DNA of 62,708 nt, filler included, from Dugesia japonica (lineage: Eukaryota): NCBI GenBank assembly GCA_001938525.1. It is 5 parts of 5 records of this genome, joined end to end, with 100 filler letters (N's around TTAATTAATTAA, not from the genome) between each part and the next. Parts side by side here need not be neighbours in the genome. Positions count along the whole stretch, not along the records: positions 45,398 to 62,708 come from MQRL01631589.1; 4 more parts are not named here. One strand, 5' to 3'. The translations under genes were made by a program, and so were the position numbers. The notes under the pieces were generated by a model. That model searched no databases, was not told where the DNA came from, and saw only the letters and a program-made list of their open reading frames with translations. This document shows positions 1-62,708 of the stretch, piece by piece (positions within the stretch are counted from its first letter, which is position 1; every line of letters starts with the position of its first letter).

Positions 1-830
1 ACTATAACTGTCTGACCATCTTGTTGCTTCACGTGTTGACACTACATTCTCATTTACTTTCTGATAAAACTCACCACTCCGAACCACCTTCTTCATTTTC
101 TCCCCAAAACCGTTTTTCATGCATATCCTCCTTAAATAAGTTCACGTTTTCTCTACACCCGCATGACATAACTGATGATGTATTTCTATAATTTTCTTCT
201 CTACCATATCTTCCAATAAATAAATTTTCCCGTTTGACTCAAATACTTTGCTCTTTTTTATTTCATCAATAAAATCATCTTCTCCGATTCCATTCAGCCT
301 CCTCGTCTTTAATCTTCAATTATTCGAGTGTTCATGAATCAGCTGACACTAAATACAAGACTCACAATTTTGCCTTCTTAACATATTAGCATTGTTATGA
401 AGAACACCTATTCGACATTCCAAATTTATGTCTAAACCGCTTAAAAAGTTTATCCACGTATGAAACTGTGCAGTGATCGTCTTTTTTATATTCAACATAA
501 ATGTAATAGCCTTATGATCTGTCCTTAAAACAAATCTTCTGCCATACAAATAATGTTTGAAGTGTTTGCAAAAATAATAGACCGTCAACAGTTCTTTCCT
601 AGTAGTGCGTTAACCCTTCCCGTGATTCGACATCGAATAGNCAATCGCCCTTTCTTTTCCATCCTTATCTTTCTGTGATAACACCACTCCAATCGTGTCG
701 AAACTTGCATCCGTATTCAGAATGAACCCTTTCTCAAAATTTGGGAAACCTAAAATTGGAGAATATTTTATAGCTATCTTCAATCCTTAAAAGATTTCTG
801 TCAATTCTGGTGACATACTAATTTTTTTCT
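1..830 (-). pseudogene. Ty3/Gypsy pol fragment (RT connection/RNase H and linker toward integrase), decayed
   Basis: Minus-strand translation gives FPNFEKGFILNTDASFDTIGVVLSQ...TTRKELLTVYYFCKHFKHYLYGRRFVLRTDHKAI, the Gypsy RNase H signature (TDAS, ELL, TDH); it contains stops and frameshifts. Confidence 0.9.
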
Positions 831-3463
831 GTGTGCATTTTTGGATTATTACTATTTCTAATATCCAAAATTTGAATCTTTATTGACGGCTTTGATTTCA
901 ATTTTAACTGGATTGTGGTTATTTTATTGATTTATTCGTACCATAACCATNTTAAAAATCAACATAAATATATTCAGAANAAAATTGGATATATGTACAA
1001 AAAATATAAATTAATTTCTCTTTTCAAAAAAGGATCATTCAAAATATGAGAAATAATAACAAAAAAATACATAATAATCAACCATCATTTTTATATATGA
1101 TTTTCTCTCATTGTTCATTATGAAAATAGTATTAAGATTTATCTCAAATTCAACTCAAACCAATAACAACTAACTTTATTTTGAGTTTAATTATTCTTTC
1201 ATTTTGACAATATTTATGACAATTTATTTAACATTTTGATTCTTGATTATGGGTAATTAATCTTTAATTTGACAATTTAATTTTTTTAATTTGATTATGG
1301 ATTTTAACTATTCTTTTCCATTTTATTGTATTTATCGGTTTCTATTCATTTGATTTGGAATATAATTTAGTTGTATTTTGATTTAAATACAATATTTTGA
1401 TTTAGTTTGTAATGATTTAAATTTTATTTTGATTATGATAAATTTTGATTTCATTGTTGGTTATATTTTAAAAATAATTATTAATTATTTAAAAACTGGT
1501 TTAATTAATTTGTCATTTTTGTGTGACATGAAAATTATACTATGTCCTGTAATTGTGTTACTGTTTTTATTACATTTTATTATTTTATTTTTGACATTTT
1601 GTGAGATAGTTGTGGGTCACTTATCAAGTATAAATACCTAATGATTTATAGTTGTTAGAAAATACTGTTTTATTCCGATAGGGTGGACCGCAAAGTACTG
1701 AGGAAATAAAGTAGAAAAAATATAAAATGCGTTGGTTGTAATAATTATAATTGTAATATGACTTTTGATCATATTAAATTTTAAATTAAAAATATGCTTT
1801 AAACAAATTCATTTTGTTAAAATAATATATTTTAATAGAAAAGCAGAAATTTGAATTTAATAAATATTGACATCTTTGTCTTGTATTTATAGAATCGAAA
1901 TTGTACGAACTCAACAATAATTATGAACATTGTATATTTTACTTTTAATATATTAAAAGTTAAATTATTTTTTCTTTTAAATCTTATTAAATTTAAATAT
2001 ATAATAATCAAATATAATACTCATAACGTTGAGCGCATAAANNNCATAATAAATAAAACATCGGAGCTCAACAGCTACTTTTCTTCTCGATCTTTGATCT
2101 AACTTAATAATATGTTGTAATGTTGAGCTAATTATTATTATTATTGTGAAGATTTCCGTTTTTTGCTGAGAAAAAACTCAATTCTTTAAAAAAATAAAAA
2201 ACTCACATTTCTTGACTGCAATAATCAACGTATTCATTTGAGTACAACGCAATAAAGGCCGATGAAACTAAACAAAAGATAATAATCGTGAATTATACAA
2301 GAAAAGTAATACTTGGACTCGCTGCTATGAAAATTGGTAAGAAGGTAGTCAGAATAATGTGTCTAGTTTCGGTAATNNNNNNNNNNNNNNNNNNNNNNNN
2401 NNNNNNNNNNNNNNNNNNNNNNNNNNNNNNNNNNNNNNNNNNNNNNNNNNNNNNNNNNNNNNNNNNNNNNNNNNNNTAATAAAAACAACGATTAACAATT
2501 ACTTTAGAATAGGCAACCTTTTTAGTTAATGTAAGGAATATTATCAGATGAAACATGAAATGACTGGCACATAAAGATATAAGAAACAGAATAATTGTTA
2601 TTGTTTCTCTAAATACACAATATTTATTGATAAATATAAGTTCAGTAAAATAAACGGAAAAATAAATATCTTGTAATTGAATATTAAAATCATTTTGTCC
2701 AGTAGATATTGAAGTATCTTGTTGAATTATGAATTCATTGCTATATAGTTATTTTCATAAAACAAAATAAATTTCTTATATAGTAAATCAGAATTTTTTT
2801 AAATTAAAAATATAAATTAATTGTTTTCATCTTTATTTATTAAATATTTTCAGAAACTTCAATTACAACCAACGTTTCTTTTAATTTCTTGACTGACAGC
2901 ACGGGATAAAATTAAGCATGATCAAAAACAACGTATTAATAAATTTATTCATTTTCCACAGTCAGTGCTACTATGCTGATGTTACATATGTTTATTTATA
3001 GGGTAAATCCATTGATACGTTGGTCGCCATGTTAGTTTTATTAGATTTCTTCTTCATTTAAATCAACTAAAACAAGACTTTGAATTCAATACTTTATTTC
3101 GATTACAATTAATTCTTCTCTGAAATTCTTCTTTCTTTTTGAACGCTTCTTTCAAAACTTGCCTTTCCCAATTTATATTTTTGAATAAATAATAAATTTA
3201 AACAAATTTATTATATTTATTAAAAATAAATTTTTTAAATCTAAAACTTCAAATTTACAGTAATTTGAAAAATAAAGCGATAAAATTTAATTATTAAAAT
3301 TTTTTACTAATTGTTTACATTAAAAAATTTAAACTAATAACNNNNNNNNNNNNNNNNNNNNNNNNNNNNNNNNNNNNNNNNNNNNNNNNNNTAAAAAATT
3401 TAAACTAATAACATTGCATTAAATTTTAAAAATATTTGCAAATTTTTAAAATTACCTAACAAA

Positions 3464-3503
3464 CTACGCAGTTGCGTAGATGCGCAGCTTAAAAGGAACA
3501 TTG
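3464..3503 (-). mobile_element. Single terminal inverted repeat of a non-autonomous hAT-like DNA transposon
   Basis: Reverse complement reads CAATGTTCCTTTTAAGCTGCGCATCTACGCAACTGCGTAG, a GC-rich hAT-like end with an internal CTACGCA/TGCGTAG hairpin. The partner end was not found. Confidence 0.45.
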
Positions 3504-5534
3504 ATTCCGACTTAATTAAATATTTTTGATTAATCCACAGTTTTTTACCACTAAAATTTGTTGCACTTTGTTGTAAATTAGATATTTGAATATAATTTGT
3601 TAAATATTACAAGGATAAGAATTAATTCTTCTTGACAAGCTTCTTCTTAAATATTTCTAATTCTGCAAATTCCAAAATAGATATAATAGATATAAATAGT
3701 AGATATAAACCCTCGATATAATATTTATTGCAAAAAAAATTTATAGCTACCAAATTACTAATAAAACCTTAATTACAACAAAACTAGTTGAACAATAATT
3801 TCAATTTAAAATAACTTTTACAATTATAATTTCCAATCCAAAATTAACAAATACAATCGAACCTATCAAATGTCACCCTATTTATAATCCCACCCTCTAA
3901 AAACAACAATTTATAATTCCAATATTTTGTCATTATAATTGATCTCACTGCAGTCGCATTCTTTATAGTCACTTTTCCAAATAGTCACTTCGTAATACGA
4001 ATATTTTGTTTAAAATGTCTCTTGAAAGTCACATTAGCTTGTGTTTTGAGATTAAAAATTAAAGAAAATTTGAGAATATGTTGTAAAGTGATTAATCTAA
4101 AAGCATTGTTCAATGTGCACATTTTTTATTTGCATTTAATTACTACAAAATGTTCACAGTTTCACAAAAGAGTAAACAGCTATCGCTCAATGAAAAATTG
4201 GAAATATTAACACTGTACTATCGAGAAGAAATTTTAAGCGCCTGTTTGTTGAACGTTCCGAATTGACCGATAGACTGTAAGCCAAATCCTGAAAAACAAT
4301 GTTATAATTTACATATTTGTAAAAGCTTGGCATCTTATTAAAGAATTATAACATATTTATCTATTTTATAGTAATTTCTTAATCATCAAATGAAAAATAT
4401 TACATACTACTTATACTATTGATGATGTGCTTAAATTAGTTATACGTATCAAATATACTATAGTATGATCAAGAGATATGTAATTAGTGAACTCAATTTC
4501 ATTTTCATTACTTATTCATTATTTGTACTAACTTTTTAAAATTTCAATGGACACTAATAGCAATTCAAATCTTGTATTGAAGTAACATTAGTTATTTGTA
4601 ACTAAGTGAAGTACAAGATCATACCAAGATCATACTAATTCCAATCTGTTAAATTATTAATATTTCTCACATTCTCTGGAGTATTTGTTATGTAATATAG
4701 TGACTAGTAGCAGCTTATTCAGCTTGTTTGTTGCATAATTAAGATTTGCCATGTGTTCTTTTCCATAAAATATACATCGTTCATCATCATCTATCCGCCT
4801 ATTTGCTTGCTCCTTCTCATTCTATACGTCTGCTCTGTGCTTGCACTTCTATTTTCTGTATTCCTTCTTTTCTCTAGATACTGAATAATCAGTTTGATTG
4901 GTAATCAAATCAATATCTTGTTGTATGTTTTTATCTCTTGACTATTAGTTGTAAATAATTTTATGGTTTTTTGATTATTCTATAACTTTTGGATACTCAA
5001 TGGTTTTCTTAGTATTTTATAGCTTTTTAGAGTTTTCTATGGTTTCACGAGTTGTATAGAATTGTATTTGATACATTGTTTTCATTAGATATGATAAGTT
5101 TAACTGATTTATTAAGAGTTTTACAAAGAAAAATAACAAAGGAATACAAACTTGATTAACTCATAAAACAATTTCATTACTTATTACACATTCTTTTTAT
5201 AGCAAATTCTCATAAATAATCATTAATTTCTTCAAAGTACAATCAAAATTTCATATAAATAGACTGATTTTCATTAATTCATAAAAAATTGCTTAAATTT
5301 AAACAGTAATACACTGGATTCATTACAGCATACACCAATGACTTACACTAATAAAATATGTATTAAGAACAATAAATCACACTAATGTTACCAAGTATTT
5401 TATCAATTCCATTAATTTCATACAAATTTCAACAGGTATACATTAATGAATATGTACACGTTATACAAATATAGACAGATACCATAAGTATACATTAAGT
5501 TATTATTATTACCAAGTCCAAAATCCATTTAAAA

Positions 5535-5535
<1 letters not shown>

Positions 5536-5576
<41 letters not shown>

Positions 5577-5626
5577 NNNNNNNNNNNNNNNNNNNNNNNN
5601 NNNNNNNNNNNNNNNNNNNNNNNNNN

Positions 5627-5694
<68 letters not shown>
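5536..5694. repeat. (ATT)n microsatellite spanning a gap
   Basis: Directly visible. Confidence 0.95.
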
Positions 5695-7099
5695 CAAGGC
5701 TAAAACCTAACAAGTCATATAAGTCTAGGCGTGTATACATGTATGAATTGGATTGAGTAATGCAAGTATAACATGATTGGTTGAATATTTATAAAAAATA
5801 GCTTTAATTTTAATACTTATATCATTAAAATCGAAGCCATCCTATTGAGTTTCCATAATATTAAGTTAGAAAATAATGAGATGGAGAAAGAACAGTGGCC
5901 ACCATATGATGAAGATACAGAAAAGGAATGGCTAAGAGAAAAAACTGATACAAGCAGAAGATAATAATAAAAATGTTGGACCGATTTATTTAATAAATTA
6001 GCATTAATTTTAATAATATACTCGTTTTATATAAATTTTAATGTGTCTACTCAAATGTATGCACTAATATCATACGTATACATACAAATATAATCAAATC
6101 TTTAATACAATTAATCATCATACATTTAATTTATTTAATAATTATACTATCCAAGTTCATTAAACACTATAAAACTAAATACAATCATTAAACCAATTAT
6201 TGAAAATTATAAGTAAAATATGCTTTGACCATTAGGATTTTATTCATAAAAGAATAGAAATGAAAGAAATATTTCTAAAAATTACTAAACGTTTTTGTTT
6301 TTAATTTTTAGATGAAAGAAAGAATGGAGAAAGCAGAGGTGCAATCAGAGAAACAGACTAGTTGTAGACAAAGGTGCACGCAGAAACGCAGGCAGATAGT
6401 GACGATGAAGAATAAATGACTATATTATTTTAAAAGTGATGCAAAATTATACTGAATTTCCGTGATGTATTAGAAATGTATGAAGAATTTATGTGATGTA
6501 TTTAAAATTAATACAGAATTTCCGAGAAGTGTTGGGAAATTTATCCAAAATTTCCAAGAAGTGTGTTAAAATTATTCAAAATTTCACATAAATCATAAAT
6601 TGTTATAAAGAAATATTAATAAGATATTTCATACTCTATTTACTTATATTTAAGGATTTCCATTGTAATCATAGATTTGTCTTCTGTTAGATTAATAAAA
6701 GTTGTTACACATATTTGTTTGATGGGTACAAGTCATCAATTCTTGACAATAGAGTAATTAAAACTTGAATGTTATTTAGTCATATTTCAGAATTATGTCT
6801 ACTATAATTTCAATTAAAATTAGTAATTAACTGTATTCGAATATTAAATATGTCTCGTATAAATTAATTGTTTGCAATAAATGTAATCTTTCCAAATTTC
6901 CAAAATTTGTTATTCGTATATACAAGTCAAATCATTTAGCAATTGTTTAATATTATAAAAGAAAATGTGTCAAGAATCGTATAACTTCGTGAAACAAGCC
7001 GATACATCCATTAATCAAATACAGTCAATAAATCTAGTACATTCAATGAACCCGATATATTCATTAAACCTACAAAATTAATTCATTTACGTATATGAC

Positions 7100-9490
7100 C
7101 AGTGACGTAACTAGATGTTTTCGGACCATAAGCAAATTCTAACTACGGGGCCCCTACTAACATTTTTCTTATCTCAACTGTTTATAAAAAGGAAAATTCT
7201 TTTACTAACTTAAGAGTAGAAAATGAAATAGATATATTAAATGAAACATATATATTTATATATTTAAGGATTTTACAATACATTTAAATAAAAGTATTAA
7301 ACGTTTAAAAGAAAACAGATTATAAAGAAAAAACAAAACATATTTGAATAGTATAAATTATATAGTATAAATATAAACAACGGTATAAAAAGTTATTTAA
7401 AAGATTTTTCGTCTGGATGTTGCAGCCGAAAATTTATCAATTAGAGTCTTCGTGTTTAATTAACTTGCTTCTTCATTCTCAATAGCAACAATGCTAAATA
7501 TTTCAGACGAAATTGTCCAATTAAATTTCTTTAAAAATATATTATAATTTTTAATTTGCTGAATGTACTTTTTACTGTAGCAGCAGTCACTGGCAAAGTA
7601 AAAAATATAATAAACCTCGTACATATATACTTCAGATAAATTATTTTCCAAGCAACTTAATATTTCAATTATAATATTTGCAAAGTCCCTTATTGACATA
7701 GATTCATTTAAATCACTTTTCAACAATGTAGTTATGTTTATAAATTGTATAGCAAAGATATCTGATAGTAATTGTGGGATATTTTGTATTGTAACTTGTC
7801 ACATTTAGAATTTATTTTTTTATGACAATTTAAACAATTCTTTGGGTTCTAAAAAACCAAAATAGTTCACAGCATTATCCATACCTTAAAATATTCTTTT
7901 TATTTGATTTATGACAATATCAATATCAAAATTATAAACGTGAATTTAAAAATATTTTTTCTTCTTTCCAATCTATGGTCTGTGGCTAGCTTATCATAAT
8001 GATTTGTTACTTTTGGTTGTCTTTTTCCTCAAAATTAGGTATTATTCCCCAGGATTTCGGTACCTCTATTGCTTCATTTTTAATTCCATTATAAATAGAT
8101 CTAATTTTAGTTATATTGTTGTATAGACGATTTAAAATGCTTTTGGCTTCATTTAAATCTATATTGTTTTTTGTAAAACTTTTGAAGCAAAATTTATCTC
8201 TGTTAATATTTTTTGCATGAACACAGTTATAAAAATAAATTGAAAATTTTCAATTTTTTTTTATTATTTTGAGCATCATTTCTATTTATTTTGTGTTAAT
8301 ATAATTTCAGTTAAAGACCTAATGATATCGGTATATCGTACTTTGATGGCTACTAATGATAGCAATCGTCCCAACCATCAGGTTGGATTAAGTTTCTTTA
8401 GGGTTACTTGTGATTCTCCCGTAAATTTGGAAACTAGGTCCCATCTTTTTACGCCAATGCTAAAAAATGTATAAATTTCTTGAATCGTTGTAAAAAAATT
8501 TGGAATTTCTTTACATTCTTCTACTGCATCTTTAGCGACGAGATTTCATTGTAACTGGCACAATAAATTTATTCAGCTTTTGGCTGAATTTTTAAAAACT
8601 TTTGTTGCAATCTATTGTGTACTACTTTCATTACATTAGCATTATCATACCCTTGACCAACACAATTTTCAATTCCTAAATAAATTTTTTTATTAAAGAA
8701 ATAATATGATCTTTCATTCCTTCTGCAGGATGATGTTCCATTCAAAAAACTCCAAAGAAGTCGCGATCTATGATTTTTTGTAATTTGTACATATCTGATA
8801 ACAGTGCTTAATTGGTCAACTTTTGTAATATCTTGAGTAGAATCAAGTAAAATTAAGTGCATGGGCTTAATTTAATATTAGTAATTAATTTTTCCAACCA
8901 ATTTTCTTCAATACATTAAATTATTTCATTTTGGATTGTGGGACTTAGATATTTAATCGAACCAGTAGGCATTTCTAATACGTTTTTGTTTATCAACTAA
9001 TTTTACTTGAATTACGAGCAAAGTATCATTCAAATCCAAATATTACTTTTTGAATCATTTATAAAAAGCTTTACATTGTTTCTCGATTCAAAATTGATTT
9101 CATTATAAACACATCTTCAAATACACCATATTCAATAATTGCTTGAGGCAGTGGTGGATCAAAAAGATATGGCCCAGTTTTTCCGAAAAAATCATTAATC
9201 AAATATGGTTCTATGTCCTTTAATTAGTTTATTTATGCTAGTTGTGCTTTACTCTTTATGTCTATTAGAAGTCCTTTGTTTTAGGGGTTCATTTTGCTTT
9301 GTGGGTTGATTTTATTTAATATTTCTTATGTCCATCGGTATCTTACTTGTTATACTATTTGGCAACATTTTTGCTACTTTCGGTATAATCTATGCTACTC
9401 CAGAAGGTAAAAATGACATACATTACTTAGTTCAATCAATGAACTTGATAATACATTCTGAGCTATCGTTATAACGTCTAAAAAAAGGAA
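7100..9490 (-). mobile_element. Decayed hAT transposon (ZMYM1/Tip100-like transposase)
   Basis: Motifs LDSTQDITKVDQLSTVIRYV, GQGYDNANVM and C-terminal dimerization-region remnants (...IVAIENE). Terminus CAGTGACGTAACTAG...GGGGCCCC at 7100. Many stops. Confidence 0.88.
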
Positions 9491-9510
9491 GAGCAAATTT
9501 ATCAAGACTT

Positions 9511-9610
9511 NNNNNNNNNNNNNNNNNNNNNNNNNNNNNNNNNNNNNNNNNNNNTTAATTAATTAANNNNNNNNNNNNNNNNNNNNNNNNNNNNNNNNNN
9601 NNNNNNNNNN
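9511..9610. other. Artificial assembly linker N-TTAATTAATTAA-N (also at 24134, 34558 and 45342)
   Basis: An identical six-frame-stop 12-mer is centred in N runs four times. Confidence 0.95.
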
Positions 9611-10436
9611 ATTTATTGTAATTAACAATTACAATTGGCTTATCTATAACTTGGATATTTCCTCCACGTACTCTTCTATTTATTGGTTGAGTGCCTGAAA
9701 CTTCCCAGCTGCCAAATATAGTGAATTTTAGCAAATTTTCTGATCTACAGGCAAATGTATTGTTTTGAGAAAACTTAGGTTTTTTATTGAATAAGGTATA
9801 AACCTTCTATTATTTTGTATAGTCCACCCATGGCCCATAATTGTCTCTCGTTGGTAAAGGTACTGTTCTTCTTTTTTTATTGACTACGATATCACTATCA
9901 GTGCTAATATCCATTTCCTCTTCTTCTTCAAAACTTTCTCTGTCTCTATTACCACAGGAATTTATTTATTCATGGTCATACGAGTCCAAATAAAATTCGT
10001 CAATTCACTACTTTCCAATTCATTTATAATTTCTTTTTGTAAATGTCGTTTGAGCATTTTCTATATTGTAAAAAATTTCAAATTAAAACACAGATATAAA
10101 TTAGACATACACTGGAGTATTTGCCGCGTGGCGTTCTCTACAAAAGTAATAAAATATTGAAAATTTGTAAATGAAATATATATATATATATATATATATT
10201 ATTAATTATTTATTAAATTGATTATTTATTTTTAAATACTCGTATTACGATAATAAATATGATTAAATAATATAAAAAATTTTATTTAAGCATATCATAT
10301 TTCTTGAAAACCTTATTTTAATTAATTGTAAATAAATTTAATTAAATGGATATTATGTAATATTATCTGGTTATAATTTGACCCCAAATAATGTAAAATG
10401 TCGCCTATATGGTGACATACGAGTTCAAAGGGTTAA
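9611..10436 (-). mobile_element. piggyBac-like 5' end with decayed acidic transposase N-terminus
   Basis: Minus strand begins TTAA|CCCTTTGAACTCGTATGTCACCATATAGGCGAC (TTAA at 10433-10436 followed by CCC), then an acidic remnant FEEEEEMDISTDSDIV. Confidence 0.65.
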
Positions 10437-11701
10437 TAATGAATGATTATTTTGTTTTAAATTTTAAATGAAGATTTAATAAAAAATTATTATTTTACTT
10501 TTAATTGTGAAAATATTTTAAACGAAGATTTAATAATAAAGTAAAAATGTTATCTAAAATTTTAATAATTGAAAAATGATTTTTAATTAAAACATAGAAT
10601 TTTAATTTGTTTGAATAAACAAAAGGTGTTGGATAAAGTTTCGTTTTGTGAATAAATCTTTTATGGAAACGAGTTTTGACATTAATTATCCGATGAGTTC
10701 TGCAAACTCATCTAACAATATGTATTTTCAAATTCTATTTCACTAATATCTCAAGTAAAATATCCTTACTTTAAAGTTATACTATTATAGTTTGATTTTT
10801 ACTTTAAAGGTTAAAATTTACTTTGTTTATATTGATCATTGAACTCTTCATATTTATAAAGAAAGAACTCTGTAAATGTATTTAGGAAATAGATTTTTTA
10901 AATAATTTGATTTAACTTATCGTGTTTTAACAAAATACTTCATTTGTGGAATTCACAAATTTTTTTGATCGTATAACTTTAGCTTAATATATTATGTAAT
11001 TGGAAATTTCTAATAAATTTAATAGCTTTATTTATAAGAGAATTAATTAATTTAATTGAATGTTTCGATTCACACACTTACGAAATCCGTTAATTTGTTA
11101 CGCATTTATTTTTAGTTTGAATAGACATTTTGCCTTTTAATGTCACCGCGAAACCATTTTATCTATTCTTGTTTAAATAAACCTCAAGACAATTAAACAA
11201 TTAATACGTTAATTATTTATATTAAACAGAATAAGTAATAATATAATGAATTAATATTTAAATAGATTTGAGATTGCGATGGATATTATTTGGGATTTAC
11301 CGGATTTATCATTTAACTGGTGAAATTTATTTCCGCCATTTATTTAATTGATTAATTATTCAAAATTTTTAAATCAAAGATTTTAATTTTCGTTTGATTG
11401 ATGAAAAATATTTCATTTGAATTAATTTCTGAATTTTAAATTATTTTATAAATTTTTATTCTTCTAGTTAAATCTTTGAAATGAATTTTCAAATTTAGAA
11501 TTTATTTAATTATAATTTAATTACTACTTTGAAATATTAATACTTGAAAATAACACTATTTGAATTTTTTCGTGGGTGGTTTTTTTTAAAAATTAATATT
11601 TTTATTTTACACTTTTATTGGTTTTGAAAATTTTAAAAATATGAATTANTTTTTTGAATATTTTCTAAAAAATTAAATAATTTAATTAAAACATAGTTGT
11701 T

Positions 11702-11901
11702 TTACAATTGCAATTATTGCGAGAATAATTATTGGACATAACCATTATCGTTTTATAGAATTCATTTAAAATAAAAGCTTTGATCAAAATATTGGTTTTT
11801 TTTATTGATATGTGATAACAATTGTTATCAAAATTTTGAATTGTTATCAAATATCAATAAAAAAACAAAAATTTTGATCGAAGCTTTTATTTTAAATGAA
11901 T
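11702..11901. repeat. Dispersed MITE-like repeat; two inverted copies form an imperfect palindrome
   Basis: ATTCATTTAAAATAAAAGCTTTGATCAAAA ... TTTTGATCGAAGCTTTTATTTTAAATGAAT. The same family occurs at about 39810-39862, 46530-46618, 58801-58925 and 62634-62708. Confidence 0.85.
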
Positions 11902-12785
11902 AATACGTAGTTGTCCATACTTTCTGGGTTCGCCGGGTGCATTTGTCAAAAAGTAAAATTGCGGGTCGCAGTTCCTATTTTTTTTAACTTTTGCACTATC
12001 CTTCATAAAGCATTTGGATTGATATTATACTGATTATAAAAGCACATTGATGTAAAATATTAAAGGTTGAAAATAATAACAAATATGAATAAATATAGAC
12101 TCTTAGATTTGAAATTGAAATGAATATTATTTTAATACTAGTTGTGTATACCCAACATGATGGAATGAAGAATGATGTAAAACTAAAATTCCATGGATAA
12201 TAATATCTGATATTCAATTTCATACTTCAATAAAAATGAGGTAAACATTTTTTTCAAAATAACACAATAAATGTGTTAAGGTATTACCATAACATAAATA
12301 ATAAAAATTCAAAAGAAAATAATTATTGACTATAATATTACCATTCAAGTGAAAGGTAACAGTGATTACCTCTGTTGGTTCTATTGTATTTTATTATCTG
12401 CGATATATGGCGATGACCTTAGATTTAATGGGTCCTTATATAACTATGCCCTCTGTAATTTAACGGTTGATTTAATATTGTGAAAGTAACCTATCCCTTT
12501 TTAGTATGTCAGTAGGTTTTTCTATTAACGCGAGAGTGGTTACGAAGTAGATTATTTTTTTTCCTTTTTTTTAAATTGTTTTTATATTAAAATGTTTGTT
12601 TTTAAAAATTTTTTTTTAATTTTTACTTTTGATTGCAGTGCACTCAATTTTAATCGTATCAATACAAATTTGTTATCAATAGAGGTAATTATGAATTTTG
12701 GAAAGGGTAACTCAAATTCGAACATCAATATATCCATAAGATAGAGAATTCTATTTTTAGTAAGAAAAACAAAGTGTAAAATAAA

Positions 12786-12856
12786 TGGACATTCATGGGA
12801 ATCGCACCACCACTAAATAACTGTAAAAGATCTGCTATTACCGCTGGACCATAAAG
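12786..12856 (-). pseudogene. tRNA-like sequence (pseudo-tRNA or SINE head)
   Basis: Minus strand has A-box-like TGGTCCAGCGG and B-box-like GGTGCGATTCC at tRNA spacing and ends ...TCCA followed by TTT. The stems are poor. Confidence 0.5.
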
Positions 12857-13143
12857 TAATTTAATTATTTTCAAATATCATTATTATTAAGGATAAAAAT
12901 CATCAAACTTTATTATTGATGAAATAAATTAAAAANAAGTACTTCTTATGGTCTGCTCTCATGGATAATTATAGTCTCTAATGATGAACCATAAAATTTT
13001 GAAAAAATAAAAGGTATCTCAAATTTAAACATCAAAGTATCTATTGGATAGAGAATGTTTTACTGATTCTGAATATTATCATCTTAAATCGCCAAACTTT
13101 ATAAGAAATTGGTAAAATCCGAAAAAACAAAGTTTAAAAAAAA

Positions 13144-13216
13144 TGGTCATTCATTTAATTTGAACCCACCACTAATGAGTTGCAAAATGGAAGGTCTTAC
13201 CACTGGATTATTCATC
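13144..13216 (-). pseudogene. tRNA-like sequence, second copy
   Basis: Minus strand TAATCCAGTGGTAAGAC...GGGTTCAAAT...GACCA followed by a T-run; homologous to 12786-12856. Confidence 0.5.
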
Positions 13217-14619
13217 GAATAAGAACATTTTGAAATATCAGTATTAATACGGAAAAAAGACTTCAAACTTTATCATTAACGGAATAAAATTAAAAACGTT
13301 ACTTATTATGGGTTGTTATCATAGATAATTGTAATCTCTAATGAGAAAAATAAAAGGTAACTCAAATTTGAACACCAAGGTATCTTTTAGATAGAGAAGT
13401 TTATTTTGAGTATGAAAAACATATTTAAAAATAACCAATCTTTATCCTTGATTAAATAAATTGAAAAAGTAAGTACTTAATATTAGTTGGTCCCTGAGAA
13501 AATTTGAAAGTATGAAATTTAAATTGATAACATTAAATTTGAAATAAATTAATTGTATTTATTAAACTAATCATCAAAAATTTAATTCATCATTAATTAA
13601 TAGTCATCAAGTTAATCTTAAAGGAAACAATAAAATAATAATTAAATTCAAATTTCACAAGTTAAATTAATTGAAAATACATACATTTTTAATAATAAGT
13701 AAAATATATGGTGAACATTTAATAAAGTCAACAAATCCCAACTAATTTCATTAAATTTTTCATATAATTCTTAAAATCTGGATCATAATTCATGTTTTTT
13801 ACTGGTCAAGTTGGATGGTTGGTGAAAATCTAATGAAATCCAAGAATGGTTATGGAATTTAGTATATTTATTAAACTTTTATATAAATCTATTAAAATTC
13901 TAAGTAATTTAAAGAAAATGTATACATATTTTCAAACGTAGTCTATATTTTGTATTTATAATTTCTAAACCAAATCAAATTTTATTTTGAAATTTGAAAA
14001 GTTTGCATTTATTGCAAACAATGAATTTAAACAAGATTTATTAAAAGTTTTAATATAATTAACTAATTATTTAAATTTAAATGCATACATCATTCATATT
14101 ATTTGACTTTAAATCCAAATTAAAATCATAAGTAACACATTACAAAAATCAATTAAAATTTTAAATTTAATAAAACTAACAGGATTTGATTTTTATCATA
14201 CAATTATTTTCAATCTTCATCGTTAGATTTGGTTGGATATTTCATTTTTCTAAACATTTAAATTAAAAGTCTATTCAAAAATTTAAGAATTCACTTTTTG
14301 TTTATCTAAATTTTAAAATTATGACGAAATAAAACGTGTTCATACAAAATGATTACACACACGTTTTTTAATTAATTTGATACGATTAAACAAACATAAA
14401 ATTCATTAATATTAGTATAACAATTGTCAAACTTTGTCCTTAATGAAATAAATCAAAAAGCAAGTACTTCATATAGGTTGTTTTCTAGTAATATTAAATG
14501 AGGGGTGATTCCGAACAGTATTAATGTTAAAATTAGATGCTCAGTTAAATTTAATATCCAATCAGGTCTAATTTTTTCACTCCTTTAGATAATAATTTAC
14601 TCTTCATTTGTCTTTTCTC

Positions 14620-15403
14620 ACGCTTATTGGTTTTCTCACTGTGCACTGATCTTCAGGGATTCGTGTTCTGATCACTAGTTCTCAGTTATCAAAACTCTGT
14701 TAGCTGAAAACTGGTCCCCAGACATCAAAACTCTGATCACTGTACACTGATCAAGATTTATCCATGGTTTTCTCGCTTTTTACAGGTCTTTACTCTTTAT
14801 TAGTTTTCTAACTATTTGTGAGTCTTACTTTTCATTGATATTAAATGTACTTTTTGATTAATTTTAAAACTTCATAAATTTTTCATTAATTATTTTACTA
14901 TGATTGAATAAAATTTCTATTTGAATATTTAATTATCTAATTAATTTGACAGGTTAATAATAGGTTTATGAATAAATGATTAGAATTTTAATAATTGAAT
15001 AAAATTTCCATAAAAAATTAATATAAAAACTTTTTCCCAACTAAATACGCATAAAAAATATTGCTGCTTAAAAAGCCTAAAAAATTCTACTGCTTAAAAA
15101 GCCTACAAAAAATTTCAAAACTAAATACACATTAAAAATAAAAAATACTGGATCACCTATGTAATAATCTCCCGACGAAATTAATCTTACACACATAAAT
15201 TTTGTTCTTGCCTAAATACACATAAAAAATACTGGATCACTTACGTATTAATCTCGCGACGAGATTAATTACATTATATAAGGCACAGAAATGTGTGCCG
15301 CCGCCAATTAACATTATAAAAATACTGGTTCACTTATGTAATAATCCGATTACGTCAACGGGGGGAGGGGAGGGGGGATACAGTCCGCTACTATCTTCCT
15401 ACT
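14620..15403 (-). mobile_element. Polinton-like terminal fragment with subterminal tandem repeats
   Basis: Minus strand starts AGTAGGAAGATAGTAG, followed by a C-rich tract, and abuts TATATA. AAAAATACTGG(A/T)TCAC.TA.GTA.TAATC recurs three times at 15140-15350. Confidence 0.5.
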
Positions 15404-16094
15404 TATATATTATCTAAAAAACATGTATCGAAAAATGCTTTTTTAAATATGAAATTCGCATTTGAAAGTAAAGTACACCACCACCCTAGCTAGACTGTTC
15501 TTTACTGATTNNNNNNNNNNNNNNNNNNNNNNNNNNNNNNNNNNNNNNNNNNNNNNNNNNNNNNNNNAACTTGTATCCTAAAATGTTTCCTTCTCGCCAA
15601 AATATAGGAACAAAGGAATATGATTTATTAAACATAGGGCCAAATAAAAATATGCTACCATGCCAATCATTATATAGTTGGATGTGCAATTACATGATAA
15701 ATAAAATGATGTATGTAAACGTGTCATCTGATGTAAAAAGTTATTACACAAAGAAAATTTAAAAACTCGTCATAGCCGCCATTTTGAATTTTTAAAATTC
15801 TTTTCTTGTACGATTTGATTGAGAATTAAAAATAACCTATAAATTACCTAATTAAATACTATCGAAAAACACTATGTTTCGTCACAATTTACAGAACAAA
15901 GAAAAATTAAAAAGTAAGTTACGATTGTCTCATGAACTTGTATCTTAAAACGCTTACTTTTCTATTAAATTGAGTTTTTTTTCTGAAATAACTTTTGTTA
16001 TACTACTAAAAAAATTTAATTCTAAAATGAATATTTAATTGATAACATATAATTAACGGTAATGTTTATTAGAACAACCATGACAGATTGCATC

Positions 16095-17395
16095 TAGGGA
16101 ATTCAAAACCGGGATCCCGAAATTCCGAAAACCGGGATTCCAGACCATATAGAGCCTTTTTTCAATACTGGTTTTTGATGGTTCAATTTTGGTTTTTTGG
16201 TTTTCAAATAATGTAGGTATTGAATGATATAAATTCTGTATCAGTTTAATGACATTCTATGGAACTATTAGTCTGGCGATACACTAAATCAGACGAAACA
16301 TTTCTGATCATAACAGTCAAAATGATTTAAATAGTAACCAGTAATTAATTATAAAATGAGAAAAAACATAAAAATCCTTCATCGGCTAAAGGTTCCAGTT
16401 AAAGTAGCGGTTGAAGCATTGTGTCACAATGATGCAAATTTGATAACGGCTGACGCAACATTTAAATTCTTATTCCAGAAACTTCAAAAGGTAAATACAA
16501 CACTAGGGACTGAATTATTAAATATAATAAAGAAACGTATTTATGAGCGTTGTACCATAATTTTGGATACTATTCAATATTGACATCATGCATGTGAAGT
16601 AAATAAAGAAACGTGTACAGCAGACGACCAAGAAAAGTTTTCATTTCCAAAACTCACCAAAACTGCAATAGTCAAGTCCTTGTTATATATAGCACACAAT
16701 ACGATTTATTTAATGTAAAACAGAACATTAGTAACGGAAGTGGTGATGAAGACTGTAATGATTATGAAGTTTAAGAAATTATGGAACCGCAGATCCTATT
16801 TGAAAACCCCTTAGTATGACGGAAATACTTGATCAGGCTATATCAAAAGAGATAAATTATATGATTTTTGAAAGAAAACAAAGAAAACCCAATATAATTC
16901 TAATTTTTTGAAAAAAGAAAAAGCGCTGTTCGAAGAAGAAGGAGCACGGGCACGTATATCCAGCCAATTTATGATGTTGTATTTTCAAGCCATCCTACAA
17001 GAGTTGAGACTGAAAAAGCATTTTCGATTGCAGGTCAAATCCGTACAAAACTTCGAACAAACGTGATCGATGAGACAATTGATGCTTTGTGCTTCTAGCG
17101 AGCTTATTTCAAAAAAAATAAAAATATGAAAAACTAAAACGCTTATTTAATTTGTAGTGCTATATAGTTTTGTAATTTTCTATTACAATATATTTTCTAT
17201 TCCAATGAATTATTATAAAAATGAAATAATTTTTGTTATACTGAAATAAAATATGAAATAAAGTTCAATAATTTAATCCTCTGAATTCTGTTTTGAAGCA
17301 TCAAATTTTCTGTATTGAACACCGCGTTAGCGATTTTGGTTCCGTAGAAACCGATATACCGGTTTTCAAAATTCTTTGTGGTTTTGCATTTCTTA
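16095..17395 (+). mobile_element. Internally deleted hAT transposon with 8-bp TSD
   Basis: Perfect TSD ATTGCATC at 16087-16094 and 17396-17403. Degenerate TIRs TAGGGAATTCAAAACC / TAAGAAATGCAAAACC. hAT C-terminal remnants VEALCHNDANLITAD and PTRVETEKAFSIAGQIRTKLR. Confidence 0.92.
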
Positions 17396-18129
17396 ATTGC
17401 ATCTATAAATTTCCATTTCAAATTTTTTACTCATCTTCATTGTTTTCATCATGATATTTTTCAAATATTTCCATAACCATGTATAGGGTCTACTCCATTA
17501 ATCTGTTTAATTTTAAATCATAACAATTCCGGTGCGCAGTATATTATTTCTTCCATTAGTTTTGGACCATTTTTCTTTTCCATTCATTTATACAAAATTT
17601 TGTTGAAAATAATTTTTATCAATTTGTCTATAACTTTATCTAAATTCATTGTTAATAAAATAAAAAATGTTGATTTTTTTATATTGAGCATTATTGCAGC
17701 TGTATTGCATTGTCTACGTTTAACTTGCATTCTTATTGGTTTGTCATTGTTTAATGCGCACCTGCATTACTCATGCTCTTTGTATACTTGCATTTATGTT
17801 TCATTGTCTTTCATTAACTTGCATTCATGTTGCACATGTAAGACTTATAGTTTTTGATGATTTGCATTTGTATTGCATTTTCTTTACCGGGCCTATAATT
17901 TTGAGACCTAAAGAGGACTGTTACACATTCACAAACATTATTATAGTCCTAAAGAAGACTGATATACGTTTTCATAATAGCACTAAAGAGAGCTTATATA
18001 CTCCCAATCAACATTTGTGGTCCTAAAGAGGATCGGTACACGTTCACATATATACAATTTTCTTTTCTTTTGACATCATTTTTTTAATTATTAAAAGTTT
18101 ATAATATTATATAAAATAAAATAAAGTCA

Positions 18130-20200
18130 TACTTTGCAGCAGATTGGATTGAACTTGATTGAGATGGATTGACTTTTATGAGGAAAAGTATTACAATATA
18201 TGCCAGTATGGTAAGCTTAAATTTTTCTCTGTCCATACTCGTATATCATCCTTATTAGACAGAGCTACTTTCTTACTTTTAATACTGTAGAGCTGATGAT
18301 TTTTTGATGTTATTCGAAATTGCTATACTGAGACCGTTTCATGTTATTATTATTATAACAGTCAAGGTATGACTGATGACAAATGTCAGTGTTTTTTAAT
18401 GTTATACCTTTAGCTTTCATTGATTCATTTTCGCTAAGAAGGCTATAACACTTCGGTCTCAAAAATATCCATTCCTGATATTTCTTTCCTTTACTCTCAT
18501 CCTTGAACTCTCCAAATATTGAATTTAAACTATTGCTGTAAAGGGGATGGCTTGTGCTGTAATTGGACGTATCTAATAGCTGATCCTTCATCATTAATCC
18601 GGTTAGTTTTTCCAAACTTATATTTACAACTTCTAAGAAAAAACTTTCCATTTTGCTGGCTATTATATTTATCTTGTAATTCTCTTTCTGTCTGTACTTT
18701 TACAACCCAATATACTATAATTTGTACATTTTTAACTTTGAGAGCTTCAGTACAGTTTGCCCAATTTAGCTTGGTGCATCCAAACAAACAATGTCTTTAT
18801 TCATTAAAACAGTTATTTAGATAATCGTTAATTTAAGTTGTTTTTCTAAATTCAGCTTTTGATGTATATGCCATTATTTTTTAGGTGAATTACAATTTTA
18901 ATTCTGATTTACACTCTGATATTAATTTAGTGTTAACATATATTGTTTGAAAATAGATGGCTGGCTAAATTTGACACCTCTATGTACCTTTGTTATTTGT
19001 ACACCCAATTGCAAATAAATTTGCAGTAATCCCCAATGTATGAAATAATTTTCTTTCGGGTAATGAGTCAGCATTAAATTGTTTATCTTCGGTCCTGGAG
19101 CACTTTGATGTTCTGCTGCAACAGGTTAATCATTCAGTTCATCTTGAATTTCTGCTGGTTTATACCATAATAAATACTGTAATGTGTATTTATATGGCAA
19201 TGAGTTTAGGTCCTCTGTCTAAATTTTTCTAAATTTGAATAGATCCACTCAAAGTCTTTAACTTCTGACTTAATGCCCAATCATATAGACTGTTGATGTC
19301 GATGTATAACAAATCAGTTTTTCGTTATTAACAACATGGTGTTTATTTACAAATGTTAGTCCACCTCATATATCCTATTCAAAAAAAGTATAAATATCAT
19401 TATCAGTTAACAATTCAATTGGCTCATTTAATAACATCAATGTAGATGCCTAACTCATACCCGGGATGCCAAAGAATGTTAACGGCTCTAAATTATTGTG
19501 TGCCAATGATTTATTTCTAAACTGTTGAAAGAAATAGGCTAACAAAACACATCTAGTTTTAAATATATTACTATATAGTCCATTAGATTGTTGCATTCTG
19601 TTATATTCCACATTTTCAATGCTTTTTGATAATATTGCTTACTAACTTCCTTCTATCTCGTTGGCATTGTTGTTGTTTCAAGCAGAACTTGCAAACTAAT
19701 TGCATAATTATAAGGAAATATCCTCTTTGACATTGTTTTTCTTCATTGGCTTGTCCCTTTCATTGAATACAAGAGCGGACATGTATTCTTTATATTTTGA
19801 GGCTCGATTCTGATTTTTTCTGACTTTATCCTTTTTGAGTACACCTAAAATGCTGTATGTGAAACACATATTGTCATTATTCTGAAGATTTAGAACTGCT
19901 TTTTATTTTTCAAGTTTTTTCGGTGTTGGAATGTAGCCATGTCCAGATAGTCTGCTGATGTCGGTTACCTTTGTGATTTTAAAATTTATTTCACATATGC
20001 GGCTCAGTATCCAACTAAATCTGATTTCGCTTCTTATAGCTATATTGTCATTTAATTATTTTCTTGCATTTTCAAAAAAAAGAACCGCTAAATAAAACAG
20101 CTTGATTCAAAAATCTACAAGATTTTGCTTCATCATTTTTTTTAAATTCAACATTTATCCCAAATTGGATCTTAACATTTTTTAATTCTTCAATAATTTT
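18130..20200 (-). pseudogene. Protein-primed family B DNA polymerase (Polinton/Maverick/adintovirus type), decayed and internally deleted
   Basis: Minus-strand motifs in order: YIPTPKKL, LNLQNNDNMCFTYSIL, IFPYNY, GGLTFV, YIDINSLY, DTSNY, GEFKDE, LRPKCYS, KAKGI, KVALSNKDDIR. Confidence 0.92.
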
Positions 20201-20544
20201 GTATTTATATGTGTGTATGGATCATAATTTTTCTATCCCTTTTGTTAGTGTGTATCATAAATTTATTACCCCTTTTGTCTGTGTGTATTATAAATATTCT
20301 ATCCTCATTTAATTATTTATTTTTGTATTAAATTTTTCTATTCCATTGTATGTGTGTATAATAGTTGTTTTTCTATCCCCTTTTTGTAAGTATGTCTAAA
20401 AATGTTTAAAATACCGTAATATATTTCAAAGTACCACAACGTAACATATTAATGAATGTATCAAAGGCATAATATTATAATGCTACTTATCTTTAATGAA
20501 TCAATTGATTTTATTTCTGTAAAACATATATATATATATATATA

Positions 20545-21060
20545 AGTAGTGTGATATATACGATTTCCACTCAGTATATACCTTTAGGGGGTAAAATAAG
20601 GGGGTCAAATGTAAAAATGTCAAATGTAAAATGTTAGATAAAAATGACAAATGTAATATAAGGGGGTCAAATGAAAAAATGGCAGATGTAAAATGTTAGA
20701 TAAAAATGACAAATGTAAAATAAGGGGGTCAAATGAAAAAATGTCAAATGTCAAATGTAAAAGGTTAGATAAAAAATTTAAAATGTAAAATGTGAAATAT
20801 TCGAAGAAGACAAAATATGTCAAATGTAAAATGTTAGATAAAAATGTAAAGTGTAAAAATGAAAAAATGTCAAATGTAAAATGTAAAATCTAAAATGTGA
20901 AATATTCGAAGAAGACAAAATATGTCAAATGTAAAATGTTAGATAAAAATGTAAAATGTAAAAATGNAAAAATGTCAAATGTAAAATGATAGATAAAAAT
21001 GTGAAATACACGAAGTGACTTTTATATGTCAAGTGTCACATCTGACATGTGACATTGACA
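20545..21060 (+). mobile_element. Probable Polinton left terminus with subterminal tandem repeat array
   Basis: AGTAGTGTG... starts immediately after a (TA)n tract. A dense array of AAATGTCAAATGTAAAATGTTAGATAAAA / GGGGGTCAAATG / GTGAAATATTCGAAGAAGAC units follows, then an 8-bp inverted repeat at 21034-21054. It lies directly upstream of the ZnF and pPolB genes. Confidence 0.6.
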
Positions 21061-21114
21061 CAAATAAAGAGGGTCTATGATTAAAATATTTATTTATAAA
21101 ATAACAAAGTAAAA

Positions 21115-21473
21115 ATGGAAATGGAAGAGATAATTTTTTAATGTGAACATTGTAAAAAAATATTAAAAAATAAAGCCGGCTTATCAAGTCATATAAAATC
21201 TAAAACTTGTATAATTCCATTAACAAAATTTAAATGTACATATTCAAGATGTAATAAATCTTTTAATACAGAATATGGTTTACGTGAACATTTTATTAGT
21301 ACATGTTGTGGAGATATGAAAAAAATGTTCCATTAAGAGGTTTAATTTGTGATAAAAAATTTGATTTACAAAATCAAGCAAAAAGACATTGCATTTCAAA
21401 ATCACACACAAAGAATATAAATCTAGAATTATTAAATGAATTACCAAATTATGATGATGAATTTTTTATGTAA
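21115..21473 (+). pseudogene. Stand-alone three-C2H2-like zinc-finger ORF (disrupted)
   Basis: CEHCKKILKNKAGLSSHIKSKTC, CTYSRCNKSFNTEYGLREH and ICDKKFDLQNQAKRHCISKSH, with an early stop and a frameshift. Confidence 0.75.
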
Positions 21474-21532
21474 TAAAAGAGGAAATATTTAAGAGGAAAT
21501 ATATAAAAATAAAAAGAGGAAAAAAATATCGT

Positions 21533-24089
21533 ATGATTAAATTATTACTTAAGAAAATGAGTACTCAAATAATAAAATGTGATAATTGTAATAAAACATT
21601 TAAAAATCTAGCAGGAAAAATGGGGCATATAAAATCTAGAACATGTTACAGAGATAATGCGGCATTTCAATGTGAAAAATGTAATAAAATATTTAAAAGT
21701 GAAAATGGTCTACAAAAACATTTAAATTCTACAAAATAGGGTAATACAAATATTGTTCCATTGAAATGTGAAATTTGTAATAAAACATTTACAAGACAAA
21801 ATCACGCAAAAAGACATTACAATTCTGATAAACATAAAAAAATGTTACTTAATCAACTCCCAGGTAATGAAGCAATTAATAATAAAGTAGAAATTAGAGA
21901 TTTATTAAGAATGTATAAAGATTATCAAATTACTTATTTTAAAGATAGCAAAGTAGAGATGAAATATAATGTTGAAGAATTATATCCCATTCCAATTAGA
22001 AATATTAATGTATTTAAATTTGAAGTAAAAGAAATAATAAGAAAGTATTTTAGTTATGCTAAAAAGGTAGTTTTAAGAATGGAAGTAAAATGTAGATATA
22101 TAAAACAATTAAATAATGAATGTGTTGAAAGAGATTTAACTTCTTTCTCTAAAAATAAAAAATTTGCAATTGAAAGTGAAATATCCAATTCTGTTATTAA
22201 AACATTGTTTGAATTAGAAAGATATATTGAAGATAAAGATAAAGAAGGAAGTGGATGGTCAATGTCACAAATTATAGAGTATAAATTAGATCTTTCTAAA
22301 TATCAATCATTAGCCGGTGCTACATATTATAAATCACCATTTTCAAAACAAGGTGTAATAAATATAGAAAATAAAGATAATAAATGTTTCTTATATTCAA
22401 TCTTAGCACNNNNNNNNNNNNNNNNNNNNNNNNNNNNNNNNNNNNNNNNNNNNNNNNNNNNNNNNNNNNNNNNNNTGAATTTCCAATGAACATTGATGAT
22501 ATAAATAAATTTGAAAAATTAAACAATTATGAAATAAATGTATTTGGTGTAGATGTTAATAAAAAACTTGAACCACTTTACATTTCACATCATACAATAA
22601 AACCAGATACAACAGAAAATAAATGTAACTTATTAGTATATAATGATCACTATATTTTATGTAGAAATCTAGGTGTATTTTTACACCTAATAGAAACAGA
22701 AATTATCCATGTATCAGATGTATGAATTGTTATTCATCTGAAGAAGTTTTAAATAAACATCAAGATGCATGCATTAGACATAAACCTAATAACATTGTTT
22801 TTCCATATGAAGATTATTATTCATTTAATAAATTTTATCAAATAAACAAAATACCTTTTATTCTAATTGGTGATTTCGAAGCTTATACAAATTCAAATAA
22901 AAAACAAAAAGCTTTATCATTAGGTGTTTTTTTAAAATCAGAATATCAAGATTTATTAGAAAGCAAATATTATGAATTCTCAGGTGAAAACATTTATGAT
23001 GAATTCTTTAAGTTTTTAGATGACACTAATAATAAATTACAAGATATAAAAGATAATAAATGAATAATGGAATGTACAACTGAAGTTCCAGAATTGTCCG
23101 AAGGCACAAAATGTAGATATTGTAAAAAATTATTAAGAACTTCAGTTAAAGATCATAACCATTTTACAGGGGAATTTAGAGGGTGGTCATGTAACAATTG
23201 TAATGTAAATGATCTATCAATTAAAAATTTATTTATACTATTTTACTTTCATAACGCATCAGGTTATGATAATCATTTATTTTTTAAGGAATTATTATTA
23301 AAGTTTCCAAGTAGAATAAAAAAGATAATACCTCACTCATCTGACAATTACATTTCATTTGAATTTAGAAATATTAGATTTCTTGATTCAGCTAGATTGT
23401 TACCTTTTACATATGTAGAAGTAATGGGAAAATTATTAACACAATCTAATAATTATCCAATTTTAACATCATTTAATTTAAGACCGAAGAAAGCTATATT
23501 TCCTTATGAATATGTAAAAGGTGAAAGTATAGCAGAAGTAGAAGAATTATTAAAATCTAACAGAATACCAACAAAAGATGATTTCTTTAACACATTAAAT
23601 CAAAAAGAAATATCTGATGAAGAATATGCGGCATTTTTAATTGACTTTGAACAATTTGATAGTATGTGGTGTTACATGTTACACTATATGAAGTTAGANN
23701 NNNNNNNNNNNNNNNNNNNNNNNNNNNNNNNNNNNNNNNNNNNNNNNNNNNNNNNNNNNNNNNNNNNNNNNNNNNNNNNNNNNNNNNNNNNNNNNNNNNN
23801 NNNNNNNNNNNNNNNNNNNNNNNNNNNNNNNNNNNNNNNNNNNNNNNNNNNNNNNNNNNNNNNNNNNNNNNNNNNNNNNNNNNNNNNNNNNNNNNGTGGT
23901 TATTCTGGTGTTTGTGGTGAAAGACAAGTATTTTCACATAATAAAAATAAAGAACCATATACTACACAAATGAATAAATCTCAATATGAAGATTTAATAA
24001 AAATGATGAACACATATGAATTTATTCCAGATGAATATCTTGAAAATTTATTAGAAGATACATTTATAAAATATTTAGATGAAAATAGT
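21533..24089 (+). pseudogene. Polinton/Maverick-type protein-primed PolB with N-terminal C2H2 fingers and endonuclease-VII-like insertion; truncated by contig end
   Basis: Three C2H2 fingers, EGSGWS, INIENKDNKCFLYSILA, DFEA (ExoI), DHNHFTGEFRGWSCNNCN, FHNASGYDNH (ExoII), FLDS, FPYEY, GYSG and YLDENS (Pol motif A). In-frame stops at 21737 and 23061 and a frameshift near 22680. Confidence 0.93.
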
Positions 24090-24189
24090 NNNNNNNNNNN
24101 NNNNNNNNNNNNNNNNNNNNNNNNNNNNNNNNNTTAATTAATTAANNNNNNNNNNNNNNNNNNNNNNNNNNNNNNNNNNNNNNNNNNNN

Positions 24190-24228
<39 letters not shown>

Positions 24229-24749
24229 AATTATCATTAAAATTTTTTAAAATTAATTTTTAATTCATTTTTTGTAATTACAAATGTAGTGAAATTCAAA
24301 TAGAAGAAAAGTGACTTATATCTAAATGGAAATTATAAACAGTTGAAAGTAGCCAATTAAATCAATAAAACATTTTTACAAATTTTCAACAAGATGCTCA
24401 AATGCCTCTTAGATTATTTGTAATTACTTTAAGAGATTGTAAATTGGATAAACTATCTAGACTCTAAACGATTAAATTTTTATTAAAAATTCAGAAAAAT
24501 GATTTTTTCTTTAAAAATTTTGTTGAAGAAAATATTTCATTGTCAGAAATAACATTAATTTTCAAAAACGAAATTATTTATTATATTTTTAAATGAAAAA
24601 TTTATTTTTGTGCGAATAATAATTCAATAAATTGAAAATAAATAATAAAAATAAATTATATTTAAAAAAAATGAAGAGTATATTGAATATAATGTGGAAA
24701 ATTATAAAAATATAAAGACCTAATAAAATCTTTACGTTTAACAGTCAAA

Positions 24750-25530
24750 TGCCTTAAACCAATTCTATCCTCGATGTACTGTGTTCTTAAAGATAACAAA
24801 ATAACAATGAAATGAAGACCTATTTTTGACGCATCTGACACTCCTTTATTAACCTCATTGAAAATCAAATAATTCTTAAATATTACTAGAAAATTCATCA
24901 ACTATTTAAATACATAGATGATATTTTCTTTGTTACTAATTCTTCTTTAGACAACATTTGAGAAAAAGCCAAAACTATTAATGATAACATTAAATTAAAT
25001 TTAGAGAAATCAATTGATTTTCGAATTCCTTTCTGGACACTTTATTTCAAAAGAAACCATGTGAAATGTTTATTACTCATATACAATAAAACCTCCATAT
25101 AAAGTACACCCTACTTTACTTTATAACGATATACCTTGAATAAAGAGTCAATACCCCTCAGAAATAAAATAAACTCGGCTCATTTTCATATTTTTGTACC
25201 TTTAAGACAGGAGAATTTTATAATGGGTGTACTTTAACAGTGAGTTTTACTGTATATATGAAACCATTTCACTGTGGATATATATTATCTTGGAGTAGTA
25301 ATACTACCATCAGCCAGAAAATTGGTATAATTAAAGGTGAAAGAATTCGAACACGGAGACTTTTTTCAAATGAAGAAATAAAATCAATTTCTCCTAAATT
25401 GATAAAAAAAATAAATTCTTAAATAACAACTACCCAATTCAAATTATATCAACATATTTATCTTCAAAAAAAATACAATAAAATTAAATCAAAAACAAAG
25501 ACAGTAATTAAGTTACATTTTATTAATGAG
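24750..25530 (+). mobile_element. Penelope-like retroelement RT fragment
   Basis: FKYIDDIF, INDNIKLNLEK..IPF and YMKPFHCGYILSWSSNTTISQKIGIIKGE; homologous to 45398-45700. Confidence 0.85.
25084..25252. mobile_element. pogo/Tc1-mariner-type MITE inserted in the Penelope RT
   Basis: TIRs CAATAAAACCTCCATATAAAGTACACCC / CAGTAAAACTCACTGTTAAAGTACACCC with TA duplication. Removing it restores the frame ...THIYMKP. Confidence 0.85.
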
Positions 25531-25714
25531 AAATGTAGCTAAATCATGCAAAATATTTCAGCAGCAGTTAATTTTAAAACCAGATGGAGAGATGGTGCAG
25601 CGTGTCACGATCTACCTACTCAATAGTATGTCTTTGATATTTCAAAGTGCTCGTCTAACTCTATCATATCTGGAATATGTTTTTTTAGTAAACAGTTTTC
25701 AGACACCTTGTCTC

Positions 25715-28107
25715 TAGTGCATCCAATACCGGTATTGTAACTTAAAAAATAAACATGATTAATATCTCAAATAAATAGTAAAAATTTACAGTGATTCAAT
25801 AAACTTCTTTATTTTATAAAAAAATTACAGATTTTTTTCATTTTTTGCTTTTTTCTTCTTTGTAAAATATGGCAGTAAGAAACATAGATCGTTGAGAGTG
25901 TCATCCTCAAGAGATGATCGTAATTTGGTGACAATGTTACCAATGGCAGAAAAACCACGCCCTGATTCGAAACTTGTTGGCCTTATAGTTTACAAGTGTT
26001 CATAGGAGTTTCGCAAATATGTTACACTAGTTCCTCTTTCTTCAAAAACTGCAATCTCCTTGCGGAATTTTTTTGATAAATCTTTTGAAACGTCCAATCT
26101 GCCATTGAATTGTCAATTCAAGCTTCTATTTCAATGACAAGTTTGTAGAGTTGTCAACAGAATCGCTATCAGATAAAACGCTGGTCAAATGGAGAGGCTA
26201 ACCTGCTCGCTGATTGAGCCGCTTATTCAGTCGAAATATGACATTTACAATAGCTGATTTGCTAAGGTGCTCAAATGACAGTGCTGGATCCAAATTATCG
26301 TATCGTTGATTACCTTTCTGCAGATATTGCAGCAAGCTAGAAAAAGTTATCCGTTGATCATTTATTTGTAGCACCAATGTGGCTTTCAATTTAACAACTT
26401 AATCCGTGTCTCCAAAGTTATTTACCATAAACAATAGTGTTGCATTGGCTGACAACAGTGTCGCATCATTTCGGCACAATGCCTCCAGCGGCACTTGACG
26501 TTCACTTATCAAATGTCAAATTGAATTGCATTCCTTGCGATCGGAGACGAGTGAACTTTAATATGACCGTCTCTCAGATTGTGTTTGTGTATTTGACTAC
26601 CAAATTTTGAATTGTCGTCACCGATTTCGGAACAACAAACCGACCAGGTTTTAGTGATGTTCTCAGTTTAGCTGATGTAAAGAATATGCTAAATGACAGT
26701 CCGTCAATGGCGATCAATCTAGAGAGAACTGCAAGCAACGAAATGTTGATTTTGAAATAAATCGGTACTCAGAGATTTGGGATTTTTGGCCGATGGCAAT
26801 GCAACCGATGAAGATGTTGCGTCTTGGGGCTATTTTCTCTTTAGCAAGTCGATTTTATGGTTTGTTCTTAGAAGTGTATAGAGTCCACTGGTATTGCCAC
26901 CTTGTGATTTTATCTCTTTGTCACATTTCTTACACTTTGGAAGTTGATTTTCTTTATCACACAGAAAATAAAACCACATAGAATTTTCGTGCGCTAATGC
27001 TGAATTCTTTGAATACTTTTTGAGACATGCTGGTTGTCTCTGAATATAAATTTATACATTAGACATAAAATATTTATTCCTAAATTAAATCCTTACTATT
27101 TCAATGCAAACGTACTAACGTTAACGTATTTATTTGAATGAATTTCAATCGGAATTATCAATAAAAGTGAATTCTTACGCTGTGATAAAAATCTTACGAA
27201 TATTTAAGTTAACAATATAAAAATCTTATTTTACAAATAAATACAAAAACCCAATTCAAATAAATAGATAATTCCTAAAATAGTTCGTGAAAATAATTTA
27301 CAAATAGATTTTTAAAAAAACACAAAACATGTCTAATATTCAAACACAATAATTTTTAATAAACATTTAATACACAAAATTTAAAATCATAATCCCAAAA
27401 ATTNNNNNNNNNNNNNNNNNNNNNNNNNNNNNNNNNNNNNNNNNNNNNNNNNNNNNNNNNNNNNNNNNNNNNNNNNNNNNNNNNNNNNNNNNNNNNNNNN
27501 NNNNNNNNNNNNNNNNNNNNNNNNNNNNNNNNNNNNNNNNNNNNNNNNNNNNNNNNNNNNNNNNNNNNNNNNNNNNNNTACTTGTCTCAAATTTACATAT
27601 TGGAACAGTAGAAGGGCTTTTTAAAATCGCATCACAGTAATTGAGGTGCATATGAGCAACTAATTCTGAGCCCTAATAAAAAAATCTAATAAATCAATGT
27701 GTAAAAAAATCGTAGAAAATATATATTTACGCTTAGAATTTACTTTTCTAACTATAATATTTTTTAAAAAAAAACATGTTCACTATTTAAAATTAAATTC
27801 AAATATAATTTGATTCTATCCAGAATAATTCAGTAAAGCTNNNNNNNNNNNNNNNNNNNNNNNNNNNNNNNNNNNNNNNNNNNNNNNNNNCATTTAATAC
27901 ACAAAATTTAAAATCATAATCCCAAAAATTAATTTATTTTGAAAAACTCAAACTAATCAAGAATGAGCATAATGAATAAGCATAATGAATAAGCACAATG
28001 AGCATATTTGGTACTGTTGTATATATTTTTTTATTCAATACCGAAATACTCGTATTTCGGTACCAGAAAAAAATCCGGTAATGGTACCACCGGTATTGGA
28101 TGTAGTA
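25715..28107 (-). mobile_element. Internally deleted hAT transposon with 8-bp TSD (right end affected by an assembly duplication)
   Basis: TSD CTTGTCTC at 25707-25714 and 28108-28115. TIRs TAGTGCATCCAATACCGGT / TACTACATCCAATACCGGT. Remnants LEALCRNDATLLSANAT and PTSFESGRGFSAIGNIVTKLRSSL. Confidence 0.9.
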
Positions 28108-41655: not shown

Positions 41656-43708
41656 ATTATAGACCAGTAGAGAAGAAGGTGCTAACCGAGGATTTAGTTG
41701 ATTTAGACGCGTTATTGTACATGAATATATAAATAAATAGTCCTCAATGTTAATGTGATTTTTGGAGGGTTTGATAACGGTTATGTATGACCAGTATAAT
41801 TCGTTTGGTTGGTATTGTTTAAAGAAATACTGAGCATAGGATAGAGATTGCTGTTGGGGTTCATAGATCTAGTGAGTAAGACGCAATACCACAAAGTTGC
41901 GCTGAACCCGTGAAAAGAGAGGGGCATGATACCATAAATGCTTGTGGTTTTTAGGTGTGCCCCTAGACATGACAGTGAAATATTAAATATGGAAGTGAGA
42001 AAAAAGAGTTTAGAAAAAAAATTAAAAGATTAAAATCCTAAAGATCCAACATATATAAAAGGTATTTCTAAGTTTTGACATTAGATAAATTTAAAAATGT
42101 TCTGCAAATACTGATATTTGATGTTTTCCGTTTTGAATATGAACTTTTAAATTTGTTCAAAATATCCAAATTTATATGTAAAGTTTTTGTTTTAATAAAT
42201 CTTGTAATCAATTCGAGTTATGATATTGATGATCCGATGAGTTTTCCAAACTCATCTAACAACAACAATATTTAACGATTGCGACTGAATGTGTTTAATG
42301 TCATATTGTATATATTTCATTTAAATTGGATTCTAAAATTTCGTGATTTAATATAATCGAATACTTTCTACATTTATCAACAATTCTTTTTTTATCAATA
42401 ACTACTTTCATCAATATGGAATTTCATTTCGCTGATAAATTTTTGAAATACTTTTCCTTTATAATTAATATTGATATTCATTATTAGTACCTTTTCAAAT
42501 ATTTTTACTTGATTTGTTGAGATTAATTCGAGTACACTGAATAAAAAAGTTACTAAATAATCAATTAATTTACAATGNACAGATTAAGAAATGATGTTGT
42601 ATATCAATTTNTCGGTACTATTTGTAAAGAAAACCTCTGATTATATTCAAATTATTGAAATCAAATTTCAACAAAATATAATAGTATAGAGGGGCAGATG
42701 AAGAGCATGGATTGATTCAATATAAAAATTGTTTATATTGTTTATATTTTATATATTAATATATAAATTGTTTAGCAATATAAAAATGGCAATTATAATT
42801 AAATCTGATGATAATTTCCGAAGCAAGATATTGAAACCGGATAATATAATTATTTTTGAAGATCTTTACCAGGAAGAAAACAAAAAAAAGAACTTTGATT
42901 TTCTTTACTTAGCAGAGAAAAAGATTCGAAAATTTATTTTCATAGTTTCAATAAATTCATTCAATGCTTTACTATGGTCTATTAAATTATAATTTTTTTT
43001 AAATTAAGTCTGAAAAATTGTTTTAATTTAGTTTTGATTAAAACCTTTCATAAATGTTTTTTTTTTAAAAATTTAAAAAAAATTTAATGCATTAAAGTAT
43101 TAAAATATTTAGATACGTATTTTATTAATATTAAAATTTTTCTCTTATTTTTTTACTAATTTTTTAGTTATTTTAATTATTAAGAATCTTTGATAAAATG
43201 TTTATTTATTTTTATTAATTATTTATTTTTTAAATTATTTCTTTAATTATTTATTTTTAATTTTTTACCTTTAATTATTAGGATTATTTAAAATATTTGA
43301 AATGTTAATTATTGAAAAAACGTTTTTTTAAATATTTGAAGATAAACATTTTTTAATTATTGTAATTATTGAGAGAAGTTTTAATTATTGAAATATTTTT
43401 TTTAAATTATTGTAATTAGTGAAAATTTTTCAGAAAATTTTTAATTATTGTAATTGTTAAAAATCTCGTTAATCAAAGGTTTCTTCTCTTTAATTAATAT
43501 TTGTTCAATTTTTTTTCTGTGAAGTGTAGAAATGCAGCCTGTTCCTAATGTTTGCCAGGTAATATGATGATTTTCTGGTAAAACATTATGTTTGTTTTAA
43601 AAGTGTTTAAAGACCTCAATTTCTTTCAGTTATGGAAATTTTAAATAAGTTGTTTGAATAATATGAATTAACGTTATAATTTATATTTAATAAAGTTTCT
43701 AATCTTAG

Positions 43709-45297
43709 TTGTTATTAAAATATGATAGAGGACAAGGATATTACCACGCCAAAACTGTAAATGCGGTAGCAAGGCAACAGCATCAACGGAAAGTAATTTT
43801 AGATGCGCTACTAAAACAAGCGCAAGAATTAATAAATTTTAATGTCAGAAAATATGACGGAAAAGATTCAGAAGAATCTTCAAAATGGTTTAAGGATATC
43901 GAAGAGTGGACTATCGTTAGCGATTTTAATTTGATGGATTTGCTACTGTCAGACGAAGCAAGAATTCTTTGGAAAGCTTTCAAAAAGATTGAGATCACAA
44001 CGGAGGAAGCCAAGAGATGGTTTACGGACACATTTATGATAATAAAAATCGTTTTCANNNNNNNNNNNNNNNNNNNCAATGGTAAAACAAGAGACCGAAG
44101 AAAGATTCACAACATTCAAAATCAGAGTACGAAATCTGATAGATAATTTCATGAATTCAGGACTAAGTAAAGATGAAATAATTAAGGACGTATTTTCAAA
44201 GAAGGTTAAAAAATACAAAGTTTTGAGAAACATTGACAACACATCCTGATATTAAGATCATGGAAATGAGATCCGTAGCAAAGATTTACGAATCGCCGAA
44301 AAGTAATGATACAAAAAAGTTATGCAAATGTAGTAAAACCGTACATAAAATAGAATTGAAGAGGATAGACATAAAGTACGTGTAAATAATTTGCCAGTAA
44401 AAAGAGTATATGAGAGGAACACACAACAAGTGATGATAGAAGATAGAACACAGGCGATGAGGCCAAAACCAACAGTATTAATGAAATATTTGGCAAGATG
44501 TTATTTTAATAGACAGAGAAAATAAACAGAGAACCTTGTGAAGAAAAACTCCAAGACGGACAATGTTAATGCGGAGAACATGTTCCGCAATATATTGCAA
44601 TATCAGGTTGCAACAAACCGTTAATTTCGACATAAGCATGCAAGAACAGTTTAAATGCATTAAAAGACAAGCTATGTAGTGCTCCAGTATTAGAATATTC
44701 CAGAGAAGATCGGATATTTATTTTAGACACTGCTACTAGTTTTGATGCTATCGGTGCAGTCCTTAGTCAATCCAAAGAAAAAAATGAAGTGGTATAAACG
44801 TATGAATTTATACATTTGACAGCTCATGAAAAAGCATACTGTGTGACAAGAGCTATTAGCTATACACGAATTTGTACAATAATTCAAACAATATTTGTAT
44901 GGAAAGAGATTTCTAGTAAGAACGGACCACAAAGCATTGNTGTTTTTGAACAACACAAAGAAACCAAATAGTCCCCAACTCCAGACGTGGATGGCGAATT
45001 TGGGAGAGTATGATTTTGAACTGAAGTATAGAAAAGGTGAACAACACAACAAAGCGGATGAGTTGTCAAGGCTAAAGGAGAGTTTATGTAAACAATGTAG
45101 CATGAAACACATAGACGCAAAAGGAGAAAAGTAAGTGTGAAACATATCAATGGAATTCAATGAGACAGAAGATTCAAAAATACAATGTTGTATATCAATG
45201 TTGTAAAAAGTAAGTTTAGAGACTAAAAAGAGTGATCAAGGAAGTTACTGGAATAAACTGCCCTTGAACACTCAAGAAGTAAGACAAAGTATCCTGT
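43709..45297 (+). pseudogene. Ty3/Gypsy gag plus RNase H remnant, internally deleted
   Basis: Gag-like KYDGKDSEESSKWFKDIEEW; LCSAPVLEY...FILDTATSFDAIGAVLSQ; YGKRFLVRTDHKAL...YRKGEQHNKADELSR. Confidence 0.9.
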
Positions 45298-45397
45298 NNN
45301 NNNNNNNNNNNNNNNNNNNNNNNNNNNNNNNNNNNNNNNNNTTAATTAATTAANNNNNNNNNNNNNNNNNNNNNNNNNNNNNNNNNNNNNNNNNNNN

Positions 45398-46090
45398 ACA
45401 GTGAACAGCTATTACCCTGGAGTAGTAATACTACCATCAGACAGAAAATTGGAATAATCAAGTGTAAAAGATTATAAGAGCTGAAAGACTATTTATAAAT
45501 GAAGAAATAAGATTGACTTCACTCAGGTTGATTAAAAAATAAAATTTCTATATAATGGTTACCCAATCGTATCTAAATATTTATCCTCAAATACAAAATT
45601 TAATAAAATCAAACAAAAGACAAACACAATAATTAAAAGACCTTTTATTAATGAGAAATGTAGCCAAATCATGGAAAATATAATTTAAAAATCAAAACTC
45701 AAACACAATCCGAGAATTATATTTAAAACTCAAGCACTTTTGGGTATCCAATTACAGAAACCAAGACAGAACTTTCGTGGTTCCACATGCATTTGTGATG
45801 GTAGAAATATATGCAATTAAAAAAATATCACTTAAAAAATAACATAAACCTTATGTAAGGATACATATATAGGAGAAACATGCAGAGCCATCCGTACAAG
45901 AATTAAAGAACATCTCAAACAGAAAGAAAGTGAAGTCTTCAAATTCTTTCAACAGAAACATAATATTTTACCAGAAAAATATCATATTACATGGAAAACA
46001 TTAGGAACAGGCTACATTTCTACACTTCACAGAAAGAAACATGAACAAATATTAATTAAAGGGTATAAACCTAAGATTAATATGATTTTC
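45398..46090 (+). mobile_element. Penelope-like element C-terminus with GIY-YIG endonuclease
   Basis: LPWSSNTTIRQKIGII, NGYP, CICDGRNIC, CKDTYIGETCRAIRTRIKEHLK...E..LIK..KPKIN. Confidence 0.92.
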
Positions 46091-49000
46091 AATAATTACA
46101 ATAATTACAAATTAAAAAAAAATTAGTATCAGTATAATTTTTTAAAAATTTTTTTAGTAAAATACGAAATATTGATAAAATTTTTTTTATATAAGACTTG
46201 AGAGAAGCTTTTGAATGTTTATTAAAAGTCAATGGAAAAATAATTTTATTTTACTATGTTAATATTTTAATGTTTTGGTATTTTGATATTTTAATATATT
46301 TATTTTTTAAACATTTGAGAGATTTTCAATTCAATTTGGCTAAAAAAGATTTTTCGAGATTTAATTTAAAATAAGAAAATTTATAATTTAAATAGACCAA
46401 TAAAATTTTAATAAAATATAAAGAATTTTGTAACAAAGATCTATTATCGTTTTCAATCTATCAAAAAGTCATCATTCCTAAAGAAGACAAGTGTCGAAAA
46501 TTTGAATTTCTATAAAAGTACATTTCACTTTGATCGAAGCTTTTTCTTTATTTTAATGAAATCTCAAATGCGATCAATGGTTAAGTCCAACAATTATTCT
46601 NGCAATAATTGTAATTATAAAATCCTTTCACTTTAGTTTATTCTCAGGAGAGTTTCTCCTTCCAAGTTCATTCCTAACTTATTTCAGCGAGTAACACAGA
46701 TAATCTTGGTGTTTTGATATTGTTGTTTTAGAAATAAAAAAGTGAATCTTTTCTCGACAGTCTCTTTCAACTTTTTCAACGAAATAATTTAAATTAATTT
46801 CTGTAATTTTTGAAATCTTTTGTCTCCTCGTTTGTCTAACGTTTCTCCCAATGATAACCAACGATATGAGGTTGATTGTGGAACATTAAGCGTATGTGTA
46901 AGTTCTCTCTAGTCTCAATTCATGCTTGACACAGCTCGTATCTGCTTTTATTTAGATTCTTTTTCTTTATTTTTATGGTCTTTCAATTATATTATTAAAT
47001 TTACAATAAATTTAAATTAACTTTAAACGATTTATTGAAAACACAAGGCTTTTTTTCTTATTTTATTATTTATTTTAAAATTTAATGTTCTCATATAGAA
47101 GTTTACTATTCTCATTTTGAAAATAAAATGGCATAGATCCAGGTCTAGAAAGTTTTATCTGAAAAGATGCTTTCAAATTGACATTATTCAGAAGTAAATG
47201 TTTAAAAGGATTTTGAGTTATTGTAGATGATTTTTATCTGTTTATTGAATTTTCAATAATAAATTCCTGTCAAATAAAATTCAACACATTTATTTAAAAA
47301 AAACTTATTAAAGAAATTTACTTTAATAAAAAAATACACTTTAGATTATATTAACTTTACATTAAATATAAATTCTTACATATTGAATTTACACGAAATT
47401 CATTTTTAAAACTATGTAAAATTCTAAAAGCTAAATTTCAACAAACTTTACAACGCAATTTAATTTTTCCATTCAATTCTTTTTAGATAACTTACTAAGA
47501 TAGGTTTCCTGTGGACAACCACTCTAGAAATTGTAACTTTATTTTTTACTTACCTAAAAATATTTTTAAAATGTTATTACTTAAGGAAGCCAGTGTAGAA
47601 TTTAAAAATTGGAAATTAAAATTTTTGATGTCAAGTGTACGGCTTTGTGTGAATTCCAATATTAATATGATAATCAGTTTGTAGACTAAATAAAACTGTC
47701 ATTATTTAAAATTATAGCACAGAGATCTTTACTAATTGATGGAGTTTGCAGTAATTTTGTGTTCTAATTTAAATTAAAAAACAGAACCCAATAATATTGT
47801 ATGTACTCAAGTTTGTTCCACTTAGATTTTTACAAATTTCTAATAAATAGATTTAAATTGAGAATAAATCCATTACGTTTTTAAGTAATTTCCAAAATTT
47901 TTTTGAAATTATTCACTTATTAGTTTTTACATAATTCCGTGACGGATGCGATTTACAGTTTGCTGCATAAATTAAAATTTGTTACTTTATAATACAGTTG
48001 TATGAATATTTCTCTGAATACTATTATATAGTTTTAGTGGTGCAAGTTTGATAAAATACATTATAATAAACAGATAATTCATCTAAAAGTTTGAAATTTT
48101 GTATAATTTATTTTTAATCGTTATAAATTATTGGAAATTTTAATTAAAAAATATTTTATAGTGACTATTTAATAATTAAAGTCGACACAAATGTCATATT
48201 GATTATATATTTTATAAACCATTTTTTATAAATAATTACAATTTTGTCACATTTGTCGTTGACATGTTTTCAAAGTGACCATCCTGAAAAATGTTTATAG
48301 TTTATTTATAATAAGTGTCGCCTTTTCATATAACATAATAAATTCACTGAATACTCTGTGTAATTTATCAACTTTCATTTAAAGTGATTAATAATTTATA
48401 ACATAAGTGATGTAATTTTTAAATTCCCTTTAATAAAATTTATTGAAGTGAATAGTAGTTAAAAATTTTGATTGTAATTGTAAACAGTAATATCATCTAA
48501 TTAATTATTTTCGGAACATTTTTGTAATACTTATGTATTAAAAATAGAAGAATAAAAATTGAAGATAACACTTAAATTCAGTTCATTACACAGTTTGTAC
48601 CCACATTTCAAATTTTTGTAAATCAACTTGAAATTATAAATTTTACAAACCTAGAAATGATTTCAAACTATATAAAAAGAAGGATAATTGATTCATTTAA
48701 ATGGCCATTCAAAAAAAGAAATAGGTTAATAGGTTAAAATCCTTGTTGGATTTTACCTTTGTATATTTTACCTTTCGATTTTATAGCAAATTCAATATTG
48801 AATACGTAACATAAATAGATGAATGGAATGAAAGGCTTATTACTATTGATTATAAAGAAAGGAGATTGGGTTTTAATAAGGATGATGTTGAAATATCTTG
48901 AAAAACAAACTTACAAATCAAATTAATGTATCATGATTATGATTTGATATTTGGCAATCTAGAAGATTCAGAAAGATTTGGATTCGATAATTTAAATAAT

Positions 49001-49348
49001 GGCATATTTGGAGGCTCTGTTATTCCATTTCAGTCGTTTAAAAATGGCGATTTGATGAAAACCATAAAAACTAATTATTTTATTCTGTAGAAACTATCAA
49101 TTTTTTACGGTTTAAAGATGAATTATATATAACGGAATTAGAAAAATTAAATAAATATTTCGCTGAAAACTTTTATAACATATTTAAAACTTTAAAGTTA
49201 AAAAAAGATTGCCTGTTTAAATTTTCATTGATAGATAATGTTAAAAGTGTAACATTAGATGAAAAATACTTGGATTAGTAAGATAAAAGTAATTCCGAGA
49301 TGACATAATTGTAACTCAATTGTACTTAATACTTAATTGTACTCTTTC

Positions 49349-49662
49349 TCAACAACTCCCAATTGTATAGAAACTGGCATCAGTGCCTAATATGAATTCT
49401 TTGTTTATGTTGGGAAAACACAATATTGGCCCAGTCATTAGAACTTTCTTTAGATACTCAAAAGTATAGTTTATTTCATTTGTCCATTCTAACGTCTTGT
49501 TGATTGGTCCGGTATACAACTGTTCTAAGATTGTTGATTTTTTTGCGTAGTTTTCTATAAACTTCCTGTAGTAATTACAAATTCCTAAGAAACTTCGCGA
49601 CATCTTTACACAGTTAGATTTTCCAAATGTCCTAATTACTTCTATTTTAGACGGATTACTTC
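49349..49662 (-). pseudogene. Ty3/Gypsy RT thumb/connection, downstream half of a split pol
   Basis: SNPSKIEVI...RSFLGICNYYRKFIENYAK...LCFPNINKEFILGTDASFYTIG. Confidence 0.92.
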
Positions 49663-50278
49663 TGTTGGGGCGAAACACCCAGAGGAATGAAAATCAAGGG
49701 GTCAGGAATAACCCAATATCAAAATAGAAATTACGAGAAGGAACATGGTAAGAAAAGCAAGTATGTAAAATCCAGACAATAATAGTGAGCGAAAATGGAA
49801 AACTCGGAAGATCAAATTAAATGTGATTAATTATAATAATCGCAAAATTANNAAAATTATTAAAGAAAATAAGTAACAAAAGAAGAAATAAATACAAAAA
49901 AATAACAATTAATTTAAACGAAAAATTAATTAAAATTGAGACAAAATCAGTTTTATGCAAATAACTCTGGTTAGAAAAGTCGGAAGAAATCCGGGTGAGA
50001 AAATATGAAAAGAAAACAACAAGAAGTATGGAACTTGTAAGGAAGAAAAATCTTACCACCATCCAGAGGATTACTGCAGGGTTTCCTAGATCGAACCAAT
50101 CAGATATCTAAAAATAAAAATAAAACAAAGACACAATTATCATGTGCCAGTCTAAAAATAACTACCGATCAGAACTCCAGAATTCTTGGAAGATTGGCAC
50201 CAGATCCAATAGAATTCAAATAATTCAAATTAAAAATAACCAGCCAACAGGAATACAGTCGGGATGCAACTAAAGGCA

Positions 50279-50286
50279 TATATAAG
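50279..50286 (+). promoter_or_regulatory. Candidate TATA box of the LTR-like insertion
   Basis: TATATAAG with a TCA initiator-like motif about 30 bp downstream, a donor-like TTG|GTAAAT near 50421 and AATAAA at 50569. Confidence 0.45.
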
Positions 50287-51782
50287 CCGCTACAAACTTA
50301 GGTGAAAATCATCATCAAATCAAACTTTTAATAACAACTGAGCTTAGAAGCTATATTCTCGATTTAAAAAATTATTTAGCGAATATTACTGGTACGAACG
50401 TCTCAAATTATTATAAAGTTGGTAAATAAGATTCCTTGTAGAATTACAGGAAGCCGACGAGAAAATTACAATCAGGAAGAGAGAATTATTCACCAATCCG
50501 ATACTCTCAAAATTATCCGAGAATTTGCCAGTCGTTGAAAAAACCGTTGCAGAAATCTTTCAGTTAATAATAAAAAGTAAAGTATTATTTGGATTGTGTA
50601 AAAGTGGTATATTTGATAAACTATACATATTATTTATTCTAATAAAAATTAGTTTATGTTACATAATCGTAAACTGTGATTTTCTTAGTTAGAAATATTG
50701 AATGATAAATAAATTGTAAATCACCTTGCATTTGGTAAGAAATTAAATTAAAAAATTCCTTGAAACCATTAATCATTGCTTTAGAATAAAATAAATAATA
50801 GGATATGCGCAAATATAGTAAATCAACAAAATCTTGTATATTTCGGGATTAATCAGAAAACAAGAACCGGATTATAGAATTTAGATAAGTTTTAATTTCC
50901 TTCAATAATTTTATGACCAAGGTCTAGTTGCATAATCAGATAACCAATAAGGAAAGCAAGTTCCAATTATTTATTAAGAAAATCAATAAATTATAACTCC
51001 CTCCAATTGACTCGAACTATAAATAATCATAGAGAACTCAGTGGTAAAATAATTCCCAAAATATCAGTAACGCTCGCTGTTCAGCTTAACTCAACTTGAT
51101 CATTATTGGCAGCCAATCTTTCGTGACCACACTCTCAGGGAGTGAGAAATTCCAAACTGTTTATGCACAATGCAAAATAACCAAACTGCTTTATCTAAAT
51201 TACGAAAATCCGATAGCACTACTAGGTTTGACGAATTCAGAGTCATACTATTAGCAGGTGTGTATATAATATGTCGATTTACTCATAGTAGTTATTTGAT
51301 GCCGTCTACTTAAATCGGATTCCCTGCTATTACACACCTACACGAGACTAAATTAGTAAACACACCTTCCAACACCAATAAAATCAGTATAATTAAACCA
51401 CATCACTAGGCAACTGCAGCGAACATAAATTCAAACTTAGTAGAAAAAGGAAATTTTTTGTTATTGTACTTTTACTAGCATCATTCTATTATTATTGATA
51501 TTGTGGTAGTTATGGTAACCAGTATTACGGGGATTCAAATCATTAGTAATGATAAAAACATTTGAGCGGAATGGGTATCAACCTATTGAAGCAATCAAGA
51601 ATTTAGGATAAAATTTGACTAGTTATTATTCAGGATCGGGATTGTTGATACTACCCGAACTAACACCAACGATATGGTCATGTTTTCGAACGTCATGATG
51701 TGTGTCTTTAACCCTGATTAAAATGATTTTGCACTACTACATATAATGGTGGTGATACTAATTATTATTTTTTTTTACTAAG

Positions 51783-51913
51783 CTGTTACGACCCTAATTC
51801 ATAACCTCCCTCTGCTGATTATCTTTTTCATGTTACAATCCTTAGCGACAATAACGGTTCGGGACAATGATTTGATCAGGCAAAGTAAAGCAAGTGGTAC
51901 AGACTGCAGTTAA
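51783..51913 (+). CDS. Short phase-1 orphan exon with a hydrophobic stretch
   Basis: T-tract-ACTAAG acceptor, then VTTLIHNLPLLIIFFMLQSLATITVR...DCS*. Confidence 0.3.
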
Positions 51914-51932
51914 TAGTTCTTTCTTTTAGCTC

Positions 51933-52115
51933 ATGCCAACAGAATTGTATGGGGTCCTGCGATGGATAAGGAAGCGACGTCAAGTTAGCAGGTCGAAACA
52001 ATTAATAGCTCACTTGCTGACCAAAGGAGAGATCGAGCACCCCGATGAAACTGACCTTCAATGTTTTGCGGAGATGTTTTCGTTGGAAGTAGGGGTCGAC
52101 TTAGATGAAGAATGA
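51933..52115 (+). CDS. Orphan 60-aa ORF (basic N-terminus, acidic C-terminus)
   Basis: TTCTTTCTTTTAG|CTC-ATG; GC-richer island; ends DLDEE*. Confidence 0.45.
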   Translation: MPTELYGVLRWIRKRRQVSRSKQLIAHLLTKGEIEHPDETDLQCFAEMFSLEVGVDLDEE

Positions 52116-52252
52116 TATTTTATTGACCACCCGATGATCAAACATTATCTATGAAAAACTTGGTGTTTTATTTTAATTAATTAGATGAACGATCTTCTTT
52201 TGATGTTTTAATGCTGTGTTTGAATTTTCTTATTTTCTTTTGTTTCTTAGAA

Positions 52253-52603
52253 ATGGAGTCAATATGGGAGAGGACAGTAGACAGGCGTACCCGCCGAATC
52301 ATTTTCCGGCGATACCACAATCCATACAATCTCGATACGGGGATTTTAGTAAACCGATCCAATCTACCTCCCATAGAAGCGGCTGTTGCTCGTATTCAAA
52401 ACTTTGGGGAGCGTCTGAACTTCCGCCAGTGGAATGGGCCTGAGCGTAACCACGCCACTCCATTCCGTTACCAACCTCCAGCTCCCCCACCCATAGTTCA
52501 GGCTTTCCTTACCAATATGCTCTGGGGAGTTAGGGAGCCTTCCGGGGTAGTGGATGCTGAAAATACGGCTCCTGTGAGTGACAATGATAACAACTACCCA
52601 TAA
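52253..52603 (+). CDS. Orphan 116-aa Arg/Pro-rich ORF
   Basis: TTTTCTTTTGTTTCTTAG|AA-ATG. GC content rises sharply at the acceptor and falls after the stop. Confidence 0.55.
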   Translation: MESIWERTVDRRTRRIIFRRYHNPYNLDTGILVNRSNLPPIEAAVARIQNFGERLNFRQWNGPERNHATPFRYQPPAPPPIVQAFLTNMLWGVREPSGVVDAENTAPVSDNDNNYP

Positions 52604-52750
52604 ATTCTGTCTTTTACTTGAAAATATAAATAGGTGTTTTTTTTATTATGATTTGTATTATAGTTGCTTGCGTGGTTAAGATAAATTGGTGTCCTATAGT
52701 GAATATATTATTGAGTTTTGTAATCTTCATAATTAATACAATTATTTCAG

Positions 52751-53055
52751 TGCACTCCTCTCTGAATAAATCACAGGCCCCGCATAAAAAGTTACGAGAG
52801 TCTAGCGAAGACCTTGATCTTACATGGGACCTGTACAGATTAGCCAAACGTCGTTGGGAAGCCGATGTCGCTAACGCAGAGGCGAAGGTTAAGCGTTACA
52901 AAAAGAAATGTTTATCTTTCAAAACAGAATCCGAGGCCTCTCACCAACTAGAGAGAGCATGGAAAAACCAATTAGAATCCCTAGCCGATATTATCCGGTC
53001 CTGCAATGACCGAGAAAATAAACTGGTCAACGACATACTAAAGCTAAAAAAATGA
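52751..53055 (+). CDS. Orphan coiled-coil terminal exon (no in-frame ATG after the acceptor)
   Basis: ATTATTTCAG|TG in phase 1, about 100 codons. A likely frameshifted tail ends at 53108; AATAAA at 53128. Confidence 0.55.
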
Positions 53056-53224
53056 TGCCTTTAGCCACTCTCATGGTGGATAAAGGTGTGCAGATCCCTC
53101 GTCCCTAGTTGTTGTCTTAACATGCTTAATAAAAATTTTATTTATCTTTGTTTATTCAATTAGTCCGAAATTAATTACATTACCTTCCATAAATTACGAA
53201 TAGCCATCCATTAATTTTTTTTAG

Positions 53225-53607
53225 TGCCACAGGTAACATTTCCCAATAATTTACGTTGTTGTCATCGGATAATGAAACGCCTCTTGATAGAAAGACATCT
53301 AAAAAAGAAGGCTGGCCGGACCATCCTCAAGCATTTGGCCCAGAGAGATAAGTTAATAAAGCGATTAGACCTAGTCGTAAAGAAGCAGAGCGACTTGGCG
53401 AATCAAACTAAGGCTTTAGAAGCAGAGACGAAACAACTTTTACAACGAAAAATTGAATTCCTTAAACAATACATCGCCGATCTCTCCCGCCAAATAGGCA
53501 ATCCAGCTTGGATTCAGTGGGATGAAAACGACGATATCGCTGCTTTTAACCTTTCGGTGACCGACCCGGCCCAGTGGTTGGATTCAGGGGCGCTGGATTT
53601 ACTATAA
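53225..53607 (+). CDS. Orphan coiled-coil terminal exon/ORF (about 127 aa)
   Basis: TTTTTTTAG|TG in phase 1; heptad-like LANQTKALEAETKQLLQRKIEFLKQYIADL; AATAAA at 53623. Confidence 0.55.
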
Positions 53608-53860
53608 ACAATTTTATATTTGAATAAAACGTATATATTTAATATCGTATTTTCTTTCTTTTACTGATAATATTAGGGAAAAGAATGAACCCGAATACAA
53701 AGGTTTATGGGTGTGTACCTCCCATTAAGAGAGAGGTCAATCGCCATGAACTGAATACCTACCCTAGGGCGGTAGGTTAAATTCTTTAACGGGTTCCCCT
53801 GAGGGCTGTTGTTCCCCAGTCACAATTTTCTTACCATCCAACTCAGGTGGAACCCCAACA

Positions 53861-54110
53861 CTTCTAACACCATCCCAGCTAATAATGTGTCCAAGAAATT
53901 TGATTTCTCTTTGAAGAAACTGACACTTGTCCGTAATTAAACCAGACTTCATTATTTCCGCCAATACATTGTCAATTACTTCATAGTGTTGATCATTATT
54001 GTTCATAAATATCAGAATATCATCAAGATGTACAATGGCTTCATTAATTCTGCCTACCACTTTTGTTTTCATCTCCTGAAATGTTCTTAGTTCAGCTGCG
54101 ATACCAAGCC
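53861..54110 (-). pseudogene. Ty3/Gypsy RT core, upstream half of the split pol
   Basis: VHLDDILIF...KCQFLQREIKFLGHIISWDGVR. Confidence 0.92.
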
Positions 54111-54309
54111 ACGTGGATCACGCATCATGTTTTTGGTGACGTCTTGAAATAAGTCTTGATCAATGTTGACATTTAGTTTTTTTGATGAGATGACTTAATC
54201 AATTTGATATGATTTGAATCTCTCTATCAACCATATCCAAATGTGTGAACGTGTCAATTATCAATCAATCCGAATTATTTGAATAGTTTACCGAATTATT
54301 CAAATTTTA

Positions 54310-54780
54310 AAATTTTTGGATGATTTGCTCAGGAAATTCTTCGAGAAGGTTGATTTTTGTGTGATTTTAGGCAATTATTTCTTCGGGGTTGATCAGTTTG
54401 GGCAAACTTGGTCGGTTTTAGGTAATTTTTGAACGATTTGGTTAGGAATTTCCTCGGGGAGGTCGAATAAGGTTAATTTTTGATTGGTTCAGGGGAATTT
54501 GGTTGATTATTTCCTCGGGTTTGAGCAGTTTGGGCAAATTAGGCTGGTTTTAAGTAATTTTTGGGTGATTTGGTCCAATATTTCCTCGGGAATTGATGAT
54601 TTTTAGGTGATTTAAATAAAATTGGTTGAAAATTTCCTAAGATTTGGTTAATTTTTTGGGTGATTTGGTTGAAAGTTTCCTCGGGATTGGTAATATTTGG
54701 GTGATTTGGTTAATTATTTCCTCCAGATTGGTCATTTTGGGTGATTTGGTCAAATATTTCCTCAGGAATGGTTTACATGG
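54310..54780. repeat. Degenerate minisatellite (about 35-40 bp units)
   Basis: Repeated TTGGGTGATTTGGT...ATTTCCTCGGG. Confidence 0.85.
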
Positions 54781-55431
54781 TTAATTTTTTTTAAAATTTA
54801 CAGTTTTATTTATATATGTTTAGATATATTATTTATATTTATTTAGATATATATTTTAGATATATATTATTTATATGTTTAGATATATATTTATATAGAT
54901 TGTTGAAGATAAAAATCATATTTAAAGTGATACAATGCGATGATAATTTCATGTAATTTATTATTTAAAAAATAATAAATTGATACGATTACATGTTGAA
55001 AGTGTGATATGAATCAGAGATATATATAATTTAAGATTATTTGGAGTATAAAATCCTGTACTAAATAGAATGAAGTAAGCAGTGAAAGACAAATGAGAAA
55101 CCAATTTTTTAAATGAGCATAAATATTCCATAAACAAAATATTTTATTGATATTATTAATTTTGCAACCAGCAATAATGAAAGCGCGATTTTCAATATTT
55201 ATCGATGTAATTATTTTAGTAATAAAAGCTGCTGTTACACTTTCATCTAAAAAAACTTAGTAAAAACTACAAATTCGTAATCCCCGGGCACCTAGTATTA
55301 GTAATATGCGAAAGGATTTGGGTTTTTTGTATTAATAAATCAATTTCCAGCTTTTTGCAATCAAGTCGAATTTTGTTTAGATATCGTTGTAAATATTGTT
55401 TTATGATTGATTGTATTCAAAATCTCTAAAA

Positions 55432-55637
55432 TATAAGGATATGAAACCAAAAATCCTAATTGTCACAACGAATTAATTAAGTTCATTTAAAAAATTTTGC
55501 ATAGGAATATTAAAATATAATAGGTATATATGGACATGTCTGGATTCGAATGCAACGTTGAGTCAAAATTTCAAGGCAATCGGTGAATTATTTTTAGATT
55601 TTGAACAAACGAACATGTACACTTTTATTTATATAGA
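55432..55637 (-). mobile_element. Non-autonomous Helitron-like 5' end (second copy at 55851-56056)
   Basis: Minus strand reads A|TCTATATAAATAAAAGTG...CCGATTGCCTTGAAATTTTG, typical of non-autonomous Helitron 5' ends. Confidence 0.6.
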
Positions 55638-56556
55638 TAATATTATGACAATAATAGTTATAAAAATATTATTATTAATAATATAATAATAATATTATTA
55701 TTAATATAATAATAATATATATAATAATATTATTATTAATATAATAATAATATATATAATTTTATTATTAATATAATAATAATATATATATATATATATA
55801 NNNNNNNNNNNNNNNNNNNNNNNNNNNNNNNNNNNNNNNNNNNNNNNNNNTATAAGGATATGAAACCAAAAATCCTAATTGTCACAACGAATTAATTAAG
55901 TTCATTTAAAAAATTTTGCATAGGCATATTAAAATATAATAGGTATATATGGACATGTCTGGATTCGAATGCAACGTTGAGTCAAAATTTCAATGCAATC
56001 GGTGAATTATTTTTAGATTTTGAATAAACGAACATTTACACTTTTATTTATATAGATAATATTATGACAATTATAGTTATAAAAATATTATTATTAATAA
56101 TATAATAATAATAATATATATAATAATATTATTATTAATATAATAATAATATATGTAATATTATTATTATTATTAATATAATAATATATATAATAATAAT
56201 ATATAATATTATAATAAAATATAATAAGATTATGAAAATAGTATGTATTATAATAATAATAATAATTATTTTTAGCAAATCGATTTTAATAATCAATAAT
56301 ATTATTGTACAAAACCTAATTCCGTCTCTTTGTACATAATAAATAAATATTACTTTCTATAGGCTTTCATAATTTGCGAACAATTTAATAAACTCAGAAA
56401 ACTGTAAATATCGGTAACACACACCTGAGTTAAGCACATATGTAGGTTGTTGAACAATTGATTTATATTTTAACAGCGTCAATATGTTTAATATTATTCA
56501 CTGTTCTATTAAATAACAAAGTTTACTTTTTCTAAATTTATTTGAATAAGTGTCAA

Positions 56557-58011
56557 ATGGTTGATTCGAAATATGAAACATTTGAAGATGAAAGTGATGC
56601 TAACAGTTATTCGGATTATTTTAAGTGCGAAAATAAATTGAACAAAATCCATCCAAAATATACTATTTCAATTTGCTGTGCAACTTGGGGATTTTTAACT
56701 GGTGTTGAAAGAGCCATTATTTTACCGACTCTCTGGTTATACTTTGTCACTAGGTTTGGTAGTCAAGCAGCAGCATCATATTATGGTGCAACTTTAGCTG
56801 CATTTAATTTATCAGTATTCATATTTGCTCCTTTATATGGATTTTTGGCGTATAAAGGTTTCAGAACAAAAGCTTTATTGGTGGTCAGCAATCAGCTAGA
56901 AGTTGTTGGAAACATAATTTACTTTGTTGCTTCAGAACCTTGGTTGGTTATGTTGGGAAGGTTTATTGCTGGAATAGGGTCTGGAAGTGAAGTTCCTTTA
57001 TACGCTGATGTAGTTCGTGTAACAAATCCTGAAGAACGAACTCCTTATATTGTAATTCTGTTACTCGCCAGACAAGTTGGATTAATAATTGGACCAGCAG
57101 CAACTTTGATTTTGCATCCAATAAAATTTCAAATTGGTTCAGTTTCCTTAAACATTTATAATAGCCCAGGATTCCTCATGGCAATATTATGGTGTGTTCA
57201 AACAGTTCATGTGCTTATTAGCTATCCCGACGTTGATAAATCAGGAGCATTATTGAAAAGTGGATCACAAGGAAAGAAAATAAATGAAATGATAATACAT
57301 AAAATATATGAAAAAAATATTGAACCAGATATGTCTAGTCGAAGGAATTCTGAGTTATGTCAAGAATCGAATAAACCAAAACCAACATTTTTTGACAAAT
57401 CAAAAAAAGCTATTAATAAATTTTCGAACTATGCTTATTATAATACATTGTCGCTTTTAGCAATTGTATTCAGTTCATATTTTTCTTTAATAAGTTTAGA
57501 AGCTGTATTACCTCCTGTGACCGTTAGATATTTTCAGTGGAATGAAGTCCACAACAGCTATGTGTATTTAGCAGCAGGGATTTTGGTAATTATTATTTAC
57601 GGAATTTTACAATCAGTATCTCGTCATATTAAAGATAGAACAGTACTTTTAATTGGGTTAATATGTTTAATCATTTCATATGCCTCGATTTCCTTCACTC
57701 TTGGTTTCATTAATTCCGAAGAAAAGATGCTTTACATTGTATTATTATCTTGCGAAATCTTTCTTCATATATTTGGTTTATCGTTGGTTATTGCTTGTGG
57801 TGAATCATTATTTACTAAATCTCTTCCACCAGAAGAAATGGATTTGGCACAAACTGTATTAAGAAGCACTATAAATTTTTCTCTTTTAATTGGACCGTTT
57901 ATCGCTGGATCACTTCAGATTTATCCGTACTTGGTTTTTATTATTTTATTTTTATTAATGTCATTTTCTTTACAATTTTTGGTTTTGAGATATAATTTAT
58001 TTAACATTTAA
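56557..58011 (+). CDS. Major facilitator superfamily transporter, MFSD8/CLN7-like; single coding exon, 484 aa from the first ATG
   Basis: Intact ORF with about 12 hydrophobic segments in two bundles around a hydrophilic loop. Motifs IILPTLWLY, GRFIAGIG, GLIIGPA and IYNSPGFLMAILW resemble the MFSD8 family. AATAAA overlaps the stop. Orthology is not established, so no symbol is given. Confidence 0.92.
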   Translation: MVDSKYETFEDESDANSYSDYFKCENKLNKIHPKYTISICCATWGFLTGVERAIILPTLWLYFVTRFGSQAAASYYGATLAAFNLSVFIFAPLYGFLAYKGFRTKALLVVSNQLEVVGNIIYFVASEPWLVMLGRFIAGIGSGSEVPLYADVVRVTNPEERTPYIVILLLARQVGLIIGPAATLILHPIKFQIGSVSLNIYNSPGFLMAILWCVQTVHVLISYPDVDKSGALLKSGSQGKKINEMIIHKIYEKNIEPDMSSRRNSELCQESNKPKPTFFDKSKKAINKFSNYAYYNTLSLLAIVFSSYFSLISLEAVLPPVTVRYFQWNEVHNSYVYLAAGILVIIIYGILQSVSRHIKDRTVLLIGLICLIISYASISFTLGFINSEEKMLYIVLLSCEIFLHIFGLSLVIACGESLFTKSLPPEEMDLAQTVLRSTINFSLLIGPFIAGSLQIYPYLVFIILFLLMSFSLQFLVLRYNLFNI

Positions 58012-58800
58012 TAAACATTGTGATTTTAAAGTAGCAATCATTTAGCAGTACATGTGTACATACTGATTTGCAATTATTTATTTTAAATAAATAAAAATCA
58101 TTCTTGATATTAAATTAATTAAATAAGACATTAATTTGAAAACTTTATTTAAGATCAATAAATAGAAAATCAAAATAGTGATGCTAATAAATTAAATTGA
58201 TGTATCGATTGTGACAGTTTTGATGAATATTACAGAAATTTTATGTGTGGTAATAGCATTATCCACCAACTTGGTTAAAACAGTTTGATTTTAACTAGAA
58301 ATTGATTTAGTCTAGTATAATTACATGTAAAATTTGTTTTCTCAAAGGATTCACAATAAGAAATTAAAAACTTCATATTTACAATTAATTCTACTTTAAA
58401 TTTTAAGAAAAGCTTACGAGTAAATTTTTAATTGTAATGTGCAAATTTCAAAATTTCATGACGAGAATAAATTAAAATTCTCGAGAATATTCGAATATAG
58501 ATATATTTATAGATATATTTAAATTAATATTTTTCGTATTGTAAAAATAAATGAAATAATTGTAATTATTATTCTAAAAATGGAACTGATAACAAATTTG
58601 TTAATATTAAAATCTTAAGAACATAATTAAAAAATTTCATGACACAAAAATTTAAAAAAGGAATTTTAATACAAATGAAAGCCAAGAAAACGTGAGCAAT
58701 AAAACAACAAAATACATTTTAAAAAGTTTCTCAAAAAACTTGTCAAACATTTGAAAATCATTATTAGTAAATTTTAAAATATCAATATATTTGAATATGT

Positions 58801-58925
58801 TTTACAATTGCAATTATTGCGAGAATAATTGTTGGACATAACACTTTATCGTTTTACAGAATTCATTTAAAATAAAAGCTTCGATAAAAATTTTTTGTTT
58901 TATTTTTATTGATATTTGATAAAAC
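58801..58925 (+). repeat. Copy of the dispersed MITE-like repeat seen at 11702
   Basis: TTTACAATTGCAATTATTGCGAGAATAATT.TTGGACATAAC...ATTCATTTAAAATAAAAGCTT is near-identical. Confidence 0.9.
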
Positions 58926-59433
58926 AAAAAAATTGACTTTTTTTCAGACCACATTCAGTCTTGTCATCTGTTATCAAACGTGACTGGACAAAAAATTCAG
59001 AAAAAATAAAATAAATAAAAAATTAATGTTAATAAATTCCTTGAAAATATAAATCCAAAGTAGATCTCATGGCCATAAAATTCTGAGATTCTAATTTCAA
59101 CAAGAAAAATTGATTTGATTGATAATCAAATTTATGTTTTGTTTTATTTCAAATGTAGTTTGTAGCTTGGAGGCAAATATACAAGTATTCCTTACAGATT
59201 CACAAAAATTTGAAATCAACTTCAATTTCAAAAATTCATTTTTTAAAATATTTGCGAATAATTTTTTATTAAAAATTTAATAAACTTAATTTACTTTAAA
59301 AACTTAATATCTCGCCTTGATGCGAGAGAACATTTCTTCGATTTGATTAAATTTCAGTAATGTGTAAATGCTTCCTTTAATGTTTCTTGAATTACTATCT
59401 TGCTGAATGTTGAAAAAAATAAACCGTTATGAG

Positions 59434-60088
59434 CATGGGCGTCCACAGGGAGGAGCAAGGGGGAACATTTGCCTAACCAATTTTGGTAATATTTTACAAC
59501 AATAATATTTTTTGATTGTTAAATGATTAATATAACATGACGTCATGGTTACTATTTATGTAAAAGCGTCAATTTATTTACGTTGTCTGGCTAATTTTAT
59601 AATATATATAAAGTAATTAAAAGCGAAAGTAAACAATCCGGTGTGGCTATGGGTAAAACTTAAAGAAGAGGATTTGCTGTAATAAAATTTTAAATTTTAA
59701 AATTCTTAATATAAATTTCANNNNNNNNNNNNNNNNNNNNNNNNNNNNNNNNNNNNNNNNNNNNNNNNNNNNNNNNNNNNNNNNNNNNNNNNNNNNNNNN
59801 TTTAGATGGATATTCAAAATTTCTTGAAAAGACAAAAATTAAGCGATAATACAGAGACTACAGTCATAGAGTCCACGCAGCTCAATTATACAAGCGCTAG
59901 CAGTAGTAGAACTACAGCCATAACGCTAGAATCAAGTTCTACACAACACTCCAAACACCGCTGGGAGAGCTTACGACGCTCCCTGTGCATACCCACTAAT
60001 CACCAGGGTGCCGAGGCAGCCTCGTTTGTCTCCGTCCCAACAACTTAAACCTTTGCTCCCCCTAAAAAAAATTCTGCGGACGCCCATG
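59434..60088 (+). mobile_element. Non-autonomous hAT element with TIRs and 8-bp TSD
   Basis: TIR CATGGGCGTCC(A/G)CAG at both ends. TSD GTTATGAG / GTTAAGAG (one mismatch). Internal MDIQNFLKRQK resembles a transposase N-terminus. Confidence 0.9.
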
Positions 60089-61323
60089 GTTAAGAGACCA
60101 CTGATAGTTGAATAATTTGAAATTACGATTATGCCGATTTTAACGAACAACACATTTCTTTTACAATTGGTAGAAACTAATTATGTGGAATTTATTTTTT
60201 CAAGGAATATCCATAGTTATTCATTATATGCAAATTAAAACCACATTCATCCAAAAATCAATCTCTCATTATCAATAAACATTGTTTCCCCTGTATAAAC
60301 TTGTCCTGCACTAATAATTCTTGGTAATACAGTGATATATTTAACGCACTTTTAGGCATTTAGATCTTTTGCTAGTGACACCCAAAGATATTAAGTGGTA
60401 CAAAATACTTGGATAAAGAGTCATTTCACATTATTCAAGCATTTTAATGATACCATCTTGTATTAAGAAGCAATCATTTTGAATTGTTACAGCCGGTGTT
60501 TATTACATTGTAGCTGTATATAATTTCAGACTAGTGGCTTTGATTAAATAAAATAAAGGAATGCTAACCTCTTTGCATCATGGATTCATTGAACAATATC
60601 ATAGATGCAAGGAACTAAGTACCCCAGTAATTTTTCAATCAGTTTTCAGAAACAGAATTAATGGTTTCAATGTTAATCACATAAAATTTAATCGGATATA
60701 TTTTTAAGTAATTTTACCATTTCTTTATTAGCGACATTGGATTATCTGTAATCATGCGATTGATATGTGGAATTGTAATTTTTAGAATAAAAGTCTTTTG
60801 CACAATAAAACGTGAATTTAAAGTAGCCTTTACATTTTTAATTAAAAATTGGGTTTCACGTGACTCCAAAGTATATTTATTGAAATTAACGAATAACCCT
60901 GTTATTATATAATTTATTGAAGTTTTTTAAGCGTTTTGCTTTTTAACACTATAACTTAAATATTTTAATCAACTATAGCTTATAGATCGTCGTATTCAAA
61001 CTCATTTCGGTTACGGAACGAAATTTAGAAACTCATTTCTGACACACGTTATATTTACGCATAATCCCCCATTGACATGGTAAATTTTTATAGGCATCCG
61101 GGGCTTGCTTACCTTTTTTAAAATAATACACAAAATATGTCTAAAATGTATATTTTTGTCTTCCATATTTATAATTAAACTGTTCGCTAAATAACAGTAT
61201 TATTTAAAGAAAAAGTGGTTTATATATATTTTATACAATATAAATTTGCTTTGCGCTTAAAATTAATAAATTTTTTAACAATAAAAAATTAATTATAAAA
61301 ACGGAACGAACTTATTTCCTAAC

Positions 61324-61497
61324 CCAATATGTATTCCGATTAATATTACTTGATACCATCGACTTTATTCTTAAATTTATCCGTTTTGATCACTATATAT
61401 ACATATAAACATTTATATGTATATATAGTGATCAAAACGGATAAATTTAAGAATAAAGTCAATGGTATCAAGTAATATTAATCGGAATACATATTGG
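61324..61497. repeat. Near-perfect 174-bp palindrome
   Basis: 86-bp arms, 2-nt loop and one mismatch. Confidence 0.95.
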
Positions 61498-61510
61498 AAC
61501 ACACATACAC

Positions 61511-61541
<31 letters not shown>

Positions 61542-62039
61542 GCAGATCGATAGTGGTGCATGGTACCAAGCCCCTCCTGGGCCTGAAATATACTGGGCTG
61601 AACTTTGACCTCGTTCCGTATACTTGCTTGTGTTTGGTCGAGAGCTTGTTACTATTTATAAGTGGTACCGTATACTTGATTATGATTGGTTAAAATTTGT
61701 ATATAAAAATACATGCGCGCGTAATTCAAATTTTGATAATGATTTTCCGCGGCAATACTTCATTGTACAGGTATTACCATGGTATGGTTGGATGCGTAAT
61801 GACACGACGGTTCTCATGGTGATATAATCAGTTGAATCAAACATGACTGTGAAAACTTATTAAGTATCTAAGAATAAAAATTGGCCAATTGTTTAAAATA
61901 GAAAAACTCCGAAAATCTTTCACCTATTACCTTGAATTTTTGATGGATTGCTTCTCTCATGGACAATTGTATGTTGTGTGTTGTATGTAATTGTATGTAA
62001 TCTTTGTAAAATTACACCAACTTCTATGCCATTTTTGAA

Positions 62040-62630
62040 ATTTTTACCCATTGGTTTTCTATGTAAAGACCCATTGGGTTTATTGTGTGTATAATATTCA
62101 TTGATTTTCTGTGTATAATACCCATGGGTTTCATGGGTGTATTAGACTCTATTAGATTTAATGCTTGTGTATTATATGTGATTGTGTTTATTTTATATCT
62201 CTTGAGGTTAAATGGGTATGTATTTAGTGACTTATAGGATTTATTATATATATAATATGGTTCTATTTAGGGTATTTGTGTGTATTATATTTCATTATTG
62301 AGTTAATGATGTGCATTATTTTAATATATTGAGTTAATTCTGTGTATTATAAGACCCTGTTTTAGTTTATTATATGTATTTAGTGACTTTATAGGAATTA
62401 TTATATATTCTTTATGGTTTATTGGGCTTATTATGTGTATTATATGTCTCTATTAGGTTTATAATGTGTATTATATAACTCTATATGATTTAATGATTAA
62501 GACCCATTGGTTTTCTGCGTATAAGAATTAGGTTATTTATTTATAATTTAAATAACTTTATTGTGGTATTTTATTGTATAGTATATGACTATATTGAGTT
62601 TTTTGTGTGTATAATTATGTGTATAATTGA
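62040..62630. repeat. Degenerate tandem repeat (TGTGTATTATA / GACCCATTGG motifs)
   Basis: Motifs visibly recur. Confidence 0.7.
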
Positions 62631-62708
62631 GTTTATTGCGAGAATAATTATTGGGCATGACCATTGATCGTTTTACAGAATTCATTTAAAATAAAAGCTT
62701 CGATCAAA

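Follow-up and report, generated by a model that had tools for sequence, protein, structure and literature searches.

We found that a 4,198-bp insert in the genome of Dugesia japonica is probably (at about 0.6) a solo giant Ty3/Gypsy-type LTR with accessory genes inside it, comparable to MMTV sag but with several genes in place of one. It lies in the 62,708-nt stretch of DNA that was analysed (the window), and its features are collected in the table. A preliminary description had given exact boundaries for the insert, and these were upheld. The terminal inverted repeat (TGTTGGGG/CCCCAACA) is perfect over exactly 8 bp and then stops, the ends sharing no further similarity beyond their first 8-11 bases, and CTTC is found on both sides. 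With the breakpoints fixed, the 8-bp repeat would arise by chance with a probability of ~3e-5, and the 4-bp duplication with one of ~0.009. The boundaries were confirmed independently by host-family copies without the insert, which skip exactly 4,202 bases (the insert and one target site duplication, TSD). This empty-site joint was carried by 2 contigs of DNA run X3 and by 29 raw reads with 24 different starts in the poly(A) RNA run X15, of which ~25% was read, as raw reads.

Table. Features of the insert and of its flanks (positions along the window).
Feature	Position	Strand	Remarks
Host Gypsy RT/RNase H remnant, downstream piece	49352..49658	-	Pfam RT_RNaseH_2 4e-8; target, outside insert
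Left TSD copy CTTC	49659..49662		basis: sequence and 4,202-base empty-site joint
Insert, 4,198 bp	49663-53860		exact limits defined by TIR and TSD
Left 8-bp inverted repeat	49663..49670	+	fits TGTTRNR
A-rich high-depth 5' block	49663..50308	+	putative U3-like enhancer/promoter
TATA-like box TATATAAG	50279..50286	+	putative promoter function
Low-depth middle	50309..51929	+	depth 81-215 (X1), 84-209 (X3)
ORF E, weak ATG-less frame	50426-50692	+	in low-depth middle
ORF A, 60 aa	51933..52115	+	ATG 3 nt behind T-rich AG
ORF B, 116 aa, orphan	52253..52603	+	ATG 2 nt behind strong acceptor-like site
ORF C, coiled-coil-like exon, orphan	52751..53055	+	acceptor-like AG, phase 1; frame open from 52630
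ORF D, 111 aa, orphan	53272..53607	+	AATAAA 16 nt past stop
3' terminal block, mildly structured	53608..53860	+	fold z = -2.0
Right 8-bp inverted repeat	53853..53860	-	partner of left end
Right TSD copy CTTC	53861..53864		basis: sequence
Host Gypsy RT remnant, upstream piece	53865..54117	-	Pfam RVT_1 2e-8; target, outside insert

The insert was said to split a Gypsy RT frame, and Pfam bears this out: a single minus-strand Gypsy RT/RNase H frame runs on from one flank to the other, with RVT_1 to the right and RT_RNaseH_2 to the left. The insert termini match the LTR end consensus TGTTRNR..YNYAACA given in the consulted part of PMC3601003, and the CTTC duplication falls within the 4-6 bp stated for LTR elements in an excerpt of PMC12440569, in agreement with the earlier assignment of integrase-type ends. 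The locus is an integrase-type insertion into an older Gypsy RT, with 4 bases duplicated. As neither a second TGTTGGGG between the ends (at up to 1 mismatch) nor a direct repeat common to both ends was found, the insert is a single unit rather than a small element with two LTRs. TRIM and LARD, non-autonomous LTR elements with two direct terminal repeats around an internal part, were rejected as candidates because the insert has no such repeats. The window holds no second copy of the insert, and the left-end 20-mer was absent from metagenome contigs.

Next to these boundaries stands the repetition of the insert, which extends, unevenly, over its whole length in the two DNA runs X1 and X3. Depth was taken as contig depth summed per bin and is not a copy number. 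By this rough measure all 21 bins wholly inside the insert had a depth of at least 81 (X1) and at least 84 (X3), whereas the single contigs listed, at 9-49 (X1) and 8-18 (X3), lay below every internal bin. Depth was far greater in the first 650 bp, parts of ORFs B-D and the 3' end than in the middle or the AT-rich spacers, and far fewer copies share the 1.9-kb middle than share the ends and the ORFs. Bins over the 3' part of ORF B, ORF C and ORF D were at least 10-fold deeper than two spacer bins: ~1,500 for ORF B (in bin 52366-52552 only), 1,579/1,830 for ORF C against 122/163 in the preceding spacer, and 2,514-3,343 for ORF D against 205-242. ORF A and the 5' part of ORF B reached only 2-3 times the depth of the middle. 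Low GC alone does not explain the shallow spacers, since the 5' block has a deep bin with a GC content of 20%. This depth pattern points to a family that has diverged while keeping its promoter, ORFs and ends. Bin means mask short spikes, depth being 217 at 52949 within a bin averaging 40,855 and 108 at two positions of ORF B, 52578 and 52596. The insert shares a stretch around 53811 with a very abundant repeat (depth ~146,000 in both X1 and X3). Among the 40 variants listed out of 1,326, most were letters unique to the window copy against nearly all others. Run X9, which we guess to be RNA and which may be DNA, covered all 30 bins; its ratio to X3 was 1.43 at the bin where ORF B starts and 0.015-0.36 in the other 20 internal bins, which is a hint only.

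The 5' block has an AT skew of +0.34 to +0.45 over 49663-50262, with summed depths of 4,336-6,664 (X1) and 4,965-6,154 (X3) in bins 49748-50308. Just past the TATA-like box, depth drops ~50-fold in the bin starting at 50309. The middle contains four AATAAA at 50569-50790 and donor-like sites at 50422 and 50735. Folding of the 3' block on the plus strand was equalled by 7 of 200 shuffles, and the minus strand gave z = -1.3. TATA- and poly(A)-like signals had been noted before and are indeed present (the TATA-like box and 14 AATAAA on the plus strand, with 7 on the minus strand), although such motifs are common here. A canonical poly(A) signal follows the stop within 120 nt in ORFs C, D and the weak E, not in A and B.

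Three frames of 130-141 codons are open on the plus strand, against none of at least 100 aa on the minus strand. When local composition was kept, three such frames arose in 0.6-1.2% of 500 shuffles (P ~0.01). With this excess, and with more family depth than the spacers, the plus-strand ORFs look real. The earlier statement that the insert holds no gag, RT, integrase or transposase agrees with a longest stop-free frame of 141 codons and with Pfam, which gave no match above the curated cut-off for 7 internal frames of at least 88 aa. Rfam gave no match either, and none of 6 insert proteins was found by exact look-up. ORF A was searched in PHROGs and by exact look-up only, and ORFs A to C have no PHROG match. 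For ORF B, none of 13 candidates proved a relative, the Atlas was blank, and a PDB fold search (a weak one, the model having a pLDDT of 57) gave nothing at E 0.001. ORF C, which has no ATG behind its acceptor and for which an exon further upstream was not found, gained no relative from 1 candidate and 5 viral stretches; its Atlas matches were unnamed and of low recognition. The ORF D model (pLDDT 77.6) has a basic N-terminus, a 74-residue helix and then a short hairpin, and a fold search of viral structures gave nothing at E 0.001. Its one match among 1.84 billion, a repetitive coiled coil, was rejected as generic, as were two metagenome loci (GC 0.43-0.44, long unrelated ORFs) matching the coiled coil only. 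A WW-like resemblance of the ORF B N-terminus and a bZIP-like one of ORF D were not supported by Pfam. No protein, family or fold relative having been found, the description of several orphan ORFs stands.

Transcription was examined in X15. Depth was 0-1 over most of the insert interior and peaked at 3.5, while each strand of the flanking RT stood at 28-45. No GT-AG splice was among the 15 joints listed out of 197, and none of the runs listed as containing insert sequence is on record as RNA. With a near-blank interior in X15 and a middle present in far fewer copies, the proposal that each solo copy forms an expression unit of its own is not supported. The proposed giant coding solo LTR is supported in part, by the integrase-type ends, the whole-length repetition, a flatworm host (indicated by a neighbouring gene), the lack of a long TIR or Ginger target site, and the real-looking ORFs.

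We propose that a complete element, bounded by a pair of such LTRs, was inserted at this site and later lost gag-pol by LTR-LTR recombination. The first 650 bp would be U3, with the TATA box at 50279, and the 3.5 kb behind it would be transcribed. Small accessory proteins B, C, D and perhaps A might be made through a short leader spliced to alternative acceptors, with selection acting on the ORFs in a replicating parent family and not necessarily on the window copy. C and D would be helical proteins of a dimerisation type and, by analogy, most likely regulate transcription of the host or the element, or host defence. A wider version is tentative and on the doubtful side: one promoter would feed three or four orphan proteins by alternative splicing in a large planarian giant-LTR (or gag-pol-less, LTR-only) family, hundreds of dispersed solo copies would be latent expression units silenced by PIWI, and their mRNAs would be the tissue-specific 'GLT' transcripts that appear upon smedwi-2 knockdown.

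If the promoter lies at 50279, R and U5 together would span 3.5 kb with many poly(A) signals, which is unusual for an LTR and counts against the solo LTR. Moreover, no copy adjoining a PBS, a PPT or gag-pol was seen, none of the 24 loose ends listed out of 2,545 lying at the termini. The lack of a parent element among these loose ends would fit a complete non-autonomous gene-carrying element with LTR-type ends and no gag-pol form, which an integrase or integrase-like transposase would mobilise in trans. Such an origin, which we consider unlikely, would also accommodate conserved ends around a variable middle, a 12-mer found inverted close to either end, at 49745 and 53837 (P 0.017, in one comparison out of six), and the layout of a self-contained transcription unit, with a promoter at one end, ORFs, and a poly(A) signal near the other. 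However, a large internal deletion was found in none of the 15 joints listed (of 197), and TG..CA units that lack mobility genes commonly derive from solo LTRs. The planarian repeats GLT and GLT2, named separately beside BURRO1 and Gypsy8 in the accessible part of PMC8532177, may be of this non-autonomous kind. Ginger1 and Ginger2 resemble the insert in TGTNR ends and a 4-bp duplication, but the portion of PMC2836005 consulted gives TIRs of 40-270 bp (Ginger1) and 50-180 bp (Ginger2) and targets CCGG/CCGT or RTATAY. An 8-bp inverted repeat is far below these lengths, and CTTC is neither target. Both were rejected, as neither the long TIR nor the Ginger-type transposase that had been named as speaking against a solo LTR was seen in the insert.

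More improbable still is a solo LTR with ORF-like blocks that are captured or decayed pieces instead of functional genes, the insert being a mosaic of several repeat families. Depth varying more than 100-fold along the insert, two short spikes common to a very abundant repeat, the absence of protein relatives from all databases searched and the almost nil X15 reads would all be expected of it. Against a mosaic, the ORF excess is confined to one strand, acceptor-like sites directly precede A, B and C, deep ORF bins alternate with shallow spacer bins, and 40.5-41.7 kb shows a matching layout, as does the GLT2 probe when judged by eye. The least probable is a solo LTR that reads in the retroviral sense along the minus strand, with ORFs A-D as antisense accessory genes in U3 (as HBZ of HTLV is antisense) and a far-end promoter: symmetric ends, a T-rich last 650 bp on the minus strand after AATAAA at + 50633 and 50970 (TTTATT), and an explained tolerance of many plus-strand poly(A) signals are countered by the sole strong TATA-like site pointing to the plus strand, by the usual A-richness of the retroelement sense strand, which the plus strand fits, and by the somewhat better folding of the 3' end on that strand.

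If the solo coding LTR is correct, coding LTRs would be extended to invertebrate Gypsy elements by one of 4 kb that holds several conserved orphan genes, and LTR-LTR recombination, normally disarming, would leave accessory genes in many copies. GLT2, a planarian repeat already marking PIWI loss, would gain a testable identity, and the cell defects seen upon desilencing of planarian repeats would gain candidate proteins. Should a gag-pol parent not exist, the insert would represent a new type of element moved by an integrase.

Among known systems, the Burro elements of planarians are longer than 30 kb and occur in thousands of copies, with internal regions of up to 25 kb and accessory ORFs, according to the available text of PMC6431247. 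Burro (GYPSM1, Schmidtea mediterranea) appears to share with the insert a flatworm host, multi-kb LTRs implied by these sizes, which the size of the insert fits, and accessory ORFs; unlike those of the insert, its ORFs are not placed inside the LTR in that text. No ORFs inside planarian LTRs were described in the literature searched, the Burro primary paper and Repbase aside. One BURRO1 primer, its element position not given, and one GLT2 primer had no match in the window at 3 mismatches. Ogre plant elements have LTRs 1.9-6.5 kb long and additional ORFs without a known function; in contrast to the insert, the same text places these ORFs in the internal region. By eye, the GLT2 probe (Table S1 of PMC8532177, compared over 400 letters) resembles the insert in GC-rich coding blocks between AT-rich spacers, and one block resembles ORF C in a phase-1 AG|TG start and PHKK followed by AEAxV; the spacing of these motifs is 22 residues in GLT2 and 28 in ORF C. 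At close identity the two appear not to be the same family. GLT2 is transcribed in neurons upon SMEDWI-2 loss, according to that part, and no description of GLT structure or class was found in the literature searched. LTRs are ordinarily non-coding; the cited exception is MMTV, whose betaretroviral relatives encode sag in LTRs that mostly survive as solo LTRs (490 of 527 contigs), as given in the consulted section of PMC4667437. A coding solo LTR is not new in principle because of this precedent, and the insert, as proposed, would likewise be a protein-coding LTR whose genes survive in solo copies. The two differ in that MMTV has one gene in U3 of a vertebrate retrovirus, whereas the insert, in the Gypsy-type setting of an invertebrate, has three or four small ORFs that apparently follow the main TATA box.

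The element, a unit of 4,198 bp, begins with TGTTGGGG and ends with CCCCAACA. Its termini form a perfect inverted repeat of 8 bp, and a CTTC duplication adjoins both sides (chance at fixed breakpoints, about 3e-5 and 0.009, respectively). Both flanks were found to be successive pieces of one minus-strand Gypsy RT/RNase H frame (Pfam RVT_1 and RT_RNaseH_2), in agreement with the split Gypsy RT of the preliminary description. Joints that leave out 4,202 bases, equal to the element with a single CTTC duplication, were present in two contigs of the DNA run X3 and in 29 raw reads, with 24 starts, of the poly(A) RNA run X15, providing an independent check on the element boundaries. These empty-site joints most likely originate from further members of the host Gypsy family. 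The feature is real, and the exact boundaries claimed for it hold.

Coordinates of the element, its parts and other features of the window
Feature	Position	Remark
Element	49663-53860	
12-mer with GTAAG core	49745-49756 and 53826-53837	inverted near both element ends
Words similar to this 12-mer	50056 (minus) and 50735	
TATATAAG box	50279	about 30 bases ahead of the depth drop
ORF A	51933-52115	60 aa
ORF B	52253-52603	116 aa
ORF C	52751-53055	
ORF D	53272-53607	111 aa
Broken frames	18310-18699 and 21740-24137	by eye like a Polinton-type protein-primed DNA polymerase B
Frame	34566-35129	by eye like a BEL/Pao element at its integrase end
Second locus	40480-41985	GC-rich ORF blocks between AT-rich spacers, laid out like the element
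11-mer matching the right end of the element exactly	41852	inverted
Decayed Gypsy remnant	43709-45134	by eye, a frame like gag; also an RNase H piece (Pfam RT_RNaseH)
GIY-YIG-like frame	45848-46126	slightly below Pfam cut-off; domain presumably as in Penelope-like elements
Satellite-like tandem array	54270-54772	unit about 40 bp; very high depth in each of the four runs; host Gypsy remnant stops just ahead
MFS transporter gene	frame 56536-58011, gene 56557-58008	intact, single-frame; MFSD8-like by flatworm relatives' names

The element is integrated, and its ends match TGTTRNR..YNYAACA, given in the relevant passage of PMC3601003 as the end signal of LTR integrases. The 4-bp duplication agrees with the 4-6 bp of LTR elements (excerpt of PMC12440569). 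A Ginger transposon, named at the outset among the refuting alternatives, fails on TIR length and target site by the criteria excerpted from PMC2836005. A TRIM or LARD fails as well: the ends have no direct repeat in common, and the interior holds no further LTR start. Because the ends and the duplication are of LTR type while Ginger and TRIM/LARD fail, we prefer a solo giant LTR carrying accessory genes, with a probability of roughly 0.6. A parent element would have integrated, and LTR-LTR recombination would then have left the solo LTR; its first 650 bp would be U3, and the rest would yield spliced accessory mRNAs. Integration and repetition are shown directly; the parent element, the orientation, the splicing and the function of the proteins are inferred. 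Of 2,545 loose ends, 24 were listed, none of them at the element termini. That a complete LTR-only element was moved here in trans we regard as unlikely.

An excess of A marks the first 600 bp (skew +0.34 to +0.45), and in the 3′ half GC-richer blocks alternate with AT-rich spacers. In ORFs A and B, a T-rich AG precedes the ATG by 2-3 bases. ORF C begins at a phase-1 acceptor-like site and requires either a preceding exon or the ATG at 52648, and ORF D stops 16 bases before AATAAA. The model of ORF D (pLDDT 78) consists of a single 74-residue helix and a hairpin; that of ORF B was poor (pLDDT 57). Folding of the last 190 bp was slightly more favourable than that of shuffled sequences (z -2.0). 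No Pfam match above cut-off was obtained for any of the seven internal frames of at least 88 aa, nor were relatives found for ORFs A-D, consistent with the orphan ORFs free of mobility motifs noted earlier. A solo LTR whose ORF blocks are non-functional or mosaic has a rather low probability. The longest internal frame has at most 141 codons. Three plus-strand frames of 130-141 aa, with none of at least 100 aa on the minus strand, form a pattern reached in 0.6-1.2% of local dinucleotide shuffles (500 for each of three block sizes). A minus-strand LTR with antisense ORFs is improbable beside the plus-strand orientation that we prefer.

Depth was taken from four of the 24 public runs listed. The element is repeated: in all 21 bins wholly inside it, summed contig depth was at least 81 (DNA run X1) and 84 (X3), against 9-49 and 8-18 for single contigs listed for comparison. 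The profile was strongly uneven, with 4,300-6,700 in bins 49748-50308 and 81-393 in bins 50309-52365. Depth hardly rose over ORF A or the first part of ORF B, reached about 1,500 in the 3′ part of ORF B, 1,600-1,800 in ORF C and 2,500-3,300 in ORF D, and fell to 122-163 and 205-242 in the B-C and C-D spacers, bin means concealing spikes (depth is 217 at 52949, within the bin averaging about 40,000, and 108 at 52578 and 52596, within ORF B). Summed contig depth is not copy number; as an order of magnitude, X3 suggests 10-20 copies alike across the middle and hundreds with a common 5′ block and ORF parts. No large internal deletion occurred among the 15 of 197 joints listed, and abundant relatives therefore seem to carry a different middle rather than none. 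Two short stretches, at approximately 52960-53060 (from one bin's mean of about 40,000, a short spike behind ORF C's plateau) and around 53811 (depth about 146,000), match an extremely deep repeat, which may be a single related family of very high abundance.

In X15, about one quarter of which was read in raw form, depth was 0-1 across most of the element interior (maximum 3.5), compared with 28-45 per strand for the RT family on its flanks, and the joints listed included no splice joint. X15 gives no support for element activity in untreated animals. This silence does not refute coding capacity, because SMEDWI-2 silences planarian Gypsy-type elements, which increase upon its loss (as excerpted from PMC8532177).

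At the second locus, the last ORF is weakly similar to ORF C: it scored highest against it among 324 pairs (z 5.9, 0/200 shuffles), a hydrophobic translated spacer contributing partly to this score, and plain BLASTP gave no match. The 11-mer there has an expectation of 0.004, with no significant similarity past it. This locus is possibly a decayed distant relative with a nested terminal piece. The MFS gene has 19 relatives, and all 12 named ones are flatworm proteins. Window GC, mostly 17-33%, agrees with the >70% AT given for Schmidtea in part of PMC11410931.

Among Schmidtea mediterranea repeats, we compared by eye, on the reverse strand, the first 400 letters of the GLT2 probe (Table S1, excerpt of PMC8532177). 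Like the element, it appears to have a spacer-acceptor-coding block layout, and its block, like ORF C, begins at a phase-1 AG|TG site and shows the motifs PHKK and AEAxV, but with motif spacing off by 6 residues. Neither of two primers, one for GLT2 and the other for BURRO1, had a match within the window, and our literature search returned no description of GLT beyond a single mention in PMC10954484. Burro elements are longer than 30 kb, their internal parts measuring as much as 25 kb; they number thousands of copies and carry accessory ORFs, and Ogre LTRs reach 6.5 kb (both from passages of PMC6431247). The MMTV sag gene is a precedent for an LTR-encoded gene persisting in solo LTRs (excerpt of PMC4667437). 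As a gene-carrying giant solo LTR, the element would extend two known kinds, giant LTRs and coding LTRs.

Follow-up and report, generated by a model that had tools for sequence, protein, structure and literature searches.

A probable accessory-gene cassette within a solo LTR of the flatworm Dugesia japonica

Long terminal repeats (LTRs) are usually regarded as control regions that do not encode protein, and solo LTRs as inert remnants or stray sources of promoter activity. Accessory genes in LTR sequence or beside it are known from complex retroviruses, namely MMTV sag and HIV nef, both reached by splicing across gag-pol into the 3′ LTR, foamy virus tas/bet, driven by an internal promoter, and the antisense HBZ of HTLV-1. 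The Dugesia japonica locus described here resembles these in its short orphan ORFs within LTR sequence, for which we likewise propose expression via splicing or a second promoter. The retroviral cases, however, are from vertebrates and comprise one or two ORFs, whereas here three to five ORFs in tandem, all of them acceptor-led and closed by a stop, take up roughly half of a 4.2-kb LTR of an invertebrate, probably Ty3/gypsy-type element, with no sequence or fold similarity to the retroviral genes found. The adenovirus major late unit, where a single leader is joined to many alternative 3′ exons, each with a polyA site of its own, is an analogy only: it belongs to a DNA virus, its leader is non-coding and each of its exons has an ATG. 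In flatworms, spliced-leader (SL) trans-splicing occurs and yields donor-less acceptors in short-spaced rows.

According to the accessible sections of the papers cited here, Burro elements are giant planarian Ty3/gypsy elements, similar to our locus in being flatworm gypsy-like elements whose accessory functions affect the host cell (PMC6431247); one of them, Burro1, with its B-IAP function, is reported to act on stem-cell survival, as quoted in PMC13465017. Their BIR, BCL2-like, MATH and ankyrin extras are internal polyprotein domains or reside in one upstream ORF (PMC6431247), whereas our cassette lies within the LTR and none of its ORFs matched these Pfam families. Planarian gypsy elements are reported to be turned on tissue by tissue upon piwi knockdown (PMC8532177). 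Bdelloid rotifer LTR elements, also invertebrate, have spliced and sometimes coiled-coil extra ORF3s, but these are single, located in the internal region, and the LTRs measure 159–551 bp (PMC5408684). Plant Ogre/Tat and Retrosat2 elements combine LTRs of 3–6 kb with orphan extra ORFs; there are only one or two of these, and no exon array in the LTR is described in the accessible text (PMC3485330, PMC6431247). Flatworm SL operons share same-strand genes 100–300 nt apart and donor-less acceptors (PMC12582326, PMC8629364), and cestode ta-TRIMs share the use of solo LTRs as promoters, there of cis-spliced transcripts (PMC4558846). Both involve host genes or downstream host exons rather than LTR-internal genes, and the SL AUG is in phase 0, whereas most cassette acceptors are in phase 1. 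No paper listed in searches of the open literature reports such an array of exons within the LTR of an invertebrate element; subscription papers, Repbase, or the planarian genome paper and its supplement may describe one.

The window, i.e. the whole stretch of DNA analysed (62,708 nt), derives from D. japonica assembly GCA_001938525.1, with positions 45,398–62,708 corresponding to MQRL01631589.1. A neighbouring MFS gene has 11 named relatives among 18 matches, all 11 from Platyhelminthes. The LTR and its surroundings comprise:

49349..49662, minus strand: host-element pol remnant, RT-RNase H part (Pfam RT_RNaseH_2, E=3.9e-8)
49659..49662, plus strand: target-site duplication, left copy (CTTC, 4 bp)
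49663..53860, strand not assigned: solo LTR of 4,198 bp with TG..CA ends and the 8-bp terminal inverted repeat TGTTGGGG...CCCCAACA
53861..53864, plus strand: target-site duplication, right copy (4 bp)
53861..54117, minus strand: host-element pol remnant, reverse transcriptase part (Pfam RVT_1, E=2.2e-8)

The solo LTR is thus nested within a Ty3/gypsy pol gene whose minus-strand remnants form both flanks, and the empty site exists, the pol flanks being directly joined without the LTR in records from other copies. Together with the termini, the inverted repeat and the CTTC duplication, this bears out the placement of the array inside an LTR by the first-pass annotation. The termini, the 4-bp duplication and the context suggest that the parent element was probably of Ty3/gypsy type. 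The LTR represents a dispersed multi-copy family, as public contigs (set X6) span 30 of 30 bins and are mostly 90–99% alike.

Within the LTR, five islands follow one another on the plus strand:

51783..51913, plus strand: island 1, 42 codons, phase 1, with a hydrophobic core; within chance and possibly just a pyrimidine tract
51930..52115, plus strand: island 2, 61 codons, phase 0, its own ATG being codon 2; borderline against chance
52251..52603, plus strand: ORF3, 116 codons, phase 1, strongest acceptor, ATG 2 bases past the acceptor; orphan
52751..53055, plus strand: ORF4, 100 codons in phase 1, none of them Met; basic and helical, with differences among diverged copies biased towards third positions
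53128..53133, plus strand: AATAAA downstream of ORF4 and ahead of a T-rich stretch; 92 nt separate the AATAAA end from the next acceptor
53225..53607, plus strand: ORF5, 126 codons in phase 1, with a predicted helix of 86 residues and a small C-terminal hairpin

Rechecking coordinates and letters reproduced the five AGs proposed as splice acceptors (ending at 51782, 51929, 52250, 52750 and 53224) and the described alternation of GC-richer, same-strand islands (GC 0.41–0.51) with AT-rich spacers (16, 135, 147 and 169 nt; AT 68–77%). The view that each island ends in a stop rather than a donor holds for the stops themselves (51913, 52115, 52603, 53055 and 53607), but islands 1, 3 and 5 also contain donor-like GTs (51885, 52349, 52574, 53233 and 53377). 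Phase 1 in four of five islands was likewise reproduced, island 2 being in phase 0, though this agreement is itself at chance level (P=0.14). The AATAAA signals noted after the last two ORFs are present at 53128 and 53623, among 15 on the LTR plus strand, three of which lie inside ORF4 or ORF5.

The open frames exceed chance in part. On the plus strand, three frames of at least 100 codons were observed versus 0.19 expected, a number reached in 0 of 500 resamples; with local GC kept, the expectation was 0.31 and 2 of 500 resamples reached three. The minus strand has no such frame. The probability of any frame remaining open across the island was 0.27, 0.09, 0.015, 0.007 and 0.004 for islands 1 to 5, values that flatter the result because island boundaries were picked after looking. 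ORFs 3–5 only are beyond chance, ORF2 is borderline and ORF1 is indistinguishable from chance; a signal peptide in island 1 (hydropathy 2.49) is possible, but a pyrimidine tract would account for it just as well. Codon position 1 is enriched in G in islands 2–5.

Taken alone, the five acceptors are at background density. By a simple rule, the LTR plus strand holds 10 pyrimidine-tract AGs, equal to the window background of 2.4 per kb, and the minus strand 19; two of the named AGs (51929 and 52750) fail this rule. Ranked by the size of the AT-to-GC step among 236 LTR AGs, 52250 and 52750 come 3rd and 6th, and the other three 16th, 41st and 49th. ORF4 contains no Met and its start must therefore be supplied from upstream, where an in-frame Met occurs in the T-rich spacer only; in ORF5, the first Met is found only at codon 16.

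Upstream of the islands and in the right tail of the LTR, further signals were located:

50279..50286, plus strand: TATA-like box TATATAAG, the only such match within the LTR and a candidate promoter for the cassette
50311..50576, plus strand: ATG-free stretch past the TATA box; candidate 5′ leader
50735..50784, plus strand: candidate 50-nt intron (GTAAGA...TTTAG), with a hint in mapped public sequences
50785..50817, plus strand: candidate last leader exon, with ATG 50805, four codons, last base A and phase-1 donor 50818
53603..53628, plus strand: TATAAA over the ORF5 stop and AATAAA at 53623, ~235–255 nt short of the LTR end; in a plus-oriented LTR, these could form the main promoter/polyA module
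53772..53777, plus strand: donor-like GTAGGT in the LTR right tail, after a 29-codon frame (ATG 53685), phase 0 here

The box at 50279 is nearly palindromic and readable on the minus strand too. The 266 ATG-free nucleotides after it have P=0.007 under a model of the LTR left half and P=0.065 under one from the stretch itself. Upstream of the donor-like sites 50422 and 50577, phase-1 frames are open for 45 and 50 codons, with no Met; among the four donors proposed earlier, one (50818, phase 1) has an upstream in-frame ATG. The TATA box, the ATG-free nucleotides and donor 50818 with its ATG are compatible with a shared cis leader. Two points sit less well with such a leader: the candidate middle leader exon (50691–50734) contains a short upstream ORF, which counts against the model, and island 2, being in phase 0, would not be read in frame from a coding leader of phase 1.

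Copies of the family were compared through 18 listed loose ends out of 765, with differences counted by hand. Three of the 18 fall in ORFs and all three align without frame change; their differences lie at codon position 3 in 6 of 10, 8 of 10 and 2 of 2 cases. Pooled over these short stretches of ORF4 and ORF5, third positions account for 16 of 22 differences to diverged copies (binomial P=1.8e-4), which suggests that the LTR family keeps these frames. ORF4 and ORF5 were thus apparently maintained by selection as coding sequence across related copies, evidence that is limited to these stretches, with none for islands 1–3. Moreover, the final codons and stop of ORF5 are retained in a diverged copy with a different 3′ flank. 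Single-letter differences in ORF3 and ORF4 (among 40 listed of 553) are non-synonymous in nine of nine cases, none at position 3 (P=0.026) and apparently private to this copy, suggesting that the present genomic copy is decaying. One ORF4 loose-end consensus (8 contigs, agreement 0.74) carries a stop.

Expression was assessed in four of 24 listed sequence runs, two contig sets (X1, X6) and two raw RNA runs (X8, X11). The contig sets were treated as DNA-like because their depth profiles match (Spearman 0.86, 27 bins) and the spacers are covered. In X8, mean depth was 0.2–0.9 (a handful of reads) in parts of 51916–53123, compared to 12–22 on the pol flanks, and X11 had no reads in the cassette. 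Among the 15 joints listed out of 58, none is an intron-type GT..AG joint connecting a candidate donor to an acceptor, although DNA-like contigs could hardly show any. In the two RNA runs compared, the present, probably decaying copy is likely to be silent or nearly silent.

No relatives of the cassette proteins emerged. ORF3 and ORF5 had no match at E<=0.01 among 5.8 billion proteins (near lengths only), ORF4 had none among 1.84 billion representative proteins or in viral contigs, and an exact look-up of four proteins found nothing. Pfam and PHROGs returned just weak, below-cutoff or coiled-coil-type matches, and Rfam no match. In the fold and profile search that had been suggested as a check, the single-sequence models yielded neither homologue nor fold match: that of ORF3 (pLDDT 57, low confidence) had no viral fold match and that of ORF5, a single long helix (pLDDT 78), no PDB match; resemblance to known viral accessory proteins was not found by protein, profile or fold search. 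One metagenome match, to a bacterial mfd-like locus, was taken as chance. Two loci match an 18-nt LTR terminus, with nothing else significant in common.

A second LTR-like remnant in the window, unrelated in DNA to the solo LTR, has a similar layout:

40500..41969, plus strand: second LTR-like remnant, end CCCCTAGACA

Its left end was searched for and not found. Acceptor-led, GC-richer frames begin at 40694 (phase 0, 57 codons) and 41399 (TTTCAG|TG, phase 1, 84 codons); an AATAAA follows the latter, then a tail of ~230 nt with an A|GTGAGT site. The 84-codon frame and ORFs 3–5 are all in phase 1 (4/4, P=0.037, in a set picked after looking). The N-termini of ORF4 and the 84-codon frame look alike by eye, but BLASTP and shuffles gave no support for homology, and no ORF pair compared showed significant similarity.

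Taken together, we consider the LTR-borne accessory-gene cassette probably real, with ORFs 3–5 as likely members, ORF2 as a possible one and ORF1 as doubtful, and infer its mode of expression from sequence signals. Our best explanation, which as a whole we put slightly short of an even chance, is that a Ty3/gypsy-type flatworm LTR carries small accessory genes expressed by shared-leader splicing. A promoter at the TATA box (50279) would yield a pre-mRNA with an ATG-poor leader, whose last exon would end in phase 1 and supply the start, its ATG preceding donor 50818 by four codons; with its final A, such a donor would also create an ATG at both AG|TG acceptors. The leader would be joined to a single acceptor per message, with polyadenylation after that exon, and the products would be several short, probably nuclear or coiled-coil proteins serving the element or modulating the host cell. 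More speculatively, the cassette may run antisense to the genomic RNA of the element; such an orientation would account for the survival of its introns and polyA signals through retrotransposition.

Of the alternatives, the one that survives best, though we regard it as unlikely, is that the frames are, or once were, true coding pieces in the form of captured or decayed accessory genes, but not alternatively spliced terminal exons, the AGs arising by chance in T-rich spacers and islands 1–2 not being genes. The background-level acceptor density, the weak phase statistics, the chance-level islands 1–2, the solely non-synonymous listed differences of this copy, the stop in one ORF4 loose-end consensus, the near-nil RNA reads and the failure to find homologues all fit such a reading. 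Against it speak the third-position bias, indicating selection on ORF4 and ORF5 while the family diverged, the lack of a start codon in ORF4, the onset of frames at AT-to-GC steps marked by TTTAG/TTTCAG-type sites, and the second, unrelated remnant built alike.

We judge it improbable that the LTR houses an operon whose single pre-mRNA is divided into messages of one gene each by SL trans-splicing at every donor-less acceptor, with the terminal AUG of the SL serving as start and 3′-end formation coupled to trans-splicing within the short, T-rich spacers. In its favour, the host belongs to the flatworms, and the accessible sections of PMC12582326 state that flatworm SLs end in ATG, that spacing of up to 300 bp defines operon candidates and that partial SL sequences in LTR/LINE loci suggest trans-spliced retrotransposon RNAs; in Macrostomum, operon spacing peaks near 100 bp (PMC8629364, accessible part). 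The ORF spacers are T-rich and 135–169 nt long, all island spacers (16–169 nt) fall below 300 bp, island 2 and the second remnant's 57-codon frame are in phase 0, and the next AGs in ORF4 (52776) and ORF5 (53232) are phase-0 CAGs. However, an AUG abutting the best-looking first AGs would read just 4, 9, 4 and 3 codons in islands 1, 3, 4 and 5, and 0 codons in the second remnant's 84-codon frame; for ORF4 and ORF5, it is out of frame at the first AG and in frame at the next CAG only. Furthermore, upstream donors are present, and the SL loses out to a cis donor (PMC4558846, accessible part).

It seems equally improbable that this is the U3 cassette of a plus-oriented LTR, which only the full-length element would express from TATAAA 53603 by splicing across gag-pol into the 3′ LTR, with a leader in the LTR right tail or deeper in the element and the solo LTR a silent leftover: TATAAA and AATAAA do lie together ~235–255 nt from the right end, the second remnant has a similar pair equally far from its end, a diverged copy retains a TATA-like run at this position of the LTR, the donor-like site 53772 follows an ATG-started frame, A|GTGAGT stands in the second remnant's tail, and rotifer LTR elements are said to express their extra ORFs from spliced messages (PMC5408684, accessible part). 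Against this reading, the leader at 53772 is in phase 0 here (with a one-base indel at this point in other copies), the region 50279–50818 with its TATA box, ATG-free stretch and cluster of donors would be left unexplained, and acceptors and polyA signals on the sense strand of U3 would shorten the genomic RNA.

Returning to shared-leader splicing, a broader and more tentative proposal, which we hold to be possible but doubtful, is that in several flatworm Ty3/gypsy families multi-kb LTRs are self-contained units of one leader and many terminal exons, with some start codons made by splicing, portable as solo LTRs, with cassettes swapped between families sharing LTR ends and perhaps placed antisense. 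If true, flatworm solo LTRs would be gene cassettes that annotation masks as repeats, and an expression strategy like that of complex retroviruses would exist outside vertebrate retroviruses, raising the question of how a retroelement retains introns and polyA sites within its LTR. The small proteins encoded in such LTRs would be candidates for element–host interplay.

The plus-strand islands described below lie in a segment of the Dugesia japonica assembly that ends in TGTTGGGG...CCCCAACA and is bordered on both sides by a CTTC duplication. It interrupts a minus-strand pol remnant (RT_RNaseH_2 at left, RVT_1 at right), and records of that host element's other copies have the flanks directly joined, with the segment absent. 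It is, on these grounds, a solo LTR that sits within a different retrotransposon; from its termini and context we infer a Ty3/gypsy parent. The AT content of the window (~75%) fits a planarian, Schmidtea mediterranea being given as >70% A/T in PMC11410931. The relevant features are as follows.

49663–53860 (4,198 bp): solo LTR
50279, plus strand: TATA-like box TATATAAG, the sole match in the LTR
Candidate acceptor at 50784: 50-nt intron-shaped interval upstream of a 33-nt exon-shaped interval
51783–51913, plus strand: island 1, 42 codons
51930–52115, plus strand: island 2, 61 codons
52251–52603, plus strand: island 3 (ORF3), 116 codons
52751–53055, plus strand: island 4 (ORF4), 100 codons
53225–53607, plus strand: island 5 (ORF5), 126 codons
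About 40500–41969, plus strand: second LTR-like remnant, end CCCCTAGACA
56557–58011: intronless MFSD8-like transporter, a host gene (MFS gene)

Among 7,998 scored candidates, the MFS gene had 18 relatives at E≤1e-30, and all 11 that were named are flatworm sequences. An array of ~41-nt repeats lies upstream of the host pol remnant (54315–54776).

The first-pass annotation had presented the islands as a tandem array of exons, each with its own splice acceptor. Its five AGs, their phases, the stops and the AATAAA sites were all correct. Three plus-strand frames of ≥100 codons occur in the LTR, a number matched by 0/500 and 2/500 resamples under two backgrounds, and no minus-strand frame reaches that length. 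For islands 1 to 5, an open frame would arise by chance with probabilities of 0.27, 0.09, 0.015, 0.007 and 0.004, respectively, leaving islands 1 and 2 unproven. In islands 2–5, G is more frequent at codon position 1 (0.26–0.34) than at position 2 (0.14–0.20), an excess absent from island 1. By themselves the splice signals carry little weight, as acceptor-like sites in the LTR have the density of the window background, 2 of the 5 named AGs fail the pyrimidine rule, AATAAA is common in the LTR, and the 4/5 phase agreement has P=0.14. Overall, the array as first described is partly confirmed. Of the four plus-strand occurrences of GGTGTTTT in the window, one follows the island 2 stop (52162–52169) and another the ORF3 stop (52633–52640), possibly as downstream polyA elements. 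In the gap from the candidate leader to island 1, three consecutive plus-strand frames (50944–51313; 51–55 codons, GC 0.33–0.42) are possibly a decayed further exon; the two tested had no Pfam match.

Four of 24 listed sequencing runs were compared with 49500–54000 at 88% likeness. Two of these (X6 and X1) consist of contigs; their depths are mutually correlated, and both were therefore treated as DNA-like. The X6 contigs reveal the LTR to be multi-copy. Summed X6 contig depth, which is not copy number, was about 2,000–10,000 in the first 600 bp, 50–340 at 50255–52368, uneven and higher (135–44,000) over ORFs 3–5 and at least 15,000 at the right end, suggesting that the ends and parts of ORF4 and ORF5 are common to related families more than the LTR middle. 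The peak of 44,000 falls on the ORF4 3′ end (52973–53123; about 100–1,400 in the remainder of the cassette) and suggests a very abundant family with a related stretch. One X6 contig links the left end of the LTR to its right end (49820 to 53719), which suggests a short derivative devoid of the cassette.

Selection was assessed on contig loose ends, aligned by hand; among the 18 listed of 765, all three inside ORFs were used. Each keeps the reading frame of ORF4 or ORF5. Differences fall at codon position 3 in 6/10 (ORF4, first loose end, 5 contigs), 8/10 (ORF4, second, 8 contigs) and 2/2 cases (last codons of ORF5, 2 contigs, with the stop kept, the 3′ flank unalignable and a 3-nt flank offset needed), or 16/22 when pooled (P=1.8e-4). 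This third-position bias is the strongest argument for past translation and selection of ORF4 and ORF5, and it supports their coding nature; a stop codon within the second ORF4 loose-end consensus counts against selection. So do, among 40 listed of 553 single-letter differences, the nine in ORF3 and ORF4, all of them non-synonymous and outside position 3. Since every other copy has them near-fixed, they look like private decay of the window copy.

As to expression, the first-pass annotation proposed mutually exclusive terminal exons spliced to a shared leader from the LTR promoter. Judged from one copy, this would be the single most likely reading, held at somewhat below even confidence, and the splicing mechanism is plausible. 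It is favoured by the TATA-like box, a 266-nt ATG-free stretch downstream of it (P=0.007 or 0.065, depending on background model), candidate donors 50422 and 50577 with long Met-less phase-1 frames upstream (45 codons, P=0.03, and 50 codons, P=0.02, each for a named frame), the 50-nt intron-shaped interval, and, in the 33-nt exon-shaped interval, an ATG four codons ahead of the phase-1 candidate donor 50818. A leader ending at 50818 would match the frame of islands 1, 3, 4 and 5, not of island 2. ORF4 contains no Met, and ORF5 has none before codon 16; in ORF3 and island 2, an ATG of their own stands beside the acceptor. One X6 contig alignment starts exactly at the G of candidate acceptor 50784 (69 letters before unplaced) and an X1 alignment ends at 50724 (69 letters after unplaced), breaks that would fit a poorly conserved small intron; another X6 contig crosses the same interval unspliced. 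Within the leader region, 50326–50357 has a 32-bp inverted match (87.5%, E=1e-4) to 43689–43720, before a gag-like remnant, which may be chance in AT-rich DNA.

In the two RNA runs, reads over the cassette are near-absent: mean depth in X8 (13.6 million records) was 0.2–0.9 in parts of 51916–53123 vs. 12–22 on the pol flanks, X11 RNA had zero coverage there, and none of 15 listed of 58 joints connects a donor to an acceptor, which does not refute splicing. That the coding pieces are unspliced, captured or decayed is unlikely, and still the strongest alternative to shared-leader splicing. More doubtful is a conventional long U3, in which a leader at the 5′ end of the element would be joined to acceptors in the 3′ LTR, for which speak a donor-like site at 53772 and a TATAAA/AATAAA pair close to the right end, the latter fitting a plus-oriented LTR. 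On the minus strand, T is strongly enriched over the first 600 bp, which are common to many copies and bordered by near-palindromic TATA; they would fit the R-U5 of a minus-oriented LTR, with the cassette antisense. As doubtful as the long U3 is spliced-leader trans-splicing of an operon inside the LTR: the spacers match flatworm operon spacing (about 100–300 nt, with a trans-spliced leader bearing a terminal AUG, in PMC12582326 and PMC8629364), but in four of five islands the first AG would leave the leader AUG in the wrong frame, and ORF4 and ORF5 come into frame only at the next CAG.

A window-wide scan placed all acceptor-led, GC-stepped plus-strand frames of >60 codons within the solo LTR and the second remnant, whose LTR status is less sure because its left end was not found. 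The two elements have no DNA similarity and no significant protein similarity. The second remnant holds GC-richer plus-strand frames of 57 codons after TTTTATTAG (phase 0, P=0.09) and 84 codons after TTTCAG|TG (phase 1, P=0.03, no Met before codon 58), the latter followed by AATAAA and a short tail. A short frame near 40570–40630 resembles an HMG-box start by eye, with no Pfam match. Elsewhere, 43436–46113 holds broken plus-strand gag- and pol-like remnants (by eye) within 196-nt inverted repeats (85%); an integrase-like remnant at 34620–35290, BEL/Pao-like by eye, precedes a purine run and a short repeat that occurs at 35291 and 35403; and ORFs at 21740–24137 match C2H2 zinc finger and endonuclease VII, as in Polinton-type elements.

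Complex retroviruses carry accessory gene units, whose mode of working the cassette would share; none of these is known to have been described as a terminal-exon array inside an LTR. Also reminiscent are the extra functions of Burro elements (PMC6431247, PMC13465017) and the extra ORFs of rotifer LTR elements (PMC5408684), although neither is described there as such an array, and searches of the open literature found no description of one. Protein, family-profile and structure searches returned no homologue, family or fold match for the cassette proteins. ORF5 is predicted to form a helix of 86 residues and, at the C-terminus, a small hairpin. In ORF4 and the 84-codon frame of the second remnant, Lys and Arg together make up 23% of residues, and each has basic residues clustered close to its start. 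These features suggest that the products of ORF4, ORF5 and the 84-codon frame may be nuclear coiled-coil adaptors.
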